A stretch of 64,000 nucleotides of DNA. Source: an uncultured Gammaproteobacteria bacterium (GTDB taxonomy: Bacteria > Patescibacteriota > Microgenomatia > JAMCZE01). The DNA is taken from contig CAZXMM010000001.1 in assembly GCA_964641255.1 (NCBI GenBank), positions 745,890 to 809,889 on the forward strand. Direction: 5' to 3'. The notes below the pieces were generated by a model, which saw nothing but the letters and a program-made list of their open reading frames with translations, was not told the DNA's origin and searched no databases. Position numbers and translations under genes: made by a program. Shown here piece by piece: positions 1-64,000 of the stretch; position 1 is the first letter of the stretch; every line of letters starts with the position of its first letter.

Positions 1-25
1 ACCACCGGTGCTATAATTTCCTAAT

Positions 26-101
26 GCACCTGTAGCTCAATGGATAGAGCACTTCGCTTCGGACGAAGGGGTTGGGGGTTCGATTCCCTTCAGGTGCACC
101 A
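26..101 (+). tRNA. tRNA-Arg (anticodon TCG)
   Basis: Manual cloverleaf: acceptor GCACCTG/CAGGTGC, D-arm GCTC..GAGC, anticodon stem CTTCG/CGAAG with loop CTTCGGA, T-arm GGGGG-TTCGATT-CCCTT, encoded CCA. A TATAAT box lies at 12-17 upstream. Confidence 0.8.
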
Positions 102-165
102 GTTGGTAAAATAATCACAGCGGATTGTTGGCTCGAGTTTGGTTAGTTCATCTCCCAGGTGTGAT

Positions 166-921
166 ATGCTTGGTAGTGTGAAGATAATCAATAAACTAAG
201 AAATCAAGCGGTCCGTCTCAGGCTTCTGGGTAAAAGCTACAAAGAAATTGACCAAGAGATCCACGTTGCCAAAAGTACCCTTAGCTATTGGCTAAAAGAT
301 GTCGAGTTGACACCGCAACAACAGCTAAGACTTTATACAAAGCAGGTTAACATACTATCTCGTGGACCAAAAAGTCAAAGAGACCGCCGGGCAAAATTAG
401 TCGACCAAATAGTCAGCAGTGCAAAGAGAGAGGTTGCATTACCTATCTCTGACGAAAGCATCAAGCTTTTTGGTGTCGGACTGTATTGGGCAGAGGGCTC
501 AAAGAGCAAATTGCTTCAAATTACGAATTCAGATCCTTATTTGATCTTATTTATGGTGAGATGGCTACACAAAGTCTTCGGCGTTCCACCTACTTCACTA
601 AGAATTCATCTGAATCTTTACTCTCAACAAAGAGAACAGGATATTAAACTTTTTTGGTCAGAGCTAACTGGGATTCCCCTTGAAAATTTTGGCAAGTCAT
701 ATATTAAACCGGAGAACAAAGGATTTAAAAAAAATAACTTATACTATGGCACGGCCAGAATTTACGTACCTAAGTCAACAGACTATAAGTATCAAATGCT
801 CGGCTGGCTTTCTGCCCTTTTAGAAAGTTACAAAACTGATGTAGAATCAGTTAAGCAGAGGTGGACCAGACTTAAAGACACCAAACGGCCAACAAATTTG
901 CGGGTTCCTTTGCCTCGTTAG
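166..921 (+). CDS. Hypothetical protein with N-terminal helix-turn-helix and a LAGLIDADG-like motif (GVGLYWAEGSKS); putative homing-endonuclease-like protein. The ORF could also start at TTG 139.
   Basis: ORF track 139-921. HTH-like segment LLGKSYKEIDQEIHVAKSTLSYWLK. Motif GLYWAEGS resembles LAGLIDADG (e.g. LLGLWIGDG). The ORF sits between two tRNA genes and its stop overlaps the tRNA-Lys 5' end. Confidence 0.35.
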   Translation: MLGSVKIINKLRNQAVRLRLLGKSYKEIDQEIHVAKSTLSYWLKDVELTPQQQLRLYTKQVNILSRGPKSQRDRRAKLVDQIVSSAKREVALPISDESIKLFGVGLYWAEGSKSKLLQITNSDPYLILFMVRWLHKVFGVPPTSLRIHLNLYSQQREQDIKLFWSELTGIPLENFGKSYIKPENKGFKKNNLYYGTARIYVPKSTDYKYQMLGWLSALLESYKTDVESVKQRWTRLKDTKRPTNLRVPLPR

Positions 922-983
922 CTCAGTGGTAGAGCAGGAAGCTCTTAACTTCAAGGTCACAGGTTCGAATCCTGTACGAGGCA
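912..983 (+). tRNA. tRNA-Lys (anticodon CTT)
   Basis: Manual fold: acceptor GCCTCGT/ACGAGGC, D-arm GCTC-AGTGGTA-GAGC, anticodon loop CTCTTAA, T-arm ACAGG-TTCGAAT-CCTGT. CCA is not encoded. Confidence 0.8.
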
Positions 984-997
984 CAGTGTGGTAGACT

Positions 998-2980
998 CTA
1001 GCGCTTACGCAGTAGAACAATGAGTCCCAGAAGACCAAGTAGCGGCCCACAGAGGAGAAAAATTATCCGAGTATCTTCCTCAAGGAACGGTTGGACCGCC
1101 TTTTCGACAGCCAGACTTAAAAGAAGTTTTGGCTGATGCAGCAAATCTGTCTTAGTGGGGAAATAAACAGTGCGAAACACTGATCCTTTATTAACAATCG
1201 CAATGCTGCGGTTTTTCTCCTCGTGCGATAAGACAAAACTCAGGATAAAGCGCTTATCCTTTGACTTTGGATCGAGAGGAAAACCAACGGGGTGAAACCT
1301 AGTTTCGTAGAGCTGAGAAACTGGATAGATTGTCTGGGCAATAAGTTTCCCGGTGGGATCTTGTAAGTTCACTTGCAAACTTTGCTCTCCGCTTAGACCA
1401 GTATTGGCGTCTGCAGCGGCATAATCAGTAGTAATCATCAAATTTATCAGCACCATGCCTAAATTGGCATCGGCTCCCACAAAGGGCAGACTCACTGGGT
1501 TTAAGGATAGGGGGATGAGACGGGGTAGATTAATATTGTCTACATTGACCACTCGAGCCGAGAGGGTGACTGGAACGCGTTGGGCCACCCAAATTAGAAA
1601 AACAAAACCTACTAGCCCCAAGATTAGAATTCTCCCAATTCCTTTTTCAGGGCGCTCCGCTCTGTCTTTTACCTGCGTTTTAGGAGGGGTGCTTTGGCTT
1701 TTGGCAAAGTAGGGGAGTTCCAAAAAGACATGAAGTACCACCGCCAAAACAGCCATCAAAATGATCGCTGAGATAGCCGCTTGCGCCATAGCCCCAACCG
1801 TTACAGGATCACCATTTTGGAGAAACACTTCAATAGCGATGGTGTGAGTTAAATAAAGTGCGTAGCTAAGGCTACCTAAAGTCATTAAAATCCGGTTTCT
1901 AAGAAATCCCGACCAAGCATTATTGACTGACAGAGTGATTAAAAACACCCCAGTGACGGGAATAATACCTAAAATTAAATCAAAGAGGCCGGGTAAGCGG
2001 GTGAGTTTGGCTAGCAAAGGGACGCCCACTACTCCCATCAGGCAAAGTGTAACCAGTCCTACTTTCGGTAAACGCATTGCAAGATTTTGCCAGCGCTTTA
2101 TCCACTGGGTTTCGCGAATTAAACCAATAGCCACCCCAAAGGCAAAATAAATCCCGAGGTAGATTTGCATCATCTTAAGGGCAAGAACACCACTAAAAAG
2201 CAGCCATAAGCCAAAAAAGAACGGGAAAGCCAGTAGGGTAGTAATGCTCCCTAGAGTGATGGACTTTTTTTCAGTGATAAAGCTGATAATGGGCAAAAAC
2301 AAAAGGGGGTAAAAAATATAAAAGGAGACTTCGGTAACAATGCTCCAGTAAGCTCCATCAAGTTGCGGCACGTAATTGCCAAACGGCAAAGCTACAGTGC
2401 TATTAACCGCAAAAAAAACTACGGACTGAGCCCACTTGGGCCAAATTAGATAAAACACTGAGGACGGGACTAGCGGTAGGACAAAGATATAACCCAGAAT
2501 CACCGCCAGTTGCAGGGTAAGAAAAGTGAGAAACAATAATTTCCCTAGTTTGGGTCTTTGTGGAAGTAACATAAAGCCCCTCCACAACAGTCCCAAAACG
2601 GCGATGACAACGAGAACTATCTGTGCAGTCACCAGCGGATCCAGCTTTGTGTCAAAAAATCTGATAATGGTTAGCGCCACACACATGGCCACAAAAGCTG
2701 GAAAAATGCGGGTGTAACGTTTTTGCCAAAAGGCTAGCTTAGAAGCCACCTGGGGATAAATTGTCGCCATGAGAAATCCACTTAAGAGAAAGAGAATACT
2801 CACACCAATTTTGCCACTCACTAAAAAGGTGGCAAGAAGTGGTTGTAAAAGGGTCGGGGTAAGGTCAAACAGCGGACCCAACCGCAAGTGATTGAGGATA
2901 ACAAGAACAATCGCAATTCCCCGCAGGCCATCCAACTGATCAATACGGCGAGAATCCGAAACGGTGGGTTGCATAGCCAT
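998..2980 (-). CDS. Acyltransferase family 3 (OafA/YrhL-like) integral membrane protein with a C-terminal extracytoplasmic domain
   Basis: N-terminal signature IDQLDGLRGIAIVLVILNHL, about 10 predicted TM helices, then a roughly 250-aa soluble tail. Confidence 0.7.
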   Translation of the reverse strand: MAMQPTVSDSRRIDQLDGLRGIAIVLVILNHLRLGPLFDLTPTLLQPLLATFLVSGKIGVSILFLLSGFLMATIYPQVASKLAFWQKRYTRIFPAFVAMCVALTIIRFFDTKLDPLVTAQIVLVVIAVLGLLWRGFMLLPQRPKLGKLLFLTFLTLQLAVILGYIFVLPLVPSSVFYLIWPKWAQSVVFFAVNSTVALPFGNYVPQLDGAYWSIVTEVSFYIFYPLLFLPIISFITEKKSITLGSITTLLAFPFFFGLWLLFSGVLALKMMQIYLGIYFAFGVAIGLIRETQWIKRWQNLAMRLPKVGLVTLCLMGVVGVPLLAKLTRLPGLFDLILGIIPVTGVFLITLSVNNAWSGFLRNRILMTLGSLSYALYLTHTIAIEVFLQNGDPVTVGAMAQAAISAIILMAVLAVVLHVFLELPYFAKSQSTPPKTQVKDRAERPEKGIGRILILGLVGFVFLIWVAQRVPVTLSARVVNVDNINLPRLIPLSLNPVSLPFVGADANLGMVLINLMITTDYAAADANTGLSGEQSLQVNLQDPTGKLIAQTIYPVSQLYETRFHPVGFPLDPKSKDKRFILSFVLSHEEKNRSIAIVNKGSVFRTVYFPTKTDLLHQPKLLLSLAVEKAVQPFLEEDTRIIFLLCGPLLGLLGLIVLLRKR

Positions 2981-3008
2981 ATACTAAGAGTATATCATCA
3001 GGCTAGCT

Positions 3009-3941
3009 ATGAACATACTCATTACCGGCGGGGCCGGCTTTATCGGGTCGCATCTTCAAGACAAGCTGGTAGCAATGGGTCACGAGGTAGTAATCGTCGA
3101 TAATCTTCGCTCGGGGAAGAAGGATTATCTCAGTCCCCAAGCCCACTTTTATGAGGTGGATATCCGGGACAAAGCGGGCCTAGAGACAGTTTTTGCCCAA
3201 ACGAAACCAGAAGCGATTTTCCACCTAGCGGCACAAAACGAGGTACCCTACTCTATGAATCATCCACAGGAGGATCAAGAGATAAATATTGTGGGCATGA
3301 TGAATCTGTTGGATTTGGCAGTCAAATATGGCCTCCAAAAGTTCGTGTATTCCAACACCGGGGGAGCTCTTTACGGAGAGGTGGCTGAAGTGGATCTACC
3401 AATCACTGAGGATTGCCCAGTTGTCAGACCAACCTCGTTTTACGGCGTATCCAAGTTGTGTGCGGAATACTATCTTAAACTCTATGGCAATTTATACCAC
3501 CTTCCCTGGGTATCTCTGCGCTACGCCAATGTCTATGGACCAAGACAGGATGGCAACCGCGAGGCGGGGATTGTGGCAATCTTTTGTTCCAAACTGTTAA
3601 AAGGGGAGCAGCCCATAATTAACGGTGACGGCCAACATACCAGGGACTATATTTTTGTCGGTGACGTGGTAGATGCCAATACCGCCGCCCTGGCCTACGA
3701 TCAGAGTGATTATTTCAATATTGCTACCGGGCTAGAAACTTCTAACCAGGCAGTATTTGACGCTATTGAGTCGCACTTAAAAACCGGTATTCAGCCCGCT
3801 TATGGCCCCGATCGACCCGGCGACCCCCGGCATAATTCCCTCTCCCCAGCTAAGGCAAAAAGGCTTCTTAGGTGGGGGGCCAAAATTGATTTTAAAGGCG
3901 GTGTTAAAACAACGCTAGATTATTACTTACAAACTCGGTAG
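3009..3941 (+). CDS. NAD-dependent epimerase/dehydratase (UDP-glucose 4-epimerase family)
   Basis: Rossmann motif ILITGGAGFIGSHL and catalytic YGVSKLCAEYY (YxxxK). Length 310 aa. Confidence 0.85.
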   Translation: MNILITGGAGFIGSHLQDKLVAMGHEVVIVDNLRSGKKDYLSPQAHFYEVDIRDKAGLETVFAQTKPEAIFHLAAQNEVPYSMNHPQEDQEINIVGMMNLLDLAVKYGLQKFVYSNTGGALYGEVAEVDLPITEDCPVVRPTSFYGVSKLCAEYYLKLYGNLYHLPWVSLRYANVYGPRQDGNREAGIVAIFCSKLLKGEQPIINGDGQHTRDYIFVGDVVDANTAALAYDQSDYFNIATGLETSNQAVFDAIESHLKTGIQPAYGPDRPGDPRHNSLSPAKAKRLLRWGAKIDFKGGVKTTLDYYLQTR

Positions 3942-3978
3942 AATAGTTTCACTATGCAACTCACCCAAATAGATCTCA

Positions 3979-5415
3979 ATGACATACGGCCTCGACTTCG
4001 GTACCACTAATAGTGCAATCAGCATCGGAAGGGCTGAGGGGAGACGAGGATCAACGCTTTTACCAATTGACGGCTTCGCATTTGACCCCCACGTTATCCG
4101 TACTGCGCTTTACTTTTATCCCCGGAAACTAGTCATTGACCCCCACACCACGAAGGAAGCTCTCGCTAGGAATGAGTTTAAAGTCGGACAAATTTGGTAC
4201 GAAGGTGAGTTTAAAACTGAAATTGGTGCCAAAGCGATAAAAACCTATTTAGCTGATAATAAAAATCGTCAACCCGGCATCACCCGCAAAATTTATACAG
4301 GCAAATGGATTAAAGCCAACAGCTCAGCCTCGGAAGATGTTCCTCAAAACGTGCAAGTGCCCGAGCATCATGTTGAAATTGATTATGGAACTGGAAGACT
4401 ACTTTACGCCCTAAAGACCGCCCTTAAAGCTCCACTTTATACAGGCTCGTCACTTTTTGGCAAGTTCTTTACCCTAGAAGAGTTAATCGCAACGTATGTT
4501 ACAGAGATCAAAAGAAAGGCCGACAGCCAAGTAGGAGACAATGTAACCTCGATTGTTTGCGGCAGACCAGTGGAGTTTTCCCCGAATAAAGCCAAGGACC
4601 GGGCGGCCCAAGACCGCCTGATAGAGGGACTTAGGGCTGCTGGATTTAAAACCATCGAGTTCGAATACGAGCCAGTGGCCGCCGCCAAACACTATATTTC
4701 TCTTCATCCTGGCGAGCAGAAAAAGGTGTTTGTCTTTGATTTTGGAGGCGGAACTCTCGACACTACGATTGTGGAGTCGGGAACTGTTCCGAAAATACTC
4801 TCAACAGGCGGCGTCTATATTGGAGGTAATCTGTTAAATTCAAAAATTTTAAAAGCTAAGCTTCTCCCTTATTTTGGCAGCAACATTACGTATGGCCATC
4901 GCCAGGTACCGCTCTCAAACCATATCTTTACTCAGCTGGCTTCTTGGTACACAATTCCCAATCTAAATAATCCAGCTAACATGCGCCATCTTTCAGATGC
5001 CCATTATCAGTGTTCGGACACCGCAGCATTGGATCGTCTTATTGCCCTCATTAACAGAAATCTTGGTTTCGAACTCTACGAAGCAATTGAAACTGCTAAG
5101 AAAGAACTGTCAAAAGAGAGAGTGTCTCGCATCGTTTTTAAGGATGCTTCCATTAGTATTGATATGCCCCTAACTCGCAGCGAATTTGAGGAAATTATTG
5201 CCCCAGAAGCTCACATGGTAGAAGCGCTTGTTATTAAAACCTTGGAGGATGCGAAAGTCGACCCCGAAGAGATCGACGTGGTAGTAAGAACTGGTGGGTC
5301 ATCGCTAATCCCGCTTTTTGAGCAGATGTTGGGGAGAATTTTCAAACCAGAGAAGTTAACCCTTCTTGACACCTTCACGAGTATTGCTTCGGGGCTCTCC
5401 CTACCGAAAATTTAA
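3979..5415 (+). CDS. Hsp70-family actin-like ATPase (short, YegD-like; lacks a substrate-binding domain)
   Basis: LDFGTTNSAISIG (phosphate-1) and VFDFGGGTLDTTIVE (Hsp70 DLGGGTFD-like). Only 478 aa. Confidence 0.7.
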   Translation: MTYGLDFGTTNSAISIGRAEGRRGSTLLPIDGFAFDPHVIRTALYFYPRKLVIDPHTTKEALARNEFKVGQIWYEGEFKTEIGAKAIKTYLADNKNRQPGITRKIYTGKWIKANSSASEDVPQNVQVPEHHVEIDYGTGRLLYALKTALKAPLYTGSSLFGKFFTLEELIATYVTEIKRKADSQVGDNVTSIVCGRPVEFSPNKAKDRAAQDRLIEGLRAAGFKTIEFEYEPVAAAKHYISLHPGEQKKVFVFDFGGGTLDTTIVESGTVPKILSTGGVYIGGNLLNSKILKAKLLPYFGSNITYGHRQVPLSNHIFTQLASWYTIPNLNNPANMRHLSDAHYQCSDTAALDRLIALINRNLGFELYEAIETAKKELSKERVSRIVFKDASISIDMPLTRSEFEEIIAPEAHMVEALVIKTLEDAKVDPEEIDVVVRTGGSSLIPLFEQMLGRIFKPEKLTLLDTFTSIASGLSLPKI

Positions 5416-5420
5416 GAGCA

Positions 5421-5939
5421 TTATTTTCCAGCTAGGTACCGAGAAGTAAATTCCTTATCAGAATTTTTGACGTTGGGGACACTGCTTACGGGAAAAAAGA
5501 TTCCTTTAACCAATTTAATACCAGGACGAAGAAGAATGGGCAGGGGACCAATATTATGAATGGGGAGGGCAAGGAACCCACTACTTCCTGGCTCAGCGAA
5601 TTGATCGCTGTGAAGAGCGTCCAGATCAATTTGTCCCTTGGATCCCCGGGTAGTCAGAAGTAGGGAAACAGTGCGGCCAAGCATCACATTTTCCGCGATA
5701 AAACCAATAATGAAGTCTCCGGGTTCTAAAAGGTATCCCGCTTTTGTCATTTCAAAAGCATTTTCAAACTCTAAGGTATCATCGGCACTGTCAAGAAACT
5801 CCTTTATTTTTAATTGACACAGCTTACTACCCAGAGTGAAGGTGTAACTGCCAGGCTTTAGATTCTCTTCAATAAATGGAGTGATACTAATCTCTCCTGT
5901 CGCAAGATAATTTTTAATATCAGAACTGGAAAGAATCAT
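5421..5939 (-). CDS. dCTP deaminase/dUTPase superfamily protein (Dcd-like)
   Basis: [21 protein letters not shown] matches the Dcd N-terminus [40 protein letters not shown] and LRPG also match Dcd motifs. Confidence 0.65.
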   Translation of the reverse strand: [172 protein letters not shown]

Positions 5940-6030
5940 AAGTGTAGTTTTATATTAGCGCAAAATTACTTGCATTTCTTTCACTTTACAATAATTTGAC
6001 TAGACCGCTCATTTCTGGCATTATAACTTC

Positions 6031-6627
6031 ATGAAGAGACTGCTCCTCTTGGGAAGCTTTGTCCTCGGCAATTTCTCCATTTTGGTAATCGCCTTTGCCA
6101 TTATTACTATGTGGACTACTCAGAGTAGTTCGGCCGCTGAGACAGAGAGTAGTGACGTGGTCCTCACTCTAGGTCCTAGGGAACTAAGGCACTTTGGCGC
6201 CGCACCGGCAGAGCTACCCCAGATCAGTCCCACAATTATTGAAAGTGATGCAAGACCGACCATTATCAACAAATTCTTTATCGCCCACTCTTCACCTATG
6301 ACCGGGCTCGGTAAAATCATTGTGGCCGAGGCGGATAAGAATAAGATTCCCTTTAATTTGCTACCGGCTATCGCCATGTGCGAAGGCAACGCCGGAAAAG
6401 TTATGCCCGAAGGCAGCTTTAATACTTACGGCTGGGGAATTTATGGTAACAAGGTGACCCGCTTTGCCAGTTGGGAAGAGGGGATAGCGGCAGTTTCCAA
6501 GGGACTACGGACTAATTATTACGACCGGGGGCTAACCACAATTGAAGCTATTATGGCCAGATACGCTCCTCCTTCTGAGGGATCTTGGGCAAACTGCGTT
6601 AACAAATATATGGCCGAGCTAGAGTAA
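6031..6627 (+). CDS. Membrane-anchored putative peptidoglycan hydrolase (glucosaminidase-like), paralog A
   Basis: N-terminal TM helix. Motif LLPAIAMCEGNAG...GWGIYG...SWEEGI resembles the glucosaminidase (FlgJ C-terminal-like) AxAxxESxxG pattern. Clear paralog of 6786-7331. Confidence 0.4.
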   Translation: MKRLLLLGSFVLGNFSILVIAFAIITMWTTQSSSAAETESSDVVLTLGPRELRHFGAAPAELPQISPTIIESDARPTIINKFFIAHSSPMTGLGKIIVAEADKNKIPFNLLPAIAMCEGNAGKVMPEGSFNTYGWGIYGNKVTRFASWEEGIAAVSKGLRTNYYDRGLTTIEAIMARYAPPSEGSWANCVNKYMAELE

Positions 6628-6645
6628 TCTAGTACTTCCCGCCAC

Positions 6646-6674
6646 TTGACAAGCCCATAATATATTGTTATAAT
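6646..6674 (+). promoter_or_regulatory. Consensus sigma70 promoter: TTGACA, 17-nt spacer, TATAAT
   Basis: TTGACA at 6646-6651, exact 17-nt spacer, TATAAT at 6669-6674. Confidence 0.5.
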
Positions 6675-6685
6675 CTCTTTTAGAT

Positions 6686-6724
6686 CCTGAGGTATGCTTC
6701 CCAAGGCTACGTCAGGGTTTTTTT
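6686..6724 (+). terminator. Intrinsic-terminator-like hairpin (CCTGA.GTA...TAC.TCAGG) followed by a 7-T run
   Basis: Imperfect 8-bp stem at 6686-6716 followed by TTTTTTT at 6718-6724. It lies only about 12 nt downstream of the predicted TSS of the 6646 promoter. Confidence 0.45.
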
Positions 6725-6785
6725 GTATCTAAGTCTTCCCCTTAGAACCATCTCATAGTAGACCAGGCAAAACTAGTCCACAACT

Positions 6786-7331
6786 ATGACAACTGCAACT
6801 CTTAAAAAATTTGTTCTCAAATGGCTCTTGGTTTTAACACTTTTAGTGTTAGCAATTTTTGGCAGCGCGGGAGAAACTTGGGCTACAGATATTCGCGAAC
6901 GCAAAATCGCTGCCTATCTTTTTAAACACAATTCCCCCCTGGCTTACTATGCCAAAGAGTTCGTGATTCAAGCTGATGAGAACGGCTTTGACTACCGACT
7001 GCTCCCAGCTATTGCGGGAGTGGAGTCAACCTTTTGCAAACGCTACATTGTTGGCACTTACAATTGTTGGGGTTGGGGAGTGGGAAAAATCCCTTTTGAG
7101 TCATGGGGACATGGGATAAACAAGATTTCCGATGCTTTGGGCGAAAAATACATTGGTCGGGGAGCGGTCACCGTCGAACAAATCGGCAGAATCTATTGTC
7201 CGCCTACCCATGAATCCTGGTCCAAAAACGTACGCTTTTTTATGAATGAGATCGACAGTGTTGATCTTTCAGAACCAATCTCCAACCTAACACTACCAAA
7301 TCAAGCCTTGGCCCGATCGCTTGATATATAA
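6786..7331 (+). CDS. Membrane-anchored putative peptidoglycan hydrolase (glucosaminidase-like), paralog B
   Basis: N-terminal TM helix. LLPAIAGVESTF...CWGWGVGK...SWGHGI aligns with paralog A along the whole C-terminal domain. Confidence 0.4.
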   Translation: MTTATLKKFVLKWLLVLTLLVLAIFGSAGETWATDIRERKIAAYLFKHNSPLAYYAKEFVIQADENGFDYRLLPAIAGVESTFCKRYIVGTYNCWGWGVGKIPFESWGHGINKISDALGEKYIGRGAVTVEQIGRIYCPPTHESWSKNVRFFMNEIDSVDLSEPISNLTLPNQALARSLDI

Positions 7332-7352
7332 TAGTCAAAGACATCTTTTTTA

Positions 7353-7437
7353 GGGCTGATGGCGGAATTGGTATACGCGCACGCTTTAGGAGCGTGTCCC
7401 GCAAGGGATGGAGGTTCAAGTCCTCTTCAGCCCACCA
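7353..7437 (+). tRNA. tRNA-Leu (anticodon TAG), class II with long variable arm
   Basis: Acceptor GGGCTGA/TCAGCCC, anticodon stem CACGC/GCGTG with loop TTTAGGA, long variable arm TCCCGCAAGGGAT, T-arm GGAGG-TTCAAGT-CCTCT, encoded CCA. Confidence 0.85.
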
Positions 7438-7493
7438 TTGATACTTTAGGATTCAAGCCGATAATTAAAATTGGCGAACAGCATTATTTAAAA

Positions 7494-7946
7494 TTGTCAG
7501 ACCGGGTGAGAACAAAATCAGAAATAGCTGCATTTTTGTTTGCGAAAGTGTCGGCTGACTACTCTGCGTCCATTACAGCCCAAGGAACTGCCTTAGCAGC
7601 AGCATGTAATAATCTCAGATTAAGACCTAGACGCCTAGGTCAAGCGCTGTTAGGGAATCAAACCGCACTGGAACGGCTGCAAAATGCCGCTAATTCCGCT
7701 CACGCACGAAATCATGTAATTGGCATTGTAACCGTAAAAGACGTTAGGGGAATTGTTGCTAGTGATTTTGCGATAGCAGACAGGCTGCGCTTATTGAATG
7801 AGTCCGATATTGACGAGATCTTAGGGCAATATTCGTATTTTCGTCAGATGCAACAGCAAATCGGTAGATTTGCTGAAATTGAATATCGTGAGGTGGCCTA
7901 CGATATTTTAGATATATATAAAAGGAAACTTGTCGCCTTCTTCTAA
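7494..7946 (+). CDS. Hypothetical protein; start uncertain (no in-frame ATG until near the C-terminus; possible TTG 7494 or GTG 7506)
   Basis: ORF track 7359-7946, but the first 79 nt of that ORF are the tRNA-Leu gene. No recognisable motifs. Confidence 0.3.
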   Translation: MSDRVRTKSEIAAFLFAKVSADYSASITAQGTALAAACNNLRLRPRRLGQALLGNQTALERLQNAANSAHARNHVIGIVTVKDVRGIVASDFAIADRLRLLNESDIDEILGQYSYFRQMQQQIGRFAEIEYREVAYDILDIYKRKLVAFF

Positions 7947-8026
7947 AGCTAACTAGTCAGCAAATATATTTAGCTTGCCACTCCCTAATTGTTTTCCGTT
8001 TCTACACTAAATAAACTGCTCTTGTT

Positions 8027-8686
8027 GTGTCAAAAAAAGTAACCCAAAAGGAAGTAGCCAAGCGAGGATTAGTTTTTATTGATTTTAATGGAGTAATCTC
8101 CTATAAACCCTTCTGGTCAACCCTAGCCGATAAGTCACACCCAAGTCATAGTCTTTTCCTAAAAATACAGGATTTAATTTTTGGCCCAGACCCCACTCTC
8201 GTCCAAGCCTGGATGACAGGAAAGAAGACCTCGGAAGAGATTCATGAAACACTGGAAAAAAACTTAGGTGCCCCTAAGGAACTTTTTAGTAACTTTGTTA
8301 GGGACTGCATAAATCTTGATGTTTCAGTTCCCATCATTTCCGCTGCTAAAAAATTGCGGTCAAATTTCCACCTCATTCTCCGTACGGACAATATGGACAC
8401 ATTTTCTCGCTGGACACTGCCCGCTCATCCAGAACTAAGGGAAACTTTCCACGAAATTTATTCGTCGTTTGAACTGGGTTTCTTAAAAAAGACTGATGGG
8501 GGTAAATTTTTCGTTGATCTGGCCGAAAAAAATGGGTTTACCATTTCTCAGTGTAGTCTGCTAGATGATAGTACTAGTAACTGCGCTCTCTTTAGGACGA
8601 TTGGTGGGCGGGCTTTTCAAACAACCAGCGAAATGGAAGCAATTACTGTGTTGGCTGGTCTAGGAAGTCACACTCGGCTTATTTAA
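8027..8686 (+). CDS. HAD-superfamily-like hydrolase (divergent motif I DFNGV)
   Basis: VFIDFNGVIS (motif I with Asn replacing the second Asp) and LLDDSTSN (motif IV-like). Confidence 0.45.
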   Translation: MSKKVTQKEVAKRGLVFIDFNGVISYKPFWSTLADKSHPSHSLFLKIQDLIFGPDPTLVQAWMTGKKTSEEIHETLEKNLGAPKELFSNFVRDCINLDVSVPIISAAKKLRSNFHLILRTDNMDTFSRWTLPAHPELRETFHEIYSSFELGFLKKTDGGKFFVDLAEKNGFTISQCSLLDDSTSNCALFRTIGGRAFQTTSEMEAITVLAGLGSHTRLI

Positions 8687-8720
8687 CACCCCGGTAGCAA
8701 TATGCTACAGTAATAGAGCC

Positions 8721-9506
8721 ATGAGGTTACTGCTGCCCAATTTAATCGTAGTTTGTCTGTTGTTCTGTAGCGTTTTTTTAGCCACTCCGGTTTCCGCTGA
8801 CTTTGCCAAAGCTTATCAAGATTATCTCTATAACAATACTCTCTATAAAGAAAACTATACGAATTATCAGGTCGCCAAGTCTACTTTTTTAACGTACCGT
8901 ACTAACTCGGCAGAAAACGACGCTATTATTGCCCTTAGGAAAGTGTTGCAGAGCCGCAACCAACTAATGGTGGTTTACTATGATTTGCTCTTTGAAAAGC
9001 TCCTGGTGACTCCCGGAATTAGTGACGACTACAAAACCACTTTTGGCAGTATCCGCACTAGCGAGCAAACCTGGCTGGCCGCTAATAAATTAAAGATCGA
9101 GGCGGCAGCCACCCTCCTGGATTTAAACTCAGTCTCCGGAGAATTTGAAGGGCGCTACCGGCAAATGGATAGCGAAACCAAGCAGGCTCTAGGGAGTGTG
9201 CTGTTAGCCAAAGAGCGAGTGCTAAGAGAAGAAGTAAACGCTGCGGTCGCCAGCGTTGGTGGTCAACTAACAGCTATGGATCTGGCTGGAGAAGACACCA
9301 CTATCTATAAACGCAATCTAATCGGTACCCAGAATAAACTGGAGCTGTTTGACGAGAAGATGGGTAGTGCCCAAAAGACACTGATTCGGCCGATTGGCGA
9401 GCCGGTAGAAGTTTTCCAGGGGCAACAACAATTAGCCGAAGCCAACCAATATTTAAGAGATATGGTCAGTAGTTTACTGGAAATTATTCGCTTAATTACG
9501 AGATAG
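8721..9506 (+). CDS. Secreted hypothetical protein (signal peptide)
   Basis: N-terminal LLLPNLIVVCLLFCSVFLATPVSA is signal-peptide-like. No known motifs. Confidence 0.5.
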   Translation: MRLLLPNLIVVCLLFCSVFLATPVSADFAKAYQDYLYNNTLYKENYTNYQVAKSTFLTYRTNSAENDAIIALRKVLQSRNQLMVVYYDLLFEKLLVTPGISDDYKTTFGSIRTSEQTWLAANKLKIEAAATLLDLNSVSGEFEGRYRQMDSETKQALGSVLLAKERVLREEVNAAVASVGGQLTAMDLAGEDTTIYKRNLIGTQNKLELFDEKMGSAQKTLIRPIGEPVEVFQGQQQLAEANQYLRDMVSSLLEIIRLITR

Positions 9507-9522
9507 TAAATCTTAAAACATT

Positions 9523-9921
9523 ATGGACGAACCACTTACTAACCCAGCCGTAAGTCCGCCAGTCAACCCGGTAGTAAATGACAGTGCTAAAGGAGTAGAA
9601 CCCAGTCCCAGACACTGGGGATTTAAAACCATCCTTCTGCTAGCATTGGGTGGGGTAATAGTTTTACTGGGCCTGTTCTATTTAGTGTTGGTGCTTTTTT
9701 CTCGGCCCAAAACTATCCCAGTGCCCACTCCCAAACCCAAAGTAGTCATTAAAGAAGAAATTATTGAGACTCCACCGCTGTCCAAATTTGCCAGCGACAG
9801 CGCTATTATTAGCCTCCGCACTAGTCTACAACAATTGCAGGGAAAGATTGACACTGTAGACTTTTATGAGGCGCAGATCACCCCGCCACTAATTGATACC
9901 AGTATTGCTATCCAGCCATAA
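9523..9921 (+). CDS. Hypothetical single-pass membrane protein with Pro-rich N-terminus
   Basis: PAVSPPVNPVVN, then TM helix TILLLALGGVIVLLGLFYLVLVLF. Confidence 0.45.
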   Translation: MDEPLTNPAVSPPVNPVVNDSAKGVEPSPRHWGFKTILLLALGGVIVLLGLFYLVLVLFSRPKTIPVPTPKPKVVIKEEIIETPPLSKFASDSAIISLRTSLQQLQGKIDTVDFYEAQITPPLIDTSIAIQP

Positions 9922-9941
9922 GACCCGGAAAGAAATGACCC

Positions 9942-9970
9942 TTGTCTTAGCTTGGACCCTAATCTAAAAT
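9942..9970 (+). promoter_or_regulatory. Sigma70-like promoter TTGTCT, 17-nt spacer, TAAAAT; the -10 box ends 6 nt before the tig ATG (leaderless arrangement)
   Basis: TTGTCT 9942-9947, 17-nt spacer, TAAAAT 9965-9970, ATG at 9977. Confidence 0.45.
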
Positions 9971-9976
9971 AGCCAC

Positions 9977-10846
9977 ATGACTACCGCACTCACTAGGCTC
10001 TCTGGTTCGGCTTTCGAACTGACCCTCACGGTTCCTTGGGCTGATGTTAAAGCCGTCTACGATCACGTGTTTGACGAGCTCGCGGCCGAGATTGAAATTG
10101 AGGGTTTTCGTAAAGGCAAAGCCCCCAAAGAAGCGGTGGCCGCCAAACTGGACAAAGGCAAGATTTACGGCGAGGTTGTTAACCACCTCCTCCCCGAGGC
10201 TTATTCTAAAGCACTAGCTGAGCACAATCTTAAGCCGGTCATGGCCCCCAAAGTGCAGGTGACTTCCGCTGAGGAGGACAAAGAGTGGCAGTTCATTGTT
10301 AGGGCCGCAGAAAAACCCACCATTGAGCTGGGTAATTACCAGGAAGCTATAAAAGCAGCCAACGCCAAAGGCCTGATCTGGACTCCTGACAAAGCGGCAG
10401 ACGCTAAAACTGAGGCGGATCCGAAAAATGAGCAAGAGGCCAAAAACAAAAAGCTCTCAGCGGTTATTGACCTGCTAATTAGCACAGTTAAAGTGGATAT
10501 TGCCGATATTTTAATCGAGGCCGAGACCAATCGGCTTTTGACGGCTCTTCTTGAGGATGTGCGCCAAGCGGGACTGACCTACGAACAATACCTCCAGAGC
10601 AGTGGTCAAACCGCCGAGGCGGTTAGAGAAAAGTACAAGAACCAGGCACTGACCACCCTCAAGCTCGAGTTCATCCTGGAAGCGGTCGCCGACGACCTTA
10701 AAACTCAGGTCAGTGAGGAGGAAATTAGCGCCATTATTGCCAAGGAAACTGACGAAGAGAAAAAGAAAGCCCTGACTGAGCAGTCCTATCTGCTAGCTTC
10801 TGTTCTTAGACGCGAAAAGACGCTCACTCAGCTCTTGTCACTCTAG
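9977..10846 (+). CDS. tig: Trigger factor, reduced form (N-terminal ribosome-binding domain plus C-terminal domain; PPIase domain absent)
   Basis: IEGFRKGKAPKEAV matches the trigger factor signature (I/V)DGFRKGKVP. 289 aa versus about 430 aa in full-length trigger factor. Confidence 0.7.
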   Translation: MTTALTRLSGSAFELTLTVPWADVKAVYDHVFDELAAEIEIEGFRKGKAPKEAVAAKLDKGKIYGEVVNHLLPEAYSKALAEHNLKPVMAPKVQVTSAEEDKEWQFIVRAAEKPTIELGNYQEAIKAANAKGLIWTPDKAADAKTEADPKNEQEAKNKKLSAVIDLLISTVKVDIADILIEAETNRLLTALLEDVRQAGLTYEQYLQSSGQTAEAVREKYKNQALTTLKLEFILEAVADDLKTQVSEEEISAIIAKETDEEKKKALTEQSYLLASVLRREKTLTQLLSL

Positions 10847-10863
10847 ACAGCCTGTAGTATAAT
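10835..10863 (+). promoter_or_regulatory. Sigma70-like promoter TTGTCA, 17-nt spacer, TATAAT, overlapping the tig stop; the next gene has an AGGTAGGGG Shine-Dalgarno
   Basis: TTGTCA 10835-10840, 17-nt spacer, TATAAT 10858-10863. Confidence 0.5.
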
Positions 10864-10889
10864 TGCCCATACAAATCAGGTAGGGGCAT

Positions 10890-11522
10890 ATGGCCAACAT
10901 TCAAAAAATTAAGCGTCCAATTGAAGACTTCACCTCCGAAATCGCCGGAGAGCTGGCTAGTGTTCCCAAAGACATCGGCAAATCCATTCTCCAGGAAATT
11001 GGTCTGGGCGGACTAGTCGGCAGTTCTGAAAAGAAAGTTGATGGCAAATTAGAAGGCTCTATTGATCTACGGAAAAAAATCGACTCTACTGAGAAAAAGT
11101 TGGCTAGCACTGAGGTCTCGATGGAGGCCAAAATGCGCCAAATGCGCTTTGTTAATGAGAGCGAAAGTAAGGAGCTGGCCCGCACTAAACAGACCATGCA
11201 ACAGCAAGTTGAGGCCCTCCTGAGAGAGCTGCGAGCCGAAGCTGCTAAAATCCAGGCCCAAACGGCAGATCTGACTGGGGAAGCAAGAAATCTCTCGGTC
11301 AGTAGTACCCCAAATAACCTGGGCCAGTACCATGTCAATTTCTTTGAGTACGTGATCAGCTCTCTTAAAGATATTCGCCGCAAAGTTAATGAGAGTCGCA
11401 TGTGGCTCAATCTCTGGACCAGAAAAAAGCAGCAACGTGGCTATTGGCAACAGTTTAAGAAAAAGGGCGGTATGGAGTGGGCCATGAATGAAGAAAGAGC
11501 TTTAGCAACATCAAATGGATGA
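10890..11522 (+). CDS. Hypothetical coiled-coil protein
   Basis: 210-aa ORF, Lys/Glu/Gln-rich heptad-like sequence, no known motifs. Confidence 0.45.
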   Translation: MANIQKIKRPIEDFTSEIAGELASVPKDIGKSILQEIGLGGLVGSSEKKVDGKLEGSIDLRKKIDSTEKKLASTEVSMEAKMRQMRFVNESESKELARTKQTMQQQVEALLRELRAEAAKIQAQTADLTGEARNLSVSSTPNNLGQYHVNFFEYVISSLKDIRRKVNESRMWLNLWTRKKQQRGYWQQFKKKGGMEWAMNEERALATSNG

Positions 11523-11721
11523 TTTAATTAAAGCAGCTATTCAAAATAAAGAACTAATAATAGGTGGACTATTTGTGTTGGGTTCGCTTCTATACTTGCG
11601 CTCTCAACTGGGCCGAGCTGAGGTGCTGGCGGGGAAAAATTTTCTTGAGGGAAAGTCACAAGTTATCGATAAAAAAGCAGCTGGGGAAATTCTTAAAAGT
11701 CACGCCGATAAAGAACGTTAG
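11515..11721 (+). CDS. Small hypothetical membrane protein
   Basis: 68 aa, one TM segment (LIIGGLFVLGSLLYL); 8-nt overlap with the upstream gene. Confidence 0.3.
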   Translation: MDDLIKAAIQNKELIIGGLFVLGSLLYLRSQLGRAEVLAGKNFLEGKSQVIDKKAAGEILKSHADKER

Positions 11722-11745
11722 ATACCATTTAGCTCGAAATTTTTT

Positions 11746-11976
11746 ATGCAATCTCCCTATTTAGATTTTTTTTGTGCCGCTGCAGCGATTGGTATGGGGG
11801 CGACCGTAATCTGGGCACGCAACGTATATGATGGGTATGTTGTAGGGTCTAGAAAGCGAGACCGTGAACTCAATGATCGGTTAGATACTATCGTAAATCT
11901 TGGGTTTGGCAACGCTGGCCTTAAATTTCAAACGCGCGGTAATCCACTTTTTTCTTCTCACTCTCCAGAGCGCTAA
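11746..11976 (+). CDS. Small hypothetical protein
   Basis: 76-aa ORF in otherwise unassigned space. Confidence 0.25.
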   Translation: MQSPYLDFFCAAAAIGMGATVIWARNVYDGYVVGSRKRDRELNDRLDTIVNLGFGNAGLKFQTRGNPLFSSHSPER

Positions 11977-12003
11977 GGCTAGTGTATAATGCTTCAATGG
12001 GTT

Positions 12004-12077
12004 GGGCTCATAGCTCAGTTGGCTAGAGCGCTACATTGACATTGTAGAGGTCTCAGGTTCAAGTCCTGATGGGCCCA
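12004..12077 (+). tRNA. tRNA-Val (anticodon GAC)
   Basis: Acceptor GGGCTCA/TGGGCCC (one G-U pair), D-arm GCTC-AGTTGGCTA-GAGC, anticodon stem CTACA/TGTAG with loop TTGACAT, T-arm TCAGG-TTCAAGT-CCTGA. Extended -10 box TGTATAAT at 11984-11991. Confidence 0.85.
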
Positions 12078-12092
12078 CAGAGGTTTAAACAA

Positions 12093-12662
12093 ATGGTGAC
12101 ACATTCTTTGGCGATATTATTACTTCTTGGTTTTATTGTTATCTCTGAAAGCTCCAGTAGAACTCCTGGTCCAGCTAAAAAGATGAAAGTGAATGGAAAG
12201 TTCCAATTGCACACTTTTCTTTATTTAGTCTTAACACTTACTGGGATTGCTTTAGGAGTTCTTCTTCTTATTTTTCGCGTGGGCTATATTTCAAATTCCG
12301 AATTGATAGGATGGATTGGTATTGCTTTAATGATTTTAGCCATCTTCCTTAGAACCATTGCCATGAATACACTGGGGAAATACCACACACGATCATTAAT
12401 CACCCTGCCTAATCAACCAATAATACAAACAGGAATATATAAATATATTCGTCATCCTGGATATTTGGGCTCGATAATTGGGGGCATTGGCTTTGCCATA
12501 GCTACAACTAATTGGCTGATTATGGTTTATGCCGCGATAGCCTTGATAGTTGTTTTCCATTTTCGCATTGTCGCTGAAGAAAAAATGATGCTAACTACCT
12601 TTGGAGCAAAATATAAAGAATACTCTTCTAAGACAAAAAGGCTGGTTCCATTCATATTTTAG
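12093..12662 (+). CDS. Isoprenylcysteine carboxyl methyltransferase (ICMT/PEMT) family membrane methyltransferase
   Basis: C-terminal signature RHPGYLGSIIGGIGFAI...W...EEKMMLTTFGAKYKEY...RLVPFIF. The track ORF starts inside tRNA-Val, so the start is moved to ATG 12093. Confidence 0.75.
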   Translation: MVTHSLAILLLLGFIVISESSSRTPGPAKKMKVNGKFQLHTFLYLVLTLTGIALGVLLLIFRVGYISNSELIGWIGIALMILAIFLRTIAMNTLGKYHTRSLITLPNQPIIQTGIYKYIRHPGYLGSIIGGIGFAIATTNWLIMVYAAIALIVVFHFRIVAEEKMMLTTFGAKYKEYSSKTKRLVPFIF

Positions 12663-12771
12663 AAACTTGAGCATTAAACGATGGCAGTAATTTCCGATAT
12701 TCACTCAAAAGCGGTTCAATGTCGTTAACATAGGACCCACCAAAGCTGAACAGGTCTTCGGAAAGGTCCAT
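12652..12771 (-). CDS. Small ORF (39 aa, MDLSEDLFSFGGSYVNDIEPLLSEYRKLLPSFNAQVSKI) containing repeat copy 1
   Basis: ATG at 12771, TGA at 12652. A second, start-less copy of the same peptide (FGGPYVNNIEPLLSEY...) lies at about 13512-13608, with mostly synonymous differences. Confidence 0.3.
   Translation of the reverse strand: MDLSEDLFSFGGSYVNDIEPLLSEYRKLLPSFNAQVSKI
12696..12750. repeat. Direct repeat copy 1 (about 55 bp, roughly 80% identical to 13546-13606)
   Basis: GATATTCACTCAAAAGCGGTTCAATGTCGTTAACATAGGACCCACCAAAGCT versus GATATACTCACTTAGCAGTGGTTCAATGTTGTTAACATAGGGCCCACCAAAAGTT. Confidence 0.6.
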
Positions 12772-12832
12772 TTACTAAACTGGTATACGGTCTTATTGTG
12801 GAAAATACGGAAGACTCTTCGATATTCGATTA

Positions 12833-13477
12833 CTAATCAAATAAGTAGCCTTCTACATCTGAATCAAAATCAGGCCCATCATCGTCAGGGTGCTTAGCCA
12901 TACTAGCAAGATCTTGGGCAAATTGATCAGAATTCAAATAATCTGAATTCCATCGTCTGGAAAAATTCTCAAGCAAATTAACTACTGTCTCTAAATTGCT
13001 CTTTCTATCCTGGCCCTTATTAGATCTGACTTTAAGTTCATCTAATCTAGAGACATCTCCTTCAACTAAAATAAATGACTCACTTTCAATTCGGCCTTCT
13101 GCCCACATTTTTCTAACAAGTTCAATCTTTGCTACCTTTTTGGCTTTGTTGTATGTCCCGGCAAGTTTGAACTGCGGTACTTTCCTCTCACCATCATTAA
13201 AGCTATAACCCATCACTTTCATGTTTGGCATTGATTCTGACGCGAAATCAATTCGATCTGGATCTTCGTCGGATAGATAGATCCGTTCCGCAGCATTTTC
13301 ATTTCCATCTGGAGTAAGTCGCCAAATAGTTTCTTCGTCTCGGGAATCAAGATAGGGAACTCCTATTGCCGCTGCTCTGTGTCTAAATGTATCAGCTATA
13401 TCGACTATCCGGTTTATACTTTGTGACAAGCGAGTTTCTGGAAGCACGGGGATTTCTCTAGCATCAGAGTTTAGCAT
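12833..13477 (-). CDS. Hypothetical protein with acidic C-terminus, flanked by direct repeats
   Basis: 214-aa ORF, C-terminus DDDGPDFDSDVEGYLFD, no recognisable motifs. Confidence 0.5.
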   Translation of the reverse strand: MLNSDAREIPVLPETRLSQSINRIVDIADTFRHRAAAIGVPYLDSRDEETIWRLTPDGNENAAERIYLSDEDPDRIDFASESMPNMKVMGYSFNDGERKVPQFKLAGTYNKAKKVAKIELVRKMWAEGRIESESFILVEGDVSRLDELKVRSNKGQDRKSNLETVVNLLENFSRRWNSDYLNSDQFAQDLASMAKHPDDDGPDFDSDVEGYLFD

Positions 13478-13545
13478 ACATCATTCTATCACTAATTTTT
13501 CCCGTTGCTACTTATCCCCAATGGGGAGCACTTAATTCTTGATAT

Positions 13546-13606
13546 AATCGGATATACTCACTTAGCAGTGGTTCAATGTTGTTAACATAGGGCCCACCAA
13601 AAGTTT
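13546..13606. repeat. Direct repeat copy 2
   Basis: See 12696-12750. On the minus strand it encodes ..FGGPYVNNIEPLLSEYIRLYQELSAPHWG* without a start codon. Confidence 0.6.
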
Positions 13607-13621
13607 TAAATAGAAAACACT

Positions 13622-14233
13622 ATGATTAAGGCAATCACGTTTGATCTCGACGGTGTCTATTTCCCTGATGGCAAAACTAACTTTATAACAGCTCTTAGAG
13701 AACGTGGGGTTTCCGAGGAGGAAGCCAAGCGGGTCTTCCTTAAGAGCGAGGAAATGAATAGTCGCTACAAGCTCGGAGCGATGTCAGATAAGGAATATTG
13801 GACTTGGGCTGGTAAAGAATGGGGGTTAGATCTCTCGCCTCAACAACTTATTGATCTGCTCATCTCTAGCTATAGTGTTAGCCCTCAGGTTGAGGAGATA
13901 GTACGGTCGGCTCGGGTCAAGGGCTTTAAAACCCTAGTTTGTTCAAATAACTTTCCCGCTCGGGTAAACGGCCTTCAGCAACGGTTCAATTTTTTAAATA
14001 ATTTTGATGCAGCTGTATTTTCCTACGAAGTAGCCGCTACAAAACCCTCGGAAGTTATTTTTGTTGAACTGGTTAAACGGGCGGGAGTCTTAGCTAATGA
14101 AATTGCCTTTGCCGATGACAATCCTACTAATTTAGCAGGCGCTCAGTCGGTTGGGATTACAACTTTTCTTTATGAAGGCTTTGATAAGTTTATTGACCAA
14201 CTCAAAGGTCTAGGAGTAGACTTAACAGAATGA
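13622..14233 (+). CDS. HAD-superfamily hydrolase (subfamily IA-like)
   Basis: Motif I ITFDLDGVYF (DxDG); a conserved S/T, K and Asp-rich motif IV FADDNPTN are plausible. Confidence 0.8.
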   Translation: MIKAITFDLDGVYFPDGKTNFITALRERGVSEEEAKRVFLKSEEMNSRYKLGAMSDKEYWTWAGKEWGLDLSPQQLIDLLISSYSVSPQVEEIVRSARVKGFKTLVCSNNFPARVNGLQQRFNFLNNFDAAVFSYEVAATKPSEVIFVELVKRAGVLANEIAFADDNPTNLAGAQSVGITTFLYEGFDKFIDQLKGLGVDLTE

Positions 14234-14712
14234 TCCAAAGTAACGCTCCCAAAAATTACGAGTGCCCAATCTGTCTTGGAGTACAAGGCAGTGACAGTGC
14301 AAAAACCCTAATGAGACCTAGTGATCTAGTCTATAAAGATGAGTTGGTCTCAGCTTTTATTAACTCGTTCTTTGTTGGAAAGAATTCCGGACACGTCATT
14401 GTGGTTCCCAACGAACACTACGAAACTATTTACACACTGCCAACCGAGTTAGGACACCGTATTTTTGATGTCGCCCAAAAAATTGCACTGGCTATGAAAG
14501 AAGCGTACCAGTGTGACGGCATTACAACCAGGAATAATAATGAGCCAGCCGGGGATCAGCACGCCTTCCATTTTCATTTCCATGTGTTCCCTCGCTACAA
14601 GGATGACGGCTATAACACTATCCCTCCATCGGACAAACGCTTGGCCGAACCGACGGAACGGGCTGGTTATGCTGTTAAAATAAAAGCCGCGTTGAATAGG
14701 CCGAACACCTAA
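14230..14712 (+). CDS. HIT (histidine triad) family protein
   Basis: HFHFHVFPRY is the HxHxHxx histidine triad. ATGA overlap with the upstream HAD gene. Confidence 0.85.
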   Translation: MIQSNAPKNYECPICLGVQGSDSAKTLMRPSDLVYKDELVSAFINSFFVGKNSGHVIVVPNEHYETIYTLPTELGHRIFDVAQKIALAMKEAYQCDGITTRNNNEPAGDQHAFHFHFHVFPRYKDDGYNTIPPSDKRLAEPTERAGYAVKIKAALNRPNT

Positions 14713-15133
14713 AGCTCCACTAGTAAAGACTATGTTAGAAGCGCATCCAGTCTATTAGCGCCATTTACTTTGGTCCGCAATCCAGTCCTCTTTTACTATA
14801 AGACTTTAGTTGCTACAATCTTACCATGGGAGTAAAAGTAAAGATTGAGGGGAATTGCAGTGAGGCGCCCAATTGTTCTCTTTTGCGACAATATCCACTT
14901 GTGTGTCAAATTCATGAGAGACAATATTTTGGACGAGGAAGTGATGAAAAGACGGCGAGAAATCAGGCCCGTAGCAAAGCTACACATCCACAAAAACTTG
15001 TTTTTGATAATTACCGAAGATTTAATTTACGCTGTAAAAAAGCCGAATTTACCTGGACACTTTTAAGTTCAACCCAACCCACAGCAGATAAAAATTAATT
15101 GATTGGATAGTACTTACCTATATTCGCTAGCTC

Positions 15134-15397
15134 ATGGAAGATGCTGATAGATCTGTAACTATACAATTTACGAATTCTCACCTTGGAGTGGTGGGTGGAC
15201 TGGGAAGTAGTCCTAGACGACTGGGGATTGACGGACCGGTGGAAGGGAAAGTTCATACTTTCTCAGGTGGAGCGAGAAAACTGGTGTGGTGGAGAGTTGG
15301 GGGTCGAAAACACCCAGAACTAAACGAGTTGGCAAAGCGACGAGCTGATGAAAGATTTGCAGCTTGGAAAGCACAAAATGACCAAGATAATTCATGA
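15134..15397 (+). CDS. Hypothetical protein (87 aa, Gly/Arg-rich)
   Basis: ORF ends 14 nt before the kinase gene. No motifs. This is the best ORF in a 700-bp poorly coding stretch. Confidence 0.3.
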   Translation: MEDADRSVTIQFTNSHLGVVGGLGSSPRRLGIDGPVEGKVHTFSGGARKLVWWRVGGRKHPELNELAKRRADERFAAWKAQNDQDNS

Positions 15398-15411
15398 TAT
15401 GATCAAAAAAT

Positions 15412-15963
15412 ATGTCGCGCATAATCATTGGCCTCATTGGCCAGCCACTTTCTGGAAAAGACACGGTCGCCAGTTACCTCCAAAGTGACCATCACTTCAC
15501 CCACATTAGTACAGGAGATCTGGTGAGGGAGTATATAAAAGACCATAATCTTGGAGCCCCAGACAGGCCGCTGGTTGCCGCCACCGCTAACAAACTTAGG
15601 GCGGTACATGGTAATGATTATTTGGCAAAGATCGCACTACAACAAGGAGGCGATATTGTCGTCAGTGGGCTAAGACACCCCGACGAGGTCACCGCTCTAA
15701 AAAATGCTGGTGGCACCATTATTGTGGTAACTGCACCCCAGCGGAAGCGTTACGAATGGACGATGAGCAGGAAACGCGAGGGAGACAGTCTTAGCTTTGA
15801 GGAATTTAAAAGACAAGAGGAGGCAGAGTACAACGCTAGTTTTGCCAGTGGCCAGCATGTGTTAAAAGTGCTCGCCATGGCTGATAGTGAAATTGTCAAC
15901 GACGGGACGCTTGATGATCTCAAGAGTAAAGTCCACGAGCTTCTAAAGACACTCTTGCAATAA
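15412..15963 (+). CDS. P-loop nucleoside-monophosphate kinase (adenylate-kinase-family-like)
   Basis: Walker A GQPLSGKDT, and HISTGDLVR resembles the adenylate kinase ISTGDMLR motif. 183 aa, no obvious LID domain. Confidence 0.55.
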   Translation: MSRIIIGLIGQPLSGKDTVASYLQSDHHFTHISTGDLVREYIKDHNLGAPDRPLVAATANKLRAVHGNDYLAKIALQQGGDIVVSGLRHPDEVTALKNAGGTIIVVTAPQRKRYEWTMSRKREGDSLSFEEFKRQEEAEYNASFASGQHVLKVLAMADSEIVNDGTLDDLKSKVHELLKTLLQ

Positions 15964-16126
15964 GACTCAAACGGGGTACAATAGAAAGCAGTTACATTTC
16001 AGCGCCCGCATGAGACTACCAACCTCAAAGCTGAACTGATCCAGCAGACTCGGGAGTTAATTAAGCCACCAAGTCGGATGGAACCGAGCACCGAAGTGCT
16101 CTCCGAGATGACAGTGGCTCTTTTTT

Positions 16127-17902
16127 ATGGCAAAAAACACAGCTAACCAGCTTAATGATCTCAGACACTCAGCTGCACACCTACTGGCTGCCGCAGTTTC
16201 GCAGTTGTACCCAAAGTCATTGCGCACAATTGGCCCATCCATTGAAAATGGGTTTTATTTTGATTTCGACAACCTAAAGATTTCAGAATCTGATCTTCCC
16301 AAGATTGAAGAGAAAATGCACGAAATCGTCAAAGGCTGGAAATCTTTTGCGGGCCAGGAAGTCAGTGTGACAGAGGCCAAGGAAGCCTACAAAGACAATC
16401 CCTACAAAATTGAACTCATTGAAGAGTTTTCAGGCGAAGGACAAAAACTGACTTTTTACAAGTCCGGGGACTATTCTGATCTTTGCCGTGGAGGACACAT
16501 TAAGGATCCTAGCAAAGAACTCAAATTTTTCAAGCTTTTAAAAATCGCGGGGGCGTACTGGAGGGGAAATGAAAAGAATAAAATGCTCACCCGCATCTAT
16601 GGAACGGCCTTTCCATCTCAAGAGGAACTCGATCACTATCTTTGGCAACAAGAAGAAGCCGAGAAGAGGGATCACCGCAAACTAGGAAAGGAGCTCGATC
16701 TCTTTACTTTTTCAGATTTAGTGGGAAGTGGCTTCCCACTTTTTACTCAACGAGGTGCTCTAGTGAGAAGGCTATTAAATGGCTATGTAGAAGAGCTGCA
16801 ATCTAAATCGGGCTACCTACAAGTGTGGACACCGCAGGTAGCAAAAGGGGAACTTTTCAAAATTTCTGGACATTATGACAAATACAAAGAAGACATGTTT
16901 AATGTGGTATCTCATTATTCTGGTGAAGAATTCTTCCTTAAGCCAATGAATTGTCCCCACCACACTCAAATCTATGCAGGGAGGCAGCGAAGCTACAAAG
17001 ATTTGCCAATGCGTCTCACAGACTTTGCCATGCTTTATCGAGATGAAAGGCCTGGCGAACTGAATGGTCTAGCTAGAGTGCGCGCTTTTTCAACAGATGA
17101 TTGTCATATTTTTTGCCGTGAGGATCAAATCGATGCAGAAATAGATTTGGCGCTTTCCATGACAAAAGAGATTATGACAAAGCTTGGATTTAAATATCGC
17201 TACCGACTCTCCACCCGCGATCCCAAAAATCTGGACAAGTATTTAGGCAATAGGGACACCTGGAATAAAGTTGAGAAGTGGGCAGTGCAAATAATGGAGC
17301 GAAATAATATTGAATATTATGATGGCCCAGGGGAAGCATCATTCTACGCTCCAAAGATGGATTTGATGGCAACTGACGCCTTGGGACGAGAATGGCAACT
17401 CTCCACAGTCCAAATCGACTACGTCATGCCAGAGAGATTTAAGCTTCAATACATTGACTCTGATGGATCACTTAAGACTCCTATTATGATTCACCGAGCA
17501 ATCCTTGGGTCATCTGAACGGGCTATGATGGTGCTTCTTGAGCATTTTGCTGGAGCATTTCCAACTTGGCTGTCCCCAGTCCAGGTAGCCATTCTTCCAA
17601 TTGCTGATCGGCATCTAGACTATGCCAGTGAAGTAAAAGAGGTACTAGTAAATGCTAATCTGAGAGTAGAAGTGGACAGTAAAGCTGAAACTCTCGGGGC
17701 CAAGATTAGAAACAATCAGGCCCAGAAAGTGCCCTATATGATCGTGCTCGGGGATAAAGAGGTAGAAGCAAAAAAAATCGCCGTCCGCAGTAGGGATTTG
17801 GGAGATTTGGGACAGATGGAGTTGCAAAAGTTCCTTTCGGAACGTAAAATGGAGATCGATCATCGTCAGTTATCAGCTAATTCGTCAGGCACCATTGATT
17901 AA
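16127..17902 (+). CDS. thrS: Threonyl-tRNA synthetase (lacks N-terminal TGS domain; starts at the editing-domain HxxxH motif)
   Basis: RHSAAHLL, GFYFDFD, class II motifs, and HRAILGSSERAMMVLLEHFAGAFPTWLSPVQVAILPI. Confidence 0.95.
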   Translation: MAKNTANQLNDLRHSAAHLLAAAVSQLYPKSLRTIGPSIENGFYFDFDNLKISESDLPKIEEKMHEIVKGWKSFAGQEVSVTEAKEAYKDNPYKIELIEEFSGEGQKLTFYKSGDYSDLCRGGHIKDPSKELKFFKLLKIAGAYWRGNEKNKMLTRIYGTAFPSQEELDHYLWQQEEAEKRDHRKLGKELDLFTFSDLVGSGFPLFTQRGALVRRLLNGYVEELQSKSGYLQVWTPQVAKGELFKISGHYDKYKEDMFNVVSHYSGEEFFLKPMNCPHHTQIYAGRQRSYKDLPMRLTDFAMLYRDERPGELNGLARVRAFSTDDCHIFCREDQIDAEIDLALSMTKEIMTKLGFKYRYRLSTRDPKNLDKYLGNRDTWNKVEKWAVQIMERNNIEYYDGPGEASFYAPKMDLMATDALGREWQLSTVQIDYVMPERFKLQYIDSDGSLKTPIMIHRAILGSSERAMMVLLEHFAGAFPTWLSPVQVAILPIADRHLDYASEVKEVLVNANLRVEVDSKAETLGAKIRNNQAQKVPYMIVLGDKEVEAKKIAVRSRDLGDLGQMELQKFLSERKMEIDHRQLSANSSGTID

Positions 17903-18422
17903 ACAATACAAAGTTAACAGCTCAATTACCGTCCCCGAGGTGCGTCTCTTAGATGCTGAGGGCAAACAAGTTGGGGTAATGAGCCGGGATGAAGCTCTGG
18001 ACTATGCACTAGGACAAGGGGGCGACCTCGTTCTTATTGGTGAGGGCGCCACTCCGCCAGTAGCAAAGATTATCGACTTTAAAAAATTTCTTTATCAGGA
18101 AAAGAAAAAAGAAAACGTTGCCAAAAAAGGGCAGAAGAATTCGGGAACTAAAGAGCTCAGGGTCGGAGGACCCTTTGCCGGAGAAGCAGATGTAGCGGTG
18201 AGACTAAGACGCGCGGAGGAATTTTTAAAAGACGGTTTTGGAGTTAAGGTGGTAGTAAAATTTTCGGGGCGTCAAATGGCTCACCCGGAATTTGGCCACA
18301 AAATTATTAACCAGTTTAGGGAAAAATTAGCGGGAATTGGTAAAGTAGACCGTGAAACCAGATTTGAGGGTAAACAGCTAGTAGTGACTTTTGGACCAGT
18401 TAGTAAATCTAAAGACAAATAA
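17895..18422 (+). CDS. infC: Translation initiation factor IF-3
   Basis: EVRLLDAEGKQVGVMSRDEALDYA...DLVLI...PPVAKIIDFKKFLYQEKKK. Non-ATG start (TTG 17895 or ATT 17898), as is typical for infC. Confidence 0.9.
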   Translation: MIKQYKVNSSITVPEVRLLDAEGKQVGVMSRDEALDYALGQGGDLVLIGEGATPPVAKIIDFKKFLYQEKKKENVAKKGQKNSGTKELRVGGPFAGEADVAVRLRRAEEFLKDGFGVKVVVKFSGRQMAHPEFGHKIINQFREKLAGIGKVDRETRFEGKQLVVTFGPVSKSKDK

Positions 18423-18426
18423 AGCT

Positions 18427-18621
18427 ATGCCAAAAATGAAAACCACCAAGTCGGCAGCTGACCGCTTTAAAGTGACCGCGAGTGGTAAAATCTTGCGCGC
18501 TAAAATAGGGCATCGCCATAAGGCGATGGGTAAAAGTAAACGCAACGAGCGCAGGGGTAATATTCCCGTGGAAGTTTTAGGAGTAATGAAAAAGAAAGTT
18601 AGGACCTTACTTAGGGTTTAA
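18427..18621 (+). CDS. rpmI: 50S ribosomal protein L35
   Basis: MPKMKTTKSAADRFKVTASGKILR. Start adjusted from 18391 to ATG 18427. Confidence 0.9.
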   Translation: MPKMKTTKSAADRFKVTASGKILRAKIGHRHKAMGKSKRNERRGNIPVEVLGVMKKKVRTLLRV

Positions 18622-18626
18622 AAAAT

Positions 18627-18971
18627 ATGGCCCGCGTTAAAAGAGGAATCACCACTCACGCTAAACACAAAAAACTTCTTGGCCAAGCCAAAGGCTTTAT
18701 GATGACTAGACACCGTCTAGTCAGAAAAGCCAAAGAAGCCGTTCTCCACGCGGGTCAGTACGCCTACACTGGACGAAAAAACAAAAAGCGGGTGATGCGT
18801 AGGGATTGGATTCTCCATATTAACGAAGCCGTCAAACAGCACGGGCTAACTTACAGCACTTTTATGAATAGACTTAAGGTCGCCAGGATTGCCCTTGACC
18901 GCAAAATACTAGCACAGCTGGCAACCGAGCAACCCGAGGCCTTCAAAGAAATTGTTAAAAAATTAAGTTAG
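18627..18971 (+). CDS. rplT: 50S ribosomal protein L20
   Basis: MARVKRGITTHAKHKKLLGQAKGF. Confidence 0.95.
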   Translation: MARVKRGITTHAKHKKLLGQAKGFMMTRHRLVRKAKEAVLHAGQYAYTGRKNKKRVMRRDWILHINEAVKQHGLTYSTFMNRLKVARIALDRKILAQLATEQPEAFKEIVKKLS

Positions 18972-19025
18972 GGAAATTTAAGTCTTCATAATACTTCTGG
19001 CTCCTAGTTGTAGCGGCCGCCTAAC

Positions 19026-20090
19026 TTGGATAGAATTAGGACTATGGAAGAACAGCTCCACGAGCTTAGGGACAAAACCTTAGCAAACATTAAGGCAGCT
19101 AGCACCATGGACGACCTAGAAAAAATCAGAGTTGCTACGTTTGGGAAAAACTCTGGCGCGTTAACTGAGCTCTTAAAAAAACTTCCGGAATTGTCTGCTG
19201 TCGACAAAGGACCAGTGGGTAAAACCGCCAATGCGGTTAAACTCGCCATCGAGCAGGCGCTAGCCAGTCGACAAGAAGAATTAACTAATAGCCGGGACGC
19301 TAGTATTGCCGAGACCGAATGGATTGATGTGACCATTCCTGGCCAACTTACTCCTCACGGGCATCTTCATGCACAGACCCAAGTGCTTCATGAAGTCCTA
19401 GAAATCTTTCAAACCCTGGGCTACCAAGTAGCTGACGGCTTTGAAATCGAATCCGACTACTATAATTTCACCGCTCTTAATATGCCGCCCCACGCCCCAT
19501 CAAGAGATACCCAGTCGACTTTTTATCTTGACCCGAGGGGCAGTAAGGTTAAGGCGGGTGAGATCATAACTAGAACTCAGCTCTCGGGCATGCAAGTGCG
19601 AATCATGGAAAAGACGAAGCCGCCAATGCGTGTGGTCATTCCCGGCAAAGTCTACCGCGTGGACGACGTCGACGCCTCCCACGGTTTTGAATTTTGGCAG
19701 CTGGAAGGAATGCTGATTGATAAGAAAGTCAAATTCACCGACCTACTGGGGACGATGGAATACGTTCTTAAAAAGCTTTACAGTCAGGACCAAAAAATTC
19801 GCTTTGACTGTACTAACTTCGCGTTTGTCGAGCCCGGAGTTCAAGCATATATGTCCTGCACGATATGTAAACAGCGGGGTTGTCCTTTTTGTAAACACAC
19901 CGGCTGGGTAGAAATTATGCCGGCCGGAATGGTCCATCCCAGTGTAATCAGGGCCGGAGGGCTCGACCCTAAAGAGTGGAACGGTTTTGCTTTTTGCGTG
20001 GGCCTATCCAGAGCAGTAGTTTTAAAATACCAAATTGATGACTTGCGAGTGTTAACTAACCCTGATTTAAGAATTTTGAGACAGTTTTAA
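19026..20090 (+). CDS. pheS: Phenylalanyl-tRNA synthetase alpha subunit
   Basis: Class II core NFTALNMPPHAPSRDTQSTFYL and FEFWQLEG, 354 aa, upstream of pheT. Confidence 0.95.
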   Translation: MDRIRTMEEQLHELRDKTLANIKAASTMDDLEKIRVATFGKNSGALTELLKKLPELSAVDKGPVGKTANAVKLAIEQALASRQEELTNSRDASIAETEWIDVTIPGQLTPHGHLHAQTQVLHEVLEIFQTLGYQVADGFEIESDYYNFTALNMPPHAPSRDTQSTFYLDPRGSKVKAGEIITRTQLSGMQVRIMEKTKPPMRVVIPGKVYRVDDVDASHGFEFWQLEGMLIDKKVKFTDLLGTMEYVLKKLYSQDQKIRFDCTNFAFVEPGVQAYMSCTICKQRGCPFCKHTGWVEIMPAGMVHPSVIRAGGLDPKEWNGFAFCVGLSRAVVLKYQIDDLRVLTNPDLRILRQF

Positions 20091-20149
20091 TTAATTGAGT
20101 ATTAGATTTTTGTTATTTGTTTAGTCTTAGGTCTTAGATCTTAAAAACT

Positions 20150-22147
20150 ATGTTAATTCCACTTTCCTGGATCAGCGAATATACCAAAGTCACCATGCCG
20201 TTTCCCAAACTGGCTACTCTCATGTCTGAGGTCGGACTCACCATTGAGAAGTGGGAGGAAAAGGACGAGGACATTGTTTTTGATACCGAAGTCACTCCTA
20301 ACCGCAGTGATTGGCTTAGTGTCATTGGCACTGCCAGAGAAATCGCTGCCGCGACCAATGAAGCATTTGACTATAAGGAGGTCGTGGTGCCTCTTAAAGG
20401 AAAACCAACCACCCTACCCATTACGGTACGAAATAATTTCCAGGTCTGTCCCAGAATCTGTACGATCTCAATTTCTGGGGTGGAGGTAAAAGCTTCCCCT
20501 GACTGGCTGAAAAAGCGGATCAAACAAATCGGCCTTCGCCCAATTAACAATCTCGTGGATATCACCAATTATGTGCTGTGGGAACTGGGCACACCGATTC
20601 ATACTTTTGACTACGACAAGATTGTAGGAGCGGAAATGACGGTAACTCTGACAAGGGGGGGAGAAAAGTTTAGGAGCCTGGATGGCCTGGATTACACCCT
20701 GCCACCGGATGCCATTATTATTTCCGATGCCAAGCGGATTATTGACCTGGTGCCTCTTAAAGGCGGGGAGAATACATCAATTACTAGTGAAACGAAAAAT
20801 GTCCTGATGCACACGATTGTAGTGGATCCGGTAATCACTAGGAAAACCTCGCAAGCTTTGGGACTAAGAAGTGACGCCTCAGCTCTCTCGGAACGGGGAG
20901 TAGATCCCAACAGTCTACCTAAAGGACTCCACCGCGCCCTCTCCCTTATCTTAGAACTCGCCGGCGGGGAAGTCGCCTCCGAGATGATTGATACCAAGGA
21001 TCAAGAGTTTGAGCCGATGGAGAGACGGCTTAGTCACGATCAGCTAGAAAAAGTTATTGGCGTGGGATTTGAGGAAAAAACCGTCCTCTCTATTTTTAAA
21101 CGGCTGGAACTTCCCACTAGGGTTAAAAATGGCGTCTACACTGTCAGTGTGCCCACCTTTCGACCCGATCTGCAAATTGAAGAGGATTTAATCGAAGAAG
21201 TAGCCAGAATCTATAACTACAACAATTTGCCTAAAACTCTTCCCGTCGGGGGCGTACCCACGAGTAAAGTAGCCTATGCTAGAGACTTTGACCGGGAATA
21301 TGCTACCAAACAACTGCTGACTGCCCTTGGCTACAGTGAAACTTTTACCTATTCTCTGATTGATGACACCAAGCTTGAGGCCTTAGGAATCGATCCTACT
21401 AAGACACTGCGTATTACCAATCCTATTTCCCGCGACTATGAATATCTGCGTCCCAACCTGTTGGGAAATTTACTCGATTCGATCAGAGCTAACGTAGCTA
21501 ATTTTGCCGAGGTAAAGCTTTTTGAACTCGGGAAACGCTACCTCGGAGAAACCCTGGATAGTGTTACTGAAGAGTACTGGCTTTGGGCCGGTGTAACAGG
21601 TAGTGACTTTTCTAAAGCCAAAGGGGAGGCTGAGCGGGTCCTCCAATCACTGGGAGTGAGCTATAAAATTCGCCCAGCTAGACCCAGTGATAATCACTAC
21701 TGGTTCCATCCCGGAAGAACCGCTCATATCGAAAGCCAGGAGGGTCACTATCTAGGAGTAATTGGCGAAGTCGCGCCAACACTGTTAGCTGAGTGGAAAA
21801 TTAACGGCCGAGTAGTTGGGTGGGGCATTAACTATGATCTTGCCACTAAACTGGGTCGGAAAGAGCGAGTCTATCAACCGGTCCCCAGATATCCGGCAAT
21901 TACTAATGATATTTCCTTTGTTACTAAGCCCCACACCTTAGTGGGTGAGATTATTGACCTTATTAAGCAGTCAAGTCCTCTCGTTAGTTCTGCCGAGCTC
22001 ATTGATACCCACGAAAATACTAAGACGCTAAGAATCACCTATCAAGATAAAACGAAAAATTTGGCGGAAAAAGACGTGGCGGTAGTAAGAACCAAAATAA
22101 TTGCCAACCTTACTAAGGAATTAGCCATTACCCCTAAAGATGTCTAG
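20150..22147 (+). CDS. pheT: Phenylalanyl-tRNA synthetase beta subunit (short form, 665 aa)
   Basis: MLIPLSWISEYTKV N-terminus, B3/4 and B5 domains, C-terminal FDX-ACB-like region. Conserved pheS-pheT order. Confidence 0.9.
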   Translation: MLIPLSWISEYTKVTMPFPKLATLMSEVGLTIEKWEEKDEDIVFDTEVTPNRSDWLSVIGTAREIAAATNEAFDYKEVVVPLKGKPTTLPITVRNNFQVCPRICTISISGVEVKASPDWLKKRIKQIGLRPINNLVDITNYVLWELGTPIHTFDYDKIVGAEMTVTLTRGGEKFRSLDGLDYTLPPDAIIISDAKRIIDLVPLKGGENTSITSETKNVLMHTIVVDPVITRKTSQALGLRSDASALSERGVDPNSLPKGLHRALSLILELAGGEVASEMIDTKDQEFEPMERRLSHDQLEKVIGVGFEEKTVLSIFKRLELPTRVKNGVYTVSVPTFRPDLQIEEDLIEEVARIYNYNNLPKTLPVGGVPTSKVAYARDFDREYATKQLLTALGYSETFTYSLIDDTKLEALGIDPTKTLRITNPISRDYEYLRPNLLGNLLDSIRANVANFAEVKLFELGKRYLGETLDSVTEEYWLWAGVTGSDFSKAKGEAERVLQSLGVSYKIRPARPSDNHYWFHPGRTAHIESQEGHYLGVIGEVAPTLLAEWKINGRVVGWGINYDLATKLGRKERVYQPVPRYPAITNDISFVTKPHTLVGEIIDLIKQSSPLVSSAELIDTHENTKTLRITYQDKTKNLAEKDVAVVRTKIIANLTKELAITPKDV

Positions 22148-22349
22148 CCCTGATATTTTAAAACCTCAAATCCGCCACCCAAGAATAAAAAATGCAGTCG
22201 AGTTTCTTTCCCGCAACCGCATGTTTTTATTAACGGTTACCGGCGCGGCGGCGGCCGGTCTGCTTTTACCCTGGGGAGTCCTAGGTTATTTGGTCGGCGC
22301 GGCGGGGGGCGCGGCTATAGGAGCTATGTCTTACACTCGTCCTACCTAA
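22140..22349 (+). CDS. Small glycine-zipper membrane protein
   Basis: GAAAAGLLLPWGVLGYLVGAAGGAAIGA carries GxxxG repeats. Overlaps pheT by 8 nt and the convergent PBP gene by 4 nt. Confidence 0.35.
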   Translation: MSSPDILKPQIRHPRIKNAVEFLSRNRMFLLTVTGAAAAGLLLPWGVLGYLVGAAGGAAIGAMSYTRPT

Positions 22350-24892
22350 TCTTTCCAATCTTCGTTAATTCCAAATCTAGCTTCCGCCGTGCCTTCGTTG
22401 CCGCCTGCATCAATTGCCTTTACTTTAATAGTGTGGTTACCGTTAGTCAGACCGGTAATCTTTTCTTCAATATTATCTGATGCTTTGTTGTATTTTTCCT
22501 CCCCGTCCAGTTCCACCACAATCTTGACAATTTCCCGGGCGGCAAAGGCTTTGGCTTTTACAGTAACCTCACTTGAGTTGACCCGACTGTGATCGCTCGG
22601 GGCCTCAATTTGCACTTTGACTGAGTTTTGATTGGCGTCAGATTTTTCCGTAGGCGGGTGGTACTTACCGTCGTCTTTTTTATTATCTTCTATCCACTTA
22701 TTGATCGCTTCTTGCCAACGGTTTTTACCGTCGGTACTGATCGGGTCAGACTCGGTAAGAACAATAAATTCTTTGTCTTCAAAGTCGCCAGATTTTATTT
22801 CTACTTCATTAGCCAGTTTTCCGTTACTTTTTGACACTTTAATCTTTTTATACATGGGAGACACCGCGGTTGGCTCGGTTCCTTTAATAAAATACTCTGT
22901 TCTTGTGGGATCGCTACCATGGGGCAGTCCGCCCAGGAGGGAGTCCACACTAACAGGAAGTACACTTTCGGGTTTCTTAAACTCCTCAGCACTTTTTCCT
23001 TTCAGAGCGAGCTTAATGACCTTGTTCCAAATTGGAGCCGCTCCCGTGACTCCAGAGCTGAGAGCCGGCGCCATCACAGTGTTATCGTTGTTGCCTACCC
23101 AAGTGCCCACTACTACTGAGGGCGTATAGCCAATAGTCCAGTTGTCTCTTTTTTGATCAGTAGTACCGGTTTTTACTGCAACCGTATGGCCCGGAATTTG
23201 CAGCATATTAACTTCACCAAACACGTCTTTTCGAGCATTATTGTCGGAAAGAATGTGAGAAATAATAAAGCTGACTTCAGGAGAGAGCACCCGCTTACCC
23301 TCACTGGGGCGCCACTCATAAAGTACCCGGTCTTTTGAGTCGGTCACTTTCAAAATCGCCACTGGATCAGTATGCACTCCGCTATTAGCAAACGCCCCGT
23401 AAGCGCTGGTCAACTCAAGGAGCTTAACCTCGCGCCCGCCTAAGGCGAGCGACAGCCCAACGTCACGGACATTCTCTTCAGTCGGTTTCCAGCTGGAAAT
23501 CCCCGCGTCATAACCAAGGGCCATGATGTCTCTAAGCCCCACCAATGCAGTAAGTTTTACGGCCACAGTATTAGTTGAGTTGCCCAAACTAAAGCGCAAC
23601 TGTTGCGGACCCCGATATTTTAGATCGTAATTGGCAGGAGAATACATTTTGTCCTTGTTGCTGGGATCATTAAGGGGATAGTCTGTTTTAGCATCGACCA
23701 ACATTGAGCCGGCAGTATAGCCTTTACTAAGGGCCTGGGCAAAGATAAAGGGTTTGCCCGAGGAGCCGGGTTGCCTCAGGGCGGTCGTTACATTAAAACT
23801 GCCAAACTCTTTATCGAAGTAGTCGTAGGAGCCAGTCATCCCTAAAATTTCTCCGGTTTTAGGGTTGAGAACTATCACGGCTCCGTTACTGGCTTTGAGA
23901 TTTTTAATTTTCTCAACTTCTGCTTTGACAATTTTTTCCACTTCCTCCTCGAGCTGCCAGTCTAGAGTGGTGGTCACCCGCAGCCCCCCAGACTCAACCA
24001 TTTCTTCTCCAAAGCGCTCCACGAGTTCATCCTTAACATAAAAGACAAAATGGGGAGCTTTAATACCGGTATCGTCGCTAGAAAACTTTAGGCTGGGCAG
24101 CTGTTTGACGCTATCAGTCTCCTGCTGGGCGGTAATGTAACCATCTTCTCGCATCCGCCGTAGCACTGCTTTAGTTCGCTCAATATAAGCGGTGGGGTGG
24201 GCTCCGTAGGGAGAGTAAGTAGTCGGGGATTGGGTTAGACCAGCAATCACGGCCGATTCCACCAAGTTTAGATCCTTTGCTGATTTATCAAAATAGGTCC
24301 GTGCGGCCGACTCGACACCGTAGGTAGCCCCGCCGTAAGGAGCTTCGTTTAAATACAGTTGCAGAATTTCCTCCTTCGTGTATTTTTTTTCAATTTGGTT
24401 AGCGAGAATCACCTCGCGAATTTTCCGAAATACGCTCTGCTCTGGAGAGAGGAGCACGTTTTTTACCACCTGTTGAGTGATTGTGGAACCACCGCCACTG
24501 ATTCCCTGAAGAGTCAGAATACTAATAGCTGACCGGACAATACCCGAGAAGCTCAGGCCCTGATGCGAGTAAAACTCGCGGTCTTCAATGGCTACCGTCG
24601 CTTCTTGTAAGTACTTGGGGATGTCTTTAAGTTTTAAGGGAATGCGGTTTTCTTTGTTAAACACGTCATAAAGCACCTTTCCACTACGGTCATAAATGAC
24701 TGTGGAGTAACCCTGACGACGCACTAATTTATCTGAATCGGGCAAATCAATGGAAAAGACAGCAAAGACCAGGGTAGTTAGAAGAAACATCCCCACAATG
24801 CCTACAAAGAGACAGATTGCACCCAAACGCAGCAGTTGCATTCGGCCCTCGGGGGTGTGAAACATGCGGCGGTATTTACGAAGAGATATCAT
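22346..24892 (-). CDS. Class A penicillin-binding protein (bifunctional transglycosylase/transpeptidase, PBP1A-type) with C-terminal Ig-like extension
   Basis: GT51 motif EDREFYSHQG, transpeptidase motifs SSGKP (SxxK) and KTGT, N-terminal TM anchor. Confidence 0.9.
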   Translation of the reverse strand: MISLRKYRRMFHTPEGRMQLLRLGAICLFVGIVGMFLLTTLVFAVFSIDLPDSDKLVRRQGYSTVIYDRSGKVLYDVFNKENRIPLKLKDIPKYLQEATVAIEDREFYSHQGLSFSGIVRSAISILTLQGISGGGSTITQQVVKNVLLSPEQSVFRKIREVILANQIEKKYTKEEILQLYLNEAPYGGATYGVESAARTYFDKSAKDLNLVESAVIAGLTQSPTTYSPYGAHPTAYIERTKAVLRRMREDGYITAQQETDSVKQLPSLKFSSDDTGIKAPHFVFYVKDELVERFGEEMVESGGLRVTTTLDWQLEEEVEKIVKAEVEKIKNLKASNGAVIVLNPKTGEILGMTGSYDYFDKEFGSFNVTTALRQPGSSGKPFIFAQALSKGYTAGSMLVDAKTDYPLNDPSNKDKMYSPANYDLKYRGPQQLRFSLGNSTNTVAVKLTALVGLRDIMALGYDAGISSWKPTEENVRDVGLSLALGGREVKLLELTSAYGAFANSGVHTDPVAILKVTDSKDRVLYEWRPSEGKRVLSPEVSFIISHILSDNNARKDVFGEVNMLQIPGHTVAVKTGTTDQKRDNWTIGYTPSVVVGTWVGNNDNTVMAPALSSGVTGAAPIWNKVIKLALKGKSAEEFKKPESVLPVSVDSLLGGLPHGSDPTRTEYFIKGTEPTAVSPMYKKIKVSKSNGKLANEVEIKSGDFEDKEFIVLTESDPISTDGKNRWQEAINKWIEDNKKDDGKYHPPTEKSDANQNSVKVQIEAPSDHSRVNSSEVTVKAKAFAAREIVKIVVELDGEEKYNKASDNIEEKITGLTNGNHTIKVKAIDAGGNEGTAEARFGINEDWKD

Positions 24893-24924
24893 AGCTACAG
24901 CTTGGATCAGTTTAGCACAGCTGG

Positions 24925-24943
24925 TCTAGAATTTCTTTCTAGA
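24925..24943. promoter_or_regulatory. 19-bp palindrome TCTAGAAtttctTTCTAGA overlapping the -35 region of the tyrS promoter; TACAAT -10 box at 24949-24954, 6 nt before the ATG
   Basis: Perfect 7-bp inverted repeat with a 5-nt spacer in the divergent PBP/tyrS intergenic region. Confidence 0.4.
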
Positions 24944-24960
24944 TTAGGTACAATAGGCCT

Positions 24961-26148
24961 ATGGACAAAATTGATGAACTACTAACAAGAGGGGTAGAAA
25001 ATATCATTTCAAACAAAGAGGAGTTGGCAAAACTACTTACCTCAGGCAAAAAATTAAATGTCTACTTTGGGATTGATCCCACAGCTACCCATATTCACAT
25101 TGGAAATGCTGTTGGGCTGAGAAAACTTCAGTCTTTTGTAGAGCTAGGTCATAACGTTACGTTTCTTATTGGCAGCTTCACAGCACTCATTGGAGATACG
25201 TCAGACAAGAGTTCCGAGCGACCTGTTTTAACTCAGGAACAAATTGAAGAAAACTTCAAAGACTATAAATCACAGGCTGAAAAAGTCTTAGATTTTTCGA
25301 AAGTGACAGTCGTTCACAATGGAGACTGGCTCAAGGACTTAAATTTCAAAGATATCATTAGCCTTTGCCAACACTTTGCCCTTGGGGATTTCATCAGTAG
25401 GGAGCTTATTCGTGAGCGCCTGGCCTCAGGAACGAGAGTCAGACTTGACGAAATGTTGTATCCCGTCATGCAAGGCTATGATTGCTACCATTTAGATGCG
25501 GACATCCAAATCGGCGGACCCGATCAGACATTTAATATGCAAGCTGGAAGAACATTGCAAAAAGACCTACGCGGGAAGGATACCTTTGTAATGGCAAATG
25601 GCTACTTGGAGGGAACTGACGGACGGAAAATGAGTAAGACTTGGAATAATGCCATATGGCTTGACGATTCACCCGTAGAAATGTTTGGCAAGGTAATGTC
25701 TGCAAAAGACGAGCTTATTATTTCCTACTTTAAACTCGCGACTAATTTGCCCCTCACGCAAATTGCCCAAATAGAAGAAGAGTTAGCGATGGACAAAAAT
25801 CCCATGCTCATTAAAAAGACCCTGGCTAGGCAAATTGTGAGAGAGCTACACAGTGAAGAAGCGGCAGATGAAGCCCAAAGGCAGTTTGAACTCACTTTTC
25901 AGCAAGTTGATTTGACTGCCGCTAAGATTCCCACTTTTGCGGTTAGTGATCTTTCTCGCAGCTTATTACCAACCGTGGACTTACTGATGGAAACACAGTC
26001 GGCCGAAAGTAAGACAGACGCTAAACGTCTTATTGAACAGGGGGCTGTTGAACTGAATGATCAGAAGGTAGAGAAGGGGAGTAGGGTAGAGGTTAAGGTC
26101 GGGGATGTGTTGAAAATTGGCAAGAAAAGGTTTCTTAAATTTGTCTAA
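24961..26148 (+). CDS. tyrS: Tyrosyl-tRNA synthetase
   Basis: YFGIDPTATHIHIGNAVGL (HIGH region, TyrRS-type GxDPTA), KMSKT, and a C-terminal S4-like domain (DAKRLIEQGAVELNDQKV). Confidence 0.85.
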   Translation: MDKIDELLTRGVENIISNKEELAKLLTSGKKLNVYFGIDPTATHIHIGNAVGLRKLQSFVELGHNVTFLIGSFTALIGDTSDKSSERPVLTQEQIEENFKDYKSQAEKVLDFSKVTVVHNGDWLKDLNFKDIISLCQHFALGDFISRELIRERLASGTRVRLDEMLYPVMQGYDCYHLDADIQIGGPDQTFNMQAGRTLQKDLRGKDTFVMANGYLEGTDGRKMSKTWNNAIWLDDSPVEMFGKVMSAKDELIISYFKLATNLPLTQIAQIEEELAMDKNPMLIKKTLARQIVRELHSEEAADEAQRQFELTFQQVDLTAAKIPTFAVSDLSRSLLPTVDLLMETQSAESKTDAKRLIEQGAVELNDQKVEKGSRVEVKVGDVLKIGKKRFLKFV

Positions 26149-26160
26149 AATCACTAGCCA

Positions 26161-26265
26161 ATGGAACACCACCACAAACATCACGTACTTTTTAAAATTT
26201 TGATAGCGATTGCCTCAATTGCCCTGATCCTTTCCTCCTTTTTGCCATTTTTTGTTTACTCATGA
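26161..26265 (+). CDS. Micro-ORF: His-rich N-terminus plus TM helix (MEHHHKHHVLFKILIAIASIALILSSFLPFFVYS)
   Basis: 34 codons. Its stop overlaps the GT2 start as ATGA, which suggests translational coupling. Confidence 0.3.
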   Translation: MEHHHKHHVLFKILIAIASIALILSSFLPFFVYS

Positions 26266-27224
26266 ACGCCAAAAGAGTAGACATAATTATCGTCACCCAC
26301 AATAACTGGCAATATACCCGAGCGTTGTTAAACAGTCTACGACAATACACTGATACCCCCTACCGAGTCATCTGTATCGATAACGCTTCCTCCGACCAAA
26401 CGGGTGAAGAAGTAAAAAGGTACGGCGAGGTGCAATTTTTTCCCCAGGAAACCAATCTGGGCTACGCTAAAGCGGTCAACAAAGGAGTAGAACAAGTTGC
26501 TAGCGAAAATTTCATTCTTCTTAATAATGATACGGTGGTCTCACCCCACTGGCTTAGTGACTGGCTAAGGATCTTTAAGGCGAATCCTCAATATTGGCAG
26601 CTATCTACTAACTCAAATTGCATCATTGATGTAAAAGACGAATTCAGGGGAGTGAGCCATGATAAATGGCAAGAGTATAAAAAGCTCAACACGACAAAAT
26701 CTCCCGAGCAACTCATTAGCGGCTTTTACCCAAAGTACGCTGAATTTTGTCAGGAGCTGAAAAACAAATGGCAAGATACGATCGAAACAATCGAAGCACC
26801 CAAAGGTTTTCTTGGTGGCTGGGCACTTCTAATGAAAGCGGGGGTAATTCCAAAAATTGGTGGCTATCTCTATGACGAACGGTTTCCCTACGGATTTTAT
26901 GAAGACGTGGATTTGTCCTGGCGGATTGGACTGGCGGGAGGGAAAGTAGGGATTGCCAGAGGGGTGTATATCCACCATTTCATCAATACCACCTTTGATT
27001 CTGTGGGCCTAAAAAAGCAACTGTTAGCTAGGCATAACAAATGGCGCTTTATTGATAAGTGGGAAGAGTACCTCATTAAAGAGTATAGGGACCAGTCAGA
27101 GGGAGACATCGATAAACTTAAAGAGCTGCTGGAAACAGACCCGGGACAACAGTCAATTGTAGAGTATCTAGGGATGAAAAGGATTCTAGATATTGAAAGT
27201 TATGACAAAACTGAGTCCAACTAA
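26262..27224 (+). CDS. Family 2 glycosyltransferase
   Basis: IIIVTHNNWQYTRALLNSL...VICIDNASSD...NLGYAKAVN is a GT-A fold with a DxD-type region. Confidence 0.8.
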   Translation: MNAKRVDIIIVTHNNWQYTRALLNSLRQYTDTPYRVICIDNASSDQTGEEVKRYGEVQFFPQETNLGYAKAVNKGVEQVASENFILLNNDTVVSPHWLSDWLRIFKANPQYWQLSTNSNCIIDVKDEFRGVSHDKWQEYKKLNTTKSPEQLISGFYPKYAEFCQELKNKWQDTIETIEAPKGFLGGWALLMKAGVIPKIGGYLYDERFPYGFYEDVDLSWRIGLAGGKVGIARGVYIHHFINTTFDSVGLKKQLLARHNKWRFIDKWEEYLIKEYRDQSEGDIDKLKELLETDPGQQSIVEYLGMKRILDIESYDKTESN

Positions 27225-27432
27225 AATTAACAAAGCCCAAGTTGCTTTTTAGTAGCAGTAACGATGAGACCCCACCGGCAGAGGTTAGGGAAATATATGA
27301 CCAACCACCAGATCCCAAAATGCTTTATGAGCTAAAGTCGGACCATAACTACCGCTATTTCCCCCAAGTGGTCAGAGAGGTAAATATTGTCACGGGGAAA
27401 TTTTTAGATACCTATTTTAGTAGGACTACCCA

Positions 27433-28158
27433 ATGACTACTCCGTACCAGCGGGCTACCGATCCACGACAATATGATAGAGACGATACCGGCTGGCAAGA
27501 ATCATTTAAGGGGCTGGATTCGCCTACCCGGGCTCACTTTTGGGACTTTATAAAACCGACAGACTCACAATGGAAAGGAAAGAGGTTACTTGATATTGGA
27601 GCGGGGACAGGGTGGCTTTTGGTTGAAGCTTTAAGAGAAGGCGCTTCAGCAGCCATTGGAATTGATCCTTCAGAAAAGAATGTTTTAGCTGCGAAAGAAC
27701 TCTACCCCAACGTTGAAGTAATTAAAACGACATTGGAGGAGTATCGATCGAATGTGCCCTTTGACATAATAACTGCGGTTTTTTGTCTTTCTCACATAGC
27801 TGATATCGATTACGGGTTTAAAAAGATTGCTGAGCTAATGCGTCGGGGTGGAGAATTTTTAGCGATAGTTCCAGATCCCGACTATAACCGAAGGGCGAGA
27901 AATGAGTACGAAATTGAGTATCAAGAACTTAACGACCAAGAATATGTTTCTAAGGTAAAAAGGGCGCACGGTACGATAGCCGATATTATTAGAACTATAA
28001 AACGGTACAAAACCGCAGGAAGCAAAGCAGGATTAAAACTGATAAAAGACACTCCCATGAGACCGACTGAAACACTGATGCAAAAAGAGCCAAAGTACCG
28101 TTTAGTAAAAGATATGGCCATGACCCACCTGTTGGAATTTAGAAACCCGCACCAATAG
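27433..28158 (+). CDS. Class I SAM-dependent methyltransferase
   Basis: Motif I LLDIGAGTGWL. Confidence 0.75.
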   Translation: MTTPYQRATDPRQYDRDDTGWQESFKGLDSPTRAHFWDFIKPTDSQWKGKRLLDIGAGTGWLLVEALREGASAAIGIDPSEKNVLAAKELYPNVEVIKTTLEEYRSNVPFDIITAVFCLSHIADIDYGFKKIAELMRRGGEFLAIVPDPDYNRRARNEYEIEYQELNDQEYVSKVKRAHGTIADIIRTIKRYKTAGSKAGLKLIKDTPMRPTETLMQKEPKYRLVKDMAMTHLLEFRNPHQ

Positions 28159-28260
28159 TCAGCTCGGGGCGCCTAACGACTTTTCGCACTGATCCTTAGA
28201 TGCAAGATAGCCAGCAAGGGAGAGTCCCGCCACCCCTGCTCCTACAATTAAAACCTTCAT
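28159..28260 (-). pseudogene. Truncated remnant of an FAD/NAD(P)-binding (Rossmann) oxidoreductase: MKVLIVGAGVAGLSLAGYLASKDQCEKSLGAPS*
   Basis: 33-aa ORF with a textbook GxGxxG dinucleotide-binding N-terminus that terminates after 33 codons. Wedged between the methyltransferase and recG. Confidence 0.35.
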
Positions 28261-28272
28261 CGTAACTAGTAT

Positions 28273-30324
28273 ATGCAATATAATGCCATAATGCCTCTAG
28301 AAAAATTGGCCCTTAACACTTCTATCTCTAAAGTGCCTCTGATTGGGCCAGCTTATGCTAGGCGCATGGAAAATCTGGAGATTAGAACGGTTTCGGATCT
28401 GCTTTATCATTTACCCTCCCGCTTCGACGACTTCTCACTGCTAGCAAAAGCCAATAGCTTGCAAGAAGGGGAAACCGTTACTATTTTTGGAACTGTCCTC
28501 TCGATTAAAAACATCTTTACCCGTAACGGCTTTATGCTGCAACAGGCCGAAGTGGAAGATGATAGTGGCACTTGTGAGGTGATGTGGTTTAACCAGCGCT
28601 TTATTACTAGTGTCATTAAGAGGGGAGATAGAGTCAGTTTGTCTGGCAAGGTCGGCCGCAGTAGTAAGTCTAAGGTTCAGCTGCAAAACCCAGCTTTTGA
28701 AGTCCTCCATCCCGGCCAAAAACCCATTCATACCGGACGGCTCGTTCCCATCTATCCAGAAACCCAAGGCATTAGTAGTAAGTGGCTCAGAAGTCGGATT
28801 AATAAAGTGCTCGAACTCATTACTTCTGGCAATTTGGAAATTAAGGAGTTTTTAGATACTGACGTCTTGCAAGAGAACCATCTCATGGGTCTACAAGAGG
28901 CGCTTTTTCAAGTCCATTTTCCTGATTCACTGGAAAGAGCAGCCAAAGCCAAAGAACGTCTGGCCTTTAATGAACTGCTGCTGTCTCAACTCGAGTCTAA
29001 GCGGCGCCGTCAGGATTGGCAAAAACAAACCGTGGGGAGTATCTTTAAAATTATCGAATTCAAAGAAAAGCTTGACAGCTTTGTAACCAGTCTGCCTTTT
29101 GAACTGACTGGGGCCCAGCAAAAAGTAATTAGTGAAATCTTTAGCGATCTGGGTAAAAACACTCCCATGAATCGACTCCTGCAAGGAGATGTAGGTTCTG
29201 GAAAAACCGTGGTGGCTGCTCTTGGAATGCTTGTCGCCAAGTTAAATGGTTTTCAATCAGTGCTGATGGCGCCAACCGAAATCCTCGCGCAGCAACACTA
29301 CTTAACTCTGACTCAACTCTTTAAACCCCTAGGTCTGGGTGTGGGTATTGCGACCGGTTCACTAAAAGACTTTGAGAACTACGATATTATTGTGGGGACT
29401 CACGCCTTGTTATCAGACAAGATCAGCTATAAAAAACTCGGATTTATTGTTATTGACGAACAACATAGATTTGGAGTGGGACAGAGGTCACTTTTGGCTC
29501 AGAAGGGGACTAACCCGCATATTTTAACCATGACTGCCACTCCCATTCCCCGAACTGTCGCTCTCACGCTCTACGGCGATTTGGATCTCTCGGTCTTAAA
29601 TGAAATGCCCAAAAATCGGTTACCAATTACCACGTGGGTGGTGCCCCGAGAAAAACGCGACAAGGCTTATGAGTGGATTGTAAGCCAAAAAACCCAAGCC
29701 TTTATCGTCTGTCCCCTTATTGAGCAGTCAGAAGCTGAAACTCTGCAAAGTGTTAAGTCCGTCAAAAAGGAATACGAGCGCCTCTTGGAAATCTTTCCCC
29801 AAATGAAACTGGGACTACTGCACGGCCAAATGAGCGCCAAAGAGAAGGATAAAGTGCTAACAAACTTTAAAGTTGGCAAATTAGATATCCTAGTCACCAC
29901 CCCAGTTGTCGAGGTGGGTATCGATATACCTGGGGCCACCATCATGATGATTGAAGCGGCCGACCGTTTTGGTCTGGCTCAACTCCACCAGTTGCGGGGC
30001 CGCGTCGGTCGGGGGGGGAGAAAATCTTATTGCCTGCTCTTTACGGAAAATCCTGCCCCGGCCGCTACTGCCCGGCTGAAATTTATGGAACGCCTCACTG
30101 ATGGAATGGCCCTGGCGGAAGCAGACCTGCGTTTCCGTGGCCCGGGCCAGCGTTTTGGCCAGGCTCAACACGGCCGGTGGAATTTAAAAATCGCCACCTT
30201 TGACGATTTAGCTCTAGTGGAAAAAACTAACGTTTTGTCCCAAAAAGTGTTGGCCAGTCCAGAGCTATTTCCACTCTTGCACAATAGAGTCACAGAAAAT
30301 ACAATACTTATAGCTCAAAACTAA
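28273..30324 (+). CDS. recG: ATP-dependent DNA helicase RecG
   Basis: Wedge/OB N-terminus, Walker A GDVGSGKTVVA, DEQHRFG, QLRGRVGRG. Confidence 0.9.
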   Translation: MQYNAIMPLEKLALNTSISKVPLIGPAYARRMENLEIRTVSDLLYHLPSRFDDFSLLAKANSLQEGETVTIFGTVLSIKNIFTRNGFMLQQAEVEDDSGTCEVMWFNQRFITSVIKRGDRVSLSGKVGRSSKSKVQLQNPAFEVLHPGQKPIHTGRLVPIYPETQGISSKWLRSRINKVLELITSGNLEIKEFLDTDVLQENHLMGLQEALFQVHFPDSLERAAKAKERLAFNELLLSQLESKRRRQDWQKQTVGSIFKIIEFKEKLDSFVTSLPFELTGAQQKVISEIFSDLGKNTPMNRLLQGDVGSGKTVVAALGMLVAKLNGFQSVLMAPTEILAQQHYLTLTQLFKPLGLGVGIATGSLKDFENYDIIVGTHALLSDKISYKKLGFIVIDEQHRFGVGQRSLLAQKGTNPHILTMTATPIPRTVALTLYGDLDLSVLNEMPKNRLPITTWVVPREKRDKAYEWIVSQKTQAFIVCPLIEQSEAETLQSVKSVKKEYERLLEIFPQMKLGLLHGQMSAKEKDKVLTNFKVGKLDILVTTPVVEVGIDIPGATIMMIEAADRFGLAQLHQLRGRVGRGGRKSYCLLFTENPAPAATARLKFMERLTDGMALAEADLRFRGPGQRFGQAQHGRWNLKIATFDDLALVEKTNVLSQKVLASPELFPLLHNRVTENTILIAQN

Positions 30325-30335
30325 GTTCTAACTCT

Positions 30336-30536
30336 ATGACACCACTACCAAAACGCCGACTTTCAACGCGCCGCCAGGGGGATAGAAGATCCCACTTTAA
30401 GCTGTCTTTGGTGGATACCCAGCTTTGTAGCAATTGTAAAAAACCCAGTCTTAGCCACAAAGTCTGTGCTTCCTGCGGCTTTTATAAAGGCAAGCTCGTT
30501 AAGCCCCTTAAAGTCAAAAAAGCAGTCAAGAAATAA
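30336..30536 (+). CDS. rpmF: 50S ribosomal protein L32 (zinc-ribbon form)
   Basis: KRRLSTRRQGDRRSHFKL...CSNC...CASCGFYKG. Confidence 0.85.
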   Translation: MTPLPKRRLSTRRQGDRRSHFKLSLVDTQLCSNCKKPSLSHKVCASCGFYKGKLVKPLKVKKAVKK

Positions 30537-31132
30537 TGAAAACCGCCCTTGATCCCCGGCATCAAAAACGCCAGAAGGTAGTCCAAGAATTGTTTGCGTT
30601 TGACGCTCAAAACAAATCCCAGGCACCCCATACCCCACCAGTAGCAGACCTGACCGATACCGCCCAAAAAATTATTGCCAAGCTGGATTTTTTAGATAAG
30701 CTGATCAGTAAAAACGCTCCCGAACGAGAGATTAACCAAATCAACCAGATTGACCTGGCTATCTTAAGAGTGGCAGTCTTTGAAATCACTTTCGACCGTA
30801 GTGCCCCCACTAAAGCTATAATTGACGAAGCGGTGGAAATTGCCAAGGAATTTGGCAGCGAAAGTAGCCCCCAGTTTGTCAATGGAGTCCTGGGCCAGGT
30901 CTTTAGTGACCCGGACCGTCTTAGATCTATAATAGGAGCTAAACTGGGAGTCGAGGAAGAAAAACTAACGGCGGAAACACTTTTACAGGCGGACCTTAAC
31001 ATTTCCCCCCTAGAAGTAGCGGATTTGCTAGCTCTTTTAGAACGAGAGTTAGGTCTCACTCTTCCTACCACCACCCAGTGTCACACCGTCGGAGATATTT
31101 TTGAGGCCATTGAGGAGGCTAAAGCCGAATGA
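30536..31132 (+). CDS. nusB: Transcription antitermination factor NusB fused to a C-terminal acyl-carrier-protein-like domain
   Basis: NusB core IDLAILRVAVFEI...AIIDEAVEIAKEFGSESSPQFVNGVLGQV. C-terminal 70 aa IIGAKLGVEEEKLTAETLLQADLNISPLEVADLLALLERELGLTL...TVGDIFEAIEEA parallels ACP (IIGEQLGV...LGADSLDTVELVMALEEEF...TVQAAIDYI), with a Ser at the DSL position. Confidence 0.8.
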   Translation: MKTALDPRHQKRQKVVQELFAFDAQNKSQAPHTPPVADLTDTAQKIIAKLDFLDKLISKNAPEREINQINQIDLAILRVAVFEITFDRSAPTKAIIDEAVEIAKEFGSESSPQFVNGVLGQVFSDPDRLRSIIGAKLGVEEEKLTAETLLQADLNISPLEVADLLALLERELGLTLPTTTQCHTVGDIFEAIEEAKAE

Positions 31133-31827
31133 ATATCACTGACCCCTCTCCCTTAGAAAAAATCTTGACCATCAACTTTAGCGATAAGGGCTTACTAACA
31201 GAAGCTTTGACCCATCGCTCTTATCTAAATGAACACCCAACGACTCCATCTTCCAATGAGCGACTGGAATTTCTGGGCGACAGCGTGCTCTCAATTCTCG
31301 TCTCCACCGAACTTTATAAGCTCTACCCCACTTATCCCGAGGGTAAGCTCACAGCTCTGCGCTCCAGCCTGGTTCGGGCTAAAACCTTGGCTGAATTGGC
31401 AGACACCCTCACGCTCGGGGATTTTTTGTTACTGTCCCGAGGCGAAGAAAAGGGTGGGGGGAGAAAGAACGGCGCCATTTTAGCCGATACTTTTGAGGCC
31501 GTCCTGGGCGCCGTCTACCTAGATCAGGGCTTGGCTGCTGCTAAAAAAGTGCTTGCTCGCTATCTTTTCCCCCGGATTGAGGAGCAAAACAACCGACTGG
31601 GCAGTTTGGACTACAAAAGTAGTTTGCAGGAATTTACTCAAGAACAGAGTCACCAGTCACCGACCTATAAAGTGCTCGCCGAAAGTGGCCCGGATCACGC
31701 TAAACATTTTAGCGTTGGCGTATTTTTGGCCACCACCGAACTGGCCCGGGGAGAGGGCAAAAGTAAACAAGAAGCGGAACAAGATGCTGCCCGGCTCGCC
31801 CTTGAGAAGAGTGGTAAGTTAGGATAA
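31129..31827 (+). CDS. rnc: Ribonuclease III
   Basis: ERLEFLGDSVLSILVS signature and C-terminal dsRBD. ATGA overlap with nusB. Confidence 0.9.
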   Translation: MNITDPSPLEKILTINFSDKGLLTEALTHRSYLNEHPTTPSSNERLEFLGDSVLSILVSTELYKLYPTYPEGKLTALRSSLVRAKTLAELADTLTLGDFLLLSRGEEKGGGRKNGAILADTFEAVLGAVYLDQGLAAAKKVLARYLFPRIEEQNNRLGSLDYKSSLQEFTQEQSHQSPTYKVLAESGPDHAKHFSVGVFLATTELARGEGKSKQEAEQDAARLALEKSGKLG

Positions 31828-31837
31828 AATAGCACCT

Positions 31838-32071
31838 ATGGCAGTGAAACTTAGATTGTCCCGAGTCGGCAAACGCAACCACGCACTCTATCGCCTCATC
31901 GTGATCGATGAGCACAAAAAGCGTGATGGTCGGGCCATTGAAATCGTTGGCACTTACGATCCCCACCAAAACACTAACAAATTAACCTGTAAAAAGGACC
32001 GCGTTGATTACTGGCTGTCAGTTGGGGCCAGACCAACAGAAACAGTAGCCCAACTACTTAAATCACTATGA
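31838..32071 (+). CDS. rpsP: 30S ribosomal protein S16
   Basis: MAVKLRLSRVGKRNHALYRLIVIDEHKKRDGRAIE. Confidence 0.9.
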   Translation: MAVKLRLSRVGKRNHALYRLIVIDEHKKRDGRAIEIVGTYDPHQNTNKLTCKKDRVDYWLSVGARPTETVAQLLKSL

Positions 32072-32316
32072 CAGCTGTCGACTTTGTCACTTTCCTTTGT
32101 CAAAATCTAGTTGATAAACCCGAGGCGGTAGTAGTCAGCGCTGAAGAATTGGCAGGAATGACGACAATCCACATCACGGTTGATCAAAGCGATATGGGCA
32201 AGATAATTGGCAAAGAGGGACGTATTATCCATAGCATTCGCGATTTAACCAGGCTCCTGGGAACTAAGCAGCAACTAAACTTAAACGTGGTCTTAACCGA
32301 TAAGCCAAATCCTTAA
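32068..32316 (+). CDS. KH-domain RNA-binding protein (YlqC/UPF0109-like)
   Basis: GKIIGKEGRIIHSIRDL is a KH GxxG loop. Conserved position after rpsP. Confidence 0.8.
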   Translation: MTAVDFVTFLCQNLVDKPEAVVVSAEELAGMTTIHITVDQSDMGKIIGKEGRIIHSIRDLTRLLGTKQQLNLNVVLTDKPNP

Positions 32317-33020
32317 GGCACAAAGATATCCTCGGCACCTAGCTCGCTAATTTTAGCTTCCTGATCCGCAGTAAGTGGTGCTAGCTGACCCCAAACGATT
32401 TCTTTAGCAACTGCTGGCTGATAATAGATTCGCAGCGTAATTTCACCGTTCCAAAGAGTGTCGTTTTGGGGAGTCAGATTAACCGCTTCCACTCCGATTA
32501 GCTGGCTGGTTTTAGGTAAACTGCTCAAAAAAGTGGTGAGTTGACTCCGAGTCCCACTGACAGCCAAAGTTGCCGGAGTAGCTTCTACCCCAAGTGGCAA
32601 GTGGGTAATCGACAAAGTTTCAGTCACCGGTGCCAATTGACCTGCCACGGTCGATATTGTGCCTGGAGAAAATTCTAAGTGGTCTACCCGCACCCCAGCT
32701 TGATTGGCCAGAGTAGTAATTCCGGTGATGACTCCGGAAACTTTTTTTTCATCGGGTAGAGCAGCGGCTACCTTGGCATAGTCACTTGCAATTTTTTGAC
32801 TGTCTCCCGCCGCTCCTGACAAAAAATCCAAATCCTCCTGTTGGGCGGCTACTTCTGCGGTTAACTGATTTAACCGGTCGTTTTGGGCAAGAAGCTCCCG
32901 CACCAACTGGGGAGCAAACAGCGCTACTCCAATTATTTCTACTCCTATCAGGAGCACACTTCCAAAAAGTAGAGCGAATCTTTTGAGTAGACTCTTAGCA
33001 TCAAGAGTACCTTTTTTCAT
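32313..33020 (-). CDS. pilO: Type IV pilus assembly protein PilO-like
   Basis: N-terminal TM helix plus coiled coil. Terminal gene of the pilM-pilN-pilO unit with 4-nt overlaps. Confidence 0.6.
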   Translation of the reverse strand: MKKGTLDAKSLLKRFALLFGSVLLIGVEIIGVALFAPQLVRELLAQNDRLNQLTAEVAAQQEDLDFLSGAAGDSQKIASDYAKVAAALPDEKKVSGVITGITTLANQAGVRVDHLEFSPGTISTVAGQLAPVTETLSITHLPLGVEATPATLAVSGTRSQLTTFLSSLPKTSQLIGVEAVNLTPQNDTLWNGEITLRIYYQPAVAKEIVWGQLAPLTADQEAKISELGAEDIFVP

Positions 33021-33565
33021 AGATCAAGATCTTTGTAACTGGCACTAAGGTTCAAACTAAATTGTCGATTATTGCTGCCCTGCAGTCCCTCGACCACAAT
33101 TTTCCCCAGAGCGGGAACGGCACTAGGATCTCCCAACTTGGCTAGCAGCGCTTCGGTATCTGTAGGATTACTAAGAACCAGTGACGCCCGCACGCTCGAA
33201 CCATTCGGCCAATCCATCGCCTTAATGCTTTCCGGACTAACAGGCAAGGAAAAAATGAATTCGGCGCGTTTGCCAAAATCCAGCTGTCGCGGACGCACTA
33301 CTTCAATAGCCGCTAGCTTGGCTTGAGTGGCTAGTAGCATCTTCGCCTCCGGTTCTTTTTCAGCTAATGCTTCTAAAACCCTTCGTTGCTGTGCTTCCTT
33401 AGCCGTGAGGGCAGTCCTAATTTGTCTTTGCCAAAAGACTAGTCCCAAAAAAAAACCGACTACTACTACTGTAAGTATGGCCCCAAAAATAATGAGGACT
33501 CTTTGCAGTTGCCTCTCCTTTTGGGAGAGCACTGTTTTTTGGGGGAGAAGATTGATTTCGATCAT
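33017..33565 (-). CDS. pilN: Type IV pilus assembly protein PilN
   Basis: MIEINLLPQK start, single TM helix, position after pilM. Confidence 0.75.
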   Translation of the reverse strand: MIEINLLPQKTVLSQKERQLQRVLIIFGAILTVVVVGFFLGLVFWQRQIRTALTAKEAQQRRVLEALAEKEPEAKMLLATQAKLAAIEVVRPRQLDFGKRAEFIFSLPVSPESIKAMDWPNGSSVRASLVLSNPTDTEALLAKLGDPSAVPALGKIVVEGLQGSNNRQFSLNLSASYKDLDL

Positions 33566-34599
33566 AGTTGTTTTTGCGCTAGTCCCACCGCAGTAGTGTA
33601 GAGAGAGGCGTGTTCTAAGAGATTAGTTTTTTGGACATCGGTTAGTAAAATTCCACTAAAGGGGTTAGCAATTTGGATTTCTTGACCGAATTTATCACTG
33701 ATGTATTGCACTAGTCCCGGTAACAGTGCTCCACCGCCGGAAAACACTACCCGTTTTACCTGGTCAGCTGTGTTGACATGATGAGAATCGTAAAAGGCAA
33801 GGGCTTTTTGCATCTCACTGATGGTCATATCAACAATTGGTCTGAGACTGGCTAGGATTTTGCCCTCCAGTTTACTAGGATCTAGGCCGTAAGTTTTTTT
33901 GTATTCCTCAGCTTGGGCTAATTCCAACCCAAGTTCCGTAGCCACTGCTCGACTCATCGCCACCCCCCCAGTGCCAATGGTGTGGACAAACATAAAGTCG
34001 CCGTTTTTTAGAACCAGTAACGAGGTAGCTTGGGCACCAATATGAACTAGCAGAGTAATGGGTGAGTTCTCCTCAAAACCGACGATCGACCGGGCAACTG
34101 AAAAAGCTTCGGTTTCGATACCAATTACTTCCAGGCCCGCGCCGGCAGCCAGACCCATATATTCATTAACAACACTGTTGGGCGCGGCCACTAGCAGTAC
34201 TTCCATTTTTGAATCCGGTGAGTTGATAGCTGGGGTCGCTATTACCTGATGGCGAAGAACCACATCACTTAACGGTAGAGAAATATACTGTTCTGCTTGC
34301 CACTTGATCGCCGCTGCTAAATCTCCGGCTTCCAGATAAGGCATCTCTACGACCCGGGTATCGACCTGGGCCTCGGGCAGAGAGATAGTGACGTCTTTAC
34401 AGTTAAACCCTCCATCCTTAAGCAGCTGCTTAATGGCGTCATTTATTAAGCCTTGACGCTCTTGGGTCGTCTCACTAACTGGCGTGGTCACGACCGCCGC
34501 CTCCAACAGTTTAAATTTGCCCGGCGCCGTTGACTCAAGTTGCACCGCTTTAATAAAAGCGCTGCCAATATCGAGACCTAGGTGTCTTTGAAATTTCAT
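33562..34599 (-). CDS. pilM: Type IV pilus assembly ATPase-like protein PilM (actin fold)
   Basis: LGLDIGSAFIKAVQL and a second actin-fold half; 345 aa. Confidence 0.85.
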   Translation of the reverse strand: MKFQRHLGLDIGSAFIKAVQLESTAPGKFKLLEAAVVTTPVSETTQERQGLINDAIKQLLKDGGFNCKDVTISLPEAQVDTRVVEMPYLEAGDLAAAIKWQAEQYISLPLSDVVLRHQVIATPAINSPDSKMEVLLVAAPNSVVNEYMGLAAGAGLEVIGIETEAFSVARSIVGFEENSPITLLVHIGAQATSLLVLKNGDFMFVHTIGTGGVAMSRAVATELGLELAQAEEYKKTYGLDPSKLEGKILASLRPIVDMTISEMQKALAFYDSHHVNTADQVKRVVFSGGGALLPGLVQYISDKFGQEIQIANPFSGILLTDVQKTNLLEHASLYTTAVGLAQKQL

Positions 34600-34603
34600 A
34601 GTG

Positions 34604-35440
34604 TTACAGACTGCCTCCGGAAAAAATCACATTATCAAAAAAGGCCGGTAGAGCTGTAGGACTTTGCACCGCCTGCAACCGCTTAACCGTATTATTAGTC
34701 GTGGTGGCGGTCGCCTCAATCACTATCGTTTGAGTACTAAGAGCGGTACTACCACTAGGGTTACGGCCACACACAGCTACATTAACGCTAGTAACTGTTG
34801 CGTCACCCAAGGGCTTAACTCGAATTAGAAGGGGAGTAGGACTCGTCCCAATGGCTACATTCTGGGCACAAGAGGTCATGCCCGAAACATTACAGATAAC
34901 GCTGGCACAACTGCTGGCGGCTACCGCATTATGAGCGGCTAATGTATTGGCTGGAGTCGACCCCGACAACCCTTTGGCCACTCGTCTAGTCAGCTGATTA
35001 GCGGCGTTAAGTGAGATTATTTCTAGGGAAGCGTTATTGTCGTTCCACAAAACATCGACGGCAGAGATGCCCGCTGGATTACCCGTAGGCAGCGTCACCT
35101 GAAAAACATCGTCTTTGGCTAAAGAGGTCATTAGAGCATAATTTTGACTGGCCGGACAGATTAGGTAAGTGAGACTCTGGATACCATCAATCGGACTAGC
35201 CACCAAATCAAAACTCGTGGGGGTAGCGCAGCGAATAGTGCCATTTTGCACATAATCAGCTATGGCCGCCGACAAAGCCGCCTCGGCCGCGGCATACGCG
35301 CGAACACCCGAATCAACATAGCTAACTTGACGTAAGTCAGACAGGGTGCGTGACGCTGCTGACAGACCGACGGTAAGGCCCAATAGTCCTAAAAGTAGGG
35401 CTAGAACCGTGATCTGACCAGAACGTAGGCAGTTGCGCAT
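34604..35440 (-). CDS. PilX-like / pilus-associated protein with N-terminal hydrophobic segment
   Basis: N-terminus QITVLALLLGLLGLTVGLSAASRTL resembles PilX_N. Sits in the pilin operon. Confidence 0.45.
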   Translation of the reverse strand: MRNCLRSGQITVLALLLGLLGLTVGLSAASRTLSDLRQVSYVDSGVRAYAAAEAALSAAIADYVQNGTIRCATPTSFDLVASPIDGIQSLTYLICPASQNYALMTSLAKDDVFQVTLPTGNPAGISAVDVLWNDNNASLEIISLNAANQLTRRVAKGLSGSTPANTLAAHNAVAASSCASVICNVSGMTSCAQNVAIGTSPTPLLIRVKPLGDATVTSVNVAVCGRNPSGSTALSTQTIVIEATATTTNNTVKRLQAVQSPTALPAFFDNVIFSGGSL

Positions 35441-35489
35441 GGTTCCATTATGGAGAGTTCTGAGTACTTTGGCAAGATTAGGCTTACGC

Positions 35490-36044
35490 CTAATATTGTC
35501 TGGGGGTGATCGTGTCAGTTAAAACAATCCGGCCACACTGATCAGCTCTCGATACTCCAATTTTTTGTTGGACTGTCAACACCACGGTAATTGCACCAGA
35601 AGTCAAATCTCTAGTCACTTGCGCACCTGAGGTAGTACAAGAAGTTCCACAAGCGCCGCTGGGACAATCGAGGACTGAAACGCCCGATGAGGATAATTGC
35701 TCCGTTGGAGTACATACTCCGCCAGAAGCCTGTCCCCAAAGAACAATACCGTCTGTTCCAAAGCGATAACAGTCCAGAGGATTGGTACAGTTTGCCGCTT
35801 GGTAAGTAGTGACCGTGATCCCAGGAGAGACCGTCTGACTACCAACTGAGGTAGCACAAGCACTAGTGCGAATTGAATCCCGAAAACGCTGCAAAATAAT
35901 GCTGGCATTTTGCCGCACTTCACCACGCACTGCGGCTTGATTACTATTCTGAATCACCTGGAGAAAAAAAGTCGTCCCTGCTAGCATCAAAATACCAAAT
36001 ACCGCAAGGACAATGACCAGTTCGACTAAGGTAAAGCCTTTCAT
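35490..36044 (-). CDS. Type IV pilin-like protein (minor pilin / pseudopilin)
   Basis: Prepilin leader and cleavage motif MKGFTLVELVIVLAVFGIL. Confidence 0.7.
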   Translation of the reverse strand: MKGFTLVELVIVLAVFGILMLAGTTFFLQVIQNSNQAAVRGEVRQNASIILQRFRDSIRTSACATSVGSQTVSPGITVTTYQAANCTNPLDCYRFGTDGIVLWGQASGGVCTPTEQLSSSGVSVLDCPSGACGTSCTTSGAQVTRDLTSGAITVVLTVQQKIGVSRADQCGRIVLTDTITPRQY

Positions 36045-36047
36045 TGA

Positions 36048-36527
36048 TTAGTAATTATAAAAATAGGTATCCAGAGCGATAGTTTGGCATTTACTGCGGT
36101 CCATCCAAGCGACTTTGGCACTCACTCTGATCTGGGCGCTACTAACTTGGGAGACTTGCACCGAGCGGTAAAATGGTGTGGCGGCGATGGCATAGCCAGT
36201 AGTACAAGAGCTGACACAACTGGCGGCCGCCGCCCCACACGAGCTTAGATAGCCGTCAGCGTAACAACCCCCGGCACAGACCTTGGCTAGAGTACTTTGA
36301 AAACGATTAGCTTGATAATAACCCCGCGCCTGCTCCAGGGCTTGCTCGGCGTAACTCGCCGCTTGGCTCCGTAGGGAAGCGCTGGTGCTGGCTGCCCCAA
36401 TTTGGATGGTGAGCCCCACAATGGCCACCCCGATGACCGAGAGAATGAGTAGTGCGATCACAGTCTCGATTAAAGAAATACCGGCAGTTAGGGGGTGGGT
36501 GGTTGCCATAAAATTACAAACTATCAA
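36048..36527 (-). CDS. Pseudopilin-like protein
   Basis: TAGISLIETVIALLILSVIG is a G/ISLIE prepilin motif. Confidence 0.55.
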   Translation of the reverse strand: MIVCNFMATTHPLTAGISLIETVIALLILSVIGVAIVGLTIQIGAASTSASLRSQAASYAEQALEQARGYYQANRFQSTLAKVCAGGCYADGYLSSCGAAAASCVSSCTTGYAIAATPFYRSVQVSQVSSAQIRVSAKVAWMDRSKCQTIALDTYFYNY

Positions 36528-37029
36528 TTCGTATCACTCTCATATTGTCACCACGAATTATCACTGACCGGGTAGTAGTCCCGTTCGTAACGGTGATCGT
36601 CAGATCACTCGCTGATAACACTCCTGCAGTGCAAGCAAAACCATTACTTCCAGTGCAACTGCCACAGAGGTTGGTGGGAGAACTAAAGCTAGTTAAATTA
36701 GGGTTAGCAAAACAAATCGTTCCACTACTGGGTGACAGAGTAACTCCCACCGGTAAATTCACAACCGTTCCGTCAGGCAGTTGATAAGATGTAGAGCTAA
36801 CTAGTGTTACCGCCCGCACCGATGAGCCGGCCGCGCCATTTTGCGCCTGGTTCTGGGCCGCCCGCAAACTACTCATTAGTTGGTTTTGGGCGTCAATCAC
36901 TAGCTGAGAGCGGTTAAAAGTCCCGAAGCCAAAAAAGGCAATGGTCGCGATAATACCAATCACCGCCATGACGATGATTAGTTCAATAGTGCTATAACCC
37001 CCACTAAAGTGAGCAGTTCTTGTGACCAT
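36514..37029 (-). CDS. Pseudopilin-like protein
   Basis: GGYSTIELIIVMAVIGIIA prepilin motif. Confidence 0.6.
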   Translation of the reverse strand: MVTRTAHFSGGYSTIELIIVMAVIGIIATIAFFGFGTFNRSQLVIDAQNQLMSSLRAAQNQAQNGAAGSSVRAVTLVSSTSYQLPDGTVVNLPVGVTLSPSSGTICFANPNLTSFSSPTNLCGSCTGSNGFACTAGVLSASDLTITVTNGTTTRSVIIRGDNMRVIRIDSL

Positions 37030-37757
37030 AGGGCAGCGATAAGAGTACCAACAATTAGAAACGGTCCTAAAGGAATTGTGGCAGAAAGCTTGGTCTTCTT
37101 CAAGAGAAGCAAGAGGGTAGCCACCAGTCCGCCACTGACAAACGCCACCCAGAGAGCCACTAAAATATTGGGCCAGCCTAGAAGGAGTCCCATCACCAAC
37201 GCCAATTTAACATCGCCCAGTCCCATACCCCTAAACCAAGTAATTAAGACGACAAGAAAGAACCCCAGCGAGGTGGCTAACCCGATTAGTAAATAAGCAG
37301 GAGAAATTGCTAGGCCAGCCAGGCCCGAGAGAATTAACATTTCGTCGGGAATTAAGCCGTAGTGTAAATCGGCAAAAAAGATGACGATAAAACTAAAAGC
37401 GATTAGGCAGAGTAGTAGGGAAGTCACAGCGGCCGTTGGGGTCAGGACAAAACACAGGACAAAGGACAAAGCTGTTAGCCCCTCAACTAGGGGGTAGTGC
37501 CAGCCAATTGGTCGGTGGCACCACCGGCATTTACCGCGCAACAGACAAAAGGAGAGCAGGGGGATATTATCTCGGGCCGCAATCTGTTTTTGGCATTTTG
37601 GACACAGACTGCGCCCCTGCCAAAATTTGGGAGCCTTAGGATCACAGAGTCTATAGATTAGAACGTTGGCAAAACTACCAAAAGCTAGCCCGATTATACC
37701 TATTAAAAGTAAAAAAAGTGGCCCTTCAGTCACCAGTCTATCATACCAAAATCCCAC
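36978..37757 (-). CDS. pilD: Prepilin peptidase (A24 family)
   Basis: GSFANVLIYRL...CPKCQ...IPLLSF zinc-binding box, multiple TM helices, DxxxG-like region. Confidence 0.85.
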   Translation of the reverse strand: MGFWYDRLVTEGPLFLLLIGIIGLAFGSFANVLIYRLCDPKAPKFWQGRSLCPKCQKQIAARDNIPLLSFCLLRGKCRWCHRPIGWHYPLVEGLTALSFVLCFVLTPTAAVTSLLLCLIAFSFIVIFFADLHYGLIPDEMLILSGLAGLAISPAYLLIGLATSLGFFLVVLITWFRGMGLGDVKLALVMGLLLGWPNILVALWVAFVSGGLVATLLLLLKKTKLSATIPLGPFLIVGTLIAALWSQELLTLVGVIALLN

Positions 37758-37798
37758 ACCTCCTGGTGTGGGATTTGTGTATCAACTCTGAAAAACAA

Positions 37799-38233
37799 CT
37801 ACTCAGCGACGCAATTGGGATCAGCAGTAGTGTTAGTGTTATAACCACCAGCGTTGGCGGTGGAAATTTTCCAAGTTGAGGCCGACGCTGAAGCCGTCTC
37901 CAGCTCTGCACAAATAGCGTAAGTGCCAGCGGCACTGTTAACGCTATAAGTATAGGCGCCCGCATCTTGCGGATCAACCGGAATTCTAGGAATGTATGTG
38001 GGGGCTAAGTCCGCTGTTACAGCAGGATAAGTCTGAGTCTCGGAATAATAAGCCTGAAGAGCTGTTCCCAAGGCGCGGACATCGGCTTTTCTCTTGGTAT
38101 CTCTCGTTTGGGCCTGTACCCGAGTGAACGAAATAACACCAATAGTTGCTAAAATAGCAATGACGGTGACCACAATCATCAGCTCTACCAGCGTAAATCC
38201 TTTTTTGTGATTTGATTTGATATAGTGTGTCAT
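37799..38233 (-). CDS. Type IV pilin (major-pilin-like), paralog 3
   Basis: KGFTLVELMIVVTVIAILATIG. Confidence 0.8.
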   Translation of the reverse strand: MTHYIKSNHKKGFTLVELMIVVTVIAILATIGVISFTRVQAQTRDTKRKADVRALGTALQAYYSETQTYPAVTADLAPTYIPRIPVDPQDAGAYTYSVNSAAGTYAICAELETASASASTWKISTANAGGYNTNTTADPNCVAE

Positions 38234-38259
38234 TTGTTCACCCCCTTTCCCTTTGACAA

Positions 38260-38757
38260 TTATTTTGGACCATCGAATGTATATAATTTTGTTTCGCCAC
38301 CTATAGTGATGGTGTAGGTATTGTTAGCGGCAGTGTAAGTATAAGTGTAGGCGACGTCACTGCCAGAGTAAGCTTTAATTCCAGTCACGGTGCCCACAGC
38401 GGAAGCGGCGGTAGAAACATTAGCCACTGTTCCACTGGGGTCAGTAAGCGCAGTGGCACCGTAACACCGCCCAAAAGTAACTGGGCTGCCAAGTGCCGGA
38501 TTATTACTGGTATTACCTCCCAGGTTGGTCCAATCAAAACTCGCGTTGCCCGGATAAGAACCCAGCTCGGCCTGAAAACACTCTAGGGCTGCTTGGAGCC
38601 CCTTCACAACTTGGGCCCGCTTAACGTCTCTTGCAGCTTTTTGGGCTTGACCAATACCCAAAAGAGCGAGGGTGGAGAGCACTCCAATCACCGTAATGAC
38701 AATCATGAGCTCAATGAGGGTAAAGCCGCGGTGCAGATTAAATCGGGCAGATTTCAT
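38260..38757 (-). CDS. Type IV pilin, paralog 2
   Basis: RGFTLIELMIVITVIGVLSTLA. Confidence 0.8.
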   Translation of the reverse strand: MKSARFNLHRGFTLIELMIVITVIGVLSTLALLGIGQAQKAARDVKRAQVVKGLQAALECFQAELGSYPGNASFDWTNLGGNTSNNPALGSPVTFGRCYGATALTDPSGTVANVSTAASAVGTVTGIKAYSGSDVAYTYTYTAANNTYTITIGGETKLYTFDGPK

Positions 38758-38803
38758 ATAACTTTAGTGTGGCGCCTTTTGACTACCCTGTCAAGAGGAC
38801 GGA

Positions 38804-39415
38804 TTAGTTAGGACTTTTGAAAATAACTGTACCCCCAGATTCTTTAGCTAAACAGAGCTCATAATCCTGCCCCGTGGCTGAGGAAGTTTTATAAGCATAA
38901 CCGGCGGGAATGGGACCGGTATCACTAAAGGATGCATAGTAATAGCTGCCATCTGGCCAACCACACGGATTGCTACTTCCCAACCACGCCGCTGTGCGCC
39001 AGTCTGTTCCTGGGTGATTAAAATAGTTCAACTCCAAACAAGTAGCGGCGTAAGCATTGGAAAAAATTTGCCCTTTGGACGGATCCTTGTACTGAGAAGC
39101 GTCAATATAGCCGCGGCCATGGAGTTGAGCAATCATAGTCGCGAACCCCGAATTACTGTTAACCCGCAGCGGATTACATCCCCCCACATTAACTGTGTCG
39201 CCAGATTTTGGGTAGTTTTTGGCATCGGCATAGTAACGTTCCAGCGCCCCTTGCAATCCGGTCATAAACTGAACGCGCTGGGTGTCCCTGGCTGAGGCTT
39301 GAAGTTTTCCTACTCCTACTAAGGCTAAAGTGGACAGTATGCCAATCACCAAAAGAACAATCATGATTTCAATGAGACTAAAACCCTTAGTTATGGCTAC
39401 TAAATTTTTCCTCAT
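38804..39415 (-). CDS. Type IV pilin, paralog 1
   Basis: KGFSLIEIMIVLLVIGILSTLA. Confidence 0.8.
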   Translation of the reverse strand: MRKNLVAITKGFSLIEIMIVLLVIGILSTLALVGVGKLQASARDTQRVQFMTGLQGALERYYADAKNYPKSGDTVNVGGCNPLRVNSNSGFATMIAQLHGRGYIDASQYKDPSKGQIFSNAYAATCLELNYFNHPGTDWRTAAWLGSSNPCGWPDGSYYYASFSDTGPIPAGYAYKTSSATGQDYELCLAKESGGTVIFKSPN

Positions 39416-39418
39416 ACT

Positions 39419-40630
39419 TTATTTAATCACATTTACCAAATTAAACATCGGTAGCAGTACAGCAATAGCCAGTCCTCCAACCATGCCGCCCATAAGAAGT
39501 ATCATTAGCGGCTCAAGCGCAGTGGTTAGCACCTTAACTTTGCGCTCACTGGATTCCTGATAAAACTTGGCTAGTCGGTCCAAACTATCATCCAGAGTCC
39601 CAGTTTCCTCGCCAATGGACATTAGCTGGGACACCATCAGGGGGAAGTGGGGATTGCGCCGAATTGCCAGAGATAGAGGCAGTCCCTTTTCCACGCTTTT
39701 AGAAGCGGTCACTACACCTTCGCGAAAATAGTTATTACCCATAGTGGCCGAGACGATTTTGAGAGAATCAATAATTGCTACCCCCGAGGAGAGTAGTGTC
39801 CCTAGGGTCCGAGCAAAAATTGTCAGGGCGACTTCTTCACTTAAGGGACCAAAAACAGGAAAGTGGAAAAAAGCGTTATTGATGAGCATGTCACTCATTG
39901 GGTTTTTTCGCAGCCCGCGGTAAATAATAAAGAGCAGGATAAGTAAGCCCACAACTACAAAAAGGTAATGGGTTAGTAGGTCTGACGCCCCAATTAGTAC
40001 TCTAGTCGGCAGCGGTAACTCCGCCCCAAATTGCGAATAGACGTCGGCAATTTTGGGAACAACGCTCGTCAACATAAAAAAACCAATCGCTCCCATAGCG
40101 ATCACCACAATCATGGGATAAATCATCGCTCCTTTAATTTTGCTTTTAAAATCAAGTTGGTTTTCCAGCGTATCAGCCAAGCGGGAAAGAGTCTCATCTA
40201 CTTTGCCCGAAGCCTCACCCGCTTTGATTAGACTGACATACAGGGTATTAAATACTAGGGGGTAGCGACTCATTGCATTAGATAGGGCGCTGCCTGACTG
40301 GACATCTCGCAGCAGTGAGCGCACCACTTCTTTGAAATGATTACTTTTGACCTGGAGAGCAAGATCAGCGAGGGCATCGGTAAGCGGCAGTCCGGTGGAC
40401 AGCATTGTCGCCAGTAACCTAGTAAAGGTAGCTACCTCTCGCTCAGACACCCCACTACCAAAAGAAAACGACAAGCTACGAAATTCAAAGCTTTTTTTTT
40501 CGGTAACTGTGATTACAAAATAACCGTGAGCCTGAAGAGCTTTCGCCGCTCCGGCTTCATTGACGTTCTCAATAGTACCTTTAACGATGGCTCCGGACTT
40601 GTCTTGGACTTTATATAGATACTGCTTCAT
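39419..40630 (-). CDS. pilC: Type IV pilus inner-membrane platform protein PilC (GspF family)
   Basis: Two GspF repeats, 403 aa, 3 TM helices. Confidence 0.85.
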   Translation of the reverse strand: MKQYLYKVQDKSGAIVKGTIENVNEAGAAKALQAHGYFVITVTEKKSFEFRSLSFSFGSGVSEREVATFTRLLATMLSTGLPLTDALADLALQVKSNHFKEVVRSLLRDVQSGSALSNAMSRYPLVFNTLYVSLIKAGEASGKVDETLSRLADTLENQLDFKSKIKGAMIYPMIVVIAMGAIGFFMLTSVVPKIADVYSQFGAELPLPTRVLIGASDLLTHYLFVVVGLLILLFIIYRGLRKNPMSDMLINNAFFHFPVFGPLSEEVALTIFARTLGTLLSSGVAIIDSLKIVSATMGNNYFREGVVTASKSVEKGLPLSLAIRRNPHFPLMVSQLMSIGEETGTLDDSLDRLAKFYQESSERKVKVLTTALEPLMILLMGGMVGGLAIAVLLPMFNLVNVIK

Positions 40631-40649
40631 AGTAGGGGAGGCGTCTTGG

Positions 40650-41702
40650 CTACATTTTATCGATCAACCGACTGACATCTTCAGTATTGGTAGCGTAGTC
40701 CATCGCAGTTTCCCGAGTAATTTTGCCACCCTTGACTAAAGAGGCCAGAGACATATCCATGGTTAACATCCCCAGCTCTCCCGACGTCTGAATGACATTG
40801 TCAATCATGTGGGTCTTGCCTTCCCGAATAATCGATCTCACCCCCGAAGTGGCGATTAAGATTTCTGTGCCCGGAACTCGGCCACCACCCAAAGCTGGTA
40901 ACAGTCTTTGGGAAATTATGGCTTCCAAAACATTGGAGAGCTGGAGTCTGACCTGGGCTTGTTGGAAATCCGGAAACACGTCAACCATCCGGTCAATGGA
41001 CTGAGCAGCAGAATTAGTATGAAGAGTGGCAAACACCAAATGGCCGGTTTCAGCAATGGTAATAGCGGCGGCAATTGTTTCAAAATCACGCATTTCCCCC
41101 ACCAACACGACGTTGGGGTCTTCCCGCAGCGCCGCCCGCAGAGAATTGTTCCAAGACAAAGTGTCGAATCCTACTTCCCGCTGGGACACTAGCGCCTTGC
41201 CTTGGGAATAAATGTACTCAATTGGGTCTTCAATAGTTAAAATATGGCCACCCTGTTGCTGGTTGATCTCTTCGATAATGGCCGCTAGGGTTGTCGATTT
41301 ACCGTGTCCGGTCGGGCCGGTGACTAGAATAAATCCCTGTCTTAAGGTCGTAAAACTGTGGCAGATTTTGGGCAAATTGAGTTCATCAATAGTACGAATT
41401 TTCAGGGGGATAAGCCGAAAGGCGAGGGCTTCAGATCCTTTTTGGAAATAGGCGTTGACCCGGAAACGACTCCTCCCATGAGAGTAGCCAAAATCTAATT
41501 CTTTATTGCGCTCCAGAGCCGTTTTTTGGTCCGCTGAGATCAGGGGAGCTAGAAGAGCAGTGATATCTTCCCCGGTTAAAATATTGTCGGCAACTTTGAT
41601 TAGGGTGCCGTCTATTCGAATAGTCGGACTGTAACCTGCCACCAAATGGAGGTCAGAGGCATTTCTAGCAATAGTCGTCTCTAGTAATTCTTGGATGGAC
41701 AT
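40650..41702 (-). CDS. pilT: Twitching-motility retraction ATPase PilT
   Basis: ASDLHLVAGYSPTIRIDG, Walker A GPTGHGKSTT, 350 aa. Confidence 0.9.
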   Translation of the reverse strand: MSIQELLETTIARNASDLHLVAGYSPTIRIDGTLIKVADNILTGEDITALLAPLISADQKTALERNKELDFGYSHGRSRFRVNAYFQKGSEALAFRLIPLKIRTIDELNLPKICHSFTTLRQGFILVTGPTGHGKSTTLAAIIEEINQQQGGHILTIEDPIEYIYSQGKALVSQREVGFDTLSWNNSLRAALREDPNVVLVGEMRDFETIAAAITIAETGHLVFATLHTNSAAQSIDRMVDVFPDFQQAQVRLQLSNVLEAIISQRLLPALGGGRVPGTEILIATSGVRSIIREGKTHMIDNVIQTSGELGMLTMDMSLASLVKGGKITRETAMDYATNTEDVSRLIDKM

Positions 41703-41705
41703 AAC

Positions 41706-43448
41706 TTAATCTTGCGCTACTCGAATAACTTCCTCAATAGTGGTTACACCTTCCAGCGCTTTTAAATAACCGTCTTGTTTCATGGTCAACATACCCTCTT
41801 CCACCGCCCGCTTTTCAATATCACTAGCGGAAGCGTGACTAAGAATGAGTTTGGCAATCGCGTCACTGATTGGTAACACCTCATAAATTCCCACCCGGGT
41901 TAAAAATCCGCTGCTGCCACATTCGCCGCAACCTTTACCTCGGTAGAGCAGTATCTTGCCATCTTTCTCCTTATCACTGGGGAAATATTTGCCCAGCACG
42001 TTCTTAATATCCGCTACCATTAGAGCCGGTGGCTCAAACGATTCTCGACAGTGGGGACAGATTTTTCGCAAAATTCTCTGCCCGAGAACCGCATTAAGTG
42101 ACGAGGCGAGAAGAAACGGTTCTGCTCCCAAATCCAAAAACCGAGGGATCGATCCGGAAGCATTACTAGTGTGCAGTGTCGAAAAAACTAAGTGACCAGT
42201 TAAAGCCGCTTGAATGGCCAGGTCGGTAGTCTCACGATCCCGGATTTCGCCGACCAAAATTACGTTGGGATCCTGCCGTAAAAAGGACCGTAGGGCCGCA
42301 GCAAAAGTTAGTCCCGCCGCCGGATTGACTTGCACCTGGTTGACACCAGGAATTTGGTACTCTACCGGGTCTTCGATAGTGACCGTGTTAACCCGCACCG
42401 AACTGGTTTTTGATAGTACCGAGTAGAGGGTGGTGGTTTTTCCTGAGCCGGTCGGACCACAAACAACAATGATCCCGTGGGGACGAAGAATCGCCATTTC
42501 TAAATTTTTGAGAGCTAAACCCCGAAGTCCCAAATCAGTAAAGGTGGGGACAGCTCCACTTTTGCGCAACAACCGAAGAACTACCTTTTCGCCATGAACG
42601 GTTGGGAGAGTCGAAACCCGGATATCAATTTCTCCGTTACCGTCCTCAGACTTAAAATTAAACCGGCCGTCTTGGGGGATCCGCTTTTCGTCAATTTTTA
42701 ACCCAGAAAGAATTTTAACCCGAGAAACCAGCGCGTCGTGAATCGCGGCTGGTAAAATCAGCTTCTCTTGCAAAATACCGTCGATTCGGTAGCGGATCCG
42801 AGTATGATCTTCTAGTGGTTCGATATGAATATCTGATACCCGTGCCTTAAGAGCAAAATCCAAAATTGAGCTGACAATTTTAGCTACCGGTGCATCACGA
42901 ATAATATCTGATCTAGCCAGTTCGGCGTTTTCTGCCTGCTTACTAATGGGTGAGTCCTTGAGAGCATCCCTAACTTCGGAAGTAAGATTTTGAGTCGTGT
43001 GAGTAGAAATCACCGCTTTGATAGCATCGAGTGGTGCCAAATACGGACGAATTTTTTTACCGGTCTTACGTTCCAGGAAAGTTATCGCCGTTAAGTCCAG
43101 TGGATCGACCATAGCCATAGATAGTGTGTTACTGCCCTGATCAAAAGCAAACGGTACCGCCTGGTACTCTTCCATGACGGTTTGGGACACAAGACTGTAG
43201 ACTTCCGGAGAAATAAGATGGGTCGAGAGGTCAAAGGTGGGTACCCCAAGAATAGCCGCTCTGGCTGCCAGTATCTCGTGCGCAGTAGCAAACCCTCGCT
43301 CTTGCAAGATCGCCTCCACGCTTTTGCCGGTATTGTCGTGCTCCAGTTTGACCAAATTTTTTTGGTCTTCAGTGATAATTTTATTGACCAGCAAAATATC
43401 CTCAATCGAACCAAGTGCTGGAGATGATTGGGCTTGGGCAGAATCCAT
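41706..43448 (-). CDS. pilB: Type IV pilus assembly ATPase PilB (GspE family)
   Basis: N-terminal GSPII-like domain, Walker A GPTGSGKTTT, tetracysteine CPHC...CGEC. Confidence 0.9.
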   Translation of the reverse strand: MDSAQAQSSPALGSIEDILLVNKIITEDQKNLVKLEHDNTGKSVEAILQERGFATAHEILAARAAILGVPTFDLSTHLISPEVYSLVSQTVMEEYQAVPFAFDQGSNTLSMAMVDPLDLTAITFLERKTGKKIRPYLAPLDAIKAVISTHTTQNLTSEVRDALKDSPISKQAENAELARSDIIRDAPVAKIVSSILDFALKARVSDIHIEPLEDHTRIRYRIDGILQEKLILPAAIHDALVSRVKILSGLKIDEKRIPQDGRFNFKSEDGNGEIDIRVSTLPTVHGEKVVLRLLRKSGAVPTFTDLGLRGLALKNLEMAILRPHGIIVVCGPTGSGKTTTLYSVLSKTSSVRVNTVTIEDPVEYQIPGVNQVQVNPAAGLTFAAALRSFLRQDPNVILVGEIRDRETTDLAIQAALTGHLVFSTLHTSNASGSIPRFLDLGAEPFLLASSLNAVLGQRILRKICPHCRESFEPPALMVADIKNVLGKYFPSDKEKDGKILLYRGKGCGECGSSGFLTRVGIYEVLPISDAIAKLILSHASASDIEKRAVEEGMLTMKQDGYLKALEGVTTIEEVIRVAQD

Positions 43449-43504
43449 TTGCTATAACTGTATACTAATACTAGCTTACTTTGCAATGTTATTATTAGTC
43501 GCTT

Positions 43505-44200
43505 ATGCAGTGTGGTAGTTTTATAGTTACCGGTGCTACTGCCGACCAACAAGAAGCCTGGGTCGCTCGGCTGATTGCTAAGGAACCAAATTCCAGCGAG
43601 GGCCAACAAATAGTGGCTAGTGCTGATGTGCTCGTTGTCAAGGCACTAGACGGGGAGGGTAGCATTAAGATTGAGACTATTCGTCAAGCTCAACACTGGC
43701 TCATGTCAACGCCCTTAAATCGCAGCGAAAAAATAATGATTATTCCCAAGGCTCAAGAATTAACCGAGGAAGCCCAAAACGCCCTACTAAAAACCCTCGA
43801 GGAACCCCCCACCCAGGCCGCGATCTTCTTATGTATCCCCCACCCGGAACTACTTCTTCCCACCGTTATTTCTCGGTGCCAAGAAATTACTCTATCTGGC
43901 CCCAGCCAAACCGATTTAAGTACAATAGAAATTACTGAGATTGAGGAAGCTCTAAAACAGTGGAGCCACGGCGGGCTAGGGGAAAAGTGGCAACTGGCCG
44001 CCGCTTTGGGAAAGTCCCAAGTTAGCGCCAGTGAATTTTTAGATAGACTCCAGATCTACCTGCACGGCAAACTAATTGAACCTCAGGGAGGAAGTAAATT
44101 GCTTGCCCAACAGTTAGACTCGGTCTTTAGGGCCAGTAGCTATCTCAAACAAAATGCTAACGCTCGCCTCGTCATAGAAAACCTTTTTTTGTTCTGGTAG
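43505..44200 (+). CDS. holB: DNA polymerase III delta-prime subunit-like
   Basis: QNALLKTLEEPP is a clamp-loader signature; 231 aa. Confidence 0.7.
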   Translation: MQCGSFIVTGATADQQEAWVARLIAKEPNSSEGQQIVASADVLVVKALDGEGSIKIETIRQAQHWLMSTPLNRSEKIMIIPKAQELTEEAQNALLKTLEEPPTQAAIFLCIPHPELLLPTVISRCQEITLSGPSQTDLSTIEITEIEEALKQWSHGGLGEKWQLAAALGKSQVSASEFLDRLQIYLHGKLIEPQGGSKLLAQQLDSVFRASSYLKQNANARLVIENLFLFW

Positions 44201-44213
44201 AATGACCATCGTT

Positions 44214-46133
44214 ATGCCAAAGAATGACGACCAATATACCGCTGAAAATATCCAAGTCCTAGAAGGGTTGGAACCAGTCCGCAAGCGCCCCGGAATGTAT
44301 ATTGGCTCAACTGATGAGAAGGGATTAAACCAGCTGTTTAAGGAAATCGTCGACAATAGCGTGGACGAGGCTCTCGCCGGTTATGGCAAAAAAATCTTCG
44401 TTACTGTCAATAAAGATGGTTCACTAACTGTCAAAGACGAAGGCCGGGGAATTCCCACCGGTATTAATCCCAAACATAAACTTTCGGGAGTAGAGCTAGC
44501 AATGACCAGACTGCACGCTGGCGGGAAGTTTGACGCCCATGCCTATAAGACTTCAGGCGGGCTGCACGGGGTAGGAGCCGCTGCAACCAACGCGCTTTCC
44601 GTCTGGATGGTTGTGGAAGTGGACCAGAATGGCAAAAAATTCCGCCAGAGCTACAAAATGGGTGTCCCTGACGGCCCCCTTAAAGAAGTTGGGAAAGCAA
44701 ATGGAACCGGAACTACCAGTACCTTCCTTCCTGACCCAGAAATCTTTTCCACGGTGGATTGGAACTTTAAAACGATTAAAGAGGAACTGCGTAATTGGGC
44801 TTATCTGGTACCAAAACTACTATTCTCCCTTAAGGACGAGCGCACCGGTGAGGAGTATCACTTTTATTTTGAGGGAGGAATCAAGTCTCTCGTGGCTCAC
44901 TTAAACGCCAACAAGCAGACGATTTCCGATATTTTTTATGTCAGTAAAGACGTCGAAACCCCGGTGTCTCCAGTAACAATTGAAGTAGCCATGCAGTATA
45001 ACGGCGACTTTGGCGAACGGCTGCGCTCCTTTGTCAATATTATTGACACTCCCGATGGGGGCTCCCACGTTGCTGGTTTTCGCTCGGCCCTAACCCGGTC
45101 AGTTAATGATTACGGCAAAAAAATTGGCGCCATTAAGGACAATCAGGAAAGCTTTATTGGTGACGACCTCCGGGAAGGCCTAACCGCCGTCGTTTATATC
45201 AAAATGTCAGCCGACCGACTCCAGTTTGAGTCACAAACCAAAACTAAACTTAATAACGCTGAGATCCAACCGGCTGTAAACTCAGTTGTTAAAGAAGCAC
45301 TGGATGCCTATTTTGAAGAGAATCCCAGGGAAGGCCGGGCAATTCTAGAAAAAGTGTTTTTGGCGGCCAAAGCCCGGTTAGCCGCGAGGGCAGCCAAGGA
45401 CGCTGTCATCCGTAAGGGCGCCCTGGAAGGCTCAACTCTTCCCGGCAAACTGTCCGATTGCCAATCTCGCGACCCTGCCGAAAGCGAAATTTTTATCGTT
45501 GAGGGCGATAGTGCCGGAGGCTCAGCCAAGCAAGGTAGAGATAGAAAATTTCAGGCGATTTTACCGCTGTTTGGTAAACCCCTGAACACGGAGCGGGCCA
45601 GGATTGATCAGATAATAAACTATGACAATTTTAAGTCCCTGATTATTGCCCTGGGAACGGGGATCGCTGATCAGTTTAACATCAGCAAGCTCCGTTATCA
45701 CCGCATTATCATTATGGCTGATGCTGACGTGGACGGCCGCCATATTTGTACCATCCACCTCACTTTTTTGTACCGCCACTTAACCGAGCTTGTCACTGGT
45801 GGTTATGTCTATATTGCTATGCCACCTCTTTATAAGTTGGAGTGGGGTAAAGGTAATAAAAAATACGTCTATACTGACGAAGAGAAAGACGCCGCCCTCA
45901 AGGAGATTGGTGAAGTTAAGACTAACGTACAACGTTACAAGGGCCTTGGCGAAATGAACGCCGAGGAACTCTGGGAAACTACACTCAATCCCAAAAATCG
46001 ATTTTTAAAGAGGGTGACTGTAGAAGATAGCGAAAAAGCCAACGAGACTTTTATTATGCTCATGGGAGACGAAGTACCACCAAGAAGAAAGTTTATTCAG
46101 ACTCACGCCAAGACAGCGACGCTAGATATTTAA
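44214..46133 (+). CDS. gyrB: DNA gyrase subunit B
   Basis: VLEGLEPVRKRPGMYIGST, GHKL ATPase, TOPRIM EGDSAGG. Start set at the second ATG (44214); the track ORF begins at 44202. Confidence 0.95.
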   Translation: MPKNDDQYTAENIQVLEGLEPVRKRPGMYIGSTDEKGLNQLFKEIVDNSVDEALAGYGKKIFVTVNKDGSLTVKDEGRGIPTGINPKHKLSGVELAMTRLHAGGKFDAHAYKTSGGLHGVGAAATNALSVWMVVEVDQNGKKFRQSYKMGVPDGPLKEVGKANGTGTTSTFLPDPEIFSTVDWNFKTIKEELRNWAYLVPKLLFSLKDERTGEEYHFYFEGGIKSLVAHLNANKQTISDIFYVSKDVETPVSPVTIEVAMQYNGDFGERLRSFVNIIDTPDGGSHVAGFRSALTRSVNDYGKKIGAIKDNQESFIGDDLREGLTAVVYIKMSADRLQFESQTKTKLNNAEIQPAVNSVVKEALDAYFEENPREGRAILEKVFLAAKARLAARAAKDAVIRKGALEGSTLPGKLSDCQSRDPAESEIFIVEGDSAGGSAKQGRDRKFQAILPLFGKPLNTERARIDQIINYDNFKSLIIALGTGIADQFNISKLRYHRIIIMADADVDGRHICTIHLTFLYRHLTELVTGGYVYIAMPPLYKLEWGKGNKKYVYTDEEKDAALKEIGEVKTNVQRYKGLGEMNAEELWETTLNPKNRFLKRVTVEDSEKANETFIMLMGDEVPPRRKFIQTHAKTATLDI

Positions 46134-46157
46134 TTTTTAATTATTTATTTTTAATTT

Positions 46158-46694
46158 ATGAATTTATTGCACGACATCCCCGCGGGCGACCCCAATAAAC
46201 TGGTTAATGTGGTAGTGGAGATTCCCATTGGCAGTAGAATTAAGTACGAATACAATAAGGAGCTGGAAACTATTGCCGCCGACCGCTTCCTCTATACCGC
46301 GTTTACTTATCCTTTTAACTACGGCTTTGTGCCCCAAACCTGGAGTGAAGATGAGGACGCTCTCGACATGGTCGTAATTGCCAGTGAACCGGTAGCTACC
46401 GGAGTGGTGATTGAATGCCGCGTCATTGGCGGGCTGCAAACTGAGGATGAAGAGGGCAACGACGCCAAACTCATTGCCGTCCCTAAGGGCAAAATCGACC
46501 CAATGTTCGCTAAAGTAGACACCCTCAACGACGTCCCCGAGGCTTGGAAGAATAAAATTAAGCATTTCTATGAGAACTATAAAAGTATCGAGCCGGGCAA
46601 GTGGGTAAAAGTAACTGATTGGATGAGTAAAGAAGACGCCGTCAAAACTGTTGAAGAGTGCGTGGTAAGGTACAAAAAAGAAGTTAACCACTAA
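46158..46694 (+). CDS. ppa: Inorganic pyrophosphatase (family I)
   Basis: VVVEIPIGSRIKYEY and DEDALDMVV (DxDPxD-like). Confidence 0.9.
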   Translation: MNLLHDIPAGDPNKLVNVVVEIPIGSRIKYEYNKELETIAADRFLYTAFTYPFNYGFVPQTWSEDEDALDMVVIASEPVATGVVIECRVIGGLQTEDEEGNDAKLIAVPKGKIDPMFAKVDTLNDVPEAWKNKIKHFYENYKSIEPGKWVKVTDWMSKEDAVKTVEECVVRYKKEVNH

Positions 46695-46706
46695 GCTTAT
46701 CTGACT

Positions 46707-49172
46707 ATGGCCGATATTGGAAAAATCATTGATTCGGAAATTTCTGCAGAAATGCAGAGCTCGTATCTTGACTACGCTATGTCAGTGATCGTAGCGCGGG
46801 CTCTCCCTGATGTTCGGGATGGGCTCAAGCCAGTACACCGCCGGATCATTTACGCGATGCACCAGATGGGTCTGCACCACGGTGCTAAGTACGTCAAATC
46901 GGCTGCAGTGGTGGGGCAAGTGATGCGCGACTATCACCCTCATGGTAATTTGGCGATTTATGACGCCATGGCCCGGATGGCTCAAGATTTTTCGCTGCGT
47001 TACCCTCTAGTCGATGGTCAAGGCAATTTTGGTTCGATGGACGGGGATCCGCCGGCCGCCGAACGCTACACTGAAGCCAGGCTGTCGAGTATTGCCGATT
47101 ATCTTCTCATCGACATTGACAAAGAGACAGTTGATTTTGGACCCAACTATTCCAATACCGAGGTGGAGCCGCTGTTTTTCCCCGCCCTCTTACCCAACTT
47201 ACTTTTAATGGGCGCTGACGGCATTGCCGTTGGTATGGCCACTAAAATTCCGCCACACAATCTAAGTGAGGTCGTGGACGCGGTCGTGGCCATGATTGAT
47301 AAAGGTGTTGAGGCAACGACTCTGGAAGATTTGGTCCAGCACATTAAAGGGCCGGATTTCCCCACAGGCGGTATCATCTATGACCACAAGGAAATCCTGG
47401 CCGCTTATGGCACGGGCAAAGGAAAGATTGTGGTCCGGGCCAAAACGGAAATTGAGGAAGTAGCTGGTGGCAAATCGGCCATCATCGTCACTGAGATTCC
47501 CTATCAAGTTAATAAAGCCAGTTTGGTAGCCAAAATTGCTGATTTGGTTCGCGATAAAAAGCTCGATGGCATTTCAGATTTACGGGACGAATCGGATCGC
47601 CACGGCATCAGGGTCTATATCGAACTCAAGCGCGACGCCAGGCCCCAGTCGGTGCTAAACAATCTGTTTAAACACACTGATTTACAGACCTCTTATCCTG
47701 TCAACGTCGTCGCCTTAATCGACCAGACTCCTCAAACTCTCACGCTCAAAGTTATTTTAGAAGAGTACCTCAAACACCGCCAAAATATTGTCCGCCGGCG
47801 CAGTGAATTTGAGCTTAGAGAAGCTAAAGCCAGAGAACATATTTTAGAAGGATTAAAGATCGCGGTTGACCACATTGACGAAGTCATCGCCATTATTAAA
47901 AAAGCGGAGTCAGCTGAAGTGGCCAAAGGCAAACTGATGGACCGCTTTAAATTATCCGAGTTGCAGGCCACCGCGATTTTGGATATGCAGCTGCGCCGCT
48001 TGGCCGCCCTAGAGCGCCAAAAAATTGAGGATGAACTAGCTATGATCCGAGAAACCATTAGCTATTTGGAAAATCTCCTTAAGCACCCGGATTTGATGAT
48101 GAAAGTGATTCGGGACGAACTTCTAAAAATGAAGGAAAAGTTTGGCGATCCCAGACGCACCAAGGTGGTTAAAGGGAAAATTGACGAATTTTCGGAAGAA
48201 GACCTTATTCCTAACGAACCAATGGTGGTCACGGTCACTAAAACTGGCTATGTTAAAAGACTATCACCCGCTTCTTACCGAGCCCAAGCCCGGGGAGGTA
48301 AGGGAGTCACCGGCATGACTACCAAAGAGGAAGACGAGATTGAGCACTTAACCGCTGCAAACGCCCATGATAATATTTTGTTCTTTACCAATAAGGGTAA
48401 GGTCTACCAGACCAAAGTTTATGAACTGCCCGAGGGTAGCCGCCAAGCTAAAGGCCAGGCGGTAGTCAATATTATTAATAGTGAGCAAGGTGAGCCGGTA
48501 CAATCAATCCTCACCTACGATAATGCCTCAGCCAAGGCGCAAAATCATAATAATATTTTTCTAGTGACCCGGCACGGTACAGTTAAGAAAACCAAAATTG
48601 ACGACTTTGCCAATATCCGCAAAAATGGCCTGACGGCGATAAAACTGGAAAAGGACGATGAGCTGGTCTGGGCCAAATTTACTTCGGGAGATGATGATAT
48701 TTTGCTCGTAACTAAACACGGTCAATCTATTCGTTTCTCCGAAAAGGAAGTCAAGCCCCAGGGACGTGACACTATTGGAGTCAGAGGTATCAAACTCGGT
48801 AAAGATGATATCGTTGTTGGTATGGAATCAATTAATCCTTTGGATATCGCCAACAAAAAAATTATTGACCTGTTAGTAGTCTCGGAGAAGGGGATTGGGA
48901 AGCGGACCGAGTTTGGCCAGTTCCCCAAACAAAAACGGGCGGGATCCGGAGTCAAAGCCATGCAGCTCACTGCTAAAACCGGGCATTTGGTCGCGGCCAG
49001 AGCGGTGACCGAGCTGGTAGAACAACTAATTCTCACTTCGGCGAAAGCTATTGTTATTAAACTGCCACTGGAGTCAATCCCTAGACTTAGTCGCGCCACC
49101 CAAGGAGTTATTTTAATGCGCTTTAGTGAAGCTGGTGACCACGTAGCCGCCGTGGCAACACTGGAAAAATGA
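46707..49172 (+). CDS. gyrA: DNA gyrase subunit A
   Basis: [32 protein letters not shown], plus a C-terminal beta-pinwheel. Confidence 0.95.
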
Positions 49173-49394
49173 AATCTAACATCGCCGAAGCCATTAATAG
49201 CCCTTGCTGTCGAGTGCACCAGTGGTAGTGAAGCCACCCAAATACTTAGAGAGTGCTTTGAAATATGTGGGAGGTGTCTTTTAGCTCAACAGGGATTAGC
49301 TTACTATGATATAGATCTTGCTGAGAACGATAACTCAGTCGTAATTATCAATTGCACCCACGTTCTCACGACCGACTGTAGTTACAAATAGATT

Positions 49395-49423
49395 TTGACA
49401 ATCTTCCAACAACAAGGTACATT
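49395..49423 (+). promoter_or_regulatory. Sigma70-like promoter TTGACA, 17-nt spacer, TACATT; the -10 box ends 7 nt before the ATG at 49431 (leaderless arrangement)
   Basis: TTGACA 49395-49400, 17-nt spacer, TACATT 49418-49423. Confidence 0.45.
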
Positions 49424-49430
49424 TAAACTT

Positions 49431-50273
49431 ATGAATAATAAGTACGCTCAAGATGCTATTTCTGCATTAATCTTTATTATTGTTCTTCTACTGGGGCTTT
49501 TTGTTTATGGCAAGTTTGGACCGGGATTACCTCTGTCAGTTAATCAGATTACTACTAACAAAAACGATTTGTTTACTGTCACTGGGGAGGGGAGAGTCAC
49601 TGTTAAGCCGGATGTTGCCGAGGTTAACTTTGGAGTTAACACTACAGGGGCCACGGTAGCCTTAGTCCAAAGCCAGTCGAATACGGCCATCAATCGAGTG
49701 GTTGAAGCAGTCAAAAAACTAGGAATTGAGGCGGCAGATATCAAGACCACCAACTATAATATCTATCCCCAGTACGCTAATGAGGGCATTCCTACCCCGA
49801 TGCTGCTGCCCACAGCTGAACCGACAGTGGCTGCGGAGGAAAAAATGGCTATAGCTCCGATGCCTCCCAAGCCAGGAACACCGCGCATTACCAGCTACAG
49901 TATGAATATTAGTGTGATTGTTAAGGTTAGGGACCTAAACAAAGTCAACCAGGTGGTCGATACAGCCACAGCTAACGGCGCCAATCAGGTAGGAGGTATC
50001 AACTTTACTGTCGATAAACCCGAAATCTATCAAGCTGAAGCGCGGAAAAAAGCTGTCGAAAATGCTAAAGCGAAAGCCAATGATTTGGCTAGTGTCGCCG
50101 GTATCCAACTAGGTAAGGTAGTCGGAATTTACGAAAATCCCGGCTTCTATGGTCGGAACTACCCACTGGCGATGAAAGCAGAGGGGATGGGTGGGGACAT
50201 GGGTGGTACTCAAATCGAGCCGGGGTCCTCAGAAATCACTACCCAAGTGACCTTGAATTACGAGACAAGATGA
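49431..50273 (+). CDS. SIMPL-domain (DUF541, BP26/OMP28-like) protein
   Basis: N-terminal TM/signal segment and FTVTGEGRVTVKPDVAEVNFGV, the family-typical start. ATG 49431 is preferred over the track start TTG 49395. Confidence 0.6.
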   Translation: MNNKYAQDAISALIFIIVLLLGLFVYGKFGPGLPLSVNQITTNKNDLFTVTGEGRVTVKPDVAEVNFGVNTTGATVALVQSQSNTAINRVVEAVKKLGIEAADIKTTNYNIYPQYANEGIPTPMLLPTAEPTVAAEEKMAIAPMPPKPGTPRITSYSMNISVIVKVRDLNKVNQVVDTATANGANQVGGINFTVDKPEIYQAEARKKAVENAKAKANDLASVAGIQLGKVVGIYENPGFYGRNYPLAMKAEGMGGDMGGTQIEPGSSEITTQVTLNYETR

Positions 50274-50478
50274 GTGGCAAAACTAAAAAGAAGGCAGACT
50301 ACCAGCGAAAAGGGAGCAGACAGAGACGAAGCCCAATAAAAGAAAAGGCTTGTCAAAACGGTTAAGTGCGAGGGATTTTGTAAATAGGGTTTGGCGTGGA
50401 TGGCGTCTAGGCCAGAGGGGAAGCCAAGAACATACCATAGGGCCAAAGAGCGAATCTAACTAGGGAGGAGGGTGATGG

Positions 50479-51441
50479 CTAGGAAAGAGCACTGGAGCGG
50501 TCTAAAGAGTCGCTACGGGCAATTTGTAGTTGCTCTTGTTGTAAATCTTTAACTCTTTCATAAGCAGCTGGAGCGAATTGAGCAGATAAACCAATAATCT
50601 CTTCTAAGTCCCCTTCACGCACGTTAGCATCCCGAAGATTTGTTTTCAGTTGAAGTTCTTCTCCACTTTCTCTACAGAGGGCAGAAAATAGGTTAGCACA
50701 CCCCAGTCTCTCATCGACAACACAATCGGCTACATCGTCAATGTACTGTAGGGCTATAGCCATGGCTACAAACCTATTACGCGCATCTATGTATCCTGAT
50801 CGATCCATAAAAGATGCATACCTAAAATCGAATATCCCTTGAGAGGCAGCTTGATTTGTTATCGTCCGGTGCCTAATCATCTCGGCTGACCCGACGGAGC
50901 TCCACCGGCTCTCCACCTCAAACATCACGGAAAAAGCTTCTCTTTGTGTATAGTCAATATCGGCCAGCAATAAACTTTGCTCGCTCGGTCTATAAAGGCT
51001 AGAGGCAGCTAGCTTTCTTGTAATAGCAAATAGCTCACCGGTGGTAAATTTTATTTTCGAGTCTTCACAGGGAATGCTCAAAAGTTTTCTTATAAAGTGG
51101 TTTGGATTTCTTGCCCCCAATGATTGCCTGAATTCAGGTCTGTGAGTATCAAAATAGTGATCAGTTAACCCTATTACCCTACGCCAGACCGTGTTTGCCA
51201 CCATCAAAGATTGTCTATCGGCCTCGAGTGTGTGTCTGTCAACTAATACTCCAGTTACGGCCTCTATAAGCAACCTATCAATTAAAAGATTGCCAGCGTC
51301 AATTTGTGATGACTCCTGATCTACTATTTGTCGCTCCCTTCGAGACAGTCCGGCATATAGTGATCCGCCCTCTACAACACTCTGTTCTTTAGCTTTGCAG
51401 AAAGACATTGTTAACAATATCTTACCAAAACCCACAAACAA
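50479..51441 (-). CDS. Hypothetical protein with Asp-rich DDxxD-type motif (AIALQYIDDVADCVVDERLG); possible divergent isoprenoid-synthase-fold protein
   Basis: 320-aa ORF. The motif pattern partly parallels the second Asp-rich box of the squalene/phytoene synthase family (GxAxQxxNIxRDxxEDxxRG). This is weak. Confidence 0.35.
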   Translation of the reverse strand: MFVGFGKILLTMSFCKAKEQSVVEGGSLYAGLSRRERQIVDQESSQIDAGNLLIDRLLIEAVTGVLVDRHTLEADRQSLMVANTVWRRVIGLTDHYFDTHRPEFRQSLGARNPNHFIRKLLSIPCEDSKIKFTTGELFAITRKLAASSLYRPSEQSLLLADIDYTQREAFSVMFEVESRWSSVGSAEMIRHRTITNQAASQGIFDFRYASFMDRSGYIDARNRFVAMAIALQYIDDVADCVVDERLGCANLFSALCRESGEELQLKTNLRDANVREGDLEEIIGLSAQFAPAAYERVKDLQQEQLQIARSDSLDRSSALS

Positions 51442-51497
51442 TTACCCTTAGTTTACTAATCTACTGGCCCATAGTATAATAGGGGAGTGAAAGTCAT

Positions 51498-51860
51498 ATG
51501 CTTCAAGATTTAGAGGCTAATTATCTTCGTCTTCCCGATGAATTTACAAAATGTAGACTACGGGTATTTAATATTCGAACCAGAAGATTCTTGATACCTA
51601 TTAGCCAGGGAGATAGCCTAGTTACAGCAGTGCAAATAGCTGTCATTGGTGACTCTTCGCAGCACCCGAAACTTGCAAATTATTTTGAGATGAGCGCCGC
51701 TAAAAAGATAGAGGAAGATATGGATGGTTTCACCACGGCCGCCCAAATTGACACCACACCACAACTCCTGTCTATTCAGCAACGCTTTTGCTCTGATCAC
51801 TGCCAAGAAACCTGTGCGCTATTTTCCAGCACGAGACAGCGTCGCACCAGACGCGGATAG
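51498..51860 (+). CDS. Hypothetical protein
   Basis: 120-aa ORF, no motifs. Confidence 0.25.
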   Translation: MLQDLEANYLRLPDEFTKCRLRVFNIRTRRFLIPISQGDSLVTAVQIAVIGDSSQHPKLANYFEMSAAKKIEEDMDGFTTAAQIDTTPQLLSIQQRFCSDHCQETCALFSSTRQRRTRRG

Positions 51861-52010
51861 AGAATAGGACAGTGGACTTCACCTTTGGAGCAGGCTTAGC
51901 CCTCGCTGCAGCTGGAGTTGAGGCTTCCCAGGGTAATATTCAAAGGGCGTCAAAGATGGATTGATGCCGCCCGTAAAACTAGAAAGAAATAGCTTACTGC
52001 CTACCTCCCT

Positions 52011-52598
52011 CTAGGCGGTAGTCACATTGAGGAGGGGAGAGGAAACGGTTTTTCCGGTTTGAACACTCCCCTTGTGAGCAAGGTACTCCGCCTGCAGTCT
52101 GCCACTTAATCTTTGGGCCAGCAAATCTTTAATGCTATAGAGTCTTTCTTCCTCGGGCTGGCTTAGATGTTGACCATCAAATAAACTTTTCTTGCGAGTT
52201 TTACTTTGCTCAAGGATTAAAACAGCCTCTTTCCAAAGCAAAAAATCTTTTTGCTTTTTGGCCTGTAAAGGGTACTTTTCAAAATGAGGAATAAGCTTAG
52301 TAATGATATCCATGCGGTCTCTGATATTAAAGTGTACCGCACCGTGTTTAACAATGGCATTAAGCCTTCCTGCTTGAAAAAACTTCTGCACCTTTTCTAG
52401 GATGGGTCTGTCATCTTCACGCATATGAAGGGAAAAATCAACCACCCAGTAACGATACGTAGAAATAGAATGCTTTCGTTTTTTATTCTCAGTGTTCACG
52501 ATCAGACAAAAACACCCTTCGCCGTCAATAAGTCCGGTCACATACCAGGGATCCAAACCAATCTTATTCTTTTGGACCTTTTTCATGGAATTCATCAA
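52011..52598 (-). CDS. LAGLIDADG-family homing endonuclease (single-motif type)
   Basis: LDPWYVTGLIDGEGCFCL is a canonical LAGLIDADG box; 195 aa. The start overlaps the upstream xer gene by about 35 nt. Local GC is lower than surrounding genes. Confidence 0.8.
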   Translation of the reverse strand: MMNSMKKVQKNKIGLDPWYVTGLIDGEGCFCLIVNTENKKRKHSISTYRYWVVDFSLHMREDDRPILEKVQKFFQAGRLNAIVKHGAVHFNIRDRMDIITKLIPHFEKYPLQAKKQKDFLLWKEAVLILEQSKTRKKSLFDGQHLSQPEEERLYSIKDLLAQRLSGRLQAEYLAHKGSVQTGKTVSSPLLNVTTA

Positions 52599-53517
52599 AT
52601 ACCTTCTTTAGCTGCGAATTGGTCACGTGAGTATAAATCTGGGTGGTCGCTACGTTTTTATGACCCAGCAACTCTTGGATCGAACGCAGGTCGGCTCCAT
52701 TTCGTAATAAATCAGTAGCTAGCGAATGTCGTAAAGTGTGTGGCGTAGCGTCGACAGGAATGCCGGCTCTTGCAATATATTTTTTAACCATCCTTTGAAT
52801 TGATCTAGGTGTCAAACGCATTCTCTCACCGTCATTATCAGATTCTCCAGCTTTTCCAGCTCTTCCGGCACGAGTATGAATAAAAAGTGGCTTCCAGGAA
52901 TCCTGACGCGTTGTAAGGTACCTAGCAAGGCATTCGGTGGCTCGAGTGGAGATAAATACCACCCTGGCCCGGCCACCTTTGCCAATAACGCTAAATTCTC
53001 TGGTTTCTAAATTTACTTGCCCCCGATTAAGTTTGGTCATTTCTGCTACTCGCAGGCCCGTACTGAATAATAATTCCAGAATGGACCGATCTCTTAACCC
53101 TTGCTCTGTACTAGTATCGGGTTTGGCAAAAAGTTGCTCTAAGTGATCGCGAGTTAAAAATTTCAAACTGCGGTCGCGATTTTTACCCAGTTCAATTTGG
53201 TCTGGCGCCAGCGTCTTATGACCCTTCTTCGTGAGATATCTGACAAATGCCCGAATGGCAATTAAAAAATAGCCTTGAGTTGATTTCGCTAACGGCCCCT
53301 TGATAGGATTTACGTAACGGCTTAAATAGAGTCGATAGTCTCTAATGATGTCCTCGGTCAAATCCTCGGGTTTGAGGACCTTACCCTGGCTAAAAAGCCA
53401 GCCACTGAAAGTCTCTAGATAATAACCATACATTTTGACCGTGAGTGGCGCCAGGTTGCGATCAAGCTCACAATATTCGAGGAAATCATTAATGTACTCC
53501 ACGAGTAATTTGTCCAT
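52564..53517 (-). CDS. xerC: Tyrosine site-specific recombinase, XerC/XerD-like
   Basis: N-terminal core-binding LxxFLxY..., C-terminal HTLRHSLATDLLRNGADLRSIQELLGHKNVATTQIYTHV (R..HxxR..Y). Confidence 0.85.
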   Translation of the reverse strand: MDKLLVEYINDFLEYCELDRNLAPLTVKMYGYYLETFSGWLFSQGKVLKPEDLTEDIIRDYRLYLSRYVNPIKGPLAKSTQGYFLIAIRAFVRYLTKKGHKTLAPDQIELGKNRDRSLKFLTRDHLEQLFAKPDTSTEQGLRDRSILELLFSTGLRVAEMTKLNRGQVNLETREFSVIGKGGRARVVFISTRATECLARYLTTRQDSWKPLFIHTRAGRAGKAGESDNDGERMRLTPRSIQRMVKKYIARAGIPVDATPHTLRHSLATDLLRNGADLRSIQELLGHKNVATTQIYTHVTNSQLKKVFDEFHEKGPKE

Positions 53518-53543
53518 AGAGTGCCGTTTTTATATTGTTAAAT
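53516..53543. other. Candidate dif-like recombination site ATAGAGTGCCG-TTTTTA-TATTGTTAAAT immediately upstream of the xer start
   Basis: The right arm TATTGTTAAAT matches the XerD-arm consensus TTATGTTAAAT at 9 of 11 positions. The left arm is poorly conserved. Placement next to xer parallels xerS/difSL-type single-recombinase systems. Confidence 0.25.
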
Positions 53544-54577
53544 CAATCTATATCACTCTTTTCCAAACGTCGTAATATCCTATAGTAGGGGAGGTGGGTG
53601 CCCAAACAACAGAGTGTACTGAACAATTTTACCCCCGCACCTACGAAATGCATTATAGTCCCAAAATAAGAACAAGCCAACAGAAGGGTTAAAAACACCC
53701 TTCTTCTCTCAGTTCGTGCTCGAATTACGTATAAGATACAATTTACGACACTAACACTTGAGCTTCCCTAGGGCTAACGGACCACTAAACTGGCACTTTG
53801 GTCAGACTGCAATAATGGGTCCAAGTTTCTCTCGAGAGAGAACCGTCTTTGACTCTTTTCGCCAGTGGCCGTACTATTTGCAAGCAAAAGACTGATTGGT
53901 GGTACGAATTATTTCCCGAATCACTTCCTTTACAGGGACTAATGGGTTTTTTGCCACGGATGAAGGCACACTTCTACTCTACTTTAGCGCCTGGATATAT
54001 TCTAAACCTTAAAGTTTGTGCGTAATTATTAGGGTTTAAAGTATCTTTGACAGGACCATTTTTGGAGCATAGTAGTGCGCTATTCCTATCTTTTCGAGCC
54101 TAATAACCCCGCTGATGGCACTACGACTAAGGGTCAGAGAGCATACCTAAAACTAGATGCTATTTAGCCCGTTAATACGCTCTATGTGATAAGTTTTGTG
54201 CGCAGTAAATGGCCACGCCCATCAGAGGAAGTTAGCGGGATTCGGCCTATTGCTACGCTCTACTTTAACACTTTGCGCTCACATTTTTACCTCCCAGGTA
54301 GGAGCGAGCAGAAGGTTTTGGAGCATAATAGTAGTCCAGACAGAGCAAAGCGAAGCTAAATAGGAATGCTGTTCGGGTTTTTTATGCTCTTTTATACCCT
54401 ATAACTGCAAGTTAGGCACGGATTAATGATATAGTTCGATATCCATGAAAAATACACGCTCAAACCTATGAAAACTCATCCACACGAGGCTATTTCTAAA
54501 CTATAGGGTGTTTTCTACTGCTCTCTTCCCCGCCTCAGTCAAGGAATTTTTTCCAAAAAGGAAGAAAAATTTTTAGA

Positions 54578-55441
54578 TTATCCACTCCAGCTGGTGGTTA
54601 ACAGTGTTAAGACAAATACTACGACGGCTACAATGACAAACTCGTTAGCCACTCGCCTATTAAGTTTCTCTCCCAAATGATATTGCACGATGCCGACTAA
54701 TTCATAAAAGATGGCTGTTAAGAAAAGCGCAAAAACAGAAACGCCGACCGGCCAAAAAGACAAAATGAAGGCCACCTCGGCCACTACCAGTGCAATAATT
54801 AAAGAGAAGTTCCGCACTTCACTCGTGATTTTTTCCTCAAGATTAACACTCCAAACGGCCTGAAAAGTAAGTAACAAAGTGACAGCAAAAACGAAAAGAA
54901 AATTGATATGACTCTCAAGATGAAAAGATGCAATGACAATGTAGAAAAGTAGACCCGTAGCTACACTCACCAGAAAGCCAATTGAGTGGGCCACCCGCAG
55001 TAGCTGAATACTCCGCTCTGCTGCCACATTAAAGATATTGGCTGTAAGTAGGCTCGCGTAATAGCCAACAATAAAGATCACTAGAAAAAACATTTTGACC
55101 AGCGTAGCCAATAAAAAGCTAGAGTCAGTTGAGAGTGATAGCCAAAGAATACTATCTATCCGGCTGGGTAACAGCGGATTAACCAGCGCCGCTCCAATCG
55201 CAAAAAGCGTAGGTAAAATGGGCAGGGTCAACCACTCGATACCGTTAAAATCCTCATCCCTGATCGCCCAGATAGTAGCAATTGTAGCTAAAAGAGCAAA
55301 GAGTGGCACTCGAATACGCCACTGCAAATACTGGCCAAAGGCCAGCCGGATAAGAATTATCCCGACCGCAAGCAGTCCGGTGGCAATGACAAAACGCTGT
55401 CGCTTGGAGAGAATGAGAAATTTAGGAAGAGTCAGTGTCAT
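54578..55441 (-). CDS. Hypothetical polytopic membrane protein (start uncertain; the track ORF extends to 55567, overlapping ruvC)
   Basis: At least 8 predicted TM helices, no known motifs. Confidence 0.5.
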   Translation of the reverse strand: MTLTLPKFLILSKRQRFVIATGLLAVGIILIRLAFGQYLQWRIRVPLFALLATIATIWAIRDEDFNGIEWLTLPILPTLFAIGAALVNPLLPSRIDSILWLSLSTDSSFLLATLVKMFFLVIFIVGYYASLLTANIFNVAAERSIQLLRVAHSIGFLVSVATGLLFYIVIASFHLESHINFLFVFAVTLLLTFQAVWSVNLEEKITSEVRNFSLIIALVVAEVAFILSFWPVGVSVFALFLTAIFYELVGIVQYHLGEKLNRRVANEFVIVAVVVFVLTLLTTSWSG

Positions 55442-55451
55442 CAGATCAATT

Positions 55452-56003
55452 TTACTGCTTTTTCTTTTTGGCTGCTGTCTTGGAAATAACTGCAGTTGGG
55501 GCGATAGTTTTAAGATAGTGCGCGATGGCAATGGCCAGGCCGTCAGCAGCATCATCGGGCTTAACAATCTGTTTCATTTTTAAATGACTCATCACACTGG
55601 CCTGCATTTGCTTTTTATCTGACCGACCGAAACCAGTGAGGGCAAATTTTACTGACAGACCCTGATACTCAAACAGCGGGATTTTGTGTCTTGCCACCTC
55701 AGAGAGAATGATCCCCCTGGCCTGTCCCACAGCAATCGCAGTTCTAGCGTTGATACCAAAAAAAAGTTGTTCCACCGCTACCACGTCCGGTCGGTGTTCC
55801 CGCAAAATCTTGCCAATTTCTTCTTGCAGATAAAGCAGTCGCTCCCCCATCTGGGTGTCCATCTTGGTTTCCAGACAGCCGGCCCGAACAAAAGTCAAAT
55901 CACTGCCCTTACCATTGGCTGTGGTTTTTTCCTTACTTTTTTTTACTTCTACGAGGCCGAAGCCAAGCCGGGCAGTCCCGGGATCAAGTCCTAAAATTAG
56001 CAT
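55452..56003 (-). CDS. ruvC: Holliday junction resolvase RuvC
   Basis: MLILGLDPGTARLGFGLVE, plus catalytic acidic residues. Confidence 0.9.
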   Translation of the reverse strand: MLILGLDPGTARLGFGLVEVKKSKEKTTANGKGSDLTFVRAGCLETKMDTQMGERLLYLQEEIGKILREHRPDVVAVEQLFFGINARTAIAVGQARGIILSEVARHKIPLFEYQGLSVKFALTGFGRSDKKQMQASVMSHLKMKQIVKPDDAADGLAIAIAHYLKTIAPTAVISKTAAKKKKQ

Positions 56004-56006
56004 AAA

Positions 56007-56255
56007 TTAATCATCCCTAGCCCCGATCCTATTTTTACCTCTAGCTATCTCTTCATCACTCAATTCTGCCTTACGTCTTCCCCTGAAAGTTAAACGTCCT
56101 TTACTACTTCTTCTTTCTTGTCGATCTAGAAACTGCGCTTCCCTTTCCCTGGATCTCCTCACACCTTCAGCAAACGCACTACCCAACCCCGGTAGAAATC
56201 CCTCTAATTTTGTAGCTAAATCTGAATTTGTAGGGATATCTTTTCTGGTCGGCAT
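56007..56255 (-). CDS. Small Arg-rich hypothetical protein
   Basis: 82 aa, highly basic (RRSREREAQFLDRQERRSSKGRLTFRGRRK). Inserted in the conserved yebC-ruvC junction. Confidence 0.35.
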   Translation of the reverse strand: MPTRKDIPTNSDLATKLEGFLPGLGSAFAEGVRRSREREAQFLDRQERRSSKGRLTFRGRRKAELSDEEIARGKNRIGARDD

Positions 56256-56260
56256 AGAAT

Positions 56261-56980
56261 TTAAATATTTATATAAACTTCTTGGACGTTATCTAACTCG
56301 GAAAGTCCGTCCAAAAAACTTTCCACTTCTTCCCGGTAATCGTCTGTCAACGATACCAAGGTTTCCTTATTTGGTCGATAGGTAATTTGGGCATCACTCA
56401 CTACTAACCCCAGGGCTTCCAGTTTGGTTTTTACTTTATGCAGATCCTCGGCCCGGGAGTAAATTAGAAAGCCGTCGGCTGTTTCTTCCACGTCTTCCGC
56501 TTCCGCCTCCAGCGCTTTGCCCAGCATTTGGTCAAAATTCATCGTGGCCTTGTCCACCTCCACCTCTCCTAGTCTAGTAAACAAGTAGGAAACCGATCCG
56601 GGGGAGCCAAGACTTCCTCCCCTTTTGGCAAAGTAGGTCCTAATTTCCCCACTGGTCCTATTATTATTATCAGTAATCGCCTCAATAATTATGGCGGTAC
56701 CAAAGGGACCGAAACCCTCAAAAGTCACACTCTCCAGTCTCACCCCCTCCCCCCTCCCCAGACCCTTATCAATGGCTCTTTGTATATTTTCTTTGGGCAT
56801 GTTGGCTTCTTTGGCCTTTTCCACCGCCAATCGAAGCTTGAAGTTGAAATTAACATCGCCGCTGTTACCTTCTCTTGCCGCTAAGGTGATTACGTTCGAC
56901 AACTTGGTAAAAAGATTCCCCCGTTTGGCGTCAGCCACCCCCTTTTGTCTTTTAATGGTGGACCACTTCGAATGACCGCT
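56261..56980 (-). CDS. yebC: YebC/PmpR-family DNA-binding regulatory protein
   Basis: MSGHSKWSTIKRQKGVADAKRGNLFTKL. Start adjusted to the internal ATG. Confidence 0.9.
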   Translation of the reverse strand, partial: SGHSKWSTIKRQKGVADAKRGNLFTKLSNVITLAAREGNSGDVNFNFKLRLAVEKAKEANMPKENIQRAIDKGLGRGEGVRLESVTFEGFGPFGTAIIIEAITDNNNRTSGEIRTYFAKRGGSLGSPGSVSYLFTRLGEVEVDKATMNFDQMLGKALEAEAEDVEETADGFLIYSRAEDLHKVKTKLEALGLVVSDAQITYRPNKETLVSLTDDYREEVESFLDGLSELDNVQEVYINI

Positions 56981-57062
56981 CATAATGAGGATTGTAGCGC
57001 AGACCGTGACTTGGTACAATCCAAAACGTTACCAATTAGGGGATTTGAGAAGTTAAAAAGAC

Positions 57063-57842
57063 ATGTCAGAAATAAACGTTGCTGCCGCCGTTGCTGCCGC
57101 TCTTTGCTGCGATTGGAAGAAAGCCAAAGAAATAAATAGCAAGCTCCTGAGTCAAAATCCCGAAGATATTGATTGCCTCAACCGGCTTGGCAAAGCTTGT
57201 CTGGAACTAGGAGATAACAAAAAGGCGGCCAGCTACTTTCGTAAGGTGTTAAAGATTAATCGCTATGACCCTATTGCCACTAAGAATCTGGCCCGGGCCA
57301 CCAGCGCTCCCGCTAACAAAAAGACCGGTAATGTAGCTGCCCCAGTTCACAACAATCAACACGCGTTTATCGAGGAACCAGGAGTGACAAAGCTGGTAAC
57401 CCTAGTCAATCTCGCTCCGGCAAAAACGCTATTGGGACTAAACTACGGCGATGCTATTAGTCTGACCCCCAAGCGGCACACTATCATTGTCTGTGACCAG
57501 GCTGAGCACTACGTTGGCGCCCTGCCAGATGATATTGCCCACCGCTTACTGTTTCTTATCAAAGGCGGAAATACTTACGAAGGTTACATTAAATCCATTT
57601 CTCGCAGCGTGGTCTCGGTGTTTATCAAAGAAACCTTGCGGGCCAAAAAGTATCATAACACCCCGTCTTTTATTGCTTCCAATTCTAGTGCTGAGTATCT
57701 AAGTTTTGTCCGCGAAGACGCCATAACTGAAGAAGTTAAAGTCGTGGAGCCCAGTGAAGATAGTGACGAAGACGATGACACTACTGCCTCTAAACGGACC
57801 AAAACCTACTTAGACGAAGAGGTAGACCGCGATGAAGTGTGA
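57063..57842 (+). CDS. Hypothetical protein with N-terminal TPR-like repeats and acidic C-terminus
   Basis: LGKACLELGDNKKAASYFRKVLKINRYDPIA is TPR-like; C-terminal run of D/E. Confidence 0.5.
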   Translation: MSEINVAAAVAAALCCDWKKAKEINSKLLSQNPEDIDCLNRLGKACLELGDNKKAASYFRKVLKINRYDPIATKNLARATSAPANKKTGNVAAPVHNNQHAFIEEPGVTKLVTLVNLAPAKTLLGLNYGDAISLTPKRHTIIVCDQAEHYVGALPDDIAHRLLFLIKGGNTYEGYIKSISRSVVSVFIKETLRAKKYHNTPSFIASNSSAEYLSFVREDAITEEVKVVEPSEDSDEDDDTTASKRTKTYLDEEVDRDEV

Positions 57843-57992
57843 CCCAGGTGAATTACTCCAAAGAGTGTTTTTTTGACTTGACGACTAATTTTAGGATAGA
57901 GATGGAGAGGGGTCTTAAGGTCACGCAGTGACCAGGCCGCCCAAGCAGCAGAAATAACGAAAACGACGGCAAAAATTACAAACAACTCCATA

Positions 57993-58925
57993 TTACTTGG
58001 TCAATTCTCGCACATACCTTTCTCCCAGTAAAAGGGTAATCTCAGCCCGCTCAGAAGTCGCTCTCGGTTTGGCTGCACAGTCAAAAATGTTTGCCAGTCG
58101 TTTGAGCGTACGAGTGTCTTTAACACTGGGACTAAATAGGATTTGGCACTGGTCAATTGGTTGTTCTTGTGAATTAACCATAATCACCGAGCCCCCAATA
58201 GCGGTTATGATCCGGCTGGCGCGGGTCCCTAATCCGGCAAAAGCGGTAGTATTGATGACTTCCAACCGCAAGTGCTCATCCTGAATGCTCGGTTCAATAA
58301 AAGCATTACCAAGAAAAATATCTAGGCTATCTTTCTCAAGACTTTGCGCTTGGGAATTATCTGGCAAAATTAGTTTCTCACTCTTAAGACTAAGGTCAAA
58401 GCTAAGGCGTCGATCACTCCTAACCTGGGCAATCGCCCAAGCAAAACGTAGTCGGTCTAGTAGAGACAGATTCGTGCGATTAGTTAGTAAAAAGTCCAGG
58501 GTGAGAAAGGCATTTTTGTTAGCCAAATCTAGTGGGGTCGTACTAACTATATAGGCGTCAATCGGCGCCCCGACCAGTTCGCGCACCGTACTTGTGAGGA
58601 CTACCCCGCCCCGTTTATCTAGCTCTCCGACCGAATAAACTTTTCCCAGTAGATAGCTACCGTAGCCATGGGTTAGCTCGGGAGTGTACAGGTCGCTTGG
58701 GAAAATGACATCGGATAAGGAGTGACTGACAAAATTAAACGACAACAGTCGCACTTCAGCTGGGGTAGAGACAACCACGTTAAACCGGTCAAAGGCACCA
58801 AATTGACTGGGAGTGAGAGCCCCGCCGAACTTAAAAACAGCCAGAAGAATAATGGCCAGACCAACTAACACTGCCAACAGCGCAGGCAAACTCACAGAAC
58901 TAGAATGGCGGTGATATCTGGCCAT
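57993..58925 (-). CDS. Hypothetical membrane-anchored protein
   Basis: N-terminal TM helix and a 280-aa extracytoplasmic domain. An LCP-like fold is possible but motifs are not convincing. Confidence 0.4.
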   Translation of the reverse strand: MARYHRHSSSVSLPALLAVLVGLAIILLAVFKFGGALTPSQFGAFDRFNVVVSTPAEVRLLSFNFVSHSLSDVIFPSDLYTPELTHGYGSYLLGKVYSVGELDKRGGVVLTSTVRELVGAPIDAYIVSTTPLDLANKNAFLTLDFLLTNRTNLSLLDRLRFAWAIAQVRSDRRLSFDLSLKSEKLILPDNSQAQSLEKDSLDIFLGNAFIEPSIQDEHLRLEVINTTAFAGLGTRASRIITAIGGSVIMVNSQEQPIDQCQILFSPSVKDTRTLKRLANIFDCAAKPRATSERAEITLLLGERYVRELTK

Positions 58926-59110
58926 GGGCAGTTTGTAAAACTAGAAACTAACGTCCTTACGTTTTTTGGAAATGACTAGTGGTTCGGGAACAGTATAGGA
59001 TGAAACCGGAGCCCGATTCATTTTTTTCGCTTGCTCCTCCTTAGAAAGTTTTTTCTTTTGTTTTTTCGCAAAATCACCAAATGACGCCATAAAATACTCA
59101 CCTCTTCATT

Positions 59111-60573
<1,463 letters not shown>

Positions 60574-60574
60574 A

Positions 60575-60895
60575 TTATTTTATTACTAAACCCGAGATCG
60601 CCACTAACTGTTGGCTGTCATCATCGGCAGCCACTCGATTATACCTCACTAGGGCACATTTGGTACATTTATGAACCAGAACAAACTCCCCCGTTCTTCT
60701 GGTTATCACCCCACTTGGCTCCATGAGACCCTGGCAGGTATTGGCGCGGTCCCCGGGCTTATCCCCATCTACGTGCTTGCTCCAGAGGCAAAAAGGACAG
60801 TGGTTGCGGTACGAGCCACCATAAATGATGGGAGTCACTGCCTGGTGACAGTGGTCACAAACAAAGGGATCATTGCGGGCAATAAACTTGGGCAT
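60575..60895 (-). CDS. RNHCP-domain zinc-ribbon protein
   Basis: CDHC...GSYRNHCPFC...CTKC matches the RNHCP domain signature. Confidence 0.6.
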   Translation of the reverse strand: MPKFIARNDPFVCDHCHQAVTPIIYGGSYRNHCPFCLWSKHVDGDKPGDRANTCQGLMEPSGVITRRTGEFVLVHKCTKCALVRYNRVAADDDSQQLVAISGLVIK

Positions 60896-60897
60896 GG

Positions 60898-62586
60898 TTA
60901 AGAAGCAGCTCTTTTTAAATCTCCCAGTTTCTTTTCTCTATTTTGCTGCAGTTCTTTAAAATTGCCGTGATAATCGTTAACTAGTCGACTAATACTTAGT
61001 CCCTCTAGATTAACTGGCACCGAGACGTGGTGCGCTCCCCGCTCATAGAGGCTAATGGCCTCAGCAGAATCGGTGGCAGTGATAATGACTGTCGCCTTGG
61101 ACTGGGTCCGTTCAACGCCATCCAGAAGGGCGAGATTGTCAGCAAAGCTGCGAACAGTAGAGACTACTAGTTGGGCGTTTTTTAAACTCACCTGTTCCTG
61201 GATCTCCGGATCACCAATATCGCCGTACAAACAGGGTACGCAGGCTCCTTTTAGCTCGTCTATCACTTCTGGATTAAAATCCACTACGATTAGATTCTCT
61301 CCGTAAACCCGTTGTAACATGCGAAGTACTATTTGCCCACTGCGATGAGCTCCGACCAAGATACCATGGTCAGTCAGGGCACTGAGTGGTTCTGCTTTAT
61401 CCCCAATCCCCGCCTTATTTTGCAAAGTTTGCAGTAGGGGTCTAAGGGTCAGATACAATTTGCGGGAATGGGTCGCCATAAATGAAGATAGAATAAAGGA
61501 ACAAACGGTGGCAAAAATGAGTGGTGACAGTAAACTCCGATCAAGAAATCCAGCCCTTGAGGCTTCTGCAATCAAAATTAGGGAAAATTCGGAAATCGAA
61601 GAAATAACAATACCAGTTAAAAAAGCCGGGTGAGTTTTAAAGCGAAAAACACTGAAAATTACGAAGAAAAACAAAGGTTTAATAACTACTGCGTAGACAA
61701 TAAAGAGTAGCGCTAAAGGTAAAAACGTTGCAATACCTGTAATAGATAGTCCCGTCCCCAAATCGAGAAAAAACAGCATGATAAAAAAGTCTCTGAGGGG
61801 CTTAACCTTACTGGAAATTTGGATACGATAGGTGGATTGGGCTAAACTGATGCCAGCTAAAAAAGCACCGATGGCGAGCGAAAAACCTAGCGAGGAACCA
61901 AAAGCCACGAACACTAGGCACCAGGAAATGGGAATGAGAAAAAGCAGCTCAGAGTTATCAGCACTGGCCTTAAAGATCCTAGGCAGCAGATGGTGGCCGG
62001 CTAAGAGCGAAATAGCTAGCAACAACCCTCCTTTAGCAAGTAGTCCAATAACCATTACGGGTGTAATAGTTCCTCCTGGCGCGCCGGCCACCGACAGCAA
62101 CATAAGTCCAATAACCGCAATCAAATCTTCAACTAGCAGAATTCCCACGGACAGTTTGCCATGAAGGGATGATAGCTCACGTTTTTCGATCAGCAGTTTA
62201 ATAACCAAAATGGTGCTACTAAACGACACCGCTAGGGCGAGAATAAAGGCTGGCAAAAGGTCCAAACCAAACATCCTTAGGAGTAGTCCCAGTAGCACCA
62301 CTGTAAAAACTACCTGACCGAGTGTCGCCAAAACGACTTTCTGGCCTACGGTTTTAAACTCTTTCAGGTCCAACTCCATGCCTACTAAAAAAAGGAGTAG
62401 GGCCAAGCCGATTTCCGGTAAGATAGCAAGAAACTTGAGTTGCTCGGGCTTAACAATATGAAAGGCCGACAGTACAGCTCCAACAGCCACGTAAGACACT
62501 AGCAGCGGTTGGCGAAATTTTTTGACAACTAACGCTAACGCTGCGGCTGCTGTCACCACTACAGTCAATAAGGTCAATTCATGCAC
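60898..62586 (-). CDS. Monovalent cation:proton antiporter (CPA2/Kef-type) with C-terminal RCK (TrkA-N) domain
   Basis: About 12 TM helices and C-terminal ILVGAHRSGQIV...IVVDFNPE, a Rossmann RCK. Confidence 0.8.
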   Translation of the reverse strand: MHELTLLTVVVTAAAALALVVKKFRQPLLVSYVAVGAVLSAFHIVKPEQLKFLAILPEIGLALLLFLVGMELDLKEFKTVGQKVVLATLGQVVFTVVLLGLLLRMFGLDLLPAFILALAVSFSSTILVIKLLIEKRELSSLHGKLSVGILLVEDLIAVIGLMLLSVAGAPGGTITPVMVIGLLAKGGLLLAISLLAGHHLLPRIFKASADNSELLFLIPISWCLVFVAFGSSLGFSLAIGAFLAGISLAQSTYRIQISSKVKPLRDFFIMLFFLDLGTGLSITGIATFLPLALLFIVYAVVIKPLFFFVIFSVFRFKTHPAFLTGIVISSISEFSLILIAEASRAGFLDRSLLSPLIFATVCSFILSSFMATHSRKLYLTLRPLLQTLQNKAGIGDKAEPLSALTDHGILVGAHRSGQIVLRMLQRVYGENLIVVDFNPEVIDELKGACVPCLYGDIGDPEIQEQVSLKNAQLVVSTVRSFADNLALLDGVERTQSKATVIITATDSAEAISLYERGAHHVSVPVNLEGLSISRLVNDYHGNFKELQQNREKKLGDLKRAAS

Positions 62587-62600
62587 AAAAATATTGTAAG

Positions 62601-63335
62601 TTAGTTAGCCCCCTTAAGCAACCGTAACACCGCCTCAAGCTCGCTTGGTAACGGGGCCGTAAAGACCCTAGTCTTAGTCTCAAGCGGTAGTCTCAGACTC
62701 AGCTGGGCCGCATGTAAAAATAGCCGCGGGGAAATAGCCAGATCTGCCTGGTACTGCTTCCGACCGGCATAGATTGGATCACTAACAATTGGATGGCCCA
62801 GATATTTAAGATGCACCCGAATCTGGTGCGTCCGACCCGTCGCGGGACTAACCTCCACTAAGCTAAATTTGGCAAACTTAAAAGTGAATTCCTCTTTGAC
62901 GGTATAATCCGTTTGCGCGTCCCTACCCCCCGGAAAAACTCCGTACTGCAGGCGGTTAAAAGGATTTCGGCTAATCGGGGCAGTGACACTGCCCACCGAA
63001 GGGGCCAGTACGCCGTGGACTAGGGCCACATAGACTTTGTGGACGGTACGTTTTTGAAACTGATCTTTTAAAAAGCCAAAGGCGTGGGGATTTTTGGCAA
63101 TTACTAATAGCCCGGAAGTGTCTTTATCCAAGCGGTGGACAATCCCCCCGCGGGAGGCAAACTCCTCGTCAATAAGCGAGTCACCCACTGATTTTGGCTT
63201 AGGCATTTCGATTTTTGTTTCGGCCCAATCCTGGAGCGTGTTTTTGGTGGTACTGTCGGAGCGATTCACCACCATCCCCCACGGTTTATCCACGACAATG
63301 GTGTTTCGGTCTTCGAAGATAATCTGGGGTTGCAT
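62601..63335 (-). CDS. RluA-family pseudouridine synthase
   Basis: HRLDKDTSGLLVIAKN catalytic Asp motif. Confidence 0.85.
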   Translation of the reverse strand: MQPQIIFEDRNTIVVDKPWGMVVNRSDSTTKNTLQDWAETKIEMPKPKSVGDSLIDEEFASRGGIVHRLDKDTSGLLVIAKNPHAFGFLKDQFQKRTVHKVYVALVHGVLAPSVGSVTAPISRNPFNRLQYGVFPGGRDAQTDYTVKEEFTFKFAKFSLVEVSPATGRTHQIRVHLKYLGHPIVSDPIYAGRKQYQADLAISPRLFLHAAQLSLRLPLETKTRVFTAPLPSELEAVLRLLKGAN

Positions 63336-63346
63336 TACAAATAAGT

Positions 63347-63991
63347 CTATTTCTCTCTTTTTTGCTCACAAGCCAAGCAAAGAGTAGCATCGGGCATAGC
63401 CGCTAAACGGCCGGTTTCAATGGGCTTACCACAAGACTCACAAATACCATATTTGCCGATCTTGATTTTGGCTAGCGCCTTTTTAGTTTGCGCCAGAGCC
63501 AAGTTAATTTGCCGCTGGAGAGCGCTAACCTGCTCGTGTCTGGCTTTATTATGTGCCTCGGCATCGTCAGCTGCTTGATCAACAAAGCGAGTCTTATCAC
63601 TGAACGGATCTTCTTTTTTGAGACGGGCCATTTTTTTCTCCAGGGTAGTAGACCGATTTTCCAAATAGGACTTCATTTGGTCGATAAGAGACTTCGGAAA
63701 ATTACTCATAGTGACAAGGCTAGGATAACGAATAACTAAAAATGCACTGGCCGCACCAAGGACTATTAGGGGAAATCCTACTGGCTGTCCAGCAAGAGGA
63801 AACCCTACTGAGAGAATTAAAAGGGAAAGGCTCCAAAAAATCAAGTAGAACAAGAAGATCATTCCGTATCGTTTGCCAAGATGGGCAAGTCTAGCAGAGC
63901 GGTGCAAACTACGAGATATGAACTGGAGTAAGATCATGGTAACAAATGAACAAACTAATAGTCCCAACAGATAAGACGAGTTGGCGGACAT
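63347..63991 (-). CDS. DksA/TraR-family C4 zinc-finger protein; the track ORF carries a 94-aa N-terminal hydrophobic extension (the true start may be internal Met 63709)
   Basis: C-terminal CESCGKPIETGRLAAMPDATLCLACE (CxxC-17-CxxC) and a coiled coil. The ORF starts 10 nt from the window edge. Confidence 0.6.
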   Translation of the reverse strand: MSANSSYLLGLLVCSFVTMILLQFISRSLHRSARLAHLGKRYGMIFLFYLIFWSLSLLILSVGFPLAGQPVGFPLIVLGAASAFLVIRYPSLVTMSNFPKSLIDQMKSYLENRSTTLEKKMARLKKEDPFSDKTRFVDQAADDAEAHNKARHEQVSALQRQINLALAQTKKALAKIKIGKYGICESCGKPIETGRLAAMPDATLCLACEQKREK

Positions 63992-64000
63992 TGACGAGCA

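Follow-up and report, generated by a model that had tools for sequence, protein, structure and literature searches.

A gene-free gap beside a xer gene as the probable dimer-resolution and terminus locus of a Microgenomates-like bacterium

What is the function of the gap at positions 53518–54577 of the 64-kb stretch of DNA analyzed here (the window), in which, as the initial annotation stated, no ORF of 60 aa or more exists in any frame? The longest one present encodes 58 aa. The gap is bordered by xer (52564–53517, minus strand) on one side and by a gene encoding a DUF5656 membrane protein (stop codon at 54578, minus strand) on the other. The initial annotation proposed a large structured noncoding RNA (ncRNA), the att region or decayed cargo of an integrative element, or a degraded pseudogene array. 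On balance, we favor another answer: the gap is probably the chromosome dimer-resolution and terminus locus of a bacterium of the Patescibacteria (CPR, Microgenomates-like), acting as DNA and neither as RNA nor as a dead gene.

The repeats first noticed in the gap are all present, displaced by at most 1–2 nt. They comprise a direct repeat identical at 16 of 17 positions (TTTTGGAGCATAGTAGT at 54060–54076 vs. TTTTGGAGCATAATAGT at 54316–54332), the pair AAGTTTGTGCGTAA (54012–54025) and AAGTTTTGTGCGCAGTAA (54191–54208), the string TACGCTCTA at 54176 and 54254, and two complementary pairs, CTGATGG (54112) with CCATCAG (54219) and GAGCATAA (54321) with TTATGCTC (54382). The 16/17 repeat is the only one of these that is clearly nonrandom on its own, with an estimated 0.01 expected per 1 kb; the 7- to 8-nt complementary pairs and a 23-nt repeat of 74% identity are each at chance level. 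Comparison with relatives identifies the listed repeats as copies of a family-wide motif, TAYGCTCYAAA / TTTAGCCTCAAAA. Allowing one mismatch, TAYGCTCYAAA is found nine times in the window versus 4.7 expected, and both perfect minus-strand copies are inside the gap. The GC content, described as lower than that of the flanks, barely is so (0.42 vs. approximately 0.40–0.49 nearby). An invertible segment between the long-range inverted repeats was considered and rejected: the pairs are crossed, not nested, and the relatives are collinear.

A DUF5656 gene followed by a noncoding stretch of 0.45–1.4 kb and a palindrome recurs across some 60 genomes and metagenome contigs of the CPR/Microgenomates. 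One carrier of this unit is a 686-kb Blackburnbacteria contig, JACPEJ010000001. The DUF5656 gene is always immediately upstream of the noncoding unit and on the same strand. Among 47 genomes found via their Xer protein, approximately 17 show the order DUF5656, gap, xer with an ORF-free gap of 600–1,080 nt. In about 60 metagenome contigs, with DUF5656 identities of 26–65%, a 17-mer of the palindrome lies downstream of DUF5656 and on its strand, at a distance of 450–1,440 nt; as these contigs were collected by searching for this exact 17-mer, its invariance among them is by construction. Adjacency of xer to the site is restricted to the clade of the window, and in some relatives 2.8–6.7 kb of other genes separate the two; the linkage of the site to DUF5656 and to a 0.8-kb array is found everywhere. 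The order of the elements and several exact motifs are kept across genomes whose flanking proteins are only 26–65% identical. The initial annotation, in singling out this stretch beside a Xer recombinase, was right insofar as it is an unusual, conserved, and functional noncoding region tied to that recombinase. Exact-sequence look-ups of the Xer and DUF5656 proteins of the window returned no record.

The most conserved element of the gap is a 28-bp site on the minus strand (53724–53751), located upstream of the XerC/D-like gene at a distance of about 210 bp. It reads GTGTCGTAAAT-TGTATC-TTATACGTAAT, with imperfect inverted arms of 11 bp on either side of an asymmetric 6-bp center. Its 17 nt GTCGTAAATTGTATCTT are invariant across six related genomes, and the palindrome is the only consensus helix or palindrome among 39 aligned loci. 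The site of the relatives is CGTCGTAAAT-TGTATC-TTTTACGACG, the right arm of the window being less symmetric than that of most of them. Two lineage variants, GTCGCACAAT-aatact-TTTGCGAC and GTCGTTAAA-cataca-TTATACGAC, keep the succession of arm, 6-bp center, and arm, and the variant changes along with the Xer lineage. The window site is identical at 17 of 28 positions to GGTGCGCATAATGTATATTATGTTAAAT, the dif site of Escherichia coli. The 64-kb window contains a single perfect copy of the site, and the next best match has two mismatches in 15 nt. This 13/15 match, at 15160–15174, is in coding-like sequence and probably due to chance. The 28-bp site shows the layout of a dif, for which 28–31 bp, imperfect inverted arms of about 11 bp, and an asymmetric center of 6–8 bp are expected. 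A published review gives 11+6+11 as the definition of dif and describes xerS and some xerA genes as forming a module with the neighboring site (PMC5357621). The prediction that the 28-bp site is dif, where the single adjacent XerC/D-like recombinase would add a crossover and so resolve chromosome dimers, is well supported. Since a tyrosine-recombinase core site does lie inside the gap, the att region came nearest to it among the candidates of the initial annotation; the convergence of polar oligomers described below points to a chromosomal dif, not to the att of an element or to decayed cargo. Separately, the palindrome was considered as the target of a neighboring LAGLIDADG endonuclease, an idea set aside because the sequence downstream of xer in two close relatives (L001 and L039) showed no such gene.

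The xer gene encodes a XerC/XerD/XerA-like tyrosine recombinase of 317 aa, with a Pfam Phage_integrase match (5.9e-41) and SAM-like N-terminal domains. Its best NCBIfam matches are XerC (230 bits), XerD (226 bits), and XerA (198 bits), all under the equivalog cut-offs; XerS ranks below these three, with 130 bits for a cut-off of 267. This gene, adjoining the site, is the one Xer gene seen. Between dif and xer, all on the minus strand, we distinguished a purine box GAGAGAAGAAGG followed by a hairpin (GAAGGGT/ACCCTTC) and a T-rich tail, read in the sequence just downstream of dif (53683–53712), a candidate promoter, and the xer leader (53542–53592). Nearly all relatives have a GAGAAG(T/A)GG box after the palindrome. 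The leader carries two boxes corresponding to invariant columns of the alignment, GATATAGATTGAT (53543–53555) and TCCCCTACTATAGG (53579–53592); the latter is unchanged in six relatives, and motifs related to the leader boxes (CCTATAGT and GATATAGTT) reappear at the opposite end of the gap. A consensus scan suggests a sigma-70-like promoter for xer at 53652–53680 (TTGGCT, 17 nt, TATAAT; 10/12). Four close relatives (L001, L002, L140, and L146) possess at a conserved position a promoter formed by TTGACA, 17–18 nt, and TAnnnT, whose −10 box ends 6–7 nt before the dif 17-mer; a promoter overlapping dif is not evident in the window itself. In six others (L007, L009, L010, L012, L017, and L038), GTCGCACAAT abuts the TTGACA upstream of xer. 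The xer promoter would then fire across the dif core in close relatives, and in more distant ones a copy of the left arm would abut its −35 box. Given this overlap of promoter and arm, Xer bound to DNA probably represses its own gene.

The DNA on both sides of the site is strongly polarized. In the pooled loci, AGGGGAG occurs 60 times forward and never in reverse upstream of the site, and 27 times in reverse and never forward more than 2 kb downstream of it; these counts are partly pseudo-replicated because the loci share ancestry and a syntenic left flank, the right flanks differing between loci. Inside the units, there are 24 forward and no reverse copies. The word GGGGA[AG] flips in all 13 loci with enough sites, and GGGNAGGG counts are 24/3 to the left of the site and 0/6 to its right. 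When stratified by gene strand, the polarity is significant within each class (p = 4e-6 and 2e-4). In an unbiased k-mer scan, AGGGGAG and GGGGAG were among the highest-ranking polar words, along with T-rich words, which also flip at the site. In the window, the part below dif has 55 copies of GGGGA[AG] on the plus strand and 22 on the minus strand, and the part above dif has 5 and 11, respectively; in a block of minus-strand genes at 32–43 kb, the count is 8 versus 3. These data are local, covering the 64-kb window and locus flanks of up to 12 kb. GC skew in the window tracks the strand of the genes and carries no terminus information, GC skew in the flanks is weak, and a regression on third-codon-position skew placed no breakpoint. 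The switch of strand composition and of FtsK-orienting words expected around a dif at the terminus is thus observed in the local flanks. That the site marks the replication terminus, on which the polar words AGGGGAG and GGGNAGGG and the strand composition appear to converge, is a well-supported prediction. The purine boxes of the gap point at dif and would bring a KOPS-guided, FtsK-type translocase onto the Xer-dif complex.

The region between the stop codon of DUF5656 and dif is occupied by a 0.8-kb array of motifs, read here on the minus strand toward dif. A KOPS-like purine box directed toward dif, GAGGCGGGGAAGAGAG (54521–54536), followed by CCCTATAGT (54500–54508), forms the segment 54500–54536; such a box is kept right after the DUF5656 stop codon in all relatives. 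Next is a DnaA-box-like 9-mer, TGTGGATGA (54476–54484), with one mismatch to TGTGGATAA, the reverse of TTATCCACA. A perfect DnaA box, single and in a fixed orientation, is present in 40 of 64 homologous units, where 0.4 would be expected by chance, and in none in the reverse orientation. We know of no precedent that could be cited for a single DnaA box at a terminus. The conserved alignment blocks at 54427–54474 consist of two TTTTCA(T/C) boxes (54468–54474 and 54443–54452) and GATATCGAACTATATCA (54427–54443); TTTTCACG was found in 10 of 18 related gaps, in 13 copies. A box that is near-invariant in the six-genome alignment, CATAAAAAACCCGAA, lies at 54372–54386, with a related form, AAAACCCGAAA, in L007. 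A zone of degenerate repeats follows (53968–54338), with TATGCTCCAAA at 54317–54327 and 54061–54071, a full module at 54057–54104 (TTAGGCTCGAAAAG...TATGCTCCAAAAAT), and GCGCTAAAGTAGAG at approximately 53978–53992. Two module copies in this zone, at 54162–54184 and 54240–54262 (ATTTAGCC...TACGCTCTA), are in reverse orientation, on the plus strand. A variable spacer (53752–53967) separates the zone from dif; in close relatives, its end is formed by the promoter with TTGACA and TAnnnT described above. In relatives, 67 copies of a homologous 48-nt module, TTTAGCCTCAAAAAT-N6-TTTAGATTG-N6-CGCTCTAAAT, occur with a period of 76–86 nt. The module motif is confined to the unit: the 38 kb of units contain 42 copies in forward and 6 in reverse orientation, whereas the left flanks (227 kb) contain none and the right flanks (197 kb) contain 6. 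The array also holds CCTATAG-type palindromes, TTTTCAC boxes, and tandem degenerate TTTAG / TAYGCTCYAAA modules. The TTTAGCCTCAAAA / TAYGCTCYAAA modules and the CCTATAGG boxes are candidate protein-binding motifs.

The gene upstream of the array (54578–55411, minus strand; Pfam DUF5656) encodes a polytopic membrane protein in which no DNA-binding domain is obvious. The listed ORF, which begins with TTG, reaches 55567. Its homologs align from residue 47–53 onward, and the true start is likely near 55411.

Could the gap act as an RNA, or not act at all? As a minus-strand ncRNA, it could be either a lengthy 3′ tail of the DUF5656 mRNA or a separate, weakly structured protein-sponge RNA with repeated UUUAG / UAYGCUCYAAA motifs. 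Such a transcript would fit the strand bias of the motifs (GCTCTAA 45 vs. 8, TAGCCTC 52 vs. 18, and AGAGAAG 39 vs. 7; 3:1 to 6:1 overall), and DUF5656 is not followed by a strong terminator. The motif-bearing strand of the unit is rich in G and A, a composition that fits a poorly structured transcript too, and at one position of an apparent stem G-T outnumbers A-C (15 vs. 5). However, several relatives, like the window itself, also carry the motifs in reverse orientation, one of the conserved 9-mers matches the DnaA box exactly, and the 5′ end has no position-conserved promoter. Rfam yielded no match at the gathering threshold for the window and 29 loci, nor at E ≤ 10 for the gap, and the minimum free energy folding z-scores are near zero (+0.18 and −0.33). 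RNAalifold predicted 12 and 5 pairs in 10 sequences and, with 39 sequences, the palindrome only, so that this helix is all that the aligned homologs share. The apparent hairpin of the module, examined in 64 copies, has arms that vary independently, with 72 Watson–Crick pairs versus 73 ± 6.8 expected. Neither the covarying conserved structure nor the curated-family match of a structured RNA was thus found, and the large structured ncRNA of the initial annotation did not survive these searches; an ncRNA of any kind is, in our judgment, unlikely. Decayed DNA without function, whether a pseudogene array or the remnant of a mobile element, would account for a gap that is free of ORFs and bears repeats, and for the genes inserted between the site and xer in some relatives. 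The conserved order of elements and motifs amid divergent flanking proteins speaks against decay. At the protein level no signal was obtained either: tblastx against 63 homologous units gave only short matches of at most 38 codons, at the nucleotide level and scattered across frames and strands, instead of similarity in one frame, and for eight ORFs of the gap Pfam gave nothing at E ≤ 1 except one match at 0.09. The pseudogene array proposed at the outset is contradicted by these results. An element integrated between dif and xer (in L100, L129, L159, and others) is not supported, no second copy of the site being found to flank the inserted genes. Viral contigs contain seven matches to the 17-mer, none with the full palindrome, DUF5656, or Xer. 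Functionless decay is accordingly very improbable.

If the gap works as DNA at the terminus, what does its array do? The 0.8 kb upstream of dif might form a polar fork trap, a Ter-like array at which a contrahelicase stops the fork of the other replichore after dif. The location at the terminus and the tandem modules, mostly in one orientation and confined to this place, are in line with this idea. In addition, reverse copies precede forward ones in two loci (L103 and L135), and in 5 of 44 loci a reverse copy lies approximately 185 nt beyond dif, which would give opposed groups like Ter sites. Nevertheless, a gene resembling that of Tus or RTP was not seen, the other side of dif is devoid of a matching array in most loci, and module copies from one genome are about 70% alike, a degeneracy that contrasts with the good conservation of known Ter sites; we regard a fork trap as quite doubtful. 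The region could also be imagined as oriC, possibly adjoining the terminus, a reading prompted by the DnaA box and by the proposal, made for some Microgenomates with linear cumulative GC skew, that origin and terminus are adjacent or that replication is unidirectional (PMC7143001). The AT-rich tracts, the repeats, and the proximity of gyrB and gyrA, 4–9 kb away, would agree with it. Yet the polar and T-rich words converge on the site and neither diverge nor stay constant, which, for these genomes, refutes the origin reading in both its forms, a bidirectional origin and a unidirectional origin-plus-terminus. Each unit has one DnaA box only, no dnaA homolog was found in the window or in 167 loci, the genes tend toward convergence on the site, and strand disparity in these genomes is not strong. 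A DnaA-box cluster, an unwinding element, and a skew minimum near dnaA, as expected of an oriC, were not found together here. Converging polarity, the single box, and the lack of dnaA nearby thus rule out oriC, to which we attach next to no credence. Our best guess for the array, within the dimer-resolution and terminus locus that we favor, is that it would bind architectural or accessory proteins shaping the Xer synapse, like the accessory sequences of cer and psi, or arresting forks near dif. More specifically, though with the balance tilting against it, the array might be a previously undescribed terminus-organizing module of Microgenomates that recruits DnaA and a TTTAG-binding protein and acts either as a polar fork trap or, in a single-Xer system, as an accessory or topological filter, DUF5656 perhaps tethering the terminus to the envelope or septum.

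The locus shares features with several known systems. The KOPS of Lactococcus lactis is GAAGAAG. As in the XerS/difSL system, the site is at the terminus and polar G/A-rich words point toward it. Streptococci and lactococci, with XerS/difSL, and some archaea, with xerA/dif, likewise have a single Xer gene adjoining its own chromosomal site (PMC5357621). However, difSL is 31 bp long with an 11-bp center, in contrast to the 11+6+11 layout of the window site, and the 6-bp center together with the XerS score (130 vs. a cut-off of 267) places the locus outside the XerS/difSL type. Moreover, the window site has an upstream array, and the available part of the same source mentions no comparable one for difSL (PMC5357621). 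With E. coli XerCD/dif it shares the 28-bp 11+6+11 layout, the center being TGTATC here and TGTATA there, and GGGNAGGG-type words switch strand at the window site as in E. coli FtsK/KOPS. Unlike in E. coli, there is one Xer gene adjoining the site, the top polar word is AGGGGAG, and a conserved noncoding array occupies one side. In cer and psi too, one-sided noncoding DNA binds moonlighting proteins (ArgR/PepA and ArcA/PepA, respectively) and shapes the synapse; by this analogy, the DnaA box could play the role of the ArgR box of cer. The cer region is a 280-bp noncoding region (PMC5357621). In sites of the cer/psi type, the accessory proteins bind within about 180 bp on one side of the core. 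The array of the window is chromosomal, three to four times longer, and made of unrelated motifs, and its KOPS-like polarity argues for the use of FtsK, whereas cer and psi are FtsK-independent. Tus-Ter of E. coli and RTP-Ter of Bacillus subtilis resemble it in their short polar repeats beside dif in the terminus region; the repeats of the window differ in being degenerate and mainly one-sided, and no homolog of Tus or RTP was seen. Finally, a long conserved ORF-free stretch with conserved blocks split by variable segments recalls OLE, GOLLD, ROOL, HEARO, and raiA, but the Rfam matches, covariation, conserved helices, and excess folding energy of large ncRNAs are missing. "Novel large ncRNA" was a tempting but wrong label, which this result removes.

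The CPR/Patescibacteria are a huge and mostly uncultured group, in which chromosome replication and segregation are almost unstudied, and our literature search found no description of dif in it. The locus offers a first candidate dif for the CPR, a candidate FtsK-orienting word, AGGGGAG, and a terminus landmark, which would be useful for checking the assembly of metagenome-assembled genomes and for coverage-based estimates of growth rate. A gene-free, conserved 0.8-kb array with one DnaA box beside dif was not to be expected from model bacteria. Should either the accessory-array or the fork-trap reading hold, this would be a new solution to the management of the terminus.

The ORF-free stretch proposed in the initial annotation at 53518–54577 was confirmed by an ORF scan, its longest ORF being 58 aa and none reaching 60 aa. 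It separates xer (52564–53517, minus strand), encoding a 317-aa tyrosine recombinase, from a DUF5656 membrane-protein gene on the same strand, whose stop lies at 54578. RuvC and YebC genes follow further along in the same orientation. All strings quoted in that annotation were recovered, at their reported positions or 1–2 nt off. Among its repeats, TTTTGGAGCATA(G/A)TAGT, with a 16/17 match, is the sole one individually improbable, and chance would suffice to account for the short complementary pairs; the GC content is indeed lower (0.42), but the difference from the flanks is marginal. A hydrophobic 51-aa ORF with a GTG start occupies the xer leader (53543–53698, minus strand), directly past a purine box; its DNA can be aligned among relatives, which do not retain the reading frame.

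Xer relatives in the fetched species-representative genomes all belong to Patescibacteria/CPR: Woesebacteria, WWE3, Shapirobacteria, Blackburnbacteria, and further MAGs. Several of their TPA MAG records are labelled with other taxa, for example, "uncultured Gammaproteobacteria." About 17 of these genomes carry, on one strand, a DUF5656 homolog, an ORF-free gap of 600–1,080 nt, and xer. The gap shares patches of 60–67% identity with its closest relatives, and a six-genome alignment revealed sharply bounded conserved blocks with variable segments between them, the strongest being the invariant 17-nt block GTCGTAAATTGTATCTT. Metagenome contigs scanned for this 17-mer yielded at least 120 loci, of which about 60 encode a DUF5656 protein (26–65% identical) 450–1,440 nt upstream on the same strand. 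Among the metagenome loci listed, xer lies within about 240 nt past the 17-mer in the window's own clade only; in other clades it is 0.6–6.7 kb off or outside the fetched piece. As xer proximity is confined to this clade, the conserved unit is not an upstream region of xer; it consists of the DUF5656 gene, a non-coding array, and a palindrome containing the 17-mer.

This palindrome reads GTGTCGTAAAT-TGTATC-TTATACGTAAT in the window (53724–53751, minus strand). The majority form among relatives is CGTCGTAAAT-TGTATC-TTTTACGACG, and other lineages harbor the variants GTCGCACAAT-aatact-TTTGCGAC and GTCGTTAAA-cataca-TTATACGAC. Seventeen of its 28 positions match Escherichia coli dif. The recombinase of the window scores best as XerC, XerD, or XerA. 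The arms lack RNA-stem-like covariation among the homologous loci compared: the pair at position 5 is C/A in L005 and L010, T/G in L009, C/G in L012, and T/A in the window's clade, a pattern that would fit two protein half-sites. The palindrome also has the 11+6+11 layout by which dif is defined (PMC5357621). It is thus very probably a dif site. Elsewhere in the window, a second stretch without an ORF of at least 100 aa (14713–15411) contains TTCGTAAATTGTATA (15160–15174, minus strand), which agrees with the left half of dif at 13 of 15 positions; the sequence around it is coding-like, and the resemblance is probably due to chance. The distant loci L048, L111, and L135, among others, possess a long inverted repeat, ACGGACGT...ATCCTATAGT...ACTATAGGAT...ACGTCCGT, in the first ~170 nt of the unit, which is absent from the window's clade. 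Its outer arms (ACGTCCGTAAT) resemble the dif arm ACGTCGTAAAT and may represent extra Xer half-sites.

The deciding test for the dif assignment was polarity. Words were counted per strand in the flanks of 52 units and split by gene strand. For GGGGA[AG], forward/reverse counts are 125/17 upstream and 15/16 downstream in plus-strand genes, and 18/12 and 11/47 in minus-strand genes (left versus right of the site, p = 4e-6 and 2e-4, respectively). For GGGNAGGG, they are 24/3 and 0/6 over all genes. AGGGGAG counts are 60/0 upstream and, downstream, 7/6 at 0–1 kb, 2/5 at 1–2 kb, and 0/27 beyond 2 kb. Top polar words in an unbiased k-mer scan include AGGGGAG, GGGGAG, and T-rich words. The flip has the expected direction in all 13 loci with enough sites, and the window by itself follows the same trend, also within a block of oppositely oriented genes. 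AGGGGAG, or more loosely GGGGA[AG] and GGGNAGGG, is strongly polar, and its strand switch falls at the palindrome in the whole window and the flanks of the 167 fetched loci (L001–L167). Such convergence of KOPS-like words and G/T-rich strands is the hallmark of a dif site located at a replication terminus. An origin was considered because of a DnaA box in the array and a report (PMC7143001) of possible proximity between origin and terminus in some Microgenomates. It was rejected: polarity converges on the site, each unit has one DnaA box, the genes converge, and dnaA was found neither in the window nor in any of the 167 loci.

The elements of the 0.8-kb array upstream of dif are given here as they follow one another on the minus strand. 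The first is the purine box GAGGCGGGGAAGAGAG (54536–54521), which belongs to the polar word family and is directed towards dif; inside units, AGGGGAG occurs 24 times forward and never in reverse. Then come CCCTATAGT, the DnaA-box-like TGTGGATGA (54484–54476), two TTTTCAT boxes, GATATCGAACTATATCA, CATAAAAAACCCGAA, a TAYGCNCNAAA zone corresponding to the repeats first annotated, and a variable spacer reaching dif. A perfect DnaA box, TGTGGATAA, is present once per unit and in fixed orientation in 40 of 64 units of relatives, with no reverse copy in the 64 units (0.4 expected by chance). In a group of more distant relatives, the repeats are clearly organized as 76–86-nt tandem units, each containing a 48-nt module, TTTAGCCTCAAAAAT-N6-TTTAGATTG-N6-CGCTCTAAAT (67 non-identical copies), whose motifs are practically restricted to the unit. 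In 5 of 44 loci (L084, L106, L121, L159, and L160), a reverse copy of the module motif TTTAGCCTC(A/G)AA lies at a fixed distance past dif (about +176 to +189 nt), so that opposed copies flank the site.

The initial annotation rightly singled out a real and unusual locus, for which it proposed, among other candidates, a large structured ncRNA or a pseudogene array. The former is unsupported: the Rfam search gave no match, folding energy was not better than that of shuffled sequences (z = +0.18 and −0.33), and RNAalifold, which returned 12 and 5 consensus pairs for ten close homologs, recovered from 39 distant ones the dif palindrome only, without covariation. The apparent hairpin of the module (TTTAGAnnn/nnnTCTAAA) showed no correlated change across 64 copies, with 72 Watson–Crick pairs at its three variable positions versus 73 ± 6.8 by permutation. 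Reverse-oriented copies of the array motifs are also present, both in the window and in several relatives. Neither tblastx nor Pfam detected a coding remnant, which leaves the pseudogene reading likewise unsupported. We conclude that the array elements are motifs of the DNA. A possible alternative is a weakly structured transcript from the motif-rich strand, since the strand bias of the motifs and the purine richness of that strand would fit one. As DNA, our best guess is that the conserved array plays an accessory or architectural role for Xer/FtsK or in fork arrest.

In L001, L002, L140, and L146, a TTGACA, 17–18 nt, TAnnnT promoter ends 6–7 nt ahead of the 17-mer. In L007, L009, L010, L012, L017, and L038, the TTGACA of the xer promoter is directly adjoined by a left-arm copy, GTCGCACAAT. 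The best candidate promoter in the window (53680–53652) is downstream of dif. The simplest reading is that Xer autoregulates xer, as we infer from these arrangements.

A free-standing, single-domain LAGLIDADG_1 homing endonuclease ORF (195 aa; 52011–52598, minus strand), not inside an rRNA intron, shares 35 nt with the 3' end of xer; L001 and L039, both close relatives, have no such gene after xer. In another close relative, L003, a 5S gene and a 23S rRNA gene containing a group I intron (5776–8892) adjoin the terminus locus ~1–2 kb downstream of xer. In the window, gyrB and gyrA (44202–49172) are transcribed towards dif from 4–9 kb away, and genes converge at ~50.3–50.5 kb, 3 kb from dif. A co-oriented block (32313–43448, minus strand) includes type II/IV secretion (pilus-type) genes, among them those for an ATPase (T2SSE) and a platform protein (T2SSF). 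The listed 195-aa ORF at 7359–7946 overlaps tRNA-Leu (7353–7437), and its start is therefore probably wrong.

The locus very probably comprises dif and the replication terminus in a CPR bacterium, as a new member of the Xer/dif family, with AGGGGAG as a candidate FtsK-orienting (KOPS-like) motif of this CPR lineage.
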